Positions 1 to 64,000 of a stretch of DNA of 64,000 bases are shown here, one piece after another. This DNA comes from an uncultured Clostridia bacterium (GTDB taxonomy: Bacteria; Bacillota; Clostridia; TANB77; CAG-508): contig CANQIC010000002.1 in assembly GCA_947623865.1 (NCBI GenBank), forward strand, positions 21,041 to 85,040, given 5' to 3'. The notes under the pieces were generated by a model. That model saw nothing but the letters and a program-made list of their open reading frames with translations. It had not been told where the DNA came from and made no database searches. The position numbers and the translations under genes are program-made. Numbering within the stretch: the stretch's first letter is position 1; each line of letters opens with the position of its first letter.

Positions 1-1528
1 ATATTAATGATTATGAGTTATTTTAGGAATGTGATAACAAGTAAATTTAAACTTAAAATAAATAGTAATGTAAAACTAGAGTTATATAGGCATGTTTTAA
101 ATTTAGAATATAAGAGTTATAACTCTTATGATAAAACTGAAATTTTACAAAGAATAACAGAAGACAGTGATATTTATTCTAACTTTTTTAACAATCAATT
201 TAATATGATAATAGATATTATATTCTTAAGTATATTTATAATAACAGAAACAATTAGTTTAAATATTGCAATAACAATATATTTTGTAATCACATTTTTT
301 ATTATGATTACATTTTCTTTATGGTATTTAAAAAGATTAGATAAACAAATAGATGAGTGCATTGCTACAAGAAAGAATTTATTAGGAACTACAATGCTAA
401 ATCTTAATAATTTTAAATTAATTAGAATGCTAAATAAACAAAATGAGGAAGAAAATAAGTATAAAAGACTAAACAAAGAATGTACTAAAAGCAATATTAA
501 ATTAATAAAATTAATTTTATTCTATGAGATAATGAGCGATCATATAACATATCTAAAAACTCCAATAATTTTTATAATAGGAGGAATATCTGTTATAAAT
601 GGAACAATGACTATTCGGAGGAATAACAGTATTATTAAATTATGCAGGAAAGATATTTGACTATTTTCTAGAATTAGGTGCAAATCTTGAATCAATTGAT
701 GACTTTTATGCTGTTAGTAAGAAAATAAGTAAAATGCTTAAGTTAAGAGAAGAAGACAAAAATAAAAAGTCATATAACTTAAATGGAGATATTATTTTTA
801 GCAATGTTAATATATATGCTGAAAATAAATTAATGCTTAGAGATTTGAATTTTATTATAAAAAAAGGTGAAAAAATTGCAATTATTGGAAATAATGGAAG
901 TGGAAAAAGTTTATTATCAAAAGCAATACTAAGATTTAATGATTACGATGGAAATATATATATAAATAATCATAATATAAATAGGTTAAACAAAAGCAAT
1001 ATTAGAGAATATGTTGATTTAGTAGAAGGAGATTCATATTTATTTAAAGGTACAATAATAGAAAATGTATTATTAAATGATAGTACTAATGAGAAAAAGT
1101 TAGTAATAGATAAAGTGCTTAAAGATTGTGAAGTATATGAAGATATTCAAAGATTCAAAGATAAAGAGAATACATTAATTGGAGAAAAGGGAACAAAACT
1201 TTCTGGAGGGCAAAAACAAAGAATATCAATTGCAAGAACCTTAGTAAAGGACAAGCCAATTCTTATATTTGATGAAGCATTAAATAAAATTGATAATTAT
1301 ACAAAAGAAAAGATATTAATGAATTTAATGAATAAATATAGTGAGAAGACAATGTTATTTATAACTCATGATTTAAGTATTATAGAATATGTAGATAGAA
1401 TCATATATATAGATAATAAAACGAGCAATGTAGGAGAACATGAAGAATTAATAAATAAGAATTCGAAATATAAAGAATTAGTAAAAATGAATTATAATAT
1501 AGGGGCAAAAGATGAAATTAAAAAATAA
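1..1528 (+). CDS. ABC exporter, fused permease/ATP-binding protein (5' end outside window); frame broken by extra C at 616
   Basis: ORF 7-660 is a 6-TM ABC permease domain; ORF 734-1528 has Walker A GNNGSGKS, signature LSGGQKQR and Walker B ILIFDEAL. Deleting C616 (attCggagg) joins them as ...GTMTIGGITVLLNYAGKIFDYF... Confidence 0.7.
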
Positions 1529-1560
1529 TAAATTGAGAGATTTAAATAAAATGTATAAGG

Positions 1561-3177
1561 ATGCACGGCCATCATAATAAGTTTATACAATTATTTTTAC
1601 TTATTGTAGCAACGGTAATTATTGAAATTATATTAGTTACATATCTTACAAAAAAAATTATAAATATTGAGATTCCAAATAGAAATATAAAAGGAGTAAT
1701 CATATATTCAATATTATATATTATAATCATATTAACACAAAGTTATATGGTTCTAAAGCATTGTGACATGAGATGTATTCTAGAAAGAATAATGCAGGGA
1801 GAATTAAGAGATAAAGTATTTAAAAAATTGCAAAAAATAAATACAAAGTTTTACGATGATAACTCAACAGGAACAATTTTACAGTTTATGCAAAATGATA
1901 TAAATGATGCAGGGAGGCTGTTCCCAGATATAATAGTAGAAATGTACTTTATGGGACTTGTAAGATTCTTAATTATAGCTTTTTTCTTAATGCTTATTGA
2001 TGTAAAAGTAACTTCATTAATTATGGGATTATACATAGTTGGATATGTAATAACTGTGTATTTTAACAAAAAAACGGTAAAAGAGATAAACGAAATAAGA
2101 AATATAAATATTCAAATTTATTCTTTAATAAATGAGGGAATACAGGGCTTTCTAACAATAAAAACATTAGAAATTATAAAAAAGAAAATTCAAGAACTAG
2201 AAAAAAAACTAAATGAATTTACATTAAAAAATAAAAACTTAGAGAAGATAGTTGGAATGTATAATAGTATATTTACATTTATAACATCTCTTGCAACACC
2301 TTTAATAATTATATTTACAGGAAATAACATCATTAAGGGTCTAGCAACATATGCAGAAATTATGTTATTAATTGACTATAGTTCAAACCTCAAATATGAA
2401 TTTAATTGGTTTATAAAACATTTAACAGATTTTAATAAGGCATTTATTTCATATTCAAAGATATTATCATTTTTAGAATTAGAAAATGTAGAAGATGTTA
2501 ATAAAGGACAAGAATTAAAAGAAATAAATTCTATAGAATTTAAAAATATAAATTTTTCATATAACGAAAATCAAAAAGCAATAAAAGAATTTAATTTAAA
2601 AATTAACGAAAATGACAAGATTGCTCTAGTTGGAAAAACTGGAAGTGGTAAAAGTACAATAACTAACTTATTGTGTAGATTTTATGAACCTACTGATGGG
2701 AAGATACTAATTAATGGGAACGATTATAGAAAATTTAGTATAGCTTCATTAAGAAATAATATAGGATATATAATGCAAGATGTACAAATAGTACCCTATA
2801 CAATAATTGATAATATAAGATATGTTAATAAAGAAATTAAAGAAAATGAAATAGAAACTATATTTAAGAAACTAAAATTACATGATAAAATAATGAGTTT
2901 AAAAGATGGATATAATACAAATATTTTTAATAATATAGACATACTATCAAGTGGAGAAAGACAACTTATAAGTTTTGCAAGAATTATGGCTATAAATCCA
3001 GATTTAATAATACTAGATGAGGTAACATCTAACTTAAGTTATAATTCAGAGATACTTGTTAAAAATGCAATAAAAGAAGTAACAAAAGGAAAGATAAGTA
3101 TAATTATAGCTCATAGATTAGAAACTATTAAGTTATGCAATAAGATTATTACTATGAAAGATGGAAAAATAGTATAA
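1561..3177 (+). CDS. ABC exporter, fused permease/ATP-binding protein
   Basis: 538 aa; N-terminal TM domain; Walker A GKTGSGKST, LSSGERQ signature, ILDE Walker B. Confidence 0.8.
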   Translation: MHGHHNKFIQLFLLIVATVIIEIILVTYLTKKIINIEIPNRNIKGVIIYSILYIIIILTQSYMVLKHCDMRCILERIMQGELRDKVFKKLQKINTKFYDDNSTGTILQFMQNDINDAGRLFPDIIVEMYFMGLVRFLIIAFFLMLIDVKVTSLIMGLYIVGYVITVYFNKKTVKEINEIRNINIQIYSLINEGIQGFLTIKTLEIIKKKIQELEKKLNEFTLKNKNLEKIVGMYNSIFTFITSLATPLIIIFTGNNIIKGLATYAEIMLLIDYSSNLKYEFNWFIKHLTDFNKAFISYSKILSFLELENVEDVNKGQELKEINSIEFKNINFSYNENQKAIKEFNLKINENDKIALVGKTGSGKSTITNLLCRFYEPTDGKILINGNDYRKFSIASLRNNIGYIMQDVQIVPYTIIDNIRYVNKEIKENEIETIFKKLKLHDKIMSLKDGYNTNIFNNIDILSSGERQLISFARIMAINPDLIILDEVTSNLSYNSEILVKNAIKEVTKGKISIIIAHRLETIKLCNKIITMKDGKIV

Positions 3178-3189
3178 AAAGGAGCTTTT

Positions 3190-3762
3190 ATGGAATTTAA
3201 AGAAGTAATAAATGAGAGACTAACAACATTAAAATACACAGATCAAAAAATAAAAAAAGAAGACTTAAATAAAATTATAAATAATGCTATAATTGCACCT
3301 TCTGCTAAAAACAGACAGCCCTGGAGATTTTATATATTAAATAAAAAAGAAAGAAATAAAATTGCAGATATGATGGATGCTTGGGAGAAAGGCATAAAAG
3401 AAAATGAGTTTGGAATAGTAACAACTATTCATAGGTCAGCAAACATAATGAGAACTGCAAGTGATGTAATACTTGTATATAAATATGGGGAGAAAGTTAT
3501 ATATAAAGAAACTGTAGATATACTTTCAATAGGAGCAGCAATAGAAAACATGATACTTACAGCAACTGATTTAGGAATAAGTAGTACTTGGCTTGCAGAT
3601 GTAAGATTTGTTTTATGTGATGTAAATAAATATTTGAAAATAGAGAATATGGATTTAATGAGTGGTATTGCATTTGGATATAGGGCAGAAAAGCCCAATA
3701 GAAAAGGACGCTATTCAAAAGAATATTTGATATTAAATAAAAAGGATGTAGAATATGAATAA
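3190..3762 (+). CDS. nitroreductase family protein
   Basis: 190 aa; IIAPSAKNRQPWRFYIL motif typical of the NADH/flavin nitroreductase fold. Confidence 0.7.
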   Translation: MEFKEVINERLTTLKYTDQKIKKEDLNKIINNAIIAPSAKNRQPWRFYILNKKERNKIADMMDAWEKGIKENEFGIVTTIHRSANIMRTASDVILVYKYGEKVIYKETVDILSIGAAIENMILTATDLGISSTWLADVRFVLCDVNKYLKIENMDLMSGIAFGYRAEKPNRKGRYSKEYLILNKKDVEYE

Positions 3763-5014
3763 GGATTTTATAGAAAGAATAAAAAATATGGAAAACTATA
3801 CTTACACACCTGAACTTCCAGAATTTTCTAAAGACATAGAATATAGGGCTAGAAAAATAATAGGAGATATGGATAAAAGATATAGAAATAACATTGTTGC
3901 AACAATGAAGGGAGATTCTACAATTATTCATGTCAGAGAAAACAACTATGATGGAAGGAAAGTTATACAATTTCAGGCAAGAACTTCTGGTTGTAATATG
4001 AAAAAATGTGGTTCTTGTTGGAATTGTAATTATGGTATAAAGGAAAAGAACACTATTGAACCAAAAGAATATATAAAAGAATTTGAAAAGCTTATAAATA
4101 AATATGAGGGTGATACAATAGTGATGGAGGCAATGGGAAGTGTTACTGATAAAAAAGAGTTTCCACGAGAGGCATTACTTGAAATGATTGATATTGTATT
4201 AAAAAAGGGTAGATTTAAAAGTTTAACTTTTGAGACACATATTACTCAAATAGATGAAGAACTTATTAAATACATAAACCAAAAAAATTTAGAATCATCA
4301 GAAAGAAAAATAATAGCCTTTGAAGTAGGAATTGAGGATTTTAATCCAGATAATAGAATTCTAATAAATAAAAAGGGAGTTACAAATGAAAAAATAAAAC
4401 AGGTTTATGATATGCTAGATAAATATGGAATTGAATTAGATATTAATTTAATTTATGGTTTTCCATTTCAAACAGAAGATGAAAGAATAGAAGCTATGGC
4501 TCAAAATATAAAATATGCCAAAGAAAATTTACCAAATGCAGGATTAATATTGTTTTTAATGAGTGTAAAAGATAATACAATAATGAATAATATGTATAAA
4601 TCTGGTTATTATAAATTACCTAATCCATGGGGGTTTGTAGAAGCGGCTAGAATAGCACTTAAAGAAGATAGAGAAGGATATATAGGATTTTCATGGTTTG
4701 GCGAAAAAGAAGATCCTATTGTAGGGCAGACAAAGGCATATTGTTGTCCAGATTGTCAAAGAATTATTATAGATGCACTAAAAAAAATTAATAAAACATA
4801 TAACAAATATAAAAGAAAAGAAATATTAGATGAGCTTTTATACAAGGCAAAGGAATTAGATTGTAAACATTATGAAAAATTTCAAAAGGAATTATATGAA
4901 ATTAAAAGTTCTAAAAGAAAATCATCAAAAGAAAGATTACATGATTATTATCAATATATAATAAATGAAAAAACAGGAGCTAAAATAGGTTATCCAGATG
5001 AACCAGAGTTATAG
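3755..5014 (+). CDS. radical-SAM-like protein with atypical Cx4Cx2C cluster, function unknown
   Basis: 419 aa; CNMKKCGSCWNC cysteine cluster; TIM-barrel-like alternation; no confident family call. Confidence 0.4.
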   Translation: MNKDFIERIKNMENYTYTPELPEFSKDIEYRARKIIGDMDKRYRNNIVATMKGDSTIIHVRENNYDGRKVIQFQARTSGCNMKKCGSCWNCNYGIKEKNTIEPKEYIKEFEKLINKYEGDTIVMEAMGSVTDKKEFPREALLEMIDIVLKKGRFKSLTFETHITQIDEELIKYINQKNLESSERKIIAFEVGIEDFNPDNRILINKKGVTNEKIKQVYDMLDKYGIELDINLIYGFPFQTEDERIEAMAQNIKYAKENLPNAGLILFLMSVKDNTIMNNMYKSGYYKLPNPWGFVEAARIALKEDREGYIGFSWFGEKEDPIVGQTKAYCCPDCQRIIIDALKKINKTYNKYKRKEILDELLYKAKELDCKHYEKFQKELYEIKSSKRKSSKERLHDYYQYIINEKTGAKIGYPDEPEL

Positions 5015-5216
5015 TGATATTATAATTTAACAGATTAATATAAAGTAAAATAATTTTGAATCACATTTCTAGCAAATAGGAGAAATGTGATTTTACTTTG
5101 TCAAAAACAAATACTTTTTTTTTTAATATTTATATGATATAACTATATAGTAGTAATTAGGAGAATATTAATGAATATAAAATAAATATATGTAGCAAAA
5201 AGAGGGTGTAGTAAAT

Positions 5217-6014
5217 ATGTTATTTAAAAGTGCTTATGAGGTAACTCCTTGTGGTATGTTTTCAGCAAAGCATTTTATACTATTTGTAATAACAATAATT
5301 TGTATAATAATTGCACTTAAATATACCAAGAATATGGAAAAAGATAAAGTAAAAAAATTAATTAAAAAAACTACTATTATTTTATGGATTTTGGAAATAA
5401 TAAAAATTATATATAATATTATAAATTATGGTTTCACAGCTATAAATAAATATGTACCATTATATTTTTGTAGTCTTATATTATATGCAGGAATATTTAG
5501 TGGATTTTGTAAAGGAATATTCAAGAAAATTGGAGATGTATTTTTATCTACTGGAGGAATTGTGGCAGGATTAATTTTTTTAATATCACCACTTACGTCA
5601 CTCACAGTCTATCCAGCACTTCATTTTATAAGCATACATAGCTTTGTATTGCATGGAACAATGGTGTATATAGGAATGTTAATGTTAATAACGAAATATA
5701 CTGAAATCAATAGAAAAGATATTATATATTATGCTTCAATAATAGTTACAATTAGTGTTATAGCATATATAGTAAATTTAATATTTGATAGTAATTTGAT
5801 GTTTATATCACAAAATTATCCAGGTACATTTATAGAAATAATATACAATTTATCAGGAAAATTATTTCCGATAGTGATGGTTGCATTACAAGCTACATTA
5901 CCATTCTATATTGTTTATGGAATATACAAAAAAATAAATGATAAAAATATTAAAAAAATTAATATTCAAATTGATTCAGATACTAAAGAAAAAGAAAAAA
6001 TATACATTAATTAG
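5217..6014 (+). CDS. polytopic membrane protein, unknown function
   Basis: 265 aa with about 7 hydrophobic segments; upstream 12-bp inverted-repeat terminator at 5061-5094. Confidence 0.4.
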   Translation: MLFKSAYEVTPCGMFSAKHFILFVITIICIIIALKYTKNMEKDKVKKLIKKTTIILWILEIIKIIYNIINYGFTAINKYVPLYFCSLILYAGIFSGFCKGIFKKIGDVFLSTGGIVAGLIFLISPLTSLTVYPALHFISIHSFVLHGTMVYIGMLMLITKYTEINRKDIIYYASIIVTISVIAYIVNLIFDSNLMFISQNYPGTFIEIIYNLSGKLFPIVMVALQATLPFYIVYGIYKKINDKNIKKINIQIDSDTKEKEKIYIN

Positions 6015-6037
6015 TATTAAACTAAGGAGGACAAAAT

Positions 6038-6346
6038 ATGAGTGTATTAAAAATAACTAGTAATAATTTCGAGAAAGAAATTTTAAATTCAAAAAAAACA
6101 ACAATTGTAGATTTTTATGCAGATTGGTGTACACCATGTAAAATGATGTCACCAATAATTGATAACATAGCAGAAGAAACTGATAATATTAATGTTGGTA
6201 AATTAAATGTTGATGAAGAGGAAAACATAGCTATCAAATATAACGTAATGAGTATACCAACTATAATAATATTTAAAGATGGAAAAGAAATAAAAAGATT
6301 TGTAGGAGTAACAAATAAAGAAGTTATATTAAATGAATTAAAATAA
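6038..6346 (+). CDS. trxA: thioredoxin
   Basis: 102 aa; WCTPCK active site; strong RBS AAGGAGG 10 nt upstream. Confidence 0.85.
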   Translation: MSVLKITSNNFEKEILNSKKTTIVDFYADWCTPCKMMSPIIDNIAEETDNINVGKLNVDEEENIAIKYNVMSIPTIIIFKDGKEIKRFVGVTNKEVILNELK

Positions 6347-6385
6347 TAGAAACAATACTTTTGTAAATTATAGACGAATAAAAAA

Positions 6386-6430
6386 GTAGGGTATGTGTAT
6401 GTATTATTACATTACCCTATTTTTATTTCA
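6386..6430 (+). terminator. rho-independent terminator after trxA
   Basis: gtagggta...taccctat stem followed by TTTTATTT. Confidence 0.6.
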
Positions 6431-6464
6431 TTTTTATGACAATTATTGCAGATAAAAAAGTAAT

Positions 6465-7790
6465 ATGCTAAAATTGTATCAGTTTGTGAAGAATATTAAA
6501 AATTTAGGGGATAAAATGGAAAAAGAAAAATATTTGAATAAATTCGTAAAAATATATCCAATATTAAAAGGTTTTACAGATGATTTACTATTTTTTATAG
6601 CAATAGATACATTGTTTTTTACTGTTGCAAAAGGATTATCTGCCCAGCAGATTGTATTTTTAACATCTATATCATCAATATTTTCATTAATATGTAGAGC
6701 AACACTAATAAGAACTATTGAAAAAATAGGAAATACAAAATCTGTTAGAATAGGAATGGGACTTTTATTATTATCAAGTATATTTATAACATTTGGAACA
6801 TCATATTTATGGATTATGATAGGTAAAGTAATTTACGAAATTGCATGGGTATTTAAGGATATGGAAAATGTAATTCTTAAAAATAATTTGATAGTTCTAG
6901 GAAAGGCAAATGATTACGCAAAAATATCAAACAAAGAAATGAATATATATGCATTTTTAACATTAATTGTTTCCTTGAGTTCTGGATTTTTATTTAATAT
7001 AAATCCGTATTTACCAATGTATCTATGTATAACAATTTGTATAGCTGCTTTCATAATGTATTTTAGTATGAAAGATGTATCAAATAATGATACTATAATT
7101 ACACAAAAAAATAATAATATAAAATTAAGATTTAGTAAAATAATATGGATTATTTTGCTAAGCTATGGAGTGTTTTATGGAGTGATAACATCTGGACAAC
7201 AAAATGGGAAATTATTAATTCAATATGAGCTATCTACTGCTTATGATACTGCTAAAGTTTCTATGTACTTGGGAGTAATTGTTGCTATTTCTCGTGTATC
7301 TAGATTAATAGGTAATATTATTTTTGGAAAGGTTTATTACAGAATAAAAGATAAAGCAGTATTAATTTTGACAACTATGCTATTCTCGTCTTTTATATTT
7401 ATAGTAATAGGATACTTTAGTAAACTTACACTACTAAGATTTATATTAATGGCAACAGGATTTTCCATAATACTCGCAGTTAGAGATCCTTTTAGACTAT
7501 ATACTACAGATACTATTTTAAAATTAGCAAAACCAGAAGAGCAACAAGAGGCGGTATCATATGTGCAGTTTGCAAGAAAAGCAGGAACTACAATTTGTAC
7601 TCTTCTAGTGTCAGCAGCATTATTAAAATGGCAAATAATATATGTAATAATCGGAATAGGTGTTTTAGCAATTATGGAAGTTTTTATAGCTATGAGATTA
7701 TATTCAATGTTAAACTTTATCCATAATAGTGAAACTAAAATTAATGATGTGGAAAGAGAGAAAACAATAAATGATAATATATATAATTAG
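6465..7790 (+). CDS. MFS-type transporter
   Basis: 441 aa; about 12 TM helices in a 6+6 arrangement. Confidence 0.55.
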   Translation: MLKLYQFVKNIKNLGDKMEKEKYLNKFVKIYPILKGFTDDLLFFIAIDTLFFTVAKGLSAQQIVFLTSISSIFSLICRATLIRTIEKIGNTKSVRIGMGLLLLSSIFITFGTSYLWIMIGKVIYEIAWVFKDMENVILKNNLIVLGKANDYAKISNKEMNIYAFLTLIVSLSSGFLFNINPYLPMYLCITICIAAFIMYFSMKDVSNNDTIITQKNNNIKLRFSKIIWIILLSYGVFYGVITSGQQNGKLLIQYELSTAYDTAKVSMYLGVIVAISRVSRLIGNIIFGKVYYRIKDKAVLILTTMLFSSFIFIVIGYFSKLTLLRFILMATGFSIILAVRDPFRLYTTDTILKLAKPEEQQEAVSYVQFARKAGTTICTLLVSAALLKWQIIYVIIGIGVLAIMEVFIAMRLYSMLNFIHNSETKINDVEREKTINDNIYN

Positions 7791-8316
7791 ACATGGGCAA
7801 ACAGAATGGAATATAACACATAAACTTCAAGGAAAATCAAATATACCATTAAATTCAGAAGGAATAAAACAAGCACAAAATGCAAAATTGAAATTTAATA
7901 ATATAGACATAGATTTTATAATCTGTAGTACTTTAGATAGAGCAAAAGAGACAGCTAGAATAATAAATACGGATAAAAATATACCAATTAAATATGATGA
8001 GAGAATTTGTGAGAGAGACTACGGAAAACTTGAAGGTGTTAATTTAAGAGATATAAATATTTTCGAATATATGAATTATTATATAGATAAGAAAGTAGAA
8101 GATGGAGAAAGTATAAAACAATTTTTTAAAAGAATATATAGTTTTTTAAGGGAATTAGAGAATAAATATAAAAATAAAAATAATGAAAAAATCTTATTAG
8201 TAACTCATGGAGATGTGTCAAGAGCGATTAACTGTTATTTTAATGGTATACCTAAGAATGGAAATGTTCAAAATTTAATGATAGATAATTGCGAAATAAA
8301 GGAGTACAAAAAATAA
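7771..8316 (+). CDS. histidine phosphatase (phosphoglycerate-mutase-like) family protein
   Basis: IIRHGQTEWN catalytic RHG motif. Confidence 0.7.
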   Translation: MIIYIIRHGQTEWNITHKLQGKSNIPLNSEGIKQAQNAKLKFNNIDIDFIICSTLDRAKETARIINTDKNIPIKYDERICERDYGKLEGVNLRDINIFEYMNYYIDKKVEDGESIKQFFKRIYSFLRELENKYKNKNNEKILLVTHGDVSRAINCYFNGIPKNGNVQNLMIDNCEIKEYKK

Positions 8317-9526
8317 ATGAAAGAATACTTATGTAAGAAGGAATACATATATTTATATTTAGGAGAATTTACATTTAGGTTCGGAAATGCATTAATAGAT
8401 ATATTTGGTACAGTAATGCTATACAAAACTGGAATGCCAATATCTTTAATATTATTAATATATGGAATTAGATTTGGAATAATGGGAGCCTTTTCACCAC
8501 TATTTATAAAGATTGCATCTAGATATGGAATAGCTTTTTGCAGATTTCTTGCAAATGTATGCAGGGTAATAAGCTGCTATATGCTAATTACTAATAAGTA
8601 TAATTTATTTATTTTTATTGTAACTATGGGATTAGCAGGTTCATTATCAAATCCAATAGCAAATTCAATTTCAGCACGATATATCGATGAAAAAAACAGA
8701 GGAAAATACAATGGCATAAGAACTATATCTAATATATTGGGAACAGCCTTAGCAACTACAACAATTGCAATGGGAATAGTGACAAACAATAATATACATA
8801 TACTTATTTTGGTAATAATAGCATTTAGCTTGCAAGTATATTTTGCAAAGAAATTAGATTATAAACCAGACAATAAATATAAAGGAACATACTTAGATTT
8901 ATTTAAAGACATAATAAAACTAAAAACTCCTGCAAAAAAGATATGTATTGCAAAGGCATTCGACATTATTGAAAGGTTTTTTGTACCATTATATATTTAT
9001 ATAGCACTTAATGACTTTGTTGCATTTTCAATAGTAGTTATTGTATCGTTAATTATACAAACTATAATACTGTTTGTTTCACGGAGTATGCATGGACAAG
9101 AATATGATAAAAACCAGTAGCGTTATATCAGTTTTAAAAGCAATAGTATCAGGAATATTTTTAGTTATTAAAAACAAGTTGTTTATATCATTAAATAATA
9201 TGATATATGATAACATACAAAAAATGTATGAAACAACATATACAACTGCTTTGCAAGCAATTATAAGGAAGTCATACATAGATAATGATAAATTATCTAC
9301 TCTGTCAGAAATGTGGCTTTGTTTTACAGAATTGATAGTACTTGTATTGCTATCAATAATTGCAATATATATAAAAGAAAAAATATTTATATTGATATTT
9401 ATAACAGAAATAATAGCAATATTTTATGCTAAAAAAACAATTAGTAAATATTATAAAGAGGATAACAAATATGATAGTAATAGTAATATTAAATGCATTT
9501 ATAAGTACAATAGCTCAATACATTGA
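8317..9526 (+). CDS. MFS-like membrane transporter; frame broken by extra C at 9082
   Basis: ORFs 8317-9120 and 9074-9526 are both polytopic membrane segments. Deleting C in tcaCggagt gives continuous ...ILFVSGVCMDKNMIKTSS... Confidence 0.5.
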
Positions 9527-10311
9527 TAAGCATTTAGTGAATAAAGGAATTACAAGGAAAGATTATTTTTATTATATGTGCTTATCTATGATACCATTTG
9601 CAGCAATTATGATTGTAATAGAAACAATAAACGGAAATGCAAAATTTGAATTTAATATAATACCAATAGCTTTACTAATAGTAGCTATGTTTTTAAGATA
9701 TAATAAACAACAAGCAGTTCAAGGAAGTATAAAATATTTAAATCCATATGAAGTATCTACATACCTTTCACTTCGGAGTAATTCTTGCATTTTTAGTAGA
9801 CACAATATTAGGAATAAAAGAATTTACAATTACAACAGCAGTTTCAATATTTTTAACATTGTTAGGAGTATTTATATTAGCTGATGTTAAATTAAAGATA
9901 AAACGACTACAAAAAGATTTAATGATTAGAATTATAGGTGAAGTTGCACTTGGATATGTTGCACATTACATGTTAAAGTATTGGTCAAATGCCATATACA
10001 TATTATTACTTAATTTATGCCTAACAGCAGTATTCTCAAGGAGATATACTTTTAAATATCATAAAGCTCACAAGAATATAATAAAATGGGTATTTATCCA
10101 ACAAACATTTGGATTTTTTACTATTTATTTAGGTAATTACTTATCTACCAACTCTGTAACATTGTATCAATATGTAAGACCAGTTGCTATTGTGTTTACA
10201 ATATTTGTAGCGTTTTTACTTAAAAACATAGACAGAAAGCCTAAATTAAAGGACTTGTTTGCTGTATGCTTAGTAGCTTTAGGACTATATATAATAAATA
10301 ACAACATATAA
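9470..10311 (+). CDS. EamA/DMT-family transporter; frame broken by extra C at 9774
   Basis: ORFs 9426-9884 and 9748-10311; deleting C in cttCggagta gives ...STYLSLGVILAFLVDTILG...; 10 TM pattern; RBS AAAGAGGA before ATG 9470. Confidence 0.55.
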
Positions 10312-10363
10312 GAAGGAAAGTAAAAATTGGACAATAAAAATAAGTAGTAAATATTTAATAAAA

Positions 10364-10411
10364 AAAGAACTTAGGGCTTATTATACTGACCATAATAAGT
10401 TCTTTTTTTAT
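10364..10411 (+). terminator. rho-independent terminator
   Basis: aaagaactta...taagttcttttttt. Confidence 0.6.
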
Positions 10412-10513
10412 TGTATATGAATAATAGATTTTTATATTATTTATAGAAATGAATTTATTATATTGTAAATAAAAATAACATATGATAAAATACAGATAAA
10501 ATGAGGTAATAAA

Positions 10514-11350
10514 ATGAAAAGATTAGTAACAATTCAAGATATATCATGTGTAGGAAAGTGTTCACTTACAGTAGCACTTCCAATAATATCATCAATGGGA
10601 GTAGAAACATCAGTTATTCCAACAGCTGTACTTTCAACTCATACAATGTTTAAAAGATTTACATTTAGAGATTTAAGTAGTGATATACCTGAAATTGCAA
10701 AACATTGGAAAGAAGAAAATATTAATTTTGAAGCAATATATACAGGTTATTTAGGATCAATTGAACAAATTGATATGTTAAAAGATTTTTTTAAACAATT
10801 TAAAACAAATGATAATTTTATTTTTATTGATCCAGTAATGGGGGATAATGGCAAATTGTATACTGGTTTCAATCAAAAATTTGCTTTAAAAATGAAAGAT
10901 TTATGTAAAATGGGTGATGTGATAGTACCAAATCTTACAGAAGCAAGCTATATGTTAGAAAGAGAATATAAAGAAAAGTATACAGAAGAAGAAATAAAAG
11001 AAATACTAATTAAATTGAGCAATTTAGGACCTAAACAAGTAATACTTACAGGTATTAGTTTTAATGATAATGAATTAGGGGTTATGTCATATAATAAAAA
11101 GACTAATGAATTTTTTACATATTTTAAAGAAAAAATACCTGTTAAATATCATGGAACAGGAGACATCTTTTCTAGTACATTAGTTGGGGCAATGGTAAAT
11201 GATAATTCTCTAGAAGAAAGTTTAAAAATTGCAGTAGACTATGTTTGGGAAACAATATTAGATACGTATAAAGAAAAAAAAGAAGATGCATATGGAGTTA
11301 ATTTTGAAACTAAAATACCATATTTAATAAGTAGAGCTAATAAATTATAA
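10514..11350 (+). CDS. pdxK: pyridoxal/pyridoxine/pyridoxamine kinase
   Basis: 278 aa ribokinase-fold; N-terminal DISCVGKCSL..PI and GTGD motif. Confidence 0.75.
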   Translation: MKRLVTIQDISCVGKCSLTVALPIISSMGVETSVIPTAVLSTHTMFKRFTFRDLSSDIPEIAKHWKEENINFEAIYTGYLGSIEQIDMLKDFFKQFKTNDNFIFIDPVMGDNGKLYTGFNQKFALKMKDLCKMGDVIVPNLTEASYMLEREYKEKYTEEEIKEILIKLSNLGPKQVILTGISFNDNELGVMSYNKKTNEFFTYFKEKIPVKYHGTGDIFSSTLVGAMVNDNSLEESLKIAVDYVWETILDTYKEKKEDAYGVNFETKIPYLISRANKL

Positions 11351-11390
11351 GAGAAAAAATTTAATAGTTAAATATTAATATATCTATTAT

Positions 11391-12566
11391 ATGGAGGATA
11401 ATATGAAAGAAAAAATGAAATCAAAATTTGAAGAATTATTTGGAGATTATGGGGATATTAGGGTATATTTTGCACCTGGAAGAGTGAATTTGATAGGTGA
11501 GCATACAGATTATAATGGTGGACATGTTTTTCCATGTGCACTTACAATGGGTACATATGCAGTTGCAAGAAAAAGAAATGACAATAAGTTAAGATTATAT
11601 TCAATGAACTTTGAAAAATTAGGAATTTTAGAAAGTAGTATAGAAGATTTGAAATATAAAAAAGAGGAGAAATGGATTAACTATCCTAAATCTATGATTT
11701 GGGCATTAAAAAGTGAAGAATATAATGTAGATAAAGGATTTGATATATTATATTATGGTAATATACCAAATGGTGCAGGACTTTCTTCATCAGCATCAAT
11801 AGAAGTATTAACAGGATTTGTATTAAAAGATTTATTTAATTTAGATATAGATATGGTAAAACTTGCTTTGCTTGGACAAAAGGCAGAGAACCAATATGTA
11901 GGTGTAAATTGTGGAATAATGGATCAATTCATAATAGCAAATGGAAAAAAGGATTGTGCAATATTTTTAGATACAGCAAATTTAGAATTTGAATATGCAC
12001 CAGTTAAATTAAAAAATGAAAAAATAGTAATAATGAACACAAACAAAAAGAGAGGACTTGGAGATTCTAAATACAACGAAAGAAGAGCAGAATGTGAAAA
12101 AGCGTTAGAAGAATTACAACAAGAACTAAATATAAAAACACTTGGAGAACTTTCTGAGGAAGAATTTGAAAAAAATAAACATCTAATTAAAGATAAAAAT
12201 AGAAAAAAAAGAGCAAAACACGCAGTATACGAAAACCAAAGAACAATAAAGGCAGTAAAAGCTCTTCAAGAAAATAAAATAGATTTACTAGGCAAATTAA
12301 TGATAGAATCACACAACTCACTAAGAGACGATTACGAAGTAACAGGAAAAGAATTAGATACATTAGTAGAAGAAAGCTTAAAGCAAGATGGAGTAGTTGG
12401 AGCAAGAATGACAGGAGCAGGATTTGGAGGATGTGCAGTAAGTATAGTAAAAAACGATAAAGTGGAGAAATTTATAGAAAATGTAGGCAAAGCCTACAAA
12501 GAAAAAATTGGTTATAATGCAGACTTTTATGTTGTAGAAATAGGAGATGGACCTAGAATAATTTAA
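11391..12566 (+). CDS. galK: galactokinase
   Basis: GHMP kinase; APGRVNLIGEHTDYNGG galactokinase signature and PNGAGLSSSAS motif. Confidence 0.85.
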   Translation: MEDNMKEKMKSKFEELFGDYGDIRVYFAPGRVNLIGEHTDYNGGHVFPCALTMGTYAVARKRNDNKLRLYSMNFEKLGILESSIEDLKYKKEEKWINYPKSMIWALKSEEYNVDKGFDILYYGNIPNGAGLSSSASIEVLTGFVLKDLFNLDIDMVKLALLGQKAENQYVGVNCGIMDQFIIANGKKDCAIFLDTANLEFEYAPVKLKNEKIVIMNTNKKRGLGDSKYNERRAECEKALEELQQELNIKTLGELSEEEFEKNKHLIKDKNRKKRAKHAVYENQRTIKAVKALQENKIDLLGKLMIESHNSLRDDYEVTGKELDTLVEESLKQDGVVGARMTGAGFGGCAVSIVKNDKVEKFIENVGKAYKEKIGYNADFYVVEIGDGPRII

Positions 12567-12591
12567 TAATATAACTAAGTTAGGGGTAAAG

Positions 12592-13386
12592 ATGAGTATT
12601 ATAGGAATTGATATAGGAAGTTCAACAACAAAGATAGTAGAATATGAAAATGGTAAAGTTCTAAATAAAGCCATTTCAGAAAATAAGAATTATGAATTTG
12701 TACTTTCAAATTTTATAAACCAAAATAATATAAAAGAAATAGATAAAATAGTTGTAACAGGAATAAATGCTAAAAAAATTAACCTAGAAAAATATAATGT
12801 ACCAGTTAATATAGTTGAAGAATTTATAGCAATAGGTACAGGTGGACTTTATTTAAGTAAAAAGAAAAAAGCTATTATTGCAAGTGTTGGTACAGGTACT
12901 GCATTAATTAGAGCCGAGAACGGAAAAGAATTTAAACATTTAGGAGGAACAGGAGTAGGAGCAGGAACCTTAACTAATCTTTGTAATAGATTTGTATACG
13001 CAAAATCTTTTGATGAAATAATTGAATTATCAAAAAAAGGTAATTTGAGCAATATAGATTTAAGAATTGCAGATTTAACAGATGAAAATATAAAAACATT
13101 GCCACCTGAACTTACTCTTGCAAACTTTGGAAAATTAAAAGAAGATGCAAGTAAAGCTGATATAGTAACAGGACTAGTAAATATGGTATTTGAAGTAATA
13201 GGAATGATGACAGCATTTGCAAGTATAAATGATAGTATAAAAGATGTAGTTCTAATAGGAAATATTGCAAGTATACCTGTTGTAAAAGATATTGTAAAAA
13301 AGATAGAAAAAACGCATGGAATTAATTTTATAATACCAGAAAATCCACAATATGCAGTTGTAATTGGTGCGATAGAAAGTTTGTAA
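12592..13386 (+). CDS. ASKHA-fold kinase, type II pantothenate-kinase-like
   Basis: IGIDIGSSTTK phosphate-1 motif; GGTGVGAGT phosphate-2 motif. Confidence 0.45.
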   Translation: MSIIGIDIGSSTTKIVEYENGKVLNKAISENKNYEFVLSNFINQNNIKEIDKIVVTGINAKKINLEKYNVPVNIVEEFIAIGTGGLYLSKKKKAIIASVGTGTALIRAENGKEFKHLGGTGVGAGTLTNLCNRFVYAKSFDEIIELSKKGNLSNIDLRIADLTDENIKTLPPELTLANFGKLKEDASKADIVTGLVNMVFEVIGMMTAFASINDSIKDVVLIGNIASIPVVKDIVKKIEKTHGINFIIPENPQYAVVIGAIESL

Positions 13387-13504
13387 TATAAAATTTATAA
13401 TATTTAACATTGACAAACTTATACTTTTAATAGATAATTAATATGTTGAATTGAAATATGAACATAAGAAGAAATTTAAAGTTACAAAGGAGGTACATGA
13501 ATAA

Positions 13505-16069
13505 ATGTACATATTTAATAAAATTACAGTAAACCCACAATTACCTAAAAAAATAGAAAAATTATCTGAAATATCAAATAATTTATGGTGGTCTTGGAAT
13601 ACAGAATTTTTAAAATTATTTAAGAAAATTGATATAGATTTATGGGAGAAAATAGGAAAAAATCCTGTAAAATTTTTAAAACAAGTTGATCAAGAAAAAC
13701 TAGAAAATGTAGCAGAAGATTCTGAATTTTTAAAAGAATATAATAAAAATATAGAGAATTTTGAAGGATATATAAATAGTAAAAATACTTGGTTTAATAA
13801 AACATATCCTGAAAATAAAAATGATTTAATTGCATATTTTTCAGCAGAATATGGATTAGATGAAATACTTCCAATATATTCTGGTGGACTTGGTATTCTT
13901 TCAGGAGATCATTTGAAATCTTCAAGTGATTTAGGACTTCCACTAGTTGCAGTAGGACTATTATATAAAAATGGATATTTCCATCAAAAAATAAATAATG
14001 TTGGTATGCAAGAGACAGAATACCATAATATAGATTTAAATAATCTACCAATAATTCCTGTAAAAAAAGAGACAGGAGAAGATTTAATAATATCTATTAA
14101 AATGCCTAATTCTAAAGTATATCTAAAAGTTTGGAAAATATCAGTAGGTAGAATTAATTTATATTTATTAGATTCTGATATTGAAGAGAATTCAGAAGAA
14201 TACAGAGGGATAACACTAAGACTTTATGGTGGAGACCAAGAAATGAGAATTCAGCAAGAAATTGTTTTAGGAATTGGTGGTGTTATTTTATTAAAGGAAT
14301 TAGGACTTGTTCCAACTGTTTATCATATGAATGAAGGACATTCATCCTTTTTAGTATTAGAATTAATAAAAAATGTAATGCAAGATAAAAAAGTTTCCTT
14401 CAATATAGCTAGAGATATAGTTACATCAAAAACTGTATTTACAACACACACACCAGTGCCAGCAGGAAATGATATATTCCCAACAACATTAGTGGAAAAA
14501 TATTTTAAAGATTTTTGGAAAAAACTTGGCCTTTCTAAAGAGGAATTTTTAGAGCTAGGAATGAAACCAAAAGAAGAAAACAAAACTACATTTAATATGG
14601 GAATATTAGCTTTAAAAATAGCAGGAAAGAAAAATGGAGTAAGTAAACTACATGGAGCAGTTTCAAGAGAATTATTTGGTGATGTATGGCCAGAAATTAC
14701 ACCAAATGAATCTCCAATCACATATGTAACAAATGGAGTGCATACTTGTACATGGCTTGCACCAACTTTAAAAGAGTTATATAACAAATATTTAACACCA
14801 TTTTGGCAAGATAAAATACATTTAAATGAAACATGGGAAAAGATAAACAACATTCCAGATAAAGAATTATGGAATGATCATCAACTAAGAAAACAAAAAT
14901 TATTGAGTTTAGTAAAACAAAATGTAACAGACAGACTAAGAAGAAATGGAATGCATTATGATGAAATTAAAGAAATTACATCAAAATTGAATCCAAATGC
15001 ATTAACAATAGGATTTGCAAGAAGATTTGCTACATACAAAAGAGCAACATTAATATTTAAGGATTTAGAAAGAATAACACAAATATTAAATGATGAATCA
15101 AGACCAGTACAGTTAATATTTGCGGGAAAGGCACATCCTAAAGATGTAGAAGGTCAAAATCTAATAAAAAGAATACATGAAATATCGATGATGCCACAAT
15201 TCAAAGGAAAAATATTCTTACTTGAGGGATATGATATGACTATGGCAAGGCATCTAATATCAGGAGTAGATGTATGGCTTAATAATCCAAGAAGACCAAT
15301 GGAAGCATCTGGAACGAGTGGAGAAAAAGCATCTGTAAATGGTGTTGTAAATTTTAGTATTTTAGATGGATGGTGGGCAGAAGGATACAATCAAAAAAAC
15401 GGTTGGGCAATTGGAACAAATGCAGAATATTATTCTTATGAAGAACAAGATAATGCAGATAGTGATAGTATATATAGCATATTAGAAAATAAAATTATAC
15501 CAGCATATTACAATAAAAAAGATGAAATTTCTGAAGAATGGATTAGATACATGAAAAACTCTATAATTTCAACGGGTGGAAATTACAGCATGGCAAGAAT
15601 GATTACAGATTATACTAGCAAATTATACATTCCTCTATGTAATTTAACTAATAAATATTTTAATAATTTGGAATTAGTTACTGAATATAATAAAATAAAA
15701 AATGATTTATATTCAAATTGGAATGATATTCAAATCACTCAAAACAATAATCTTGATAACATTTCAATGGATGCTGGAAAAAACATAGAAGTATCTTGTA
15801 ATGTAAAATTACCTAATATAAAAGCAGAAAATATTGAAGCACAGGTATACTATGGAAAAATACTTGATAATGGAACAATTGAAAATATAAGTATAATTCC
15901 AATGAATCTAGTTAACAGCAATAATGATGAAAAAGTATATACATATAATGCAAAAATAGAATTAAAAACAGGTGGAAATTATGGTTACACGTTTAGGGTA
16001 ATGCCTAAACATGAAATGCTATTAGATAGTGCTAACTTAAATTTAATAAAATGGATAACCAATAGATAG
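13505..16069 (+). CDS. glgP: alpha-glucan (glycogen/maltodextrin) phosphorylase, GT35
   Basis: 854 aa; EASGTSGEKASVNG pyridoxal-phosphate lysine region. Confidence 0.85.
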   Translation: MYIFNKITVNPQLPKKIEKLSEISNNLWWSWNTEFLKLFKKIDIDLWEKIGKNPVKFLKQVDQEKLENVAEDSEFLKEYNKNIENFEGYINSKNTWFNKTYPENKNDLIAYFSAEYGLDEILPIYSGGLGILSGDHLKSSSDLGLPLVAVGLLYKNGYFHQKINNVGMQETEYHNIDLNNLPIIPVKKETGEDLIISIKMPNSKVYLKVWKISVGRINLYLLDSDIEENSEEYRGITLRLYGGDQEMRIQQEIVLGIGGVILLKELGLVPTVYHMNEGHSSFLVLELIKNVMQDKKVSFNIARDIVTSKTVFTTHTPVPAGNDIFPTTLVEKYFKDFWKKLGLSKEEFLELGMKPKEENKTTFNMGILALKIAGKKNGVSKLHGAVSRELFGDVWPEITPNESPITYVTNGVHTCTWLAPTLKELYNKYLTPFWQDKIHLNETWEKINNIPDKELWNDHQLRKQKLLSLVKQNVTDRLRRNGMHYDEIKEITSKLNPNALTIGFARRFATYKRATLIFKDLERITQILNDESRPVQLIFAGKAHPKDVEGQNLIKRIHEISMMPQFKGKIFLLEGYDMTMARHLISGVDVWLNNPRRPMEASGTSGEKASVNGVVNFSILDGWWAEGYNQKNGWAIGTNAEYYSYEEQDNADSDSIYSILENKIIPAYYNKKDEISEEWIRYMKNSIISTGGNYSMARMITDYTSKLYIPLCNLTNKYFNNLELVTEYNKIKNDLYSNWNDIQITQNNNLDNISMDAGKNIEVSCNVKLPNIKAENIEAQVYYGKILDNGTIENISIIPMNLVNSNNDEKVYTYNAKIELKTGGNYGYTFRVMPKHEMLLDSANLNLIKWITNR

Positions 16070-16075
16070 CATAAA

Positions 16076-16131
16076 TAAATCTCCTTATTAATATATTATT
16101 TATATATTTATAGAAAGGAGATTTTTATTTT
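16076..16131 (+). terminator. terminator after glgP
   Basis: 10-bp perfect inverted repeat aaatctcctt/aaggagattt followed by TTTTATTTT. Confidence 0.6.
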
Positions 16132-16732
16132 GAAAAAAAGATTTTTTTTAATAATTTTTACTTTAACACTAGTTATTTTTACAGGAAATATTTTTGCAAC
16201 GAGTGCAGGTCCTAAAAGTAACAACTATAACTTTGATGTAGAATATACTGGCGATGTAGTTGCAGGGGAAGCAAAAAATGCTACTGTTATATTAGAAGGA
16301 ACAGATGCTACTCCTTATACAAATGTAAGAATAAAAGTTGAACTTGTTTCTGGACCGGCAACACCTACAATTATTGCTTATGATAGTAATGGTACAGGAT
16401 ATAATGTTCTTGATATTGGATATTGGGGACCAGATGAAGGGTTTGCAGTAGGAAATACTTTTAGAAATGAAACACCGGTTGTTGCTACATATCCAGAAGC
16501 CGGAACATATGTTACTAGATTGAGTCTTATCAATAAAAGTGAAGATGATGCAGTAATTACTTCTAAAGAATTTACAACAACTGTTCTTGAAGCACCAGCA
16601 ATTGATAATAATGTTGTTAATAATACAGTTGAAGAAATTCCACAAACAGGAGTTAGCATTTGGACATATCTAGTAACAATAGTTATAGCAATTGGGTTAA
16701 TATATGGAGCGAATAAGATTTTAAGAAAATAA
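16130..16732 (+). CDS. sortase-anchored surface protein (PQTG sorting signal)
   Basis: signal peptide; C-terminal EIPQTG, then hydrophobic segment, then KILRK tail. Confidence 0.55.
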   Translation: MKKRFFLIIFTLTLVIFTGNIFATSAGPKSNNYNFDVEYTGDVVAGEAKNATVILEGTDATPYTNVRIKVELVSGPATPTIIAYDSNGTGYNVLDIGYWGPDEGFAVGNTFRNETPVVATYPEAGTYVTRLSLINKSEDDAVITSKEFTTTVLEAPAIDNNVVNNTVEEIPQTGVSIWTYLVTIVIAIGLIYGANKILRK

Positions 16733-16817
16733 TTTTTTAGTCACCATTTGTAATTGTTTTTCATATTATATATGAGATTGAGATTGTTTAAGTTCATATA
16801 TAATTAAAAAAGTAAAG

Positions 16818-17471
16818 GTGATTAAATTGAAGAGTAGAATAATAGTGATTGATAATATAAAAATTATATCTATATTGTTAATTACTATTATTTTTATTAC
16901 TTTTATAGTAATAAAAATAATTAATAATAATGATATAGAAGAAATACAAAGTAATGATATACAACAGAAAGACTTAAAGATAGAAAATAAATATAATGAA
17001 ATTAATGTTATAAAAACAAATACCGAAACAAATAATAATGATGAAAATAAAATAGATTTTCCTACAGAATTAGAAGGAATTGAAGTTATAGGAAAAGTAG
17101 AAATACCTAAAATTAATTTAGTTACATATATATTAGCAGAAACTAGTAAAGAAACACTTAATAAATCAGTTACTAAATTATGTGGGCCAAAAGTGAATGG
17201 ATTAGGAAATTTATGTATAACAGGACATAACTACAATAATAAAAATATGTTTAAAGATTTAAAAGAACTAGATATAGGAGATAATATATTTATTACAGAT
17301 ACAAAGGGTAATAAAATAGAGTATTTAGTATATGATAAATATAAAGTTTATCCTAAAGAAACTGAATGTTTATCTCAGGAAACAGAAGGTGAAAGAGAAA
17401 TAACATTAATAACTTGTACATCAGGGGCTATAAAAAGATTAATAGTAAAAGCAACAGAATTTTATGATTAG
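16818..17471 (+). CDS. sortase (class B-like transpeptidase)
   Basis: N-terminal TM; catalytic TLITC motif; adjacent to substrate gene. Confidence 0.7.
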   Translation: MIKLKSRIIVIDNIKIISILLITIIFITFIVIKIINNNDIEEIQSNDIQQKDLKIENKYNEINVIKTNTETNNNDENKIDFPTELEGIEVIGKVEIPKINLVTYILAETSKETLNKSVTKLCGPKVNGLGNLCITGHNYNNKNMFKDLKELDIGDNIFITDTKGNKIEYLVYDKYKVYPKETECLSQETEGEREITLITCTSGAIKRLIVKATEFYD

Positions 17472-17544
17472 TATTGCAAAATAAAATATAAACAATATAT
17501 AATATAAAAGTATTTAATATTATAGATTAGGAAAAGGAGTAAAT

Positions 17545-18985
17545 ATGAGAAAAACTAAAATAGTATGTACTTTAGGACCAGCTACAGATGATCCCAAAGT
17601 ACTAAAAGAATTAATGAAAGCAGGTATGAATGTTGGAAGAATTAATTTTTCACATGGGAACTATAAAGATCAAGCAGGAAGAATCAATTTATTTAAATCA
17701 GTAAGAGATGAATTAGGTTTACCTATTCCACTTTTGCTGGATACACAAGGACCTGAGATAAGAATTGGAAAATTTAAAGAGTCAAAAGTATTGTTAAAAG
17801 AAGGAAAGACATTTACTTTATTAAATGAAGATGAATTAGGCGATGAAACAAAAGTATCTATAACATATAAAGATTTATATAAAGATGTAGAAAAAGGAAA
17901 AACAATCTTAATAAATGATGGAACAATAGAGCTAAAAGTAAAAGAAATAAAAGGTAAAGATATTGTTTGTGAGATTATACAAGGGGGATATCTAACAAAC
18001 AGAAAAAGTATAAATGTTCCAGATTTAATTTTAAATTTACCAAGTATAACTGACAAAGATATAGATGATATTAAATATGGTATAGCAGCAGGATTTGATT
18101 ATATTGCAGCATCTTTTGTTAGAAAACCACAAGATGTTTTAGCAATAAAAGAAGTTTTAAAAGAAAATGGTGGAGAAGATATAAAGGTTATATCTAAAAT
18201 TGAAAATAGAGAAGGAATAAATAATTTTGACGAAATTCTAGATGTATCAGATGGTATTATGGTAGCAAGAGGAGATTTGGGTGTTGAAATTCCAATGGAG
18301 GAGGTTCCAATATATCAAAAACAATTTATTAAAAAGACATATGCACAAGGAAAGCCAGTAATTACAGCGACTCAAATGTTAGAATCAATGATAACTAACT
18401 CAAAACCAACAAGGGCAGAGGTAAGTGATATAGCAAATGCAATATACGATGGTAGTAGTGCAATAATGCTTTCTCGGAGAAACTGCAACAGGGGAATATC
18501 CAGTAGAATGCGTAAAAGTAATGAATAAAGTTGCAATTGCAATAGAGAAATCTTTAAAGTACTGGAAGAGATTTAAAAATAGAAATTATAAATTAGAAAA
18601 ATTTGATTATAATTTCAATATGAATTATTCAGTATGTATGTCTGCTGCAAATATTAAAGCAAAAGCAATAGTTGCATATACAAACACAGGTAGTACATCA
18701 AGAACTGTATCTAGTTTTGGACCAGAGTGTCCAATATTTGCAATAACAGAAAATGAAAGAACATATAGACAACAGGGATTATGTTGGAATATAATACCTA
18801 AACTATTCCCGCACCAAGATACTATAGATAAACTAGTTTATTTAGGTATAGACACTTTAAAAAAAGAAGGATTTTTAGAAAAAGGTGATACAGTTGTGAT
18901 AGCAGGAGGAGCAAAAGCAGTTTCTGATTTGTCAATAGATGAAGCAAGTATAAATAATTCAATGGGGGGAATTGTTAAAATATAA
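17545..18985 (+). CDS. pyk: pyruvate kinase; frame broken by extra C at 18475
   Basis: ORFs 17545-18528 and 18521-18985. Deleting C in tctCggaga restores ...[32 protein letters not shown]..., which matches the conserved PK motif. Confidence 0.85.
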
Positions 18986-19008
18986 AATAAATATTAATAG
19001 TAGATATA

Positions 19009-19043
19009 GATAGTTCAACGATAAATTGAGCTATCTTTTTTTA
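19009..19043 (+). terminator. terminator after pyk
   Basis: gatagttcaa..ttgagctatc followed by TTTTTTTA. Confidence 0.55.
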
Positions 19044-19144
19044 TTGAATAGAAAAGTTCGAATTTACCTATTCGATAAATAGGTAACATTTTGGAGATAT
19101 TATCATAAAATGTAGTATATACGAAAAAAAAGGAGGAAAATTTA

Positions 19145-19516
19145 ATGTATAGAAATTATATGCAAAGAAGATCTTGTTCTTCATGTAATTGCTCATCTAA
19201 TAATAATTCATGTAATAAAAAAGATGAAGATATTATAGATGATACTTGCGAATGCGTACAAAGCGTAATGGATACTAGTGATTCGTGTGAATGTGGATTT
19301 GATGAAGAAGATAAATTGTTTCCTAGTAATCCTATGTTTGCTCAAAGCTATGTGCCATGGCAAACAATGGATAAAACATTTACTCCATGTGTAGGATTAA
19401 AAATGGGAACAATATTCCCAGAGTTAGTTAGTCCATATATGCCTGGACAATCGATGGAAGAAATTGAATATATTAGAAATGCAAATAAAATAGGAAAGGG
19501 GTGTAACAAATGTTAG
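19145..19516 (+). CDS. cotJA: spore coat associated protein CotJA-like
   Basis: Cys-rich N-terminus, then AQSYVPWQ...GTIFPELVSPY, which is the CotJA signature. Confidence 0.65.
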   Translation: MYRNYMQRRSCSSCNCSSNNNSCNKKDEDIIDDTCECVQSVMDTSDSCECGFDEEDKLFPSNPMFAQSYVPWQTMDKTFTPCVGLKMGTIFPELVSPYMPGQSMEEIEYIRNANKIGKGCNKC

Positions 19517-19848
19517 ACAATGATAAATGTGAATGTATGGAACGTAAACACAAAAATTCAAACAATGATAATTCATGTCCTAGAGATATGAGAAGACAAG
19601 AAATGATTGATCAAATAAAAAGTTTAGATTTTGCTATTATCGAACTTGGTCTATATTTGGATACACATCCTGAAGACCAAAGGGCATTATGCATGCATAG
19701 AGAATATTGCAAACAAGTAAAAGAATTAAAAGACAAATATCAAAAAATGTATGGACCACTTACTATATTCTATCCATGCAATAAATGGAGATGGTTAGAA
19801 GAGCCATGGGCTACGTTCAAAATGGAGGTAAAAATGATGATAGATTAA
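19510..19848 (+). CDS. cotJB: spore coat protein CotJB
   Basis: LDFAIIELGLYLDTHPEDQRAL...YGPLT matches the CotJB family core. Confidence 0.8.
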   Translation: MLDNDKCECMERKHKNSNNDNSCPRDMRRQEMIDQIKSLDFAIIELGLYLDTHPEDQRALCMHREYCKQVKELKDKYQKMYGPLTIFYPCNKWRWLEEPWATFKMEVKMMID

Positions 19849-19984
19849 AATTTGCAGAGAGATTGCTCTATGGAGAAATAACTGCGTTAATTGAAAAAAA
19901 TGAAAAGGCATATTAAATTTTAAAAAATATGTCTTTTTTTAGCGTTTTATGTAGAAACTTTATTCTTGCAAAAAAAACAGGTAA

Positions 19985-22900
19985 ATGATAGAATTAAAAA
20001 AAATATATTATAAGGAGAAAGATTTGGAAAAAGAATTGTATTGTATTACAGATGCACAAAAAACAATATGGAATACGGAAAAGTTTTATAAAGATAATCC
20101 TATAGTAAATATTTCTGGTACTTGTACAATTAATTGCAAAGTGAATTTTGAGTTATTAGAAAAAGCAATTAATCAAGTGGTGATGAATAATGATGCTCTT
20201 AGAACAAAAATAACAATAAAAAATGGAGAACCAGTGCAATATTTTGAGGATTATAATAAATTTAAAGTTAAAACTTATAATGTATTAAATGAAAAAGATC
20301 TTGAGCAATTAATAAAAAAGAATTTAAATAAACCATTATCATATAAAGAAGATAGTATGGTTAAGTTTATTATGTTTAAATTTCCAGATGGCACAGGAGG
20401 GGTAAATATAGTTATTAATCATATGATTTCAGATGCATGGTCTGCTATTTTAATATCAAGTGAGGTAGCAGGAACTTATGATAAACTTCTAAATAATGAA
20501 AAAGATACGGACAATATAGAAAGCTCATATATAAACTATATTGAATCTGAAAAAGAGTATAAGAATAGTGAAAAGTATAAAAAAGATAAGCTGTTTTGGG
20601 AGAGATATTTATCAGATTTACCAGAAGAAGTTGCTTCACTAAAACAAAAAGAGGAGATAAATACTTTAGATACTAAAGCAGAAAGAAAAGAAATATTAAT
20701 AAATAAATCAAATGCCGAAAAAATAAATAAGTATTGTAAGGATAATAAAATATCACAATATGTTTTCTTTTTAGGAATATATGCAATTTATTTATCAAAA
20801 TTTACATCTAATAAAAATATTATAATTAATACACCTATATTAAACAGAAAAAATATTAAAGAAAAAAATACAATAGGGATGTTTGTAAATTCATTACCTT
20901 TAAAAATAAATATAGATAGTAAAAAGACAATTCAAGAATTTTTTAATAAAATAGCACAGGACTCTTTGTCAATTTTTAGACATCAAAGATACTCTATATT
21001 TGAAATTTTAAATTATGTAAGAGAAAAGAATAAAAATAATTCAAGTATTTATGATATGGTATTTTCATACCAAAATGCAGTAAGTAAACCAACAACAAAT
21101 AATTTATCATATACATCAAAATGGTATTTTAATGGAAATATTACAGAAACAATGAATATACATGTTTCTGACTTGAATTTAAGTGGCGAATTTTATATTT
21201 ATTACGATTATAAAATTAGTCAACTATCTGATAAGGATATAATTAGAATGCACGAGAGAATTCTAAATATAATAGATCAAATTTTAGAAAACAATGATAA
21301 CAAATTAGAAGAAATAAGCATTTTAAGTAATAATGATATAAAGGAATTAAAGGAGTTAAACAATACAGGTAATATAGAGAAAAACGATAAAACTGTAAAC
21401 ACAATAATTGATGAAATATGCAAAGAATATAGTAATAATATTGCTATGAAATGTAAAAACGTAGAAATAACCTACAAAGTATTTTATGATAAAGTTAATT
21501 CATTGGCAGCATTTTTAAGAAAAAAGGGTGTAAAGCAAAATGTGCCTGTTGCAATTATGCTTGATAAAAGTATAGAGATGATAGTTGCAATGTTTGGAAT
21601 TATAAGAGCAGGTGGTTATTATATTCCAATATTACCAGATGAAGAACAAAAAAGAATAGATTATATAATATCAGATAGCAAACCAGTTTGTATTATAACA
21701 CAAAATAATTATAAATATAAAATAAAAGATGTTGAAATTATAGATATTTTTAATGAGCAATTTGCTCAGGAAAATGTAAAATCAATTAATAGACCAAATG
21801 ATGCTTTATATATGATTTATACTTCTGGGTCAACAGGAAATCCAAAAGGTACACAAGTAATGCACAAAAATGTTTGTGGGTTAATTGAGTCAATGAAATC
21901 AGATAAAACTTTAATACCAACAAGTAATGATATTTCTATGTCATTATTAAAATATTCATTTGATGCAAGCGGTATAGATATATATTCTTCTATACTTTCT
22001 GGGGGAAAATTATTATTAATAGATAAGGAAAACGAATTAAATCCACAAATAATAGTAAAAATAATGGAAAAAGAAAAAGTTACTAGAAGTTTTTTAATTC
22101 CTAAATGGGTTGAACAAATTGCTATAGAAGATCAAAGACAAGAAACAGATTTAAGCATGCTTAAAATACTAGGAACTGGAGGAGAAACTTTAAAACCTAA
22201 TACAGTTGAACACCTATTTACAAAATATCCAAAGCTAAAAATTTTAAATCTATATGGACCAACAGAAACAACAATGTTTACAACATATAAGGTACAAAGC
22301 GAAAATGAGTTTAAAGAAAATAACACATCAATAGGAAAGCCTATAAAACTTTCTAGATGTTTAATTTTAAACGAAGAAAATAATATATTACCACCAAAAG
22401 CAAAAGGTGAGCTTGTAATTTATGAAGATGACAGTTCTATAAAAAATATATCTAAAGGGTACTGGAATTTAGAAGAAGAAACTAAAAAAAGATTTATTAA
22501 TATATATAATCCAATAGTAGAAAAGAATGTTAGGATATATAAAACAGGAGATATAGTTAAATTAAACGAAAAATTAGATATAGAATACATTGGCAGAACT
22601 GATGATATGGTAAAAGTAAATGGTAGCTATTTAGTTGCTCTAAATGAAATTGAAAACATTATATATAGAATAATAAACAAACAAAATAGGGTATCGGTAG
22701 TAGCTGTTCCTCAAAATAATACAAAAATAATAGTAGCCTTTATAGAAGGAATAAAAAAGGAAGAGGTAAAGGGAATAGAAAAATATATAAATAAAAATAT
22801 TACTTTTTATATGAGACCCAAAAAAGTATTTGCTAAAGACGCTTTTCCAATAAATAATTCTGGCAAAATTGATAAAAAACTTCTTAAAGGAATTGCTATA

Positions 22901-24298
22901 GAAGAACTAAAAGCCATTAATAAAAAAATAGTAGAACCTAAAAAACAAACTGAACAGATTATATACAATATAATAAAATCAAATACTAATATTGAAGATT
23001 TTTCTATTAAAGATGATTTTATAAATGATTTAGGAATAGATTCATTAACAATATCTACAATTTTTTCTGAATTAGGCTTTTATAAACTTAAATTACAAGA
23101 TTTATATACATATTCAACTGTAGAAGACTTAGCAAAATTTATTGACACAGGTAGCAATGAAAAAAAAATTATAACATTTAGAGATGTAGAAGTAAAAAAT
23201 GATAGCAAGGAGTTTAATATATCTAATGTATTACTTACTGGTGCAACAGGATTTTTAGGAATACATTTACTTAAAGAATTACTATTAGAAAAGAAAGTAA
23301 AAAATATATATTGTATTATAAGAGACAAAGAATTTAAAACAGGAAATGAAAGATTAAAAGAGAGAATAGACTTTTATTTTGGAAAAAGAAATAAAGAAAT
23401 AAACAGTTTATTAAACAAAAAGGTAATAGTTTTAAATGGAAATATTACTAAAAATAATTTAGGATTAGATAATAACGAGTATATAGAATTAAGAAAAAAG
23501 ATTACCACAGTTATTAATTGCGGTGCAAATGTTAGGCATTATTGTAAACTAGAAGAACTTATAAAAGATAATGTGGATAGTGTAAAAAATATAATGGAGT
23601 TTTGCAAAAATAACATATATCTTGCACATATATCTACTTTATCAATCGCGGGATTTAAAAATGAGAAAACATTAAGCAAAGTATTTGATGAAAATACATT
23701 TTATATAAAACAAGACTTTAATAATAATCCATATCTTATAAGTAAATGTATGGCAGAACAATTACTTTTAGAAAGCAATATGTCAAATATAAAAATATTT
23801 AGACTTGGAAACATTATGCCGAGAACAAGTGATGGAAAATTCCAAATAAACTATAATAAAAATGCATTTATAAATGCATTTAGAAATATTATTATTTCTA
23901 AAAAAATTCCAGAGGAGATTATGGATACAATGATAGAATTTAGCCCTGTGGACGAATGTGCTAATTCTATAATTAAAATTATAAAAAGTGATTCTAATTC
24001 TAAAGTATTTCATATAGTAAGTGATAAGTTTATAACAATAAAAGAGCTATTTTATATTTTAAATAAGTTGTGCTATAATATCGACATAGTACCAATAAAT
24101 GATTTTATAAATGAATTAGATAAATATGACGAAATAGGAAAGCAGTATATTAAAGAATATATAATACAAAACAATATAAATGAATACTCAACCCAAAGTA
24201 CTATAAAGTTACTAAAAAAGAAGCATTTTAGATGGAGCAATATAGATAAAAAATATATAAAAAAGTTAACTAATTTAATAGACCAGAATAGGTGGTAG
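19985..24298 (+). CDS. single-module NRPS: condensation, adenylation, thiolation and terminal reductase domains
   Basis: 1437 aa; A-domain cores LYMIYTSGSTGNPKG and YKTGDIV; PCP GIDSL; C-terminal LLTGATGFLG NAD(P)-binding thioester-reductase fold. Confidence 0.8.
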   Translation: MIELKKIYYKEKDLEKELYCITDAQKTIWNTEKFYKDNPIVNISGTCTINCKVNFELLEKAINQVVMNNDALRTKITIKNGEPVQYFEDYNKFKVKTYNVLNEKDLEQLIKKNLNKPLSYKEDSMVKFIMFKFPDGTGGVNIVINHMISDAWSAILISSEVAGTYDKLLNNEKDTDNIESSYINYIESEKEYKNSEKYKKDKLFWERYLSDLPEEVASLKQKEEINTLDTKAERKEILINKSNAEKINKYCKDNKISQYVFFLGIYAIYLSKFTSNKNIIINTPILNRKNIKEKNTIGMFVNSLPLKINIDSKKTIQEFFNKIAQDSLSIFRHQRYSIFEILNYVREKNKNNSSIYDMVFSYQNAVSKPTTNNLSYTSKWYFNGNITETMNIHVSDLNLSGEFYIYYDYKISQLSDKDIIRMHERILNIIDQILENNDNKLEEISILSNNDIKELKELNNTGNIEKNDKTVNTIIDEICKEYSNNIAMKCKNVEITYKVFYDKVNSLAAFLRKKGVKQNVPVAIMLDKSIEMIVAMFGIIRAGGYYIPILPDEEQKRIDYIISDSKPVCIITQNNYKYKIKDVEIIDIFNEQFAQENVKSINRPNDALYMIYTSGSTGNPKGTQVMHKNVCGLIESMKSDKTLIPTSNDISMSLLKYSFDASGIDIYSSILSGGKLLLIDKENELNPQIIVKIMEKEKVTRSFLIPKWVEQIAIEDQRQETDLSMLKILGTGGETLKPNTVEHLFTKYPKLKILNLYGPTETTMFTTYKVQSENEFKENNTSIGKPIKLSRCLILNEENNILPPKAKGELVIYEDDSSIKNISKGYWNLEEETKKRFINIYNPIVEKNVRIYKTGDIVKLNEKLDIEYIGRTDDMVKVNGSYLVALNEIENIIYRIINKQNRVSVVAVPQNNTKIIVAFIEGIKKEEVKGIEKYINKNITFYMRPKKVFAKDAFPINNSGKIDKKLLKGIAIEELKAINKKIVEPKKQTEQIIYNIIKSNTNIEDFSIKDDFINDLGIDSLTISTIFSELGFYKLKLQDLYTYSTVEDLAKFIDTGSNEKKIITFRDVEVKNDSKEFNISNVLLTGATGFLGIHLLKELLLEKKVKNIYCIIRDKEFKTGNERLKERIDFYFGKRNKEINSLLNKKVIVLNGNITKNNLGLDNNEYIELRKKITTVINCGANVRHYCKLEELIKDNVDSVKNIMEFCKNNIYLAHISTLSIAGFKNEKTLSKVFDENTFYIKQDFNNNPYLISKCMAEQLLLESNMSNIKIFRLGNIMPRTSDGKFQINYNKNAFINAFRNIIISKKIPEEIMDTMIEFSPVDECANSIIKIIKSDSNSKVFHIVSDKFITIKELFYILNKLCYNIDIVPINDFINELDKYDEIGKQYIKEYIIQNNINEYSTQSTIKLLKKKHFRWSNIDKKYIKKLTNLIDQNRW

Positions 24299-24301
24299 CA
24301 A

Positions 24302-26276
24302 ATGGATAATAAAGAAAACCATGTAAAAAATTTAAAAAAATCTAAAATTAAATTTAATATAACTATTGTTTTAATAGACTTAATAACAGTTATTCTTACA
24401 TATTATATTATGCCAATTGTACAAAGCTTTCCACCTTTATCTGAAGATTTTGGCTTTCAAGAAAAGGTACAGGTATTAACTCACGTTCAGCAATACACAA
24501 TAGTCTTTATATTAGGTATTACTATCCATTTAACTTCTTTTAGTATTATAATGAGAAATATAAAAAAATATGTAAAAGAATATTCAAGCAACAAAGAAAT
24601 TTCTGATGAAGAAATTTTAGACATTAGAAAAGAATGCCAAAACATACCGTATAAAGTACTATTAGTACAGATGACATTGTTTATAAGTATAGGAATAATA
24701 TTTAATCTAATAATGCTAGTTAAATTTTTTACGATTGTAAAATTCACGTTAATGATTGTTGCTATTACTTCCATAGTATCACTTTTAACATTTATAACTA
24801 CACAAAGATATTTAAGTAAAATTTTAATTTCTACATACGATGTTACATTAACATACGAAAAGAACTTGGGATATAGAATAAGCAATATTAGAAGTTTGAT
24901 TATGCAAACAATTCCTTTTATTGCTGTAGTTTTAGTAATATTATCTTTAATAGGATATTCAAAGGCAATAGAACAAAAAGGACTAGCAAGTGCAAATTAT
25001 TATAAGGTATATTTAGCAAATCTTGCATTAGATGCAGAAAAAATTAATAAAAATAATTTAATAAAGGTATTAAATGAAATACCACTGAATAATGGAGAAG
25101 ATTCATATTTTATTATAAGTCCATACGAAAAAGAAAGATATAATTCAAAACAAGATAAGCCTATAACAGATTTTGCTTTAACCTATAGAGATTATTTTTA
25201 TGATGATTTTCAAGAGGGAATGTTATATGAAGAATTTGGATCTGATGAACAAATATATGCTAAAAAAGTTTTAGATTACAATGGTAATAGTTGGTATATA
25301 GGATTTAAATTTAGCATGGTTGATGAAGAATTATTGTTATATTATTTTGCAATAATATTATCATTAACATTAGTATCCCTAATAATTCTATATATTTGGG
25401 CAAAAAATATATCAAAAAATACTATAAGAATATCAGAGAATTTAAAAGAGATATTAGAAACAAATAAAATAAACAAAAACAATATACTTCCAATAATGTC
25501 AAATGACGAATTAGGAGACTTATCTTATTACTATAATAAAATACAAGAAAAGTTAATTAGTCAACAAGATATAATAAGTATACAATCAAAATTTTCTGCT
25601 ATAGGAGAAGTAGCAGCAGGAATGGCACATGATATTAATAGTCCAGCATCAGCTATAGAAGGAACAATAAATTTATTATATGACTTTAAAGTAGAATCTG
25701 ACGAAGAAGAATACAAACTTTTATTAGATAATATGAAAATAGCAATAGATAAGATACTAAAATTAGTTAATAATGCAAGAGAACAATTTAGAAATCATGA
25801 TAATTTAGATAAAAAGAGATTTACATTAAACGAACTTCTAATGAGTGTGAAGGTTGCAGAAGAACAAGCAATAATAAAAGAAAGATGCACAATTAGAATA
25901 AATATTGATAATGAAATAAGTATATACGGTATAAAAAGTAAATTATATCAAGTAATAGTTAATATAGTTAGAAATGCACTAAATGCATATAAAGATAATA
26001 ACTTGCAGGGCGAAATATTTATACAAGCAAAAGAAGAAAAAAGTGATATTATAATAGAAATAAAAGATACAGCAGGAGGAATTCCAGAAGAAGTAAAAGA
26101 TGAATTGTTTAGAAAAATATTAACCACAAGAGGTACAAAAGGAACTGGACTACGGACTATATTTGGCTGCTAATATTATAGAAACAGATTTTGCAGGTAA
26201 AATATATTTTGAAACTGTACAAAATAAAGGAACTACTTTTTATATAAAAATACCAAAAAACAAGGGGGAAAATTAG
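24302..26276 (+). CDS. membrane sensor histidine kinase; frame broken by extra C at 26153
   Basis: multi-TM N-terminus; H-box AAGMAHDINSP. Deleting C in ctaCggact restores GTGLGLYLAANIIETDFAGKIYFETVQNKGTTFYIKIP, i.e. the G2 box and C-terminus. Confidence 0.75.
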
Positions 26277-27278
26277 ATGGAAAAAGCAAATAAGGTAATG
26301 ATTATTGATGATGAACAAACTTTTATTGTGCCATTACAAATTGGATTAAAAAGAATGGAAATAGAGGTTGTTTCATTTACAGATCCAGAAGAAGCAATAG
26401 AATATTTAAAAAATAACAAAGTAAATGTTCTATTAACAGATTATCACATGGAACCTAATATTAATGGAGATGAAGTTATTCATAGAATAAGAGAATTTAA
26501 TAAAGATATCATAATATATCTCCAAACAGGATATGCTGAAAAGTTACCTGCAGAAGAGATGCTTGAAAAATATGATATTCAAGGATATATAGACAAAGGA
26601 GAAGGTCAAGAAAAGAATCTTAGATTAATTAAGTCTGCATTAAAGCATGCACAAACTTTAGAATTAGTGAAACAACAAGAAAAGAAATTAGATGCTCAAG
26701 AATATAGAAATCAGTTTTTAGGTAAATTCCTAAATATGCTTATGGGAGAAATAGGAGAAAAAAGTTTTGCAATGGCAGGAAATTTAATGTCTTTAAAGGA
26801 ATTAGAAGAAGAAATTTCTCCGAATGTAAGAGAAATATATAATAAAAATGTAAATAATATAAAAACATCAATTGAAAAATTAAATCAATTAATAAAATCG
26901 TTAGAGTTAGAAAAAGAAAACATAACCATATCTGAATTAAGAGATACTCTAATTAGTTTATTTGAGGTTACTTTTACAATAAAAGATATAAAATTAAATT
27001 TTAGAAATAATACTGATAATGATTATTTAATAATTCCATCTGATTCAAAAGTATTGGTATATATATTAGTAGATATAATAGAGTATTTAATAAAAAAACA
27101 AGAAAAGCAAATTGATATATTTTGTGAAAAAGAAGATAATAGCATAGTAATAAAGGTATGCAATGAAATTGAAAACGATGAATTATTTAATAAAATTGAG
27201 AAGTTAGCTATGTTTGATGAAGATATAGAAATTAAAAATAAATATAATCAAATTAAAGTAATTAGTAAATGCATATAA
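26277..27278 (+). CDS. response regulator with atypical C-terminal domain
   Basis: receiver domain (IIDDE...LLTDYHM...K); 200-aa C-terminal domain with no obvious DNA-binding HTH. Confidence 0.65.
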   Translation: MEKANKVMIIDDEQTFIVPLQIGLKRMEIEVVSFTDPEEAIEYLKNNKVNVLLTDYHMEPNINGDEVIHRIREFNKDIIIYLQTGYAEKLPAEEMLEKYDIQGYIDKGEGQEKNLRLIKSALKHAQTLELVKQQEKKLDAQEYRNQFLGKFLNMLMGEIGEKSFAMAGNLMSLKELEEEISPNVREIYNKNVNNIKTSIEKLNQLIKSLELEKENITISELRDTLISLFEVTFTIKDIKLNFRNNTDNDYLIIPSDSKVLVYILVDIIEYLIKKQEKQIDIFCEKEDNSIVIKVCNEIENDELFNKIEKLAMFDEDIEIKNKYNQIKVISKCI

Positions 27279-27508
27279 TAATTACGAACATCAAAAAATT
27301 AGGAATGATAAAAACCTGCTTACAGATTTATATACAAAACAGATAAAGAAAAATCAATTTAATAAAGATATTTAAAATTCAAGGAGTAAATCTTTGAATT
27401 TTATTTTTCTCAACTTTAATATATTTTAAATATAGAATAAATATTATTTATGATATATTGAATCATTAAAATATTAAAAAATAATATACATTGTATAGAG
27501 GTGATTAG

Positions 27509-27647
27509 TTTGGAATCTAATATTGAAGAACTTTATACAAAAGATGGCAAAGAATTATTTGAATTAATTCAAGAATGGATAAATGAAAATAATTCTTTTT
27601 TATATTATAAAAGTAGAGAGAAAGATGTAAAATATCGTTGTAGATAA
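27509..27647 (+). CDS. small ORF (46 aa) upstream of recombinase 1
   Basis: TTG start behind GAGGTGA Shine-Dalgarno; the same arrangement recurs before recombinases 2 and 3. Confidence 0.25.
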
Positions 27648-27682
27648 GTAGTTATTTATATAACTTGAGATAGGAGGTAAGA

Positions 27683-29281
27683 ATGTATGCGTTATATAAT
27701 AACTATTTCAATGTATTAGATGATATAGCATGGAAAGTAGCAATATATGTAAGATTGTCAAGAGAGGATGAAAAAGATGATAACTATAAAGGACAATCAG
27801 AAAGTATTGAAAACCAAATAAATTATTTAAAAACTATTGTAAAAGAAAAAAAGTGGGTTTTAGTAGATATATATAGAGATGATGGTTATACTGGAACAAA
27901 TTTTGATAGACCAGATTTTCAAAGAATGATTCAAGATATAGAACTTGGAAAAATAAATTTAGTTATAACTAAAGATTTATCAAGACTTGGAAGAGATTAT
28001 ATAGAAACAGGTAGATATGTAGAAAAATACTTTCCATCAAAAAATGTACGATACATTGCAGTCAATGATTACATTGATACATTTGATAAGAGAAATTCTA
28101 ATAATGATATAACACCTTTCAAATCAGTTATTAATGATATGTATGCAAAAGATATATCCAACAAAGTAAGAAGTGCTATTCTTACAAAAGCAACAGAGGG
28201 AGAATGTATAAAAGCATTCTTGCCTTATGGATATAAAAAGGATATATATGACAAGAACAATATATTAATAGATGAAAATGTTGCTGATAATGTAGTTTTG
28301 ATTTTTAACTTATATAAAAACGGAAAAAGTAAAACTCAAATTGCTAATCACTTGAATGAATTAGGAATAAAAACACCTCTGAAATACAAACATGAAACTA
28401 CAAATTACTTTAATCCTAATGAAACTTATACGTATAAATGGAATAGTACAATTATAAATAAAATATTGAGAGATAGAATATATGTAGGAGATTTGGTACA
28501 GTTAAAATATACAAAAATAAATTATAAGATTAAAAAAATGATTAAAGTACCAAAAGAACAACATGTTATAATATTAAATCACCATCCAGCAATTATAGAA
28601 AGAAATGTTTTTGAAACAGTACAAGAAATGTTAGACAGAAAAACAAATGAATGGAATTATTCAGGAAGAAAAAGACATTTATTATCAGGATTAGTCTTTT
28701 GTCAATGTGGAAGTAGAATCACTTATAATAAAAATCATGGCAAATATTTTAGATGTATATGTTCTAGTTATAAAAAGTATGGAAATCAGTTTTGTTCTAG
28801 TGTACATTTAAGAGAAGATGAATTAATAAGATTAGTAACAAATTCCTTAAAAGAAAATATATCTAAATATCTAAATATGGATAGTTTATCATATCAAAAT
28901 CAAAATATAGATAATGAATTAAAAAAAAATATATTAAACTTAAATAAAAAGAAAGAAGAATTAAATAAAATAATTAGTAATTTATATGAGGATAGACTAT
29001 CTGGGGTAATATCTCAAGACACTTTTACAGATTTAATAAAGAATTATGAAACTCAAAAAAAAGAATATGATAAAAAAATACAATTATTTCAAAGTGAAGA
29101 AAATAAAGCATTTTTACAGGATAATATAAATAATGAATTATTAAAAGAAACTATGAAAGAACTATTAACTTTTAATGATATAAATGAAGAAAATAGAAGT
29201 ATTGTGTTTAAATTAATAGATAAAATTATTATATACGATAGAGATATAAGTATAAAATATAAATTTAATATACCAGAATAA
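27683..29281 (+). CDS. large serine recombinase (SpoIVCA/CisA-like)
   Basis: N-terminal resolvase domain VAIYVRLSRED...; recombinase domain and Cys-rich zinc-ribbon; coiled-coil C-terminus. Confidence 0.85.
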   Translation: MYALYNNYFNVLDDIAWKVAIYVRLSREDEKDDNYKGQSESIENQINYLKTIVKEKKWVLVDIYRDDGYTGTNFDRPDFQRMIQDIELGKINLVITKDLSRLGRDYIETGRYVEKYFPSKNVRYIAVNDYIDTFDKRNSNNDITPFKSVINDMYAKDISNKVRSAILTKATEGECIKAFLPYGYKKDIYDKNNILIDENVADNVVLIFNLYKNGKSKTQIANHLNELGIKTPLKYKHETTNYFNPNETYTYKWNSTIINKILRDRIYVGDLVQLKYTKINYKIKKMIKVPKEQHVIILNHHPAIIERNVFETVQEMLDRKTNEWNYSGRKRHLLSGLVFCQCGSRITYNKNHGKYFRCICSSYKKYGNQFCSSVHLREDELIRLVTNSLKENISKYLNMDSLSYQNQNIDNELKKNILNLNKKKEELNKIISNLYEDRLSGVISQDTFTDLIKNYETQKKEYDKKIQLFQSEENKAFLQDNINNELLKETMKELLTFNDINEENRSIVFKLIDKIIIYDRDISIKYKFNIPE

Positions 29282-29349
29282 AGTATAAAAATGAGTTATA
29301 ATTCTTCCAAAATGAACGGTGGATGGCCATGGGAAAGGGGGAATTATTA

Positions 29350-29539
29350 ATGTGGACCTATAATAAGGTATTAGAATATCCAATAAATATAAAATGTCCA
29401 AATCCAAGACTTGCAAAATTTATAATATCACAATATGGTGGACCTGATGGAGAACTTGCAGCATCACTTAGATATCTATCGCAAAGATTTGGAATGCCAG
29501 ATCAAAAAGCAAAAGCTATATTAAATGATATAGGAACAG
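29350..29539 (+). CDS. cotJC: CotJC-like manganese catalase, segment 1 of 3
   Basis: MWTYNKVLEYPINIKCPNPRLAKFIISQYGGPDGELAASLRYLSQRF...DIGTE matches the Mn-catalase/CotJC N-terminus, then diverges into element sequence. Confidence 0.8.
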
Positions 29540-29922
29540 AAGATTATGTTCCAAAAAGGTTATCAATTAATTATAATTAAAGAGATATAAGTATTTTTTA
29601 ACTTAACTATATAATCTTATATCTCTTTATATTTAATTATTTTCATGAATTTTCTTTAAATAAAAACTTATTAATATATTTTTTTATATAAAAAAGTACT
29701 CCACCTCATATTTGACTCTTTCGACAATCCGTTTTAAGGCATTTTTATTATTTTATAGTATAATTTTATATCTTTGCGAATTAAAATGGATTAGAAACAA
29801 TCATCGCAAAGATTCAAATATCTATTAACGTTTTTGAATTTTTGTGTTAGAATGTAATGGTAATAAAAAAAATGGGAAAAATCCCATTTCTTTATATGAT
29901 TTTTTAATATCTTGTATTATAT

Positions 29923-31041
29923 TTACATTTTATCCATATACTCATCTACAATTTTTTTAGCTGTCTCCAAACTTAATCCCGCTTCATCTCTAACAGCTTT
30001 TATTATAGCTATTTTGTCATATCCATATAGTTGTATTTTATCCTCTATATTATACATATCATTATTTTCAATTTCTATATGTTCTTTACCATTTTCTAAA
30101 TCATCTTCATTATTTATAGTGTTTTGACTCTCCAATATTTTCTTTTTGCTTATTTCAAATTCTTCTTGTGTTATTGCTCCACTATCTTTTAATTTTGATA
30201 ATCTTTCTAATTGCTCAATAAAATCGCCATTATTTTGTACCATTTTTTTTACTCCTTCATTATTATTATCATTTATTATTGACATTACTGTTGCATACAC
30301 ATTATTAGCAAAATTCATTGCTCGTTTATATTCAATACTATCTTTTTTCGTTTCATTTTTTATTAATTTAATAGTGTATAATGATTTTGAAATGTCATTT
30401 GTTATAATTCTTAATTGTAAACTATTAGTTATATTCTGACTTTTTCTTGTATTCGCTCCAACTATTGCTCCAACTCCTCCTGCTAATGCTCCACCAACAA
30501 TAGCTCTGCCAACTCCACCTTTCATTATAGTATTGTTATCTTCTAATATTTCACAATCTATAATATCTGTAAATTTTAAAATATTTACTTTATTAGTAGG
30601 ATACATATCACAAATTGCAATTCTTTTATTTTGCATATCTATTCTAAACTGTTTTTTAGATTCAATTAAGCTAACTGCAATATTTTTAGATGTCTCGAAA
30701 TTTTTATCTTTTAATAATTTATCTATTTCGTTTATATTATTTTCCGTTTTTTCATTTTCTGTTCCTAATGACATAAAAAACATTACGAAAAGTGCTATTA
30801 CAATTACTGCTATACGAACTACCGCAAAAGGTTTTCCTAAAACTATATTCATAATCATAATGCATATTATTACAATACAAATTATTGTTATTACAGGATT
30901 GTAATTATTTTTTGCAATATTTGACTTGTTTTTTAATCGTTCTACTGTTTCAAACTCATTTATTTGATAATTACAATGAGGACAATTCTTTGCCTTATCA
31001 GAAACATCTCCATTGCATTTAGGACATTTAATAATTGCCAT
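29923..31041 (-). CDS. zinc-ribbon / TM / SHOCT / L7-L12-C-like domain protein
   Basis: KCPKCNGDV...CPHCNY ribbon; one TM; LERLSKLKDSGAITQEEFEISKK (SHOCT-like); C-terminal IKAVRDEAGLSLETAKKIVDE (ribosomal L7/L12 CTD-like). Confidence 0.5.
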   Translation of the reverse strand: MAIIKCPKCNGDVSDKAKNCPHCNYQINEFETVERLKNKSNIAKNNYNPVITIICIVIICIMIMNIVLGKPFAVVRIAVIVIALFVMFFMSLGTENEKTENNINEIDKLLKDKNFETSKNIAVSLIESKKQFRIDMQNKRIAICDMYPTNKVNILKFTDIIDCEILEDNNTIMKGGVGRAIVGGALAGGVGAIVGANTRKSQNITNSLQLRIITNDISKSLYTIKLIKNETKKDSIEYKRAMNFANNVYATVMSIINDNNNEGVKKMVQNNGDFIEQLERLSKLKDSGAITQEEFEISKKKILESQNTINNEDDLENGKEHIEIENNDMYNIEDKIQLYGYDKIAIIKAVRDEAGLSLETAKKIVDEYMDKM

Positions 31042-31057
31042 TTTAAAACCTCCAATT

Positions 31058-31369
31058 TTATTTTCTCACATTATTTTCTATATTTTGTAATTTTTGTATA
31101 ACTTCTGCTATTGCTAATAGCAATAAGGCTACTAATTCAAACATACAGTACACTAAAATTCCAACAAGTACACAGCCTAAATTTTCAATAAATTGAAATG
31201 TTAATAAAGCACATATTATTGCAATAATAATTCCAAAAATAGTAACACTTTTACTCCATTGTTTTAGATTAATTGCAATTGGATTTGAATAAAGTGCCTC
31301 TCCACAATGAGGGCATACACTAGCTTTATTTGATATTTCTTTGCCACAATTACTACATTTAATTATCAT
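31058..31369 (-). CDS. zinc-ribbon membrane protein
   Basis: KCSNCGKEI...CPHCGE followed by 2 TM. Confidence 0.45.
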   Translation of the reverse strand: MIIKCSNCGKEISNKASVCPHCGEALYSNPIAINLKQWSKSVTIFGIIIAIICALLTFQFIENLGCVLVGILVYCMFELVALLLLAIAEVIQKLQNIENNVRK

Positions 31370-31378
31370 ATAAACCTC

Positions 31379-31814
31379 CTAAGAAAAATGTATTATAATT
31401 GCAAATATTAATGGAAATAAATGAAACATAATAAGTAATATTGTAGATATCATTATAACTATTTTACCTATCTTTTTATTTCCCTTTTTTAGCAAAATAC
31501 CTATCCAAATTCCTATCACACAAAAAGGAGCTGTCCAAAATCTAAATCTATTTAGGAAATATGCTATTGTTCCTGTGTTTTGTGCTCCATACATTTCAAT
31601 ATATCTTTGTAGTTCCTCATTCTGCACCCCCATAATTAAAGAAGGAGCTGAATTTAAAAAAACTAAAACAGACAATATAGCTCCAAATATATAGAATTTA
31701 GAATTTTTATATCCAACAATATTTATTTTAAAATTTTTGTATCCGACAATGAGGACATACACTCAAGTTGCTATCATATTGTTTTTTACATTCTTTACAA
31801 ATAATTTGTTCCAT
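31379..31814 (-). CDS. zinc-ribbon membrane protein; frame broken by extra C (plus-strand ccg 31743-31745)
   Basis: MEQIICKECKKQYDSNLSVCPHC then, after skipping C of CGG, GYKNFKINIVGYKN... joins the listed 127-aa ORF; paralog of the two upstream genes. Confidence 0.45.
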
Positions 31815-31828
31815 TTTTTCCACCATTC

Positions 31829-32098
31829 TCATTTATTTTTTATATCTTGCAATAACTGTATGATTTCTCCTAAAGCATAAGTAAAAATTCCTGAAACTAT
31901 ACTTAAAATAATAATTAAAATAGCATAGTCGACTTTATCTATCAAATAAAATCCATACATACTAAAAATTATTGTAAAAATAACAGCTAAAACTTTTATT
32001 AACATTGCAACAGTATTATTTTTAGCATTTGAATTATTATTTTTCTTATAGTTATTATTTGTTATACCAATTGCATTTAAAACATTTTTATCTTGCAT
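31829..32098 (-). CDS. small membrane protein
   Basis: 89 aa, 2 TM. Confidence 0.3.
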   Translation of the reverse strand: MQDKNVLNAIGITNNNYKKNNNSNAKNNTVAMLIKVLAVIFTIIFSMYGFYLIDKVDYAILIIILSIVSGIFTYALGEIIQLLQDIKNK

Positions 32099-32632
32099 TT
32101 ATTTTTCCTCCTTCAAGAGAATATAATAGTTGAAAAAGTACGGTGTAATTAATAGGTATGAAAAATATTGTATGTAAAGGTAATTTATTTCTCCAGCTGT
32201 ATTATGCTGATTAATTTGGATTATATTAAAACTAATGTAAATTAATATAGCTAATAAAAATATTATATTATTAATAAAAGTATTTTTCTTAAATAAAATA
32301 TTAATAAAATAAAGAGAGATTAAGAAAAAACATATAAAGCCAATAAAATTTTTTGCCGTTAATAATAATAAATCCCATATTATTAAACTAATGAATAATA
32401 TCATATTAGTTACGGTTAAATTTCCCTTATTAAAGAAAATTCTTATCGAAATTAGTATAAAATATATTATCATTCCTATTTTTAATATATTATCAATTAC
32501 AAACGTGCTTATTATAATTTCTTCAAACTCACTATTATACATGTAATATCCATAAAACATTAATACTACACCTATAATTCCTAACAAAACTGTAATTTTA
32601 GGATTAAGCAAAGTTTCTTTTATTTTTTCCAT
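32099..32632 (-). CDS. polytopic membrane protein
   Basis: 177 aa, 5-6 TM. Confidence 0.35.
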   Translation of the reverse strand: MEKIKETLLNPKITVLLGIIGVVLMFYGYYMYNSEFEEIIISTFVIDNILKIGMIIYFILISIRIFFNKGNLTVTNMILFISLIIWDLLLLTAKNFIGFICFFLISLYFINILFKKNTFINNIIFLLAILIYISFNIIQINQHNTAGEINYLYIQYFSYLLITPYFFNYYILLKEEK

Positions 32633-32665
32633 TTCATCACCACCTTTTACTTTAATAATCCGCTT

Positions 32666-32920
32666 CTAACCAGTATTTTTATTGCTTGAACAATTATAAT
32701 TACTACACCATTTACAATAAGTGTCATAAAAATAATAATATGTATTTTTACAGTTTTTCTCTGTTGCTCCGTCAATATTATTTATTTCTATTTGAATATA
32801 TTGTTTGGCTTCGTATAAAAAGTTATTTTCTAATAAATTTCGTATATTTTTTAGTATTTCCAACAGTTTTAATTCTTCCATTATTTTTTCCTTTTTCGAT
32901 ATTTTTCTACATTTTATCAT
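32666..32920 (-). CDS. hypothetical protein
   Basis: 84 aa ORF with Cys-rich tail. Confidence 0.3.
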   Translation of the reverse strand: MIKCRKISKKEKIMEELKLLEILKNIRNLLENNFLYEAKQYIQIEINNIDGATEKNCKNTYYYFYDTYCKWCSNYNCSSNKNTG

Positions 32921-33000
32921 TCTTTGTTGGCACGTGCAAGTGCTACTTTTATAAGTGTCAGTATTATAAAATCCTTTTAGTAAGGGAAAGAAGGTATTTT

Positions 33001-33216
33001 ATGATAATTTTAAATGTAGAAAAAATATTAAAAGAGCAAGGTAAATCGAAAGAATGGTTATGCAATGAAATGGATATATCTCACTATAATCTTAATAAGG
33101 CAATAAAAGGTAATGCAAAATCCATATCATACAAATACCTACAGTCTTTTTGCAAAGCTCTAAACTGCTCTTTTAATGAATTGATGACTATTGTTGAAGA
33201 TGAAAAGGAAACCTAA
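33001..33216 (+). CDS. XRE-family helix-turn-helix transcriptional regulator
   Basis: 71 aa; LKEQGKSKEWLCNEMDISHYNLNKAIKG HTH. Confidence 0.6.
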   Translation: MIILNVEKILKEQGKSKEWLCNEMDISHYNLNKAIKGNAKSISYKYLQSFCKALNCSFNELMTIVEDEKET

Positions 33217-33240
33217 TTACTAAATATTTTTTTTAATTTT

Positions 33241-33462
33241 TTATCTATCTTCTTGTTCATTTTTATTGTTTTGCTTCCGATTTTCCCCATATTTTTTTAT
33301 ACATTTGTTTTGTGAATTTATCATTTTATTTATTTTAGGACTTGTAGCAAGTTCTAAATTTTTTTGATAAATATCTAATGTTTTTATTCCCGCTTCTTTT
33401 CCGTTCTTTAAAGATTTTTTTATATCCTCAAGTATTGAAATTGCAACTTCTTTTTCTACCAT
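33241..33462 (-). CDS. hypothetical protein
   Basis: 73 aa; contains an in-frame CGG near the C-terminus, so the true end is ambiguous. Confidence 0.3.
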   Translation of the reverse strand: MVEKEVAISILEDIKKSLKNGKEAGIKTLDIYQKNLELATSPKINKMINSQNKCIKKYGENRKQNNKNEQEDR

Positions 33463-33604
33463 CTTAAACCTCGTTTTCGCTTATATTATAGCAAAAATGA
33501 AAATATTTCAATAGTTTTGGTTTATTTTATGATTTATTTATTAAACTATACATATTTTAAATCAATTTATAAAATACTAATAAATGTAAAAAATGGTTTA
33601 AAAG

Positions 33605-33805
33605 GTGGTGGAAATAATGGCTTTTAAAATTCCAAGAGGCATTAATAAAGTTCCATTTTCTATTAGAGTTGATGAGAATGATTTTGAAATCATAGATAAA
33701 TTATCAAAGAAAAATAAAAAATCATATAATTATATTGTTAATTGCATGATAAAGTATGCTATAGAAAACATGGATATGAAAGATATAAAAAACATAGAAA
33801 TATGA
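33605..33805 (+). CDS. small ribbon-helix-helix-like regulator
   Basis: 66 aa; KVPFSIRVDENDFEIIDKL pattern. Confidence 0.35.
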   Translation: MVEIMAFKIPRGINKVPFSIRVDENDFEIIDKLSKKNKKSYNYIVNCMIKYAIENMDMKDIKNIEI

Positions 33806-33924
33806 TTTTGAATAGCTGACAAAACTAGCCTCTTACTCATATTAAACAAAAAATCTATTTAAACACTTAAAGTAGGACGGGCTATAAAAAAGGACTAGCT
33901 TTAAAACTAGCCCATTTTTTATTT

Positions 33925-34180
33925 TTAAAAATCTAAAATGATTTTTTGATTATCAATTATAAAGGTTAATGTATTAATTTCAATATCTGTCACATAGTCT
34001 AAACTTAATATAAATTCTTCATTTTTTGTGTCAGTTATAATTAAACTATGATTACTTATTAAAATCTTCGCATTATGTATTGCAAAATTTGTTATTATAG
34101 CTCCGTTTCATTATCACAGTAACATCTTTATCTAAAAAATTATTAAATAGTTTTTCTTCTAACATTTCTAAATCTTTCAT
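33925..34180 (-). CDS. hypothetical protein (about 84 aa); frame broken by extra C (plus ccg 34103-34105)
   Basis: MKDLEMLEEKLFNNFLDKDVTVIMK then, skipping C of CGG, GAIITNFAIHNAKILISNHSLIITDTKNEEF... Confidence 0.35.
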
Positions 34181-34195
34181 ACTTTTATTTCTCCT

Positions 34196-34758
34196 TTAAA
34201 TTTCAAAATCATTATAAGCCTCGTCAATCTCGTCTTGTTCTATTCCAATATAGCGAAGTGTTATTGAAGGGCTAGAATGGTTAAATAATTTCTGTAACAT
34301 TGCAATATCTTTTGATTTCTTATAAAAGTGATAACCGAAATGTTTTTCTTAATGTATGTGTTCCAATTTCTTCTAATCCCATCTTTGAAGCTACTTCATT
34401 TAATAGTCTATACGCTTGTATACGTGTAATAGGATTATTTATTCCTTTTCTGCTAGTAAATAAATAATCTGTCATTTTCATATTTTTTGTATATTCTAAT
34501 AGCTCTCTTGATACTGTATCATTTATTCTAAATCTTTTTTCTTTATTTGTTTTTTGTTCTTTTATGCAAATATGAGATTTTATACTTCTATCTTCGTTTA
34601 AGACATCTAAAGCTTTTAATTTTATTATATCTGATATGCGAAGTCCTGTATTTATACCTACTATAAATAATAAGTAATCTCTTGTTCCGCTTCTTTCTTA
34701 ATTCAACTTTCATTTCATTTATTTTATTTTTATCTCTTATAGGCTGTACGATTTTCAT
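34196..34758 (-). CDS. small tyrosine recombinase (phage-integrase family, about 186 aa); two extra-C frame breaks
   Basis: Minus-strand translation gives ...GINTGLRISDIIKLK...GTHTLRKTFGYHFYKK...LGH (R..H-x-x-R..Y catalytic residues) once the C's at plus ccg 34687-34689 and 34334-34336 are skipped. Confidence 0.6.
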
Positions 34759-35095
34759 TTTAAAATACCTCCTTATTTTCTATTTTTGTTACATTAAAAG
34801 TAACACTATAATTCAATATGATACATTCAAATTGTTTTATTTGAGAAAAAGTTACTAAAAAGTCTTATTTTTCAATACATCTTGCTTTTTTATTGAATGT
34901 AACAAAATAAGTATTGTGTTACATTCACTCATTATGAAAATATTTTTTTGCATAAAAAATACTTTTCAATGATATTTCTAAATAATTATTGAAAAGTAAA
35001 GCAAATTCATCTATAATAAAAATAGAATGACTTTTCAATAAGTTATTCGGTTTGTGATATAGTGTGCGACGCCAATCAAAGCACTATATCACTTT

Positions 35096-35305
35096 TTATT
35101 TTTCTTGTTTAGTTATAGTTATTTTTCCTTTTTGATATTTTACATTCAATTCGTCATCTTTATTAAATCCTGTTGTTTCAATTCCAGATTTTTTTAATGA
35201 TATTCTATAACCTTTTACAAATGCTGTATTATCCTTTCTATATTCTTTAATTTCTTGTAATCTAGCCATCTTCACTCCTTTCTTAACTTCATCCATATTA
35301 TACAA
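35096..35305 (-). CDS. small AbrB/MazE-like DNA-binding protein
   Basis: 69 aa; swapped-hairpin-like pattern; tentative. Confidence 0.3.
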   Translation of the reverse strand: MYNMDEVKKGVKMARLQEIKEYRKDNTAFVKGYRISLKKSGIETTGFNKDDELNVKYQKGKITITKQEK

Positions 35306-35446
35306 CGTGTGCTACGTTGTGTCAACATTTTATTTGTTTTCTTTTTTCTGAAGCATAAATATATTGAAATAGCTACTTTTTATACATTATGATATTATAA
35401 AAATTTCCTCGAATTCTTATACCAAATTAACTATATCTTTTATATA

Positions 35447-36259
35447 CTATTTATTTTTCATTCTACTTTTTTGTTTTCTTAACTTATCTTTCTCTTGTTC
35501 GGAATGTCTACAACAAAATTTTCTCTTTCCATTAAATGTAGCAAATTGTTCATGACATATTGAACAGACTTTTATCTTTACATTTCTTGCGTCACAGTCC
35601 ATTAATCCCTCTTCCGATAAAAACAAGAAATTAAATTGTAAAAAAGCTATATCAATTAGTTTATGACAATAATATATAAATTCATATTTATCGTTCTTCT
35701 CATTATAATTAAAAGTCAAAGTTACAGAATTCAAGTCATAATCCCAAACTTCTAATGGCACTATATTTCTTTTTATTTCTTGAATTGTCCTATATTTAGT
35801 ACCTAATACCTCGTTCGCTCCTTCAATATCTTCTTCATCTCCTGATATTAAAATCCATGCTCTAAATCTACAATACATACTATATGCTATAAAAGAAAAA
35901 TCATATATTTCAAGTCTATCTGTTTTCCCATTAGGCATACCATATTTTTTACATAATTGCATAATTTTATCACTTAATCTAATTGCTTCCTCATCTGTCC
36001 TTTTAAACATAGGATTATGTTTATTATCTCTACTAAAATTTTTATAAATATATTCTCCTATATGTAATATATCATACAAAACTGATATATCATTGCTTTC
36101 ATAATGCTTACTATTCTTGTTAAAGTTTATTCCCTGTATATAATAAGTTTTTTCTCCATTTGAAGCGCCTATTTTTCTTTCATAATTTTCAAATTGTATT
36201 GTTTCAGTTCCAATTATTTTAGGCATACTTATTTGCTTTGGTTCAAAGTCTAAAATCAT
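35447..36259 (-). CDS. hypothetical protein with C-terminal zinc finger
   Basis: 270 aa; CSICHEQF...CCRH cluster. Confidence 0.35.
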   Translation of the reverse strand: MILDFEPKQISMPKIIGTETIQFENYERKIGASNGEKTYYIQGINFNKNSKHYESNDISVLYDILHIGEYIYKNFSRDNKHNPMFKRTDEEAIRLSDKIMQLCKKYGMPNGKTDRLEIYDFSFIAYSMYCRFRAWILISGDEEDIEGANEVLGTKYRTIQEIKRNIVPLEVWDYDLNSVTLTFNYNEKNDKYEFIYYCHKLIDIAFLQFNFLFLSEEGLMDCDARNVKIKVCSICHEQFATFNGKRKFCCRHSEQEKDKLRKQKSRMKNK

Positions 36260-36553
36260 ATTTATTTCATCTCCTATTTAAAAGTCACAATAAATGTCAC
36301 ATTCACATTTAAAAAAAAATTTTAATGTCACGTTTATTTTATATTTTTTTATTTAGCAAAGCTATAAGATAAGTTCATAAAAAGAAACTAGTTTCCCTTG
36401 TTTTCTACTATTTTAGCATAATCTCAAAACATTTAAAAGTAGAAATTGAACATTGAAAATTAAATATTTTTTGATTAGATAAACTTTTTTAGTGCGTTGC
36501 ACACATACCTATCAAATGGCTTAAATAAAAAAATTTTTAAGGAGGTATAAATT

Positions 36554-37591
36554 ATGGTAGATACAATAACTGTACAGTTTAATTTTAACTATGATGTCAA
36601 CCAAATTGTACAATCAAAAATTAAAGAAGGAATAATTCCTATTAAAAAAAAGCCATATATAAATGGCAAAAGTGTTTTCGGTATTTATGTTGGAAGCAGT
36701 AGAATTTTTCCTAGTATTTATTACAATGCTAGATTTGGCTACGTTCTTATTACAATTAATACTAGGCTTCTTTTAGGACATGAACCAACTCCAAGTAATA
36801 TTACTTATATTGAAAAAGAGGTAATAGCTTTTTTTGAAAAGACCTTCGATATTTCTATGAATTACATTGATGCTCTTACTCTTAATAGAATAGATTACAA
36901 AGTAGATTTTAAAAGCAAATTTGGAGTAGAATCACAAATTTTTTACGAATTAAGAGATATTTTATCAGATACTTTAAATGGAATTGAAAAAAATATAGAA
37001 AAAAATAGCGTAAGCTATTGCCCAAAGAAAGGTTATATTGAATTGATTTCATATAACAAAGAAAATGAACTATATGAAAAAATGAAACATAAAAAAAATG
37101 ATGAAATATTCGCTAATAATGAAAGTATGAAAAATTACCTAGGAGTAATTAGAACGGAAGTACGAGTGAAAAATAAAAAATTAAATTATACAAAAAAATC
37201 ATTAGGTTTAGCAAAAGAGCTTCAAAATTATCTTGACGATTATATTGCTAACTATTTTTTTGAAAGCTATGCCCAAAAAATTTGGTATAAAGAGCCATTC
37301 TACAGAATTGATATTGCAATGAAAAAAATAAATATGGCAGAAAACATAAAACCTATGATGAAAGAAAAACTTAAAAATTTAATCTTTATGATACACAATA
37401 CTGGTATTACTAACACTAAAAAATTTTACAATAAAAAATATACCAGTTCAACATTTATCAGTCATATAAAAAAAATCAGAGATTTAGGTATAAACCCTCT
37501 AACTTTTAGTAAAAAATATGACGTTGAACAAATTGAAAATTTTGCTGTGTATAAATCAAATATTGTTAATGATTTACATACAATTAATTAA
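36554..37591 (+). CDS. hypothetical protein, possibly replication/initiator-like
   Basis: 345 aa, no recognisable motif; sits beside the recombinase module of the element. Confidence 0.3.
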   Translation: MVDTITVQFNFNYDVNQIVQSKIKEGIIPIKKKPYINGKSVFGIYVGSSRIFPSIYYNARFGYVLITINTRLLLGHEPTPSNITYIEKEVIAFFEKTFDISMNYIDALTLNRIDYKVDFKSKFGVESQIFYELRDILSDTLNGIEKNIEKNSVSYCPKKGYIELISYNKENELYEKMKHKKNDEIFANNESMKNYLGVIRTEVRVKNKKLNYTKKSLGLAKELQNYLDDYIANYFFESYAQKIWYKEPFYRIDIAMKKINMAENIKPMMKEKLKNLIFMIHNTGITNTKKFYNKKYTSSTFISHIKKIRDLGINPLTFSKKYDVEQIENFAVYKSNIVNDLHTIN

Positions 37592-37604
37592 AGAGGTGTA
37601 TCTT

Positions 37605-37745
37605 ATGGAAGTTAAGGAAATTTGCATTGATAATACAACGATAAAGTTTTTTGATAATTGTATTTTAGAATCAATGAAAGAAGCTAATTTAAGTAGTTTT
37701 GAAACTATCTTATTAGATTCTATAAAAAAAATAGAGAAATTGTAA
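37605..37745 (+). CDS. small ORF (46 aa) upstream of recombinase 2
   Basis: AAGAGGTG Shine-Dalgarno then ATG; same arrangement as at 27509 and 42292. Confidence 0.3.
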   Translation: MEVKEICIDNTTIKFFDNCILESMKEANLSSFETILLDSIKKIEKL

Positions 37746-37782
37746 TTTTCTTCAAAAGCATATATAATAGCACATAGTCAAA

Positions 37783-39372
37783 ATGAAAATTATGAGGAAA
37801 GGAGGAAATTTGGAAAGTGACGAATACGCTATATATTTAAGAAAGTCAAGAGAAGATAGAGATTTGGAAAAATATTGTGTCGGTGAAACACTTGCAAGGC
37901 ATGAAAAAACATTATTAAATCTGGCTCAAAACATGCATCTGCATATTGGAAAAATTTATCGTGAAGTTGTAAGTGGAGAAACAATTTCCGAACGAGAAGA
38001 AATGAAAAAGCTATTAAAAGACGTTGAAGAATGTAAGTGGTCTGGTGTTCTTGTTATGGAAGTTGAAAGATTAGCTCGTGGAGATCCATCCGACCAAGGA
38101 ATTGTTGCAACGGCTTTTAAGTCTTCCTCTACCAAAATAATTACTCCAAATAGAATATATGACCCTAATAATGAGTTCGATGAAGAATTTTTTGAATTTG
38201 GTTTATTTATGGCTAGACGAGAATATAAAACAATAAATAGAAGACTTCAACGAGGCAGAACAACCTCAATAAATGAAGGAAAATATGTAGGAAGTATTCC
38301 CCCATTTGGCTATGAGCGAAAAAAAATAGATAATGCAAAAGGTTATACATTAGTACCTAATGAAAAAGAAGCAAAAATCGTAAAAAAAATATTTGAATTA
38401 TACTCTTATGAAGATGTTTCATTAAACAGCGTTGCTAATAAAATGAACGAATTGGGATTAAAACCTATGAAGGCAGATAGTTGGTCTATCTCCTCTATTA
38501 AAGATATTTTAAATAATCCTGTTTATATCGGTAAAATAAGATGGAATTCAAGAAAACAAGTAATAAAATCAAAGAATGGTCAGAGAATTATTACAAGACC
38601 CAGAAACAATGACGTTACTATTATAGATGGTTTGCATGAACCTATTATAGATGAAAATCTTTGGAACATTGTAAAAAATAAGAGGAATTGTAATACTCCT
38701 CCTGTGCAACATAATAATGTTGTACAAAATCCACTTATGGGAATTGTCTTTTGTGAAAAATGTGGTAAACCAATGCAACGAAGGCCATATAATTTAAAAG
38801 GAAAACCAGCTACCTTAATGTGTAGTAATCCAAAGTGTGATAATATTAGCTCTAAGTTACATATTGTTGAAGAAAAGATTTTAGAAGCAATCGAAATATG
38901 GTTAAAAAACTATACTATAGATTATTCAAAGTTGAATAACAAAAAAAGAACAAAAACGTTTGATGAACTACAAGAATTAAAAGAATTAGAAAATAAATTA
39001 AAAAAAGAAAAAGAAAAATTAAATAAAGTTTATGAGTTATTAGAAGATGGTATTTATACAAAAGAAGATTTTTCTGAACGTTCAAAAACATTAAAAAATA
39101 GTATTACATTAATTGAAGCAGATATAAAAAAAGCTAAGGATAATGTAAACAAAATGAAAGAAATCGAAAAAAGAAAGGATATAATAATTCCTAAATTTAA
39201 AAATGTAATTGAAGTATATGATAAATTAGAAACAAGTGAGGAAAAGAATACTTTGTTAAAAAGCATTCTAGAAAAGGTTACATATTTAAAAACCGAAAAA
39301 GCTATAAAAAAGAATTCTGACCCTACAAAGTTTACTATTTGCATATATCCTAAAATTGCAAAAATTAATTAA
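37783..39372 (+). CDS. large serine recombinase (SpoIVCA-like)
   Basis: YAIYLRKSREDRD catalytic-serine region; recombinase and zinc-ribbon domains (CEKCGKPM...CSNPKCDN); coiled-coil; ends 60 bp before the right junction. Confidence 0.85.
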   Translation: MKIMRKGGNLESDEYAIYLRKSREDRDLEKYCVGETLARHEKTLLNLAQNMHLHIGKIYREVVSGETISEREEMKKLLKDVEECKWSGVLVMEVERLARGDPSDQGIVATAFKSSSTKIITPNRIYDPNNEFDEEFFEFGLFMARREYKTINRRLQRGRTTSINEGKYVGSIPPFGYERKKIDNAKGYTLVPNEKEAKIVKKIFELYSYEDVSLNSVANKMNELGLKPMKADSWSISSIKDILNNPVYIGKIRWNSRKQVIKSKNGQRIITRPRNNDVTIIDGLHEPIIDENLWNIVKNKRNCNTPPVQHNNVVQNPLMGIVFCEKCGKPMQRRPYNLKGKPATLMCSNPKCDNISSKLHIVEEKILEAIEIWLKNYTIDYSKLNNKKRTKTFDELQELKELENKLKKEKEKLNKVYELLEDGIYTKEDFSERSKTLKNSITLIEADIKKAKDNVNKMKEIEKRKDIIIPKFKNVIEVYDKLETSEEKNTLLKSILEKVTYLKTEKAIKKNSDPTKFTICIYPKIAKIN

Positions 39373-39434
39373 AGTAATATCAATAGTTGGAATTATAATT
39401 TTTATTTTGACTATTGATAACTTTAATGGAACAG

Positions 39435-39651
39435 TCGAACTTGCTCACTTAGAAATGGTTGGAACAATAGTTCACCAATTAACAGATGGAGTAGATGCTC
39501 AAGAATTAGAAAAGGCAGGATTAGGAGCATATTATACAGATCATGGTGTAGGAGTATATCCTCAAGCAGCAGCAGGATGGCCATGGAATGCAGCAACTAT
39601 AGCTGTAAAAGGTGATCCAATTGCAGATTTACAAGAAGACTTAGCTGCAGA
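39435..39651 (+). CDS. cotJC: CotJC-like manganese catalase, segment 2 of 3
   Basis: ELAHLEMVGTIVHQLTDGVDAQELEKAGLGAYYTDHG...AAGWPWNAATIAVKGDPIADLQEDLAA is the Mn-catalase central region; it diverges after cttagctgcaga at 39640-39651. Confidence 0.8.
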
Positions 39652-39847
39652 CACTGCACTCTTGAAAGCACAACATCAATAAAATGCAGTAAAATGAACC
39701 AATATTAAATAATTGCACTTACAATTTTGTAAGTGTTTTTTTGTTGGAAATCAAAATTGTTTAATTTTATTAGTATGTAACAATAGAATGTAAAATTAGT
39801 ATTTCGTGTACTAACTACTTACATTCTTTTTTATATCAAAGGGAGAT

Positions 39848-40111
39848 ATGATTATGGATAATCTTACAGTTGAAAGACTTACCCATTTCCCCAAGAATGA
39901 AAAACTATATCATAAAAGGAAAGGCATTAAAGTACCACCAAAAGAAAAGATGAAATATAAAGAATGCCCAGAATATGAATCAACAGAGCATACAAGAATA
40001 TCAAGTAAAACATATATGATAAAGAATTTGCAAAGTGATAAAATTGTAAATACCATATCAACAGACATTTATAAAAAGACTATATCAAAAAATCAAGACC
40101 AGGATTTATAA
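39848..40111 (+). CDS. hypothetical protein
   Basis: 87 aa ORF with RBS AAGGGAGA. Confidence 0.3.
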   Translation: MIMDNLTVERLTHFPKNEKLYHKRKGIKVPPKEKMKYKECPEYESTEHTRISSKTYMIKNLQSDKIVNTISTDIYKKTISKNQDQDL

Positions 40112-40698
40112 CACAACCTACCACACCAACAGTAGAAACATCAACTACAAAGAAATCAAGAATTATAGAAATAATAGAAAAACAAAAACAACCAAGTGAA
40201 ACAGTGTTTTGGGAATTCTTTTAAATACAATTAAAATATTAATAGATAACTATAATAAAAGGGGTGTTATTAGACCAAATTAGCTTGAACTTACAAATAG
40301 AAATATAAAAAGGGGATATTAAATTAAAGAGTTAGAATTCTTGGAACTATAAGAGATAGATTTAGAAGAAATTATTTCATATTTAAAATTAAATAATAGC
40401 CCAACAATTACAATACTTGATGACCTTAACTATGATTTGTTTAATCAACTTGTTGCGTATGCAGAAACATTAAAGTTGATATTCTTTATAGTAAAAGGAA
40501 CATATAAGATAGCCGTAATTTGTAATAGATAAATTGCATTAAAGATAGCCCAAATATTCAAGATAAAAGCACAGATTATGTTTTATAGTAATCTAAAACC
40601 TAGAAAGTTATATTGATACAAATATTAAAAAAGTATATACTTGAAAAATAGACTTTAAAAGCAATTCCAGTTGCAACCCCAGTTGCACAAGCAAAAAT

Positions 40699-40727
40699 TT
40701 GCATTTTACGTGAATCTGTGTTATAAT
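40699..40727 (+). promoter_or_regulatory. sigma-A-type promoter
   Basis: TTGCAT, 17-bp spacer, TATAAT upstream of 40795. Confidence 0.5.
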
Positions 40728-40794
40728 ATATATAATATTCGTGGGTACAGCGAACTATAACAAATGTACCATCTTGTAAGAAACTTTCAAGATT

Positions 40795-41181
40795 TTGGAG
40801 GTCAAAATGAGAACACGGAAATTTTCCAGAATTGCAGTCGTAATAATTATGGTTGTTGTGGTGGTGGCTCTCGCTATAATAGCCAGCGTATTCACTTCAT
40901 TTAACGACCATACCTATACGGCGACCGTTACAGACAAAGAGCGGATTGTTAAAAATGACGATGGAGATGTTGATTCCTACTACTTGATTTTTTGCAAAGA
41001 TGATGGGGGAAATTACTATGAATTTAAGAACGAGGATAATTTACTCCGTTTAAAATTTAACTCATCTTCTGTCTATAATCAGATTGAAGTAGGAGAAACA
41101 TACCAATTTACCGTTGTTGGTTTCCGCATCGGACTGTTCTCATGGTATGAAAATATCATTAAATTTGAAAAGATTAATTGA
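40795..41181 (+). CDS. membrane-anchored DUF1093/YxeA-like protein, foreign composition
   Basis: 128 aa; N-terminal TM. GC is locally much higher than the surroundings and there are two in-frame CGG Arg codons that are not frame breaks. Terminator follows at about 41205-41240. Confidence 0.45.
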   Translation: MEVKMRTRKFSRIAVVIIMVVVVVALAIIASVFTSFNDHTYTATVTDKERIVKNDDGDVDSYYLIFCKDDGGNYYEFKNEDNLLRLKFNSSSVYNQIEVGETYQFTVVGFRIGLFSWYENIIKFEKIN

Positions 41182-41371
41182 ATGTTTTCTACCAACCAAA
41201 AAGAATGTATTTTCTTTTCCCCTTATGGGGTTTCTTTTTTTGACCTTTGAATGTAATACAATATACATTTTAAAAATTGATTAAGTATACTTGTATCAAT
41301 GCCTTCACAAAATAGCACTTATTCCCCTATCAAGAAAATATAATATACTGTATTAACATATAACATTTAAT

Positions 41372-41656
41372 ATGGAACAAGAACAATATTTATTTCCAAG
41401 ACAAAAGCGTACAAATAGACCTATAACAACAGTACAAGCATATCGAATATTAAATAAAGCCGGAGCAAATATAGGACTTGCAGAAATTGCTACACATACA
41501 ATGCGAAAAACTTTTGGTTACCACCACTACCAACAGAATAAAGATGTAGCCATTTTACAAGAAATATTTAATCATTCAGCCCCAAGCATAACTTTAAAAT
41601 ATATAGGAATAAACCAAGATAACATAGACCAAGCATATAAAAATTTTAGACTATAA
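41372..41656 (+). pseudogene. truncated tyrosine recombinase (C-terminal catalytic fragment)
   Basis: ...ATHTMRKTFGYHHYQQ...LKYIGI... is homologous to the C-terminal half of the 34196-34758 integrase; the N-terminal domain is missing. Confidence 0.55.
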
Positions 41657-42291
41657 ATCAAAAGAGTACTAGATAGAATACATCTAGTACTTTTACTTTT
41701 TAAGCAATACCCAAAACGACCATTTTTGGTACTATTTTCTATTCATATAAGCATTTACAGATTTCTTAAATAAGTAGTAAATTTCCCTTTGAACAGAGCA
41801 ACTACATTCAAAAATAATATTGTCTTTTGTTTTTTTATCTGTTACATCTTTAAGTTGAGCAATAGCATTTTCAATTTGTATAGCAAATACATCTAACAGA
41901 TTAGATTTAGAAATAATATTATTTAATACATCATTTTTATGTTATTATCAATTTCACTTAGTATTTGTCTTGAATTAGAATCTAAATGAAATTTGTTAAA
42001 GTTAGGGTCATCAGTTGGTTCAGTAAAAAGGCATCCCAGAAAATTTTATAAAAATCATTAAATACAGAATAATGATACTTTTACCCAGCCACAGACATCG
42101 CAATGGGGGGTAATCTTGTAAAAGAGCAAGAAGATGGAATTCCTATGTACTGTAGAAGCAGTAGTTTAATGATTAGTTACACCTAGAGAATACAACGTGG
42201 CATTCATTAGATATAACACAATATTACTAGAATATGAGTGCATAAGTGTTTTATTTCGTGAATAGATTTAATTAAGAGAGGTGTATTAAAT

Positions 42292-42402
42292 ATGGACTCA
42301 ATAGTATGTGAGAATGTATTTGTTTCAGCAAATGAAACAGAAAAAAGCCAAGCATTCAATGAAGTTTGGCAAATGGTAGTAAATATGATAATAAATAAAT
42401 AA
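42292..42402 (+). CDS. small ORF (36 aa) upstream of recombinase 3
   Basis: AAGAGAGGTG Shine-Dalgarno then ATG. Confidence 0.25.
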   Translation: MDSIVCENVFVSANETEKSQAFNEVWQMVVNMIINK

Positions 42403-42475
42403 ATTTAGTGAAACCAGTTTACAAGAGCCAAGATTATGTGTTATAAAATGTAGCAGATAATATTGGTTCTTTTTA

Positions 42476-44068
42476 TTGTTTTCTGTAAGGGGGAAAATAG
42501 AAATGAAAAGAACAAAACCACTAGTTGCAATATATTGCAGATTATCACAAGAAGATAGAGATAAGAAATCAAGGGAGGACGATAGCGAGAGCATTAAAAA
42601 TCAAAAGATAATGTTAACAGAATATGCAAATGACCAAGATTGGGACATATATGGAATATATAGTGATGATGATTACACTGGAACGGATAGAAATAGACCT
42701 GCATTCAATGAAGTTATAGAACTTGCAAAACAAAAGAAAATTGATATTATTCTATGCAAAAGTCAAAGTAGATTTGCAAGAGAGTTAGAAATAGTGGAAA
42801 TGTATATAAATCGTTTATTTCTTGACTGGGGTATAAGGTTTGTAAGTGTAACAGACAATATAGATACTGCAATAGAAGGAACTACTGTAATGAGGCAAAT
42901 GAATGGTATTATGGATGAAAGATATGTTGAAAATTTATCAGTAAGTATAAAATCAGCATTAAAGACTAAAAGAGCAAATGGCGAATATACTGGTGGATTA
43001 CCACTATATGGTTATAAAAAAGATCCGAACCAAAAAGGACATCTAATTATAGACCCAGAGCCAGCAAAAGTTGTAAGAAGAGTATTTTCTTTATATAATC
43101 AAGGATATGGAAAAACAGCAATAGCAAGAATACTAAATAACGAGGGTATACCCAATCCAACCCAATATAAATTTGAAAAAGGTGTCAAATACAAGACACC
43201 ACCTAATAAACTTGGAACATATTGGAAATACTTTGCAATATCAGATATGTTATGCAATGAAATGTACATAGGAAATATGGTACAAGGAAAATATGGAACT
43301 ATTTCTTATAAGACACATAAGAATAGACCTAAACCACCAGAACAATGGGTTAGAGTTGAAGGAACACACGAACCTATTATAGAAATGGACTTATGGAATA
43401 GTGTACAAAACAAAATCAACAGTAACTTTAAACCATACAAAAATGGAAAAATAGGTTTGTTTGCAAGAAAATGTAAGTGTATGTATTGTAATTATACAAT
43501 GAAATCTAGTAAATCACATGGAGATAGATATTTAAGGTGTAGTACAAAACATGTTTCAAAAGATAGTTGCCAAGGTAGTTTTGTATCAGAGAAAGCACTT
43601 GAAAGGGTAGTCTTGAAAGAACTAAATCATTTAATAGAAAAATATCTAAACATAAGTGAATTTGAAAAAAATATTGTTTTGAAACAATATAGAAATAATA
43701 AAGAAGAATTGCAACAAGAGATTTCAAAGCATCAAAATAAGATAAATGCATATTCAAAAGCATTAAAGGACTTATATATGGACAAAACAAATGAAATTAT
43801 AAGTCAAGAAGAATTTATAGCATTAAGCAATGATATTAGAAAAGATAAGGAAACAGTCGAAGCATTAGTAACAGAAAGAAAAAAACAGTTGTTAGAACTT
43901 AATAATGAACAAGACTTATTAAAAACTAAAAAGCAATTATTAGAAAAATACATAAATGTAGAACAACTTTCAAGAGAAATGGTAGATAATTTAATAGATT
44001 ATATAGAAGTTGGTAGAAAAGACACCAAAACTAAACAACTGCCTATAAAAATTCATTGGAAAATTTAA
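42476..44068 (+). CDS. large serine recombinase
   Basis: VAIYCRLSQEDRD catalytic-serine region; recombinase domain; zinc ribbon (CKCMYCNY...CSTKHVSKDSC); coiled-coil. True start is probably ATG 42503 behind AAGGGGGAAAA. Stop lies 24 bp before the junction. Confidence 0.85.
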   Translation: MFSVRGKIEMKRTKPLVAIYCRLSQEDRDKKSREDDSESIKNQKIMLTEYANDQDWDIYGIYSDDDYTGTDRNRPAFNEVIELAKQKKIDIILCKSQSRFARELEIVEMYINRLFLDWGIRFVSVTDNIDTAIEGTTVMRQMNGIMDERYVENLSVSIKSALKTKRANGEYTGGLPLYGYKKDPNQKGHLIIDPEPAKVVRRVFSLYNQGYGKTAIARILNNEGIPNPTQYKFEKGVKYKTPPNKLGTYWKYFAISDMLCNEMYIGNMVQGKYGTISYKTHKNRPKPPEQWVRVEGTHEPIIEMDLWNSVQNKINSNFKPYKNGKIGLFARKCKCMYCNYTMKSSKSHGDRYLRCSTKHVSKDSCQGSFVSEKALERVVLKELNHLIEKYLNISEFEKNIVLKQYRNNKEELQQEISKHQNKINAYSKALKDLYMDKTNEIISQEEFIALSNDIRKDKETVEALVTERKKQLLELNNEQDLLKTKKQLLEKYINVEQLSREMVDNLIDYIEVGRKDTKTKQLPIKIHWKI

Positions 44069-44091
44069 TAGTTGTACTATCAGAGGTATAA

Positions 44092-44322
44092 CAGAGCAAA
44101 AGGCTAGGGCAACTTATGAAAAATTAATAGATTTATGCAAGGATGACCAAGATGTTATTGACCCACTTCGTTTCTTAAGAGAAAGAGAAGTAGTTCACTT
44201 CCAAAGATTTGGAGAAGCATTACGTGGAGTACAAGATAAACTTGCAGAGAAGAAATTTTATATGAATAATAACAATGATATGAAATGTAGATAAAGAAAA
44301 AGTCCCATAGGGACTTTTTCTT
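44092..44322 (+). repeat. direct repeat copy 1: cotJC 3' end (last 66 codons) plus terminator
   Basis: 231 bp, one mismatch to 46040-46270; encodes EQKARATYEKLIDLCKDDQDVIDPLRFLREREVVHFQRFGEAL... Confidence 0.85.
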
Positions 44323-44349
44323 TATACCATGTGATAAATCTTTAGATGA

Positions 44350-45159
44350 TTAATAATTTAAAAATTTTATTAAACTACTATTGAATTCATCTTTAACATC
44401 ATAAAAAGCTCCATGACCAGCATTTTTAAATGGATATAAAATTGAAGAACGAATATTATTATGCATAATTTCTGCCATAGGAAAAGGACATATTTTATCT
44501 TCTTTTCCATGAAAAATAGCTGTTGGAACATGGATATATTTTAACGAATCAAATATATCTTCATCCCTAAGAGTAATTAAAGAATTCATTTCTCCTATTC
44601 CAGAAGCACTATTACTTAAATTTTGAAACCAGTTTTTAAATGCTATCGAAGGTTTTTTGTAAAAAAACATATTTCCGAAATTTTCATTTAAAGCTGGTCT
44701 GTCATTATATCCTAGCTTTATTAAATCATTGGTAGATTCTATTTTTTGACCATATGGATTATTTGTTGTTTTAGAATATGAAGGAACAGCAGAATCAAGC
44801 AAGCATAATTTTCTAACGCCATACCCATTATACATTTGCATGTATTTTGTAGCAATTGTTCCTCCCATTGAAAAACCTAGTAAATCAAAATTTGATAAAT
44901 TTAAAGCATATATTACATAATATAAATCAGTTGCAAATTGATTATAATTATATCCATTACTTGTTTCATCAGAATTTCCAAATCCTCTTATATCAATACT
45001 TATAATTCTATATCCATTTTTTATTAAATCTGGTAATTGGTATTCAAACATCTTATGTGATAAAGGCCAACCATGAATTAAAACAATTGTCTTATATGCA
45101 TTTGGATTTAATTGGTAAACCGCTATATTTGCATTATCATTTGATGGAATAAAAAACAT
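44350..45159 (-). CDS. alpha/beta-hydrolase fold protein
   Basis: 269 aa; HGWPLSHKMF; GFSMGG nucleophile elbow. Confidence 0.7.
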   Translation of the reverse strand: MFFIPSNDNANIAVYQLNPNAYKTIVLIHGWPLSHKMFEYQLPDLIKNGYRIISIDIRGFGNSDETSNGYNYNQFATDLYYVIYALNLSNFDLLGFSMGGTIATKYMQMYNGYGVRKLCLLDSAVPSYSKTTNNPYGQKIESTNDLIKLGYNDRPALNENFGNMFFYKKPSIAFKNWFQNLSNSASGIGEMNSLITLRDEDIFDSLKYIHVPTAIFHGKEDKICPFPMAEIMHNNIRSSILYPFKNAGHGAFYDVKDEFNSSLIKFLNY

Positions 45160-45326
45160 TAAAATCTCCTTCTTTCATAAATAGTAATATATAATATGGA
45201 AATATAAAAAATTAGTGATAAAAAAGATATTCATAATTGTCTGATTTTCTTAAAAAGTCTTGATTTTGTAAATAAAATGCAGTATAATAAATATAATAAT
45301 AGTGGATATTTAATATCTACTATAAT

Positions 45327-45435
45327 TAAAAATGTGAGTCGCAACCCTATTTGCGTCGAATAAATGGATAGGTGAAAAAATGTGAACCGCAACCCTGCTT
45401 GCGAGATATAAATGCGCAGGTGAAAAAATGTTAAT
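45327..45435 (+). ncRNA. ToxI-like antitoxin RNA: two 48-nt tandem repeats plus a partial third
   Basis: aaaaatgtgaGTcgcaaccctATttgcgTCGaAtaaatgGATaggtg then aaaaaatgtgaACcgcaaccctGCttgcgAGAtataaatgCGCaggtg. Each has an internal cgcaa/ttgcg hairpin; period is 48. Confidence 0.5.
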
Positions 45436-45448
45436 TATAGTAAAATGT

Positions 45449-45483
45449 GGGGTCTATAAAATTAATTTAGATCCCATATTTTC
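45449..45483 (+). terminator. leaky terminator between the RNA repeats and the toxN-like gene
   Basis: ggggtcta..tagatccc stem followed by ATATTTTC. Confidence 0.5.
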
Positions 45484-45504
45484 ATAAAAAGGAGTTAAAT
45501 AATA

Positions 45505-45990
45505 ATGATAATAGAAGATGGAAAATTTTATTTTATAAAAGATGAATTTTTTGATATATTTAAAGATTATAAATTGATGGAAAACAAAGAAGGTGGAAAT
45601 AAAAGACCTTGTTACTTTTGTTTTAGAGATAGAAAAAATAAAGAAATAATATGGTTTGTTCCAATATCGACTAAATATGATAAATATAAGAAGATATATG
45701 ATAATAAAAAATTAAAAATTGGAAATAAACCAGTATATAATTTTGTTTTTGGTAATGTGTTAGGCAAAAAAGCTGTATTTTTAATACAAAATATATTTCC
45801 AACAACAGAAGAATATATATTAGAAAAATATACAAATTCAAATATAGATGTAGAAATACCTACAGTAGTAAAAAACGAAATTATAACTACTGCATTAAGA
45901 GTTGTGAGGCTTGCAGAAGAAGACATACATATTCCATTTTATGATATTGTTGAAATGAGAAATGTTTTATTAAAAGATAAAAATAATTGA
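45505..45990 (+). CDS. ToxN/AbiQ-family endoribonuclease toxin (type III TA)
   Basis: 161 aa; N-terminal GKFYFIKDEFF...KRP...IWFVPISTK resembles the ToxN/AbiQ N-terminus; gene order is repeats, terminator, toxin. Confidence 0.5.
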   Translation: MIIEDGKFYFIKDEFFDIFKDYKLMENKEGGNKRPCYFCFRDRKNKEIIWFVPISTKYDKYKKIYDNKKLKIGNKPVYNFVFGNVLGKKAVFLIQNIFPTTEEYILEKYTNSNIDVEIPTVVKNEIITTALRVVRLAEEDIHIPFYDIVEMRNVLLKDKNN

Positions 45991-46039
45991 ACTGGAAAAA
46001 ATCTTACTAGTTCAAAATGTTACAGCCAATACTTAGCTG

Positions 46040-46270
46040 CAGAGCAAAAGGCTAGGGCAACTTATGAAAAATTAATAGATTTATGTAAGGATGACCAAGA
46101 TGTTATTGACCCACTTCGTTTCTTAAGAGAAAGAGAAGTAGTTCACTTCCAAAGATTTGGAGAAGCATTACGTGGAGTACAAGATAAACTTGCAGAGAAG
46201 AAATTTTATATGAATAATAACAATGATATGAAATGTAGATAAAGAAAAAGTCCCATAGGGACTTTTTCTA
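46040..46270 (+). repeat. direct repeat copy 2 (retains the full cttagctgcaga core, so it is the likely genuine cotJC 3' end)
   Basis: identical to 44092-44322 except C/T at one position. Confidence 0.85.
46042..46242 (+). CDS. cotJC: CotJC-like manganese catalase, segment 3 of 3
   Basis: With segment 2 it reads ...DLQEDLAAEQKARATYEKLIDL..., the conserved Mn-catalase C-terminus; a bidirectional terminator aaaaagtcccatagggacttttt follows. Confidence 0.75.
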   Translation, partial: EQKARATYEKLIDLCKDDQDVIDPLRFLREREVVHFQRFGEALRGVQDKLAEKKFYMNNNNDMKCR

Positions 46271-46273
46271 ACA

Positions 46274-46889
46274 TTACATAATACTTCTAATTTTTTCTAT
46301 AATCATATTTAATGCAACTTCATTTTGTCCACCTTCTGGAACTATGATATCTGCAAATTTTTTACTAGGTTCTACAAATTGTTCGTGCATAGGTTTTACA
46401 ATTGTACAATATTCTGATACAACAGTATTTAATGTACCACCTCTTTTTTCAACATCACGAAGTAATCTTCTTATAAATCTAATGTCAGCATCAGTATCAA
46501 CGAATATTTTTATATCCATCATATCTCTTAACTCTTTATTTTCAAATATTAAAATTCCTTCTAAAATAATAACCTTTTTTGGAATAACTTCAACAGTTTC
46601 AGATTCTCTTTTACGTTCAAGAAATGAATATTTAGGTCTATATATTGTATGACCCTTTTTTAATTCTTCTAAATGTTTAATTAAAAGATTTGTTTCAAAA
46701 GAATTGGGATGATCATAATTAAGTTTAACTCTTTCTTCAAAAGGTAGATTAGAATGATCATTATAATAAGAATCATGTGAAATCATAGTAATATTATTAT
46801 CAAATTCTTTTTTTATATTTTCTGCAAGAGTAGTTTTCCCGTGAACCAGAACCACCTGCTATACCAATTATAATAGGATTTAATCCCAT
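46274..46889 (-). CDS. udk: uridine kinase; frame broken by extra C (plus ccg about 46839-46841)
   Basis: Minus-strand MGLNPIIIGIAGGSGS then, skipping C of CGG, GKTTLAENIKKEF... gives the Walker A GSGSGKTT. Confidence 0.8.
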
Positions 46890-47038
46890 TTGCGTAACCT
46901 CCAAATTAAAATTCTTATATATATTTTAAAATAATATTTTAATAAAAGCAAGAAAAACTGACAAAATAAGATAAAAAATGAAGTTGCAATTATTTTTAAA
47001 TAGAAATATAATATATAAAATTAAAAGTAGGTGTTAAT

Positions 47039-47411
47039 ATGGTATTAATAGGAAAAGTAAAAAGTGGACTTCGGGGAAGCAAGTTATTGGATGAAAAAAG
47101 CAGAAAGTGCGTTTGAGAAAAAAATAGGATTAAAATTATTTCATGGAACACTGAACATTGAATTAGAAAATGAATATGTATTAAGTGGAAACTTAGAAGT
47201 TTTACATAAAGAAGAATATGGAGGAATTCAAGAGGTATATATTAAAGAGTGCGAAGTGCTAGGAAATAAATCATATATATTAAGAACAAGTAAAAACATG
47301 ACAAATAATGGAGATCATCCATTAAATATACTAGAGATAATTTCAGACATAAATTTTAGAGAAAAATACAAACTTAAAGATGGAGATAAAATTCAAATTT
47401 CAATTAAATAA
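47039..47411 (+). CDS. CTP-dependent (archaeal-type) riboflavin kinase-like protein; frame broken by extra C at 47072
   Basis: MVLIGKVKSGL then, skipping C of cttCgggga, GEASYWMKKAES...HGTLNIEL... matches the RibK/DUF120 family. Confidence 0.6.
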
Positions 47412-47431
47412 ATTGTAATTTGTTTGTGAGA

Positions 47432-47500
47432 GGAAAATCCTAGGGACTGTCCCTAAAAATCACCAATTTTGGGGATTTTTGGGACTGTCCTGAATTTTCC
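47432..47500 (+). promoter_or_regulatory. GC-rich palindromic leader element upstream of spoIIIA
   Basis: 15-bp perfect palindrome TAGGGACTGTCCCTA (47441-47455); second copy GGGACTGTCC (47481-47490); flanking complementary ggaaaatcc / ggatttt / gaattttcc segments. Confidence 0.35.
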
Positions 47501-47601
47501 GAACATGAAACAAACAACAATTTATTTGCTTTTTAGTTCTAATTTTTTTTAATCAGCATATATATATTAAAAGGACAAGTTACGTATAAGGAGAAAAGTA
47601 T

Positions 47602-48550
47602 ATGCTAATTTCTAACCTTCTTACATATTTTCCAGAAGAAATTTTTAAAATTATAGGAGATTACTTTAAAGAGGATACAGAAGAAAAAAATAAATCAATA
47701 GAAGAAATACGTTTAAGAGCGGAAAAACCACTAATATTAAAATTCAATAAAAAAGAAATAGCTTTTAAAATGAATGTGACTCAAGAAATGATTTTACAAA
47801 CTTTGCAGAGGGTTTGCGATAATTCTATATATTCATTTCAAAACCAAATTAGAGAAGGATTTATTACTGTAAAAGGTGGGCATAGAGTAGGAATTACTGG
47901 TAATTGTGTAATAGAAGATAATCGAGTGTCTAATATTAATTACATATCCAGTCTTAATTTTAGAATAGCAAAAGAAATAAAAGGATGTAGTAATAAACTT
48001 TTGAAATTTGTATTAGATTTAGAAAATAATAATATTTATAATACACTTATTGTATCTCCTCCTGGAGTACGGAAAAACAACAATTTTGCGAGATTTAATC
48101 CGAAAAATTAGTACAGGCATAGAAAAGTTAAATTTTCATGGAATAAATGTTGGACTAGTTGATGAAAGAGGGGAACTTGCTGCTATGTACAAAGGGATAC
48201 CTCAAAATGATATAGGGTTAAGAACAGATGTACTCGATAACATACCAAAATCTATAGGAATGAGAATGCTTATAAGATCTATGTCACCAAAAGTCATTTC
48301 AGCAGATGAAATAGGCAATGAAAATGAAATAGAAGCTATAAATTATTCGATATGTTCAGGAATTAAAGGGATATTTACTGCACATGGAGCAAGCTTAGAA
48401 GAGATATCAATAAATCCTACTTTAAAATCATTGTTAAATTTACATGTTTTTGAAAGAATAATTTTTCTAACTGATAAAAAAAGAAAAGCAGAGATTAAAA
48501 CTGTTTATAATTTAAATAGAAAAACATCAGAATATTCAATTATGGAGTGA
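47602..48550 (+). CDS. spoIIIAA: stage III sporulation protein AA (ATPase); frame broken by extra C at 48070
   Basis: Deleting C in gtaCggaaa restores the Walker A SPPGVGKTTILRDLIRKIS. Confidence 0.8.
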
Positions 48551-48554
48551 TTTT

Positions 48555-49064
48555 ATGCTAATAATCAAAATTATAATATATTCATTTATATTTTTATCAT
48601 GTTCATTAATTGGAATACTAATTTCCAGAAAATATGTAAATAGAGTAAATGAATTAAAAGAATTTAGGAATGCATTAAATATATTTAAAACTAAAATAAG
48701 ATATACATATGAACCATTACCAGAAATATTTTCAGAAATATCAGAAAGTGTTAATCCAAATATATCAACGGTATTTAAAAAAGCAGCAGAAAAGATGAAG
48801 ATTTGTGCAGCAGGAGAAGCATGGGATTTTGCTTTAAAAATAGAAGATTTAAGCATTGATGATGAAGATAGGAATGCATTAAAAAATCTCAGTAAATTAC
48901 TAGGAAAAACAGATTTAGAAGGACAACTTAATCAAATAGAAATGACATCAGATTTTTTAGATAAACAAATTAGAAAAGCTGAAATTCAGAAGGATAAAAG
49001 TGAAAAAATGTATAGAACACTTGGAATGATAATGGGAATGCTAATAGTAATTATACTTGTTTAA
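48555..49064 (+). CDS. spoIIIAB: stage III sporulation protein AB
   Basis: 169 aa; position in operon; N-terminal TM. Confidence 0.65.
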   Translation: MLIIKIIIYSFIFLSCSLIGILISRKYVNRVNELKEFRNALNIFKTKIRYTYEPLPEIFSEISESVNPNISTVFKKAAEKMKICAAGEAWDFALKIEDLSIDDEDRNALKNLSKLLGKTDLEGQLNQIEMTSDFLDKQIRKAEIQKDKSEKMYRTLGMIMGMLIVIILV

Positions 49065-49075
49065 AGGAGATACAT

Positions 49076-49270
49076 ATGAATATAGATTTATTATTTAAAA
49101 TAGCTGCAATAGGAATATTGGTTGCAGTTTTGCATCAGGTTTTAGTAAGAGCTGGAAGAGAAGATCAAGCAATGATGACAACATTAGCAGGTTTAGTAAT
49201 TGTACTTACAATGGTTATAAAAGAAATAAGTACATTGTTTAATACAGTAAGAACTATATTTGGACTATAA
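49076..49270 (+). CDS. spoIIIAC: stage III sporulation protein AC
   Basis: 64 aa two-TM protein. Confidence 0.7.
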   Translation: MNIDLLFKIAAIGILVAVLHQVLVRAGREDQAMMTTLAGLVIVLTMVIKEISTLFNTVRTIFGL

Positions 49271-49352
49271 AACTATATTTTTTCTTTTTTTGATGAAGTA
49301 GATTTATTTTTTAAAAAATGCTAGATTTACTCCATCTAAAAAAGAAAAAGAA

Positions 49353-49763
49353 TTGAATAGAAAGGTGAATTTTAGTTTGGAAATAGTAAAAATAATAGGT
49401 GTAGGGATAACTGCACTTATAATAATTATTATATTAAAACAGTACAAGCCTGAATTTACAATATATGTATCAATAATAACAGGAATAATTATTCTTATTA
49501 TGGTTATGGATCAGTTAAATGCAGTAGTTAAAGTTTTAACAAATCTTGCGAATAAAACTGGGACAGGAAGTACATTTTTAAAGATACTCTTAAAAATTAC
49601 TGGCATTGCAATACTCACTGAATTTGCAGTAAGTATTTGCAAAGATTCAGGAGAAAGTGCTATTGCTAGTAAAATTGATTTAGGTGGAAAAATATTAATT
49701 ATAAGTATATCGATTCCAATAATTACAGCATTGTTAGAATTAATTATAAACATATTACCATAA
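49353..49763 (+). CDS. spoIIIAD: stage III sporulation protein AD
   Basis: about 130 aa, 4 TM; start may be the downstream TTG at 49377. Confidence 0.65.
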   Translation: MNRKVNFSLEIVKIIGVGITALIIIIILKQYKPEFTIYVSIITGIIILIMVMDQLNAVVKVLTNLANKTGTGSTFLKILLKITGIAILTEFAVSICKDSGESAIASKIDLGGKILIISISIPIITALLELIINILP

Positions 49764-49783
49764 TAATTTATTAGGGAGAATAA

Positions 49784-50931
49784 ATGATAAAGAAAATTAC
49801 AATTTTGTTTATTTTAATATATCTAATTATATTTCCTAAATCATATGCAACTGATGAAATTATTTCATCACAAATGGATTCATTGAATATATCCTCGTTT
49901 ATAGATGAAGGAGAAAAATATACAGAAGATGTATTCCCTGATACGAATTTAAATGACTTTTTAAATTCGGCAATTAAAGGTGAGATTGACAATAAAAGCA
50001 TATATAAAGGTATTTTGTCGATATTTGGTGATGAAATAGTATCAGCAATATCTCTTTTAGGAAGTATTTTGATAATCATAATAATACATAGTATATTAAA
50101 GAATTTTACTGAAAATCTAAGCAATAGCGAAGGAATAGGTCAAATAGCATATTATGTAGAATATATTATGATTGTTACACTAATAATGGCTAACTTTTCA
50201 AACATAATTAATATGATAAAAGAATCTATTGCAAATTTAGTTGGTTTTGTAAACTGTTTAGTCCCAATTTTACTTGCTCTAATGTATGCTACTCGGAAAT
50301 GTTGCATCAGTTACTTTAATACAACCATTAATAATATTTTCAGTTGTATTTATATCAAATGCAATAACACTATTTGTTTTACCAATTTCTCTGATTGCTA
50401 CAGCATTAGGAATAATATCAAACTTATCAGAAAAAGTTCAAATAGGAAAATTATCTAAATTTTTAAAATCAGGAATAACTTGGTTTTTAGGAGTAGTAAT
50501 AACTATATTTATAAGCATATTATCATTAGAAGGAAGCCTAACTAGTAATGTAGATCGGTCTTGCAGCAAAGGGAATAAAAGCTGCTACATCTACTTTTAT
50601 ACCAGTAGTAGGTAAAGCATTGGGAGAATCAGTAGATATGGTAATTGGGTCAACTTCTATATTAAAAAATTCTATTGGAATTGTAGGTATGTTTGTGGTA
50701 ATTGGAATATGTGTTATGCCTATAATTAAATTAACAATACTAACTATTACATATCATTTTGCATCTGCAATATGTGAACCATTAGCAGATAAGAAAATAG
50801 TATCGTTATTAGATCAAATGGGTGGAACATTTAAAGTCCTTTTAGGAATTATGTTTTTTGTAGCAGTACTCTTAATTGTTGGACTAGCTATGTGTATAAA
50901 GATATCTAATAACGGAATGATGTATAGGTAG
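49784..50931 (+). CDS. spoIIIAE: stage III sporulation protein AE; two extra-C frame breaks at 50294 and 50556
   Basis: Three ORFs (49784-50458, 50286-50615, 50620-50931) join as ...LMYATGNVASVTLIQ... and ...SNVDGLAAKGIKAATSTFIPVVGKALGESVDMV..., i.e. the SpoIIIAE permease-like fold. Confidence 0.75.
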
Positions 50932-51582
50932 GTGAAAAATTTGATTAGTTTCATAAATTCATGGGCTAAAGGGATAATATTAGCAGTAGTAATTGCAACA
51001 ATAATTGAAATTATTTTACCTGAAGGAAATAATAAAAAATATGTGAAGACAATTATAGGAATTTATATTATGTTTGTTATGATATATCCATTAATATCAA
51101 AAATATCAAATAAAAATATAAATATTGAAGGGATTATAGAAAACACAACAAATGAAATGAGAAAATTTGAAACGGATAATAATATAGCAATAGAAACTAA
51201 TACCTATATAGAAGAAACCTATAAACAAAAACTAGAAAATGATATGAGAGAAAAAACAAAAGAAAAGGGATATGAAATCAATTCTTTAGATTTATACATA
51301 GAAACACAAAATAATGAAAGTTATGGACAAATAAATACTATTGTTATGCAAATATCTAAAACAGAAAAAACAGACGAAGATATCACTACAACAGATAATA
51401 ACATTATAAAAAATGATGTTGATAATATACAAAATGTTGAGATAAAAATATTAAATAATAATACAAAAAATAATAATAACATACAAAATGAAAACATCTC
51501 TAAAGAAGAAATAGAAAACTTAAAAGATTATTTCAATTCTATTTATGGAGTTGAAAAAGAAAAAATATATATTAATGAGTAG
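50932..51582 (+). CDS. spoIIIAF: stage III sporulation protein AF
   Basis: GTG start; N-terminal TM; operon position. Confidence 0.6.
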   Translation: MKNLISFINSWAKGIILAVVIATIIEIILPEGNNKKYVKTIIGIYIMFVMIYPLISKISNKNINIEGIIENTTNEMRKFETDNNIAIETNTYIEETYKQKLENDMREKTKEKGYEINSLDLYIETQNNESYGQINTIVMQISKTEKTDEDITTTDNNIIKNDVDNIQNVEIKILNNNTKNNNNIQNENISKEEIENLKDYFNSIYGVEKEKIYINE

Positions 51583-52224
51583 GTGAAAATTATGTTTAAG
51601 GATAGGTTAAAAAATTTAAAATCTAAATTCATAAAAAAATCAGAGGGAAATAATAAAAGAAAAATAGAAAATTTAGTAGTCTTTTTAATTCTTTTAATAA
51701 TTACAGTAGTTGCAATAAATACAATCTGGGGAGATAAAAAGCAAGATGTAAAACAAGACGATACCAATACTTCATATAAAGAATTAGCTCAATCTATAGA
51801 TAATAATATTGATAGTAATAATCAGCAATTAAATGAATATAATTTAGAACAAAGCTTAGAGGACATACTATCTAAAATTTCGGGAGTTGGAAAAGTAGAA
51901 GTATTAGTTACATATTCAGAAACAAGCGAAGTTGTTGCAATGTACAATGAAACATATACTGCAAGTAACACTGAGGAAACAGACACAAATGGGGGTGTAA
52001 GAAAAATTGAAGAAACAGATACAAATAAAGAGATAATATTCGAGGATGACAATGGAGAGAAAACTCCTATTACTCAAAAAGTAGTAATGCCTAAAATAGA
52101 AGGAGCTATTATTACAGCAGAGGGAGCTGGAAATATAGATATAAAAACAAATATTATTCAAGCAGTTTCTGCTGCAACAGGTTTATCTAGTTATAGAATA
52201 CAGGTATTTGAAATGTCTAGTTAA
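51583..52224 (+). CDS. spoIIIAG: stage III sporulation protein AG
   Basis: 213 aa; TM anchor; C-terminal YscJ/FliF-like ring domain pattern. Confidence 0.6.
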   Translation: MKIMFKDRLKNLKSKFIKKSEGNNKRKIENLVVFLILLIITVVAINTIWGDKKQDVKQDDTNTSYKELAQSIDNNIDSNNQQLNEYNLEQSLEDILSKISGVGKVEVLVTYSETSEVVAMYNETYTASNTEETDTNGGVRKIEETDTNKEIIFEDDNGEKTPITQKVVMPKIEGAIITAEGAGNIDIKTNIIQAVSAATGLSSYRIQVFEMSS

Positions 52225-52245
52225 AACATGTGAAAATTAGATTTA

Positions 52246-52965
52246 TTGATAAAAAGGAGAAATGTATTTATGAAAATTTTAAAGAGAAATCAATTAATTA
52301 TTTTAGTAGTATCATTAATGTTAATAACTGCAGGATATTTAAATTTTACTACTAATCAAGAAAATGTTCAAACAAGTACAATTGCTGATAGAGATGACAA
52401 CACAATTGGAGATGCACAGCTTGTAAGCACAATACCAGATGATAATGAGAATAATACGATAGAAAATCTTGTGACTGGACAAACAGATTTAAATGAAACA
52501 GAAAGTGAAATTGAACAAAATGAAATAGAAAATGAATTAGTTGAAAATGAAACTCCAACAAGTAGTATAGCTGACAATGAAGGAAATGATGTTGATAGTA
52601 ATGAAGATGAGTCAAAAGATTATTATTTTACAACTTCTAAGCTAGAAAGAAATACGATGTATTCAGAACTTTTAGAAACATATCAAGAGATGTATAATAA
52701 CACAAATGCTACAGCTAATCAAAAGTCAGAGGCTTTAGAAAAAATAAATAATATTAATAATACAAAAAATGCAATAATGATAGCAGAAAATTTAATAATG
52801 GCAAAAGATTTTGAAGATGCAGTTATATTCGTAAATGAGGAAAGCGTTAGTGTAATCATAAAATCTGAAGAACTAAAAGGAGAAGAAGTAGCACAGATAC
52901 AAAATATAGTTTCAAGAGAATTAAATGTAAAAGCAGAAACAATTCATATTAGCAATAAATATTAA
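52246..52965 (+). CDS. spoIIIAH: stage III sporulation protein AH
   Basis: 239 aa; TM anchor; acidic linker; C-terminal domain; operon position. Confidence 0.6.
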   Translation: MIKRRNVFMKILKRNQLIILVVSLMLITAGYLNFTTNQENVQTSTIADRDDNTIGDAQLVSTIPDDNENNTIENLVTGQTDLNETESEIEQNEIENELVENETPTSSIADNEGNDVDSNEDESKDYYFTTSKLERNTMYSELLETYQEMYNNTNATANQKSEALEKINNINNTKNAIMIAENLIMAKDFEDAVIFVNEESVSVIIKSEELKGEEVAQIQNIVSRELNVKAETIHISNKY

Positions 52966-53221
52966 ACCCAATGTAAATAAAATAATAAAAACTATGTAGA
53001 ATTTATATGTCTGCATAGTTTTTTATATAATAGGTATAATAGAAAATTCGACTTTTCTATTATGTAAAAATGTTATAACTACTATAGCCAAAGTGTGGCA
53101 AAGCTACTTTTCTTGGTACATAAAAATAGGAATAATCATATAATAAAATAATTAGATAAAAAAGCAGATGTGTCCCAAATGCGACAATAATGCCCGCTGG
53201 GGACTGCCCTCAGGAGGAAAA

Positions 53222-53741
53222 ATGAAACAGCTATATTTAGATGCAAAAAATATTATGATTAAAGATCCGGCTGCAAGAAATATTTTAGAGGTAATAATTT
53301 TATATCCTGGTTTTCATATTCTTGTATTTCACAGATTTGCTCATTTTTTATATCGACATAAACTTTTTTTTATTGCAAGGTTAATTTCTCAAATTGGTAG
53401 GCTTTTTACAGGAATAGAAATCCATCCAGGAGCAAAGATAGGAAAAAGACTATTTATAGATCATGGAATGGGAATAGTTATAGGAGAAACAGCAGAGGTT
53501 GGAAATGATTGTACAATATATCATGGAGTAACACTGGGTCGGAACAGGTAAAGATAAAAATAAAAGGCATCCTACAGTAGGAAATAATGTCATGATAGGT
53601 GCTGGTTCTAAAGTACTTGGACCTATAAAAATAGGAAATAATGTAAAAATAGGTGCAGGTGCAGTTGTATTACATGATATAGAAAAAAATTCAACAGCAG
53701 TTGGTGTTCCTGTTGATAGAGTAATAAAAAAAACAATTTAA
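53222..53741 (+). CDS. cysE: serine O-acetyltransferase; frame broken by extra C at 53540
   Basis: Hexapeptide repeats [27 protein letters not shown]. Deleting C in ggtCggaac restores [43 protein letters not shown]; RBS AGGAGG. Confidence 0.8.
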
Positions 53742-53902
53742 TAGAAGAAAAGTTTTACCTAAAATATTTACAAATACCTTGTAAATATTTTTTTTATTGG
53801 TATAATAGTATAGTATATATTAATTTTATATTAGTTAAGAATAAAAAGTGAATAGTTAATAGTACAAAATTTGCTTTAGCAAATTTTGAAGGAGGAAAAA
53901 GA

Positions 53903-55040
53903 ATGGTAAAAAAGGTTGCTATAATTACGAATGGTGGAGATTGTCCAGGATTAAATGCAGTAATCCGTGCAATTGTCAAAACTGCTGAAACTCATGGAGT
54001 AGAGTGCTATGGATATATAGAAGGATATAAAGGACTTTTAGAAAACAACTATATGAAACTTGAATCAAATGGTTCTGCATCTGGATTGCTTCACAGAGGT
54101 GGAACAATTATTGGTGCATCAAATAGTACAAATTTATTTAATTATCCAGTAGAAGAAAATGGAGAGATAGTATATAAGGATATGTCATATAAAGCTGTAG
54201 AAAATGTAAAACAAGCAGGATTTGATTGTATATTTACATTAGGAGGAGATGGAACACAAAAATCTGCAAGAGATTTCACATTAAGAGGATTAAATATAAT
54301 AGGAGTACCAAAAACAATAGACAATGATGTTGCACATTCAGAAATAACATTTGGATATAATACAGCAGTATCTGTTGCAACAGAAGCTTTAGATAGATTG
54401 CATTCAACAGCAGAATCACATCATAGAATAATGACATTAGAAGTAATGGGAAGATATGCAGGATGGATAGCATTAGAATCTGCTATAGCAGGTGGAGCAG
54501 ATGCTGCAATAATTCCAGAAATACCATATGATATAAATAAAATAGTTGAAAAAATAAATAAAAGAAAAGAAGAAGGTAAAAAATTCAGTATAATTGTTGT
54601 ATCTGAAGGTGCTAAACCAAAAGATGGAGATATGATAATTAAGAAAACATTAAATGACGGTAAAGGATTAGATAATATAAGACTTGGAGGAATAGGAGAA
54701 AAACTATCAAGAGATTTAGAAGAACTAACAGGAATGGTATCAAGAAATACTGTTTTAGGATATGTACAAAGAGGTGGAACTCCAACAGCATATGATAGAG
54801 TATTATCTACAAAATATGGTTCTAAAGCAATGGAACTTGCATTAGAAGGAAAATTTAATGTATTAGTTACATTAAAAAATGGAAAATTAGATTCAGTACC
54901 ATTAGAAGACGTAGTAGGAAATAACAAAGAAATAGGAGCTCGTTCACGGAGGAACAGAAAGTACAAATATTAAAAGAGTGACAATGGATGATGATCTAGT
55001 AAAAATTGCAAGAGACCTAGACATCTGCTTGGGAGATTAA
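53903..55040 (+). CDS. pfkA: 6-phosphofructokinase; frame broken by extra C at 54947
   Basis: GGDCPGLNAVIRA and GGDGT motifs. Deleting C in tcaCggagg extends the C-terminus as ...GARSGGTESTNIKRVTMDDDLVKIARDLDICLGD. Confidence 0.8.
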
Positions 55041-55050
55041 GGAGAAATAT

Positions 55051-56760
55051 ATGATTAATTTTAAAAAAGAAATAGCAACTAAGATTGCAAAAGTAACAAA
55101 TTTGAATGAAGAAGAATTAGAAAAATATATAGAAGTACCACCAAATATCGATTTAGGAGATTATGCTTTTCCATGTTTTAAACTTGCAAAAGATTTAAAA
55201 AAATCACCATCAATAATTGCAAATGAAATAAAAGAAAATATTGAAATAGATAAAAACATTATACAAAGAATAGATGTTATAGGAGGATATTTAAATATAT
55301 ATATAAATAAAGAAGTATTAATAAAAACTGTATTAGAAGAAGTTGCGAAAAAAAATGAAAAATACGGTTATTCAAATATTGGGGAAGGCAAAACAGCTGT
55401 AATAGAGTATTCATCACCTAACATTGCAAAACCATTTCATATAGGACATTTACGTACAACTGTAATAGGAGGAGCTTTATACAAAATATATAATTTCCTT
55501 GGATATAATACGATTGGTTTAAACTATTTAGGAGATTGGGGACTACAATTTGGAAAAGTTATTGCAGGTATTTCACTATGGAAAGAAGAATATGATTTTC
55601 AAAATGATGAAATGGGTAGTATACTAAAAATATATATAAGATTTAATAAAGAAGAAAAAGAAAATCCAGAACTTACAGAAATGGCAAGAGAATATTTTAA
55701 AAAGTTAGAAAAAGGTGAACCAGAAATTGTAAAACAATGGGAACATATTAGAAAAATAAGCATAGATAATTATCAAAAAACATATAAACTTTTAAATTCA
55801 AAATTCGATTCATATGATGGAGAAGCATACTATAATGATAAAATGGATGCCATAATTAATGAATTAAAAAATAAAGGATTATTAGAAGAATCACAAGGTG
55901 CAAAAATAGTTGACTTAGAAGAATATGATATGCCACCATGTATAGTCGTTACATCTGCGGGAACAACTATCTATGCAACAAGAGATTTAGCTGCATTAAA
56001 GGATAGAATAAATAGATATAATTTTGATAAATTAGTTTATGTAGCAGGAAGTGAACAACAATTACATTTTAAACAAGTTTTTAAGGTAATGGAATTAATG
56101 GGATATGAAGAGTATGTTTCAAAGTGTACACATGTTCCATTTGGATTAATAGTAGATAAGACAGGAGAGAAAATAGGATCAAGAAAAGGAAATTCTGTGT
56201 TTTTAGAAGATATATTAAATGAATCAATAGATAAAGTAAAAAATATCATTAATGAAAAAAATCCGGAATTTGAAGATAAAGATGCAATTGCAAGAAAAGT
56301 TGGAGTAGGAGCAATAATATTTAATGATTTATCAAATAGTAGAATAAAAGATGAAATATTTGACTGGGATACACTCCTTAATTTTCAGGGCGAAACTGGT
56401 CCATATATTCAATATATTTATGTAAGAACTAAAAGTCTATTAAATAAAGCAGGATACATTCCTAAAATAGAAGCAATTGATTTTAATATGTTAAAAGAAA
56501 AAGAAGCAATAGAAATATTAAAAATTATATATATGTTTAGTGAAACAATTCAAAACGCAGCAGATAAAAATGAACCATCAATACTTGCTAGATACTTAAT
56601 TGATTTAAGTCAAAGTTTTAGTACATTTTATAATGGATACAAAATAATTACAGAAGATAAGACTGTGCAAGATGCAAGACTATTTCTAACATATGTTGTT
56701 GGAATTGTATTAAAAACAGGAACTGAATTATTAGGTATGGAAATGCCTGAAAGAATGTAA
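55051..56760 (+). CDS. argS: arginine--tRNA ligase
   Basis: 569 aa; HIGH-type motif PNIAKPFHIGHLR; class I core; DALR anticodon-binding C-terminus. Confidence 0.85.
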   Translation: MINFKKEIATKIAKVTNLNEEELEKYIEVPPNIDLGDYAFPCFKLAKDLKKSPSIIANEIKENIEIDKNIIQRIDVIGGYLNIYINKEVLIKTVLEEVAKKNEKYGYSNIGEGKTAVIEYSSPNIAKPFHIGHLRTTVIGGALYKIYNFLGYNTIGLNYLGDWGLQFGKVIAGISLWKEEYDFQNDEMGSILKIYIRFNKEEKENPELTEMAREYFKKLEKGEPEIVKQWEHIRKISIDNYQKTYKLLNSKFDSYDGEAYYNDKMDAIINELKNKGLLEESQGAKIVDLEEYDMPPCIVVTSAGTTIYATRDLAALKDRINRYNFDKLVYVAGSEQQLHFKQVFKVMELMGYEEYVSKCTHVPFGLIVDKTGEKIGSRKGNSVFLEDILNESIDKVKNIINEKNPEFEDKDAIARKVGVGAIIFNDLSNSRIKDEIFDWDTLLNFQGETGPYIQYIYVRTKSLLNKAGYIPKIEAIDFNMLKEKEAIEILKIIYMFSETIQNAADKNEPSILARYLIDLSQSFSTFYNGYKIITEDKTVQDARLFLTYVVGIVLKTGTELLGMEMPERM

Positions 56761-56769
56761 ATAAAAATT

Positions 56770-56815
56770 AAACACCAGATAGACAAATAAACTTGTTTAT
56801 CTGGTGTTTAATTTA
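56770..56815 (+). terminator. terminator after argS
   Basis: aaacaccagata..tatctggtgttt stem followed by AATTTAAT. Confidence 0.55.
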
Positions 56816-57136
56816 ATATAAATAATATTATAAAGTTTGTTAAATTTATTTTATTTAATATTGCATACATAAACAAAGGTAAGAATATAATTAATATAAA
56901 ATTAAAAATCATATATATTGAAAATAGATTATTCTGATTTAATAATTTTATAAGCAAGTACATAAAAAAATAGTATAGACATTAATTATAAAAATTATTA
57001 TTTTACATGGAAATAACTTAAGATGTCAAGAATTGTCATAAAACGAAAAATAAATTTAAAAAATATGCTAAATATATTGCAATTTTAGAATTAAACAATA
57101 TATAATATGAAAGTAATCATATGAGGGGGAATTACT

Positions 57137-58502
57137 TTGAGAAAATATTTTGGAACAGATGGTATTAGAAGAATTGCTAATACTGAATTGACACCAGAAT
57201 TAGTATATAAAGTTGCAAAAGCAGGTGCATATGTTTTAGCAAAACATTCAGATCATGCACCAACAATTTTAATAGGAAGAGATACAAGACTTTCTGGAAC
57301 TTTAATAGAAAGTGCTATGACAGCCGGATTTTTAAGCTATGGTGCTAATGTAAAATTGTTAGGAGTTATGCCAACACCAGCTGTAGCATATTTAACAAAA
57401 AAATTAAAAGCAGATGCGAGTGTTGTTATTTCTGCATCACATAATACTTTTGAATTTAATGGAGTAAAATATTTTAGCAATAAAGGTATGAAAATATCTG
57501 ATGAGATAGAAGAAGAGATAGAGGAAGTTATGGACTCTGGGAAAATTGATGAGCTAAATGCTGTACATAATAAAATAGGAACATCTGAAGATGCCACTTC
57601 ATTAGTAGAAGAATACATATTTTTATTTAGAAAAATATTTGAAGATAACATAGAAGGTAATATAAGAGAAGACTTCATAGTTGGATTGGATGTAGCAAAT
57701 GGTGCAACATATAAAGTAGCAGAAGAAGTATTTAAAAAATTAGGAATAAAATACAAAATAATAAATAATAACCCAAATGGAATAAATATAAATGAGAACT
57801 GTGGATCAACGCATTTAGAAGGATTAAAAAAGTTTGTTACGGATAATAAATTGAGTTTAGGAATTGCATATGATGGAGATGGAGATAGATGCCTTGCAAT
57901 AGATGAAAAAGGAAATGAAATTGATGGAGATATGCTTCTTGCAATATTTTCAAAATATCTAAAAGAAAAAGGGAAATTAAATAATGATACTATAGTTGCC
58001 ACAATCATGAGTAATTTAGGATTAAAGAAGTTTGCTGAAAAAAATGGATTAACTCTAAAACAAACAAAAGTAGGAGATAGATATGTTCTAGAAGAAATGT
58101 TAAAGAATGGATACAACTTAGGTGGAGAACAATCAGGACATATAATAATGATTGACCATAATCCAACAGGAGATCGGAATACTCACTTCTTTAATGTTAA
58201 TACAAATTTTATTAGAAAAAAGTATTCCAGTATCAGAACTTTGTGATATAATGCAAGTATATCCACAAGTTTTGATAAATGCAAAAGTAAATACAAACAG
58301 AAAGAGTGATTATGAAAAAGACAAAGATATAAAAAATATGGTAGAAAAACTAAAAGAAGAATTTTTAAGTGAAGGAAGAGTAATAATAAGGCCATCCGGA
58401 ACTGAACCATTGATAAGAGTAATGATAGAAGGAAAAGATATAGAAAAAATTACTAGAAAAGCTCAGGAATTAGTAACTCTTATAGAAAAAAAATTAAATT
58501 AG
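57137..58502 (+). CDS. glmM: phosphoglucosamine mutase; frame broken by extra C at 58175
   Basis: Active-site SASHNT; deleting C in gatCggaat restores [28 protein letters not shown]... Confidence 0.85.
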
Positions 58503-58548
58503 GTTATTAAAAAATAATATAAAATTATACAAAGGAGGAAGAAGTTAA

Positions 58549-58890
58549 ATGTATATTTTTAATGTAACAGATCCAATAACATTAGTATTATTACTTGCAG
58601 CTACAATACTATTAATCTTTTTAGGAAAGGAAATAAAAAAGCCACAAGCATCAGTAATACCATTAATATTCTTCTTAGTATTAGTATTAATACATAGTGT
58701 AGAACTTGCAGTTATACCTGAAATAGGATATGAATATTACTATTCAATAATATTAAGATGCATAACTGTAGACTTAGTAATGATATTTATTACGTTCTTT
58801 GGATATCTCTGGGTTGATGATATAGCATGTAAATTTTATAAAAAGAAAAGCATTGATAACAGTTTAGACTGGTTTTGGAAACAAGTATAA
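58549..58890 (+). CDS. small membrane protein
   Basis: 113 aa, 3 TM. Confidence 0.35.
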   Translation: MYIFNVTDPITLVLLLAATILLIFLGKEIKKPQASVIPLIFFLVLVLIHSVELAVIPEIGYEYYYSIILRCITVDLVMIFITFFGYLWVDDIACKFYKKKSIDNSLDWFWKQV

Positions 58891-59002
58891 TTTAATTTTA
58901 AAATTAAAGTAGCAAGTTTATATTTTATAACTTGCTATTTTAATATGATTATGATAGAATTCTAAAAGTCAAAATTATTGATTATAAAGGAGAGCATGTT
59001 TT

Positions 59003-60580
59003 ATGAGCGAAAAATATTATATAACAACACCAATATACTATCCAAGTGGGAAATTTCATATAGGAACAGCATATACAACAACACTTGCAAATACAATAAA
59101 AAAATATAGACAAATGAGAGGATATGATGCATATTTATTAACTGGATTAGATGAGCATGGGCAAAAAATACAAGATGTTGCTATATCTAGAGGAAAAACT
59201 CCACAAGATCATGTTGATGAAATGGCAGATGTTGCAAAAAAATTATGGGCAAAAATGAAAATTGATTATGATGATTTCATTAGAACAACAGATAAAAGAC
59301 ATGAAAAGATTGTAGAGCAAATATTTGAGAAATTTATGAAAAATGGAGATATATATAAAGGAGAATATGAAGGATGGTATTGCGTGCCATGCGAAACATA
59401 TTTTACACCAACACAATTAGTAGATGGAAAATGCCCTGATTGTGGAAGAGAAGTTAAAAAAATGAAAGAAGAAGCATACTTCTTTAATATGAAAAAATAT
59501 CAAGATAGACTTATAAAATTCTATGAAGAAAATCCAAATTTTATTGAACCGGCTTTTAGAAAAAATGAACTGTTTAATAATTTCATAAAACCAGGATTAG
59601 AAGATTTATGTGTAACTCGTACCACATTTGATTGGGGTATAAAAGTAAAAGGCGATGAAAAACATGTAATATACGTTTGGCTAGATGCGCTTACAAATTA
59701 TATTACAGCATTAGGATATATGTCAGATGATGAAACAAAATTTAATAAATATTGGCCAGCAGATTTACAAATAGTTGGTAAAGATATAATAAGATTTCAC
59801 GGTATTTATTGGCCTATATTCTTAATGGCTCTTGATTTACCAATGCCTAAAAAATTATTTGCACATGGATGGATAATGATGAAAGACGGAAAAATGTCTA
59901 AATCGAAAGGAAATGTTATATATCCAGAAACATTAATAGAAAGATATGGGTTAGATGCTACCAAGTATTTTTTGTTAAAAGAATTATCTGTAGGACAAGA
60001 TGGATTATTTACTCCAGAGGGATTTGTAGAAAGATTTAACTCAGACTTATGTAATGATTTAGGTAATTTATTAAATAGAACTATTGGTATGATAAATAAA
60101 TACTTTAAGGGTGAGATTCCAAGCAAACCACAAAATTTAACTGATTTAGATATTGAACTAGAAAACTTTGTAAATAATAAGATAGAGCATGTAGAAAAAG
60201 AAATGGATGAAGTGCATGTAAGTAATTCCTTAGAAGAAATCTGGCAAATCATATCAAGAACAAATAAATACATTGATGAAACTATGCCATGGATATTATA
60301 TAAAGAAGAAAAAGTAGAAGAATTAAAAAATGTAATGTATCATTTAGTAGAAAATTTAAGGAAAATAGCAATATTGATTAGACCTTACATGGAAGAAACA
60401 TCACCTAAGATGTTTAATCAACTAGGAATGAGTGATACTGAATTAATGACATGGGATAGTATGAAAGAATATCCAGAATACAAAAATAATCTAAGAGTTG
60501 TAGAAAAAGGAGAACCTTTATTTATAAGACTAGACTTAGATGAAGAAATAGAGTTTTTGAAGAATGAAATGAATAAATAA
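59003..60580 (+). CDS. metG: methionine--tRNA ligase
   Basis: PIYYPSGKFHIGTAYT HIGH motif; zinc knuckle CVPCETYF...CPDCGR; KMSKS. Confidence 0.85.
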   Translation: MSEKYYITTPIYYPSGKFHIGTAYTTTLANTIKKYRQMRGYDAYLLTGLDEHGQKIQDVAISRGKTPQDHVDEMADVAKKLWAKMKIDYDDFIRTTDKRHEKIVEQIFEKFMKNGDIYKGEYEGWYCVPCETYFTPTQLVDGKCPDCGREVKKMKEEAYFFNMKKYQDRLIKFYEENPNFIEPAFRKNELFNNFIKPGLEDLCVTRTTFDWGIKVKGDEKHVIYVWLDALTNYITALGYMSDDETKFNKYWPADLQIVGKDIIRFHGIYWPIFLMALDLPMPKKLFAHGWIMMKDGKMSKSKGNVIYPETLIERYGLDATKYFLLKELSVGQDGLFTPEGFVERFNSDLCNDLGNLLNRTIGMINKYFKGEIPSKPQNLTDLDIELENFVNNKIEHVEKEMDEVHVSNSLEEIWQIISRTNKYIDETMPWILYKEEKVEELKNVMYHLVENLRKIAILIRPYMEETSPKMFNQLGMSDTELMTWDSMKEYPEYKNNLRVVEKGEPLFIRLDLDEEIEFLKNEMNK

Positions 60581-60591
60581 AAGGAGAAAAA

Positions 60592-61263
60592 ATGGGAAAA
60601 TTATTTGTAATAGATGGAACAGATGCAAGTGGAAAACAAACACAATTTGAGAAATTGCAAGAAAGATTAAACAAAGAAAATATAGATTATAAAGTAATAT
60701 CTTTTCCTAATTATGATAGTCCATCATCTTCACTTGTAAAAATGTATTTATCAGGAGAATTTGGAGAAAATGCAAAAGATATAAGTCCATATATTGCTTC
60801 AACATTTTATGCAGTTGATAGATACGCAACATTTAAAAAAGAATTAGAGGAATACTATAACAATGGAGGTATAATACTTGCTGATAGATATACAACAGCA
60901 AATATGGTTCACCAGGCAGGAAAAATAGATAATAAAAGTGAAAGAGAAAAATTCTTAGAATGGCTTTGGGATTTTGAATTTAATTTATATAAGTTACCAA
61001 TACCAAGTAAAGTGTTTTTCTTAAATATGCCACCAGAATATGCATTTAAACTAATGGAAAATAGAGAAAATAAATTTACACATGAATTAAAAAAGGATAT
61101 TCATGAAAGTGATAAAAGCCATATAATAGATAGTTATAATGCTGCATGTGAAGTCGCAGATAAATATAATTGGTCAAAAATAGAATGTGTAAAAAATAAT
61201 AAAATTAGGACAATAGAAGAAATACATGAAGATATATATAAACAAATAAAAAATATAATTTAA
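60592..61263 (+). CDS. dTMP-kinase-like nucleoside/nucleotide kinase
   Basis: P-loop FVIDGTDASGKQTQ. Confidence 0.55.
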   Translation: MGKLFVIDGTDASGKQTQFEKLQERLNKENIDYKVISFPNYDSPSSSLVKMYLSGEFGENAKDISPYIASTFYAVDRYATFKKELEEYYNNGGIILADRYTTANMVHQAGKIDNKSEREKFLEWLWDFEFNLYKLPIPSKVFFLNMPPEYAFKLMENRENKFTHELKKDIHESDKSHIIDSYNAACEVADKYNWSKIECVKNNKIRTIEEIHEDIYKQIKNII

Positions 61264-61313
61264 ACAAAAATTCCAAACTTAATTTATACTCAGAAAGGAA
61301 ATAAAAGTTTAAA

Positions 61314-61844
61314 GTGGAAAGAGTCGGTTTTTTTGGGGGATGTTTTAATCCACCAACAAATGTACATATAAATATTGTAAATAATTTAATAAAACAAGGA
61401 AAATTAGACAAAGTAGTATTTGTTCCAGTTAATAATTACTATAAAAAAGAAGGATTAATTGAAGCAAAACATAGGTATAACATGCTTAAATTAATTACAA
61501 AAAATCAAAAAAATTTAGAAGTTGATGATATTGAAATAAAAGAAAACAGAGAATTATTTGCTGTAGATGCATTTAAACTTATTGAGAACAGTCCATATCA
61601 AGCAAAATGCTGTATAGAGAAAACGTTTATGATTATGGGATCTGATAATTATAATAAAATGCCAAAATGGAAAGATTATGATAAAATAAAAAATAGATAT
61701 AATTATATAATTATAGATAGAGATGAAAAGGAAATTTCATCAACACAAATAAGAAAAATGATAAAGAACAATGATAAAAAAGTAATAGAATATTTACCTA
61801 AAGAAGTATATAAATATATAATAAAAAATGAATTATATAAATGA
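61314..61844 (+). CDS. nadD: nicotinate-nucleotide adenylyltransferase
   Basis: GFFGGCFNPPTNVHINI, i.e. the (H/T)xGH-type nucleotidyltransferase motif. Confidence 0.65.
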   Translation: MERVGFFGGCFNPPTNVHINIVNNLIKQGKLDKVVFVPVNNYYKKEGLIEAKHRYNMLKLITKNQKNLEVDDIEIKENRELFAVDAFKLIENSPYQAKCCIEKTFMIMGSDNYNKMPKWKDYDKIKNRYNYIIIDRDEKEISSTQIRKMIKNNDKKVIEYLPKEVYKYIIKNELYK

Positions 61845-61921
61845 TGTCAATAAATATAAGATGACATCATTTATTTATTGACATTTAAGAACAAACGTTC
61901 TATAATAAAACAAGGTGATAA

Positions 61922-63125
61922 TATGGAAAGACAAATTATGCATATAGATGTAAATAATGCATTTTTATCATGGTTTGCAATCTGGAGATTAAAAAATGGT
62001 GAAGAAATTGATATAAGAGAAATACCTTCAATAATTGGCGGAGATGAATCAAGAAGGGCTGGTATTGTACTTGCAAAAAGCAATATTGCTAAACAATTTG
62101 GAATAGTTACAGGGGAAACTATATTTCAAGCTAGAAAGAAATGTCCAAATGTTAAAGTATTTCAAGGAGACTATAAAATATATAGGGAATATTCAGATAA
62201 ACTATATAAACTATTATTAGATTATACTGATAAAATAGAAAGATATTCGGTAGATGAATGTTTTTTGGACATGACTGAATATTTGATGAAATCAACTCTA
62301 ATGGATAAGGCAAAAGAAATTAGAAAAAGAGTAAATGAAGAATTAGGATTCACTGTAAATATAGGATTAAGTTCAAATAAATTACTAGCAAAAATGGCAT
62401 CAGATTTTGAAAAACCTAATAAAATACATACATTATACACAAATGAAATTGAAGAAAAAATGTGGACACTACCCATTAGAGATTTATTTATGCTTGGAAG
62501 AAAAACAGTTCCTAAGTTATACAATATGAATATAAAAACAATAGGAGATTTAGCTAAAGCTGATATTGAGCAACTTATTAATAAATTTGGAAAGCATGGA
62601 AAAATAATGTGGGAATATGCAAATGGGATAGATTTATCAGATGTTGCATACAAATATGAAGAACCTAAGAGTATAGGCAATTCAACTACACTAGCAAAAG
62701 ATATTCAAGATTTAGAATCATTAAATGAAGTTCTTTTGGCATTAGCAGAACATGTAGCATATAGATTAAGAAAATATAATATGATAGCAAATGTTATAAA
62801 TGTGGGATTAAGAACAAAAGATTTTAAAGATTTTTCACATCAAGGTAAATTATATATACCAACAGCAAACACAAAAGATATATATTTAAAATCGAAAGAG
62901 CTTTTAAATTCAATGTATAAAGGAGAAGCAATAAGATTAATATCTTTAAGAGCAGATAAATTAATAAATAAAAATGAAGGACAAATTTCATTATTTAATA
63001 CAAAAGATGAAAAGAAACAAGAAAAACTTGATAAAACATTAGATGAATTAAAAGAAAAATATGGATATTTAAGTATTACCAGGGCAGGAAAATTGGGAAT
63101 AGAAAAGAATATAAAATTTAAGTAA
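61922..63125 (+). CDS. dinB: DNA polymerase IV (Y-family)
   Basis: IMHIDVNNAFLSW...DECFLDMT, the UmuC/DinB palm signature. Confidence 0.8.
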
Positions 63126-63211
63126 AATTTTATTATAAAACTATTGATTTTTTAATATTATTTTAATAAACTATATATAAAATAAAAAATATTATTTAAG
63201 GGAGTGTACAT

Positions 63212-64000: not shown

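What the first reader, a model, noticed from the sequence alone, without database searches (positions are those of the whole stretch)
45327..45990. Type III toxin-antitoxin (ToxIN/AbiQ-like) locus with 48-nt tandem RNA repeats
Two full 48-nt direct repeats plus a truncated third lie upstream of a 161-aa ToxN/AbiQ-like ORF. Each repeat has an internal cgcaa/ttgcg hairpin. A stem-loop terminator (ggggtcta/tagatccc plus U-run) separates them from the ORF, giving the canonical type III TA order. The locus lies inside the repeat-flanked module of element 3. This fits an abortive-infection cargo function.
Basis: partly seen in the sequence, partly recalled or inferred. Interest (0 to 1): 0.7.

Follow-up and report, generated by a model that had tools for sequence, protein, structure and literature searches.

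The report
CptIN-family type III toxin-antitoxin cassette
This is an intact RNA-antitoxin/protein-toxin (type III) module of the already described CptIN family, not the ToxIN/AbiQ family. It is carried as a compact 770-bp cassette beside mobile elements that interrupt a spore-coat gene, so it is a well-supported but ordinary find.

Summary
Window 45328-45431 holds 2.2 tandem copies of a 48-nt unit, followed by a strong hairpin (45442-45482), an RBS and a 161-aa ORF (45505-45990).

- The ORF is a CptN toxin: NCBIfam NF047359, 157 bits against a cut-off of 90; PDB 4RMO, E 2e-17; predicted fold TM 0.74-0.77 to 4RMO.
- It has no Pfam family match at all, so no ToxN/AbiQ-family match. ToxN matches only at the level of the shared fold.

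All 80 related genome loci keep the same layout: promoter, two full repeats, a partial third, terminator, toxin.

Each repeat reads as an H-type pseudoknot. S1 is CGCAA/UUGCG, L1 is 1 nt, S2 is CCUAU/AUAGG or CCUGC/GCAGG, and L2 is A-rich.
- This matches the solved E. rectale CptI RNA.
- Across 59 distinct units, 98.8% of cells pair and 7 of 10 pairs show compensatory changes.

Abortive infection is unproven for this family. The tested CptIN stabilised plasmids but stopped none of more than 200 coliphages.

Two features are mildly unusual:
- The two repeats are consistently non-identical (mean 76% identity).
- The cassette recurs next to large serine recombinase elements, here elements that split a cotJC-like Mn-catalase gene.

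Verdict: a new member of a known kind, of low to moderate interest.

The parts
45260..45288 (+). Sigma-70-type promoter: -35 TTGATT (45260-45265), 17-nt spacer, -10 TATAAT (45283-45288). A second TATAAT lies at 45292-45297.
   Evidence: The consensus scan scores it 10/12. The TTGAnn-17-TATAAT arrangement is conserved in the relatives while the sequence upstream of it is not. Nucleotide homology between loci starts at about 45245-45254. The transcription start itself is inferred.
45301..45321 (+). 5' leader hairpin AGUGGAUAU-UUA-AUAUCUACU at the predicted start of the transcript.
   Evidence: It is inverted repeat I1. Relatives keep it as GTAGATAT/ATATCTAC, GTGGATAT/ATATCCAC or the G-U variant. 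The more distant subclade has a different hairpin, AGATAC/GTATCT, at the same place. Its function, perhaps RNA stabilisation, is inferred.
45328..45375 (+). cptI repeat 1 (48 nt). S1 45340-45344/45351-45355, L1 45345, S2 45346-45350/45368-45372, A-rich L2 45356-45367, 3' tail UGA.
   Evidence: Repeat calls: 3, 10. Pseudoknot pairs counted on 59 distinct units. The AUAAAUGG loop and the UGA^AA junction are shared with the E. rectale CptI repeat, read from the primer sequence in PMC4627078. The exact cleavage phase is inferred.
45376..45423 (+). cptI repeat 2 (48 nt). S1 45388-45392/45399-45403, L1 45393, S2 45394-45398/45416-45420 (CCUGC/GCAGG), L2 45404-45415.
   Evidence: It differs from repeat 1 at 11 of 48 positions. 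These include two compensatory S2 pairs (UA to CG, AU to GC).
45424..45435 (+). Partial third repeat AAAAAUGUUAAU. It supplies the sequence 3' of the last processing site.
   Evidence: TRF extends the array to 45431. The motif is conserved in nearly all relatives. Its role is inferred from the requirement for flanking nucleotides for processing in PMC4627078.
45442..45482 (+). Intrinsic-terminator-like hairpin (GC core 45449-45456/45468-45475, 11-nt loop) followed by a U-rich tract.
   Evidence: Folds at -18.5 kcal/mol, z -5.4. All 61 distinct relatives fold at -13.3 kcal/mol or better at this position. The 67-70% subclade has a textbook terminator here, ATCTACCTTTTCGAAGGTAGATTTTTT.
45488..45494 (+). 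Ribosome-binding site AAAGGAG, 10 nt before the ATG.
   Evidence: Read from the sequence. Conserved in the relatives.
45505..45990 (+). cptN toxin gene, 161 aa, predicted endoribonuclease.
   Evidence: NCBIfam NF047359 CptIN, E 2.6e-46, 157 bits against a cut-off of 90, profile positions 1-149 of 150. PDB 4RMO, E 2.3e-17. AF2 model with pLDDT 76 gives Foldseek 4RMO_A TM 0.74/0.77. 993 homologues found.
45318..45442 (+). Possible long-range helix enclosing the repeat array: UACUAUAAUUAA (45318-45329) pairs with UUAAUUAUAGUA (45431-45442).
   Evidence: 12 nt, 100% complementary (I3). It is kept in most relatives, partly through G-U pairs. A different pair, TTGTCCA/TGGACAA, sits in the distant subclade. 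Mean duplex energy is -9.6 kcal/mol and mean z is only -1.8. Weak evidence; its membership in the system is tentative.

Best explanation
The locus is a self-contained cassette of about 770 bp (about 45245-46015) encoding a CptIN-family type III toxin-antitoxin system.

Proposed mechanism:
1. One promoter drives a transcript that starts with a small hairpin.
2. The transcript runs through two 48-nt cptI repeats and a partial third.
3. Most transcripts stop at a hairpin terminator. The fraction that reads through is translated into the 161-aa CptN endoribonuclease.
4. By homology with the solved E. rectale complex, CptN cuts its own repeat RNA in the A-rich junction between units (...GGUGA^AAAAAUG...).
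5. CptN stays bound to the products. Each product folds into an H-type pseudoknot: S1 5 bp, L1 1 nt, S2 5 bp, and an A-rich L2 that packs on S1.
6. Protein and RNA form a closed, inactive 2:2 assembly.
7. When transcription of the cassette stops or the cassette is lost, the RNA decays faster than the protein. Free CptN then cleaves cellular (or phage) RNA and arrests growth.

Shown here: the toxin's family and fold, the anatomy, its conservation, and covariation for both stems.

Inferred: transcription, processing, toxicity, neutralisation and stoichiometry.

The most likely biological effect in this setting is retention of the DNA segment or mobile element that carries the cassette (post-segregational killing). 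Phage defence is a possible second or alternative role.
For: Toxin:
- NCBIfam equivalog CptIN at 157 bits against a cut-off of 90, full length.
- phmmer to 4RMO CptN, E 2e-17, with the PxS-S/T-R/K...DKYKK motif aligned (S55-T56-K57 to S51-S52-R53) and Y109 aligned to Tyr104.
- S55, T56 and Y109 are invariant in 41 homologues.
- The AF2 model matches 4RMO_A best (TM 0.74/0.77). MazF, ToxN and CcdB follow.

RNA:
- 48 nt x 2.2 copies lies within the family's published range of 40-48 nt x 1.9-3.4 (PMC3401426).
- For the pseudoknot, 98.8% of 590 cells are paired, against 25-52% when the partners are slid.
- 7 of 10 pairs show changes on both sides. No shuffle out of 500 reaches the observed score.
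- Examples: S1 goes CGCAA/UUGCG to CGCCA/UGGCG to CGGAG/CUCCG. S2 goes CCUAU/AUAGG to CCUGC/GCAGG to GUCAC/GUGA.
- The stem/loop order, the single-base L1, the AUAAAUGG loop and the UGA^AA junction match the E. rectale CptI repeat.

Layout:
- All 80 related loci have exactly two full repeats.
- The promoter hexamers are conserved and all 61 distinct relatives have a terminator hairpin.
- Nucleotide homology between loci is confined to 45245-46015.

Role:
- cptIN from E. rectale raised plasmid retention from about 50% to 100% in E. coli (PMC4627078).
- 45 of 80 relatives have a large serine recombinase gene and/or a split Mn-catalase gene within 3 kb.
Against: - No experiment exists on this locus or its close relatives. 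Transcription, processing, toxicity and neutralisation are all inferred from a 30%-identical homologue.
- By sequence alignment, the two residues said to specify the scissile adenine in E. rectale CptN (Asp81, Ser85) fall on V85 and A90 here. The cleavage specificity, and hence the exact unit phase, may therefore differ.
- The last nucleotide of the unit varies (A/G/U/C) among relatives.
- Minimum-free-energy folding of single units is not better than shuffles (z -0.1 and -1.0). This is expected for a pseudoknot but gives no independent support.
- The U-run after the terminator is interrupted (AUAUUUUC).
- No Rfam family exists for comparison.
- The stabilisation role is circumstantial.
Confidence: 0.9

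Rival explanations
1. It is a ToxIN/AbiQ-family abortive-infection system. A ToxN/AbiQ toxin is held in a triangular 3:3 complex by roughly 36-nt ToxI-type pseudoknots, and its main role is killing phage-infected cells.
For: The gene order is the same. The predicted fold has a distant match to ToxN 2XD0: TM 0.58, E 3e-3. The published CptN structure shares the ToxN/Kid fold and active-site logic (PMC4627078). Phage defence by this particular locus has not been excluded.
Against: Pfam returns no family match at E <= 1, so no ToxN/AbiQ-family match, and no AbiQ/ToxIN model in PADLOC matches. The full-length match is to the CptIN equivalog instead. The repeat is 48 nt and its architecture matches CptI. 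Identity to ToxN is 9%. CptIN systems tested in E. coli protected against none of 6, and later more than 200, coliphages. No homologue was found in 50,697 phage records.
Confidence: 0.05
2. The cassette is a decayed or silent remnant. The ORF and repeats are conserved by recent descent only and no longer form a working toxin-antitoxin pair.
For: There are no expression data. The segment lies in a rearranged region with a gene-fragment duplication, an integrase fragment and a thrice-split host gene. Blower et al. list truncated cptN genes in other genomes.
Against: The ORF is full length against the family profile (1-149 of 150). 62 columns are invariant across homologues of 74-89% identity. 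Protein relatives down to 67% identity keep intact ORFs, repeats, promoter and terminator. Compensatory changes in both stems show continued selection on the RNA structure.
Confidence: 0.05
3. The 48-nt repeats are not an antitoxin. They are a cis-acting leader, for example protein-binding sites or a transcription-attenuation element that regulates the downstream gene.
For: They lie between a promoter and a terminator upstream of the ORF, as attenuators do. A possible long-range helix (45318-45329/45431-45442) encloses them.
Against: The covariation pattern fits an RNA pseudoknot repeated in tandem, with the same architecture as the structurally solved CptI antitoxin. The invariant single-stranded tails (AAUGU..A and UG) correspond to the toxin-binding ends in that structure. 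The association with a CptN toxin is absolute in 80 of 80 loci.
Confidence: 0.03

Closest known systems
CptIN of Eubacterium rectale (PDB 4RMO; Rao et al. 2015, PMC4627078) and the cptIN family defined by Blower et al. 2012 (PMC3401426)
   Same: - The toxin is homologous: NCBIfam CptIN equivalog, 30% identity, TM 0.74-0.77.
- The order is the same: promoter, about 2 tandem repeats, terminator, toxin.
- The repeat length lies within the family range of 40-48 nt.
- The RNA is an H-type pseudoknot with a one-base L1, an A-rich L2 containing AUAAAUGG, and a UGA^AA junction.
- The location is chromosomal, in gut Firmicutes/Clostridia.
   Different: - The repeat is 48 nt rather than 45 nt, with a longer 5' tail (12 nt against about 7) and a longer L2 (12 nt against 9).
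- The two repeats are only 77% identical here, with a mean of 76% across 62 loci with 48-nt spacing. Their S2 sequences are position-specific. Published cptI and toxI repeats are described as nearly identical (PMC12283969).
- The aligned motif is S-T-K rather than S-S-R.
- The adenine-specifying Asp81/Ser85 are not conserved by alignment.
- The cassette is recurrently linked to large serine recombinase elements.
ToxIN (Pectobacterium atrosepticum, Bacillus thuringiensis) and AbiQ/antiQ (Lactococcus lactis)
   Same: These share the class (type III) and the operon logic. The RNA antitoxin is processed by its own toxin into pseudoknot units. The overall Kid/MazF-like RNase fold is shared (Foldseek 2XD0 TM 0.58).
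   Different: The toxin family is different: Pfam returned no family match at all (so none to a ToxN/AbiQ model), and identity to ToxN is 9%. ToxI units are shorter, about 34-36 nt, in more copies. ToxIN forms a 3:3 triangular complex, against the 2:2 complex of CptIN. Abortive infection has been demonstrated for ToxIN/AbiQ but not for CptIN.
TenpIN (Photorhabdus luminescens) type III family
   Same: It is type III, with about 2 long repeats (39-57 nt). Non-identical repeats have been reported for many tenpIN loci (PMC12283969).
   Different: The toxin family is unrelated at the sequence level. No TenpN match was seen in the NCBIfam, Pfam or PDB searches.
Gene-intervening elements of sporulation genes excised by large serine recombinases (skin in sigK, SPbeta in spsM, gin in gerE)
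   Same: The cassette's setting resembles these. A cotJC-like Mn-catalase gene is interrupted by elements that each end in a large serine recombinase gene next to the junction.
   Different: This concerns the neighbourhood, not the toxin-antitoxin system itself. Excision during sporulation was not tested. In the searches made here I found no paper describing a cotJC-interrupting element.

Membership tests
CptIN type III toxin-antitoxin family | The toxin is homologous to CptN. | tested here: met
   NCBIfam NF047359 (equivalog): E 2.6e-46, 157.2 bits against a cut-off of 90, profile positions 1-149 of 150. PDB 4RMO CptN, E 2.3e-17.
CptIN type III toxin-antitoxin family | The toxin has the CptN/ToxN/Kid-like RNase fold. 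| tested here: met
   The AF2 model has pLDDT 76 and pTM 0.75. The Foldseek top hit is 4RMO_A at TM 0.74/0.77, E 5.7e-8, followed by MazF, ToxN and CcdB.
CptIN type III toxin-antitoxin family | Tandem direct repeats of 40-48 nt, 1.9-3.4 copies, lie upstream of the toxin on the same strand (PMC3401426, Table 2). | tested here: met
   48 nt x 2.2 copies at 45328-45431. Two full copies are present in 80 of 80 relatives.
CptIN type III toxin-antitoxin family | A transcription terminator lies between the repeats and the toxin gene. | tested here: met
   The hairpin at 45442-45482 folds at -18.5 kcal/mol, z -5.4, and is followed by AUAUUUUC. A hairpin is present in all 61 distinct relatives, and it is a canonical U-run terminator in the distant subclade. 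Termination itself was not measured.
CptIN type III toxin-antitoxin family | The repeat RNA folds as an H-type pseudoknot with an A-rich L2 loop. | tested here: met
   98.8% of cells are paired, 7 of 10 pairs have compensatory changes, and slid controls reach 25-52%. The L2 loop AUAAAUGG is shared with E. rectale CptI. This is in silico only.
CptIN type III toxin-antitoxin family | Conserved RNase active-site residues: the Ser-Ser/Thr-Arg triad, Tyr104, and Asp81/Ser85 of E. rectale CptN. | tested here: inconclusive
   By phmmer alignment, S51-S52-R53 corresponds to S55-T56-K57 and Tyr104 to Y109. These are invariant or nearly so in 41 homologues. Asp81 and Ser85 align to V85 and A90. The paper text I read gives no residue numbers for the triad, so that mapping is my inference.
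CptIN type III toxin-antitoxin family | The toxin is growth-inhibitory and is neutralised by its cognate repeat RNA, which the toxin itself processes. | not testable with these tools
   This needs kill/rescue assays and RNA analysis.
ToxIN / AbiQ type III family | The toxin belongs to the ToxN/AbiQ sequence family. | tested here: not met
   No Pfam family matches at E <= 1. No AbiQ/ToxIN model in PADLOC matches; the only hit is PDC-M01B at E 0.029. Identity to ToxN 2XD0 in the fold alignment is 9%.
ToxIN / AbiQ type III family | It confers abortive infection or phage resistance. | not testable with these tools
For CptIN relatives, published tests in E. coli were negative.

The most novel reading that the evidence does not exclude
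In this clade, the cptI array encodes two different antitoxin RNAs that have been kept apart over long evolutionary time.
- The first repeat has S2 CCUAU in 67 of 80 loci. The second has CCUGC or CCUAC in 80 of 80.
- The 2:2 CptIN particle may therefore be an obligate asymmetric complex with one RNA of each kind.
- The cassette may also act as a retention (anti-loss) module for large-serine-recombinase elements that interrupt the sporulation gene cotJC. Vegetative cells that lose the element would be killed. Excision in the terminally differentiated mother cell would be tolerated.
Probability: 0.2. Interest if true: 0.5.

Novelty: new member of a known kind. Interest (0 to 1): 0.27.

Why it matters
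Filing the locus correctly changes the expected properties.
- The CptIN family points to a 2:2 complex rather than a 3:3 complex.
- Its demonstrated phenotype is genetic stabilisation, with no demonstrated phage defence.

The 80 related loci give a ready-made covariation data set. It supports the CptI pseudoknot outside the single crystallised example.

The same loci show two points the literature does not describe for this family: non-identical, position-specific repeats, and a recurrent link to large serine recombinase elements. Both can be tested with simple kill/rescue and element-loss assays.

Otherwise the finding adds one more member to a family that NCBI's annotation pipeline already names.

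Tried and rejected
- Rfam (evalue mode, 44900-46300) gave only chance hits to eukaryotic miRNA and snoRNA models at E >= 2.5. No curated family covers cptI.
- Pfam gave no match for the toxin.
- PADLOC gave only PDC-M01B at E 0.029, which I treat as noise.
- MFE folding of single repeats was not better than shuffles (z -0.1 and -1.0). It cannot show pseudoknots, so I counted covariation on a named structure instead.
- The simple terminator scan found nothing because the loop is 11 nt. Direct folding and the relatives settle the point.
- No second cptN copy or cptI-like unit exists elsewhere in the window.
- The 53-aa and 104-aa ORFs on the minus strand that overlap the repeats and the toxin were dismissed as mechanical ORFs in AT-rich DNA.
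- The phage collection gave no homologue. The plasmid collection gave six weak hits (33-49% identity), all annotated as hypothetical.
- A reciprocal-similarity test for 'orthologous' R1 and R2 across loci held in only 34 of 79 loci. I therefore claim only the position-specific S2 sequences.
- I considered whether the 230-bp flanking duplication could be an assembly artefact. One independent contig (L081) confirms the right-hand side at 100% identity but starts at 45144, so the left-hand junction remains unconfirmed.
Full report
OBSERVATION

- Tandem Repeats Finder reports an array at 45328-45431 with period 48, 2.2 copies, 82% matches and score 136.
- The repeat finder gives two full units, 45328-45375 and 45376-45423, at 77% identity. 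A truncated third unit (AAAAATGTTAAT) starts at 45424.
- Both units contain the cgcaa/ttgcg inverted repeat.
- The ggggtcta/tagatccc stem-loop is real and extends to 45442-45482. As RNA it folds at -18.5 kcal/mol, z = -5.4, and none of 200 shuffles fold as well. It is followed by AUAUUUUC.
- The simple terminator scan did not list this hairpin because its loop is 11 nt and the scan allows 8.
- An AAAGGAG ribosome-binding site (45488-45494) precedes a 161-aa ORF at 45505-45990.
- A promoter-like site lies upstream: TTGATT, 17 nt, TATAAT, at 45260-45288.

WHAT THE ORF IS

The ORF is a CptN toxin.
- Pfam gives no match at E <= 1.
- PADLOC gives only a noise-level hit.
- NCBIfam's equivalog model NF047359, 'type III toxin-antitoxin system CptIN family toxin', matches residues 6-154 to profile positions 1-149 of 150. 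The score is 157 bits against a curated cut-off of 90, E 2.6e-46.
- Among solved structures the only real match is CptN of Eubacterium rectale, 4RMO, at E 2.3e-17.
- An AlphaFold2 model built on 41 homologues has pLDDT 76 and pTM 0.75.
- Foldseek places that model closest to 4RMO_A: TM 0.74/0.77, 30% identity, E 5.7e-8.
- MazF, ToxN 2XD0 (TM 0.58, 9% identity) and CcdB follow.

The fold superfamily is shared, but the family is CptIN, not ToxN/AbiQ.

In the phmmer alignment the motif P-L-S51-S52-R53 of the E. rectale protein aligns with P-I-S55-T56-K57 here. Tyr104 stacks on G44 and positions the scissile A45 (PMC4627078), and it aligns with Y109. S55, T56 and Y109 are invariant in 41 homologues.

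Asp81 and Ser85 are said to specify the adenine. They align with V85 and A90, so the specificity at the cleavage site may differ. This point is inconclusive.

WHAT THE REPEATS ARE

The single-repeat primer in PMC4627078 gives the E. rectale CptI unit as AAGUUUACCACUGACCGAUAUGUGGUAUAUAAAUGGUCGGGUUGA. It is cleaved after the final A. The paper describes it as an H-type pseudoknot with a one-base L1 and a long A-rich L2.

The units here read the same way:
- 5' tail AAAAAUGUGAGU
- S1 CGCAA
- L1 C
- S2 CCUAU
- S1' UUGCG
- L2 UCGAAUAAAUGG
- S2' AUAGG
- tail UGA

Repeat 2 has S2 CCUGC/GCAGG, which amounts to two compensatory changes within the locus itself. The loop motif AUAAAUGG and the junction UGA^AA are shared with E. 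rectale.

I fetched 80 related loci from different genome assemblies. All are uncultured gut Clostridia, with 67-97% protein identity to this toxin.
- Every one has exactly two full repeats upstream of the toxin.
- I aligned the 59 distinct units and counted the named pseudoknot on them.
- 98.8% of 590 cells form standard pairs, against 25-52% when the 3' partners are slid by 1-3 columns.
- 7 of 10 pairs show changes on both sides. No shuffle out of 500 reaches the observed covariation score.
- S1 varies as CGCAA/UUGCG, CGCCA/UGGCG and CGGAG/CUCCG.
- S2 varies as CCUAU/AUAGG, CCUGC/GCAGG, CCUAC/GUAGG, CCUGU/ACAGG, CUUGU/ACAAG and GUCAC/GUGA.
- The invariant positions are the single-stranded tails (AAUGU.A and UG), parts of the stems, and A-A-U in L2. 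In the crystal structure these parts contact the toxin or form the A-minor interactions.

MFE folding of single units is uninformative (z -0.1 and -1.0), as expected for a pseudoknot. Rfam has no family for this RNA.

THE REST OF THE CASSETTE

In the relatives, the -35 and -10 hexamers and their spacing are conserved while the sequence upstream is not.

A small hairpin at the predicted 5' end of the transcript (45301-45321) is kept with G-C / A-U / G-U exchanges. The more distant subclade has a different hairpin at the same place.

All 61 distinct terminator regions fold at -13.3 kcal/mol or better. The distant subclade has a textbook U-run terminator at that position.

Nucleotide homology between the window and every related locus is confined to about 45245-45985/46015. 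The unit of inheritance is therefore a cassette of about 770 bp: promoter, leader, repeats, terminator, toxin.

In the closest relatives the cassette is 93-96% identical to the window. The adjacent Mn-catalase sequence in the same loci is only 76-86% identical. This fits horizontal spread of the cassette or its carrier.

A 12-nt perfect inverted repeat brackets the array (45318-45329 / 45431-45442). It is kept in most relatives. A different pair, TTGTCCA/TGGACAA, plays the same part in the distant subclade. The statistical support is weak, with mean z of -1.8, so I list it as tentative.

HOW IT MOST LIKELY WORKS

By homology with the E. rectale system (PMC4627078):
1. The promoter drives abundant repeat RNA, most of which terminates at the hairpin.
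2. Read-through yields CptN, an endoribonuclease.
3. CptN cuts the precursor in the A-rich junctions, leaving a 2',3'-cyclic phosphate.
4. CptN remains bound to the pseudoknot products in a closed 2:2 ring, which occludes the active site.
5. If the cassette is lost or its transcription is shut off, the RNA decays and free CptN cleaves cellular RNA.

Shown here: family, fold, anatomy, conservation and RNA covariation. Inferred: transcription, processing, toxicity, neutralisation and stoichiometry.

BIOLOGICAL ROLE

- E. rectale cptIN did not affect more than 200 coliphages. It did raise plasmid retention from about 50% to 100% (PMC4627078).
- Those tests were heterologous, so defence in the native host is not excluded.
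- No homologue occurs in 50,697 phage records, and there are only six weak hits in plasmids.

The context favours a retention role at least as much.
- 45 of 80 relatives have a large serine recombinase gene and/or a split Mn-catalase gene within 3 kb.
- In 31 of them the recombinase lies 150-1770 bp downstream on the same strand.

CONTEXT IN THE WINDOW

A cotJC-like Mn-catalase gene is split in three:
- the N-terminal part from 29350 to about 29541
- the middle part from about 39430 to 39651
- the C-terminal part

The first gap (about 29545-39435) ends with a large serine recombinase gene (37783-39372). The second gap (about 39652-44091) ends with another (42476-44068).

The last 230 bp of the gene, with its terminator, occurs twice: at 44092-44321 and at 46040-46269, with 1 mismatch. 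Between the copies lie an alpha/beta hydrolase gene (44350-45159, minus strand) and the cptIN cassette.

The second copy is preceded by 'acttagctgca'. This is the sequence that lies left of the second element's insertion point in the middle fragment, so that copy derives from an uninterrupted target site.

A Campbell-type homologous insertion of a circle carrying hydrolase + cptIN + the 3' end of cotJC would produce this picture. That is an inference.

In the closest relatives (L001-L011, L022) the same cassette sits directly upstream of the middle part of the Mn-catalase gene. That is the right end of an element in the first insertion site. There, a recombinase 67-73% identical to the one at 37783-39372 lies 2.3-3 kb upstream on the other strand.

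An independent metagenome contig (L081) is 100% identical to 45144-51990. It confirms the order cptIN, cotJC 3' end, udk, riboflavin kinase, spoIIIA. It starts at 45144, so it does not confirm the left side.

COMPARISON WITH WHAT IS KNOWN

The locus meets every computationally testable criterion of the cptIN family as defined by Blower et al. 2012: a toxin homologue, 40-48-nt repeats in 1.9-3.4 copies, an intervening terminator, and a chromosomal location in Firmicutes. It also has the pseudoknot architecture of Rao et al. 2015.

It fails the sequence-family criterion for ToxIN/AbiQ.

Two modest departures from the published picture:
- The two repeats are consistently non-identical. Identity is 77% here, with a mean of 76% and a range of 67-98% across 62 loci with 48-nt spacing.
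- Their S2 sequences are position-specific: CCUAU in the first repeat of 67 of 80 loci, and CCUGC or CCUAC in the second repeat of 80 of 80. A 2025 survey states that toxI and cptI repeats are nearly identical (PMC12283969).
- The cassette is recurrently linked to large serine recombinase elements.

VERDICT

This is a real, intact, well-conserved type III toxin-antitoxin cassette of the CptIN family. It is a new member of a known kind, and NCBI's annotation models already name the toxin. Interest is low to moderate. The non-identical repeats and the mobile-element setting are the only points that go beyond the textbook.

Noticed in passing
window 29350-46269: A cotJC-like Mn-catalase gene is split into three parts: about 29350-29541, about 39430-39651, and the C-terminus. 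Two inserted elements split it, each ending in a large serine recombinase gene (37783-39372 and 42476-44068) next to the junction. This resembles the gene-intervening elements of sporulation genes. The spoIIIA operon lies just downstream (from about 47600).
   Followed up: partly
window 44092-44321 and 46040-46269: A 230-bp direct repeat with 1 mismatch consists of the 3' end of the Mn-catalase gene plus its terminator. It brackets an alpha/beta hydrolase gene (44350-45159, minus strand) and the cptIN cassette. The second copy keeps the sequence left of the element's insertion point. This suggests insertion by homologous recombination of a circle from a genome with an uninterrupted site. An assembly artefact is not fully excluded.
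   Followed up: partly
L001-L011, L022 (about 3484-4030 in locus coordinates): In the closest relatives the same cptIN cassette sits at the right end of an element inserted at the other (first) site of the Mn-catalase gene. The cassette is 93-96% identical in nucleotides, while the adjacent catalase sequence is only 76-86% identical. This points to horizontal transfer of the cassette or its carrier.
   Followed up: partly
window 45318-45329 / 45431-45442: A perfect 12-nt inverted repeat encloses the whole repeat array. Its 5' arm overlaps the 3' arm of the leader hairpin (45301-45321), so the two structures would be alternatives. It is conserved in relatives, but statistical support is weak (mean z -1.8).
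   Followed up: partly
window 45328-45423 and L001-L080: The two antitoxin repeats of a locus are consistently different, with a mean identity of 76%, and have position-specific S2 stems. The literature describes cptI repeats as nearly identical. Only L044 has near-identical repeats (98%).
   Followed up: yes
window 45505-45990 (residues 84-90) and the last column of alignment A1: The residues that specify the scissile adenine in E. rectale CptN (Asp81, Ser85) align with V85 and A90 here. The last nucleotide of the repeat unit varies (A/G/U/C) among relatives. This may be enzyme-substrate co-variation at the cleavage site.
   Followed up: no
L081 (= window 45144-51990): The only other public contig that encodes the identical toxin is 100% identical to the window but begins at 45144, 15 nt inside the hydrolase gene. 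That assembly broke exactly at the left edge of the cassette region.
   Followed up: partly
window 40795-41656: Inside the second element there are two further ORFs. One is 128 aa with a sub-threshold match to an archaeal type IV pilin N-terminal domain (23.7 bits, cut-off 25.2). The other is a 94-aa fragment matching only the C-terminal part of a tyrosine integrase (PF00589 positions 92-169), probably a gene remnant.
   Followed up: no
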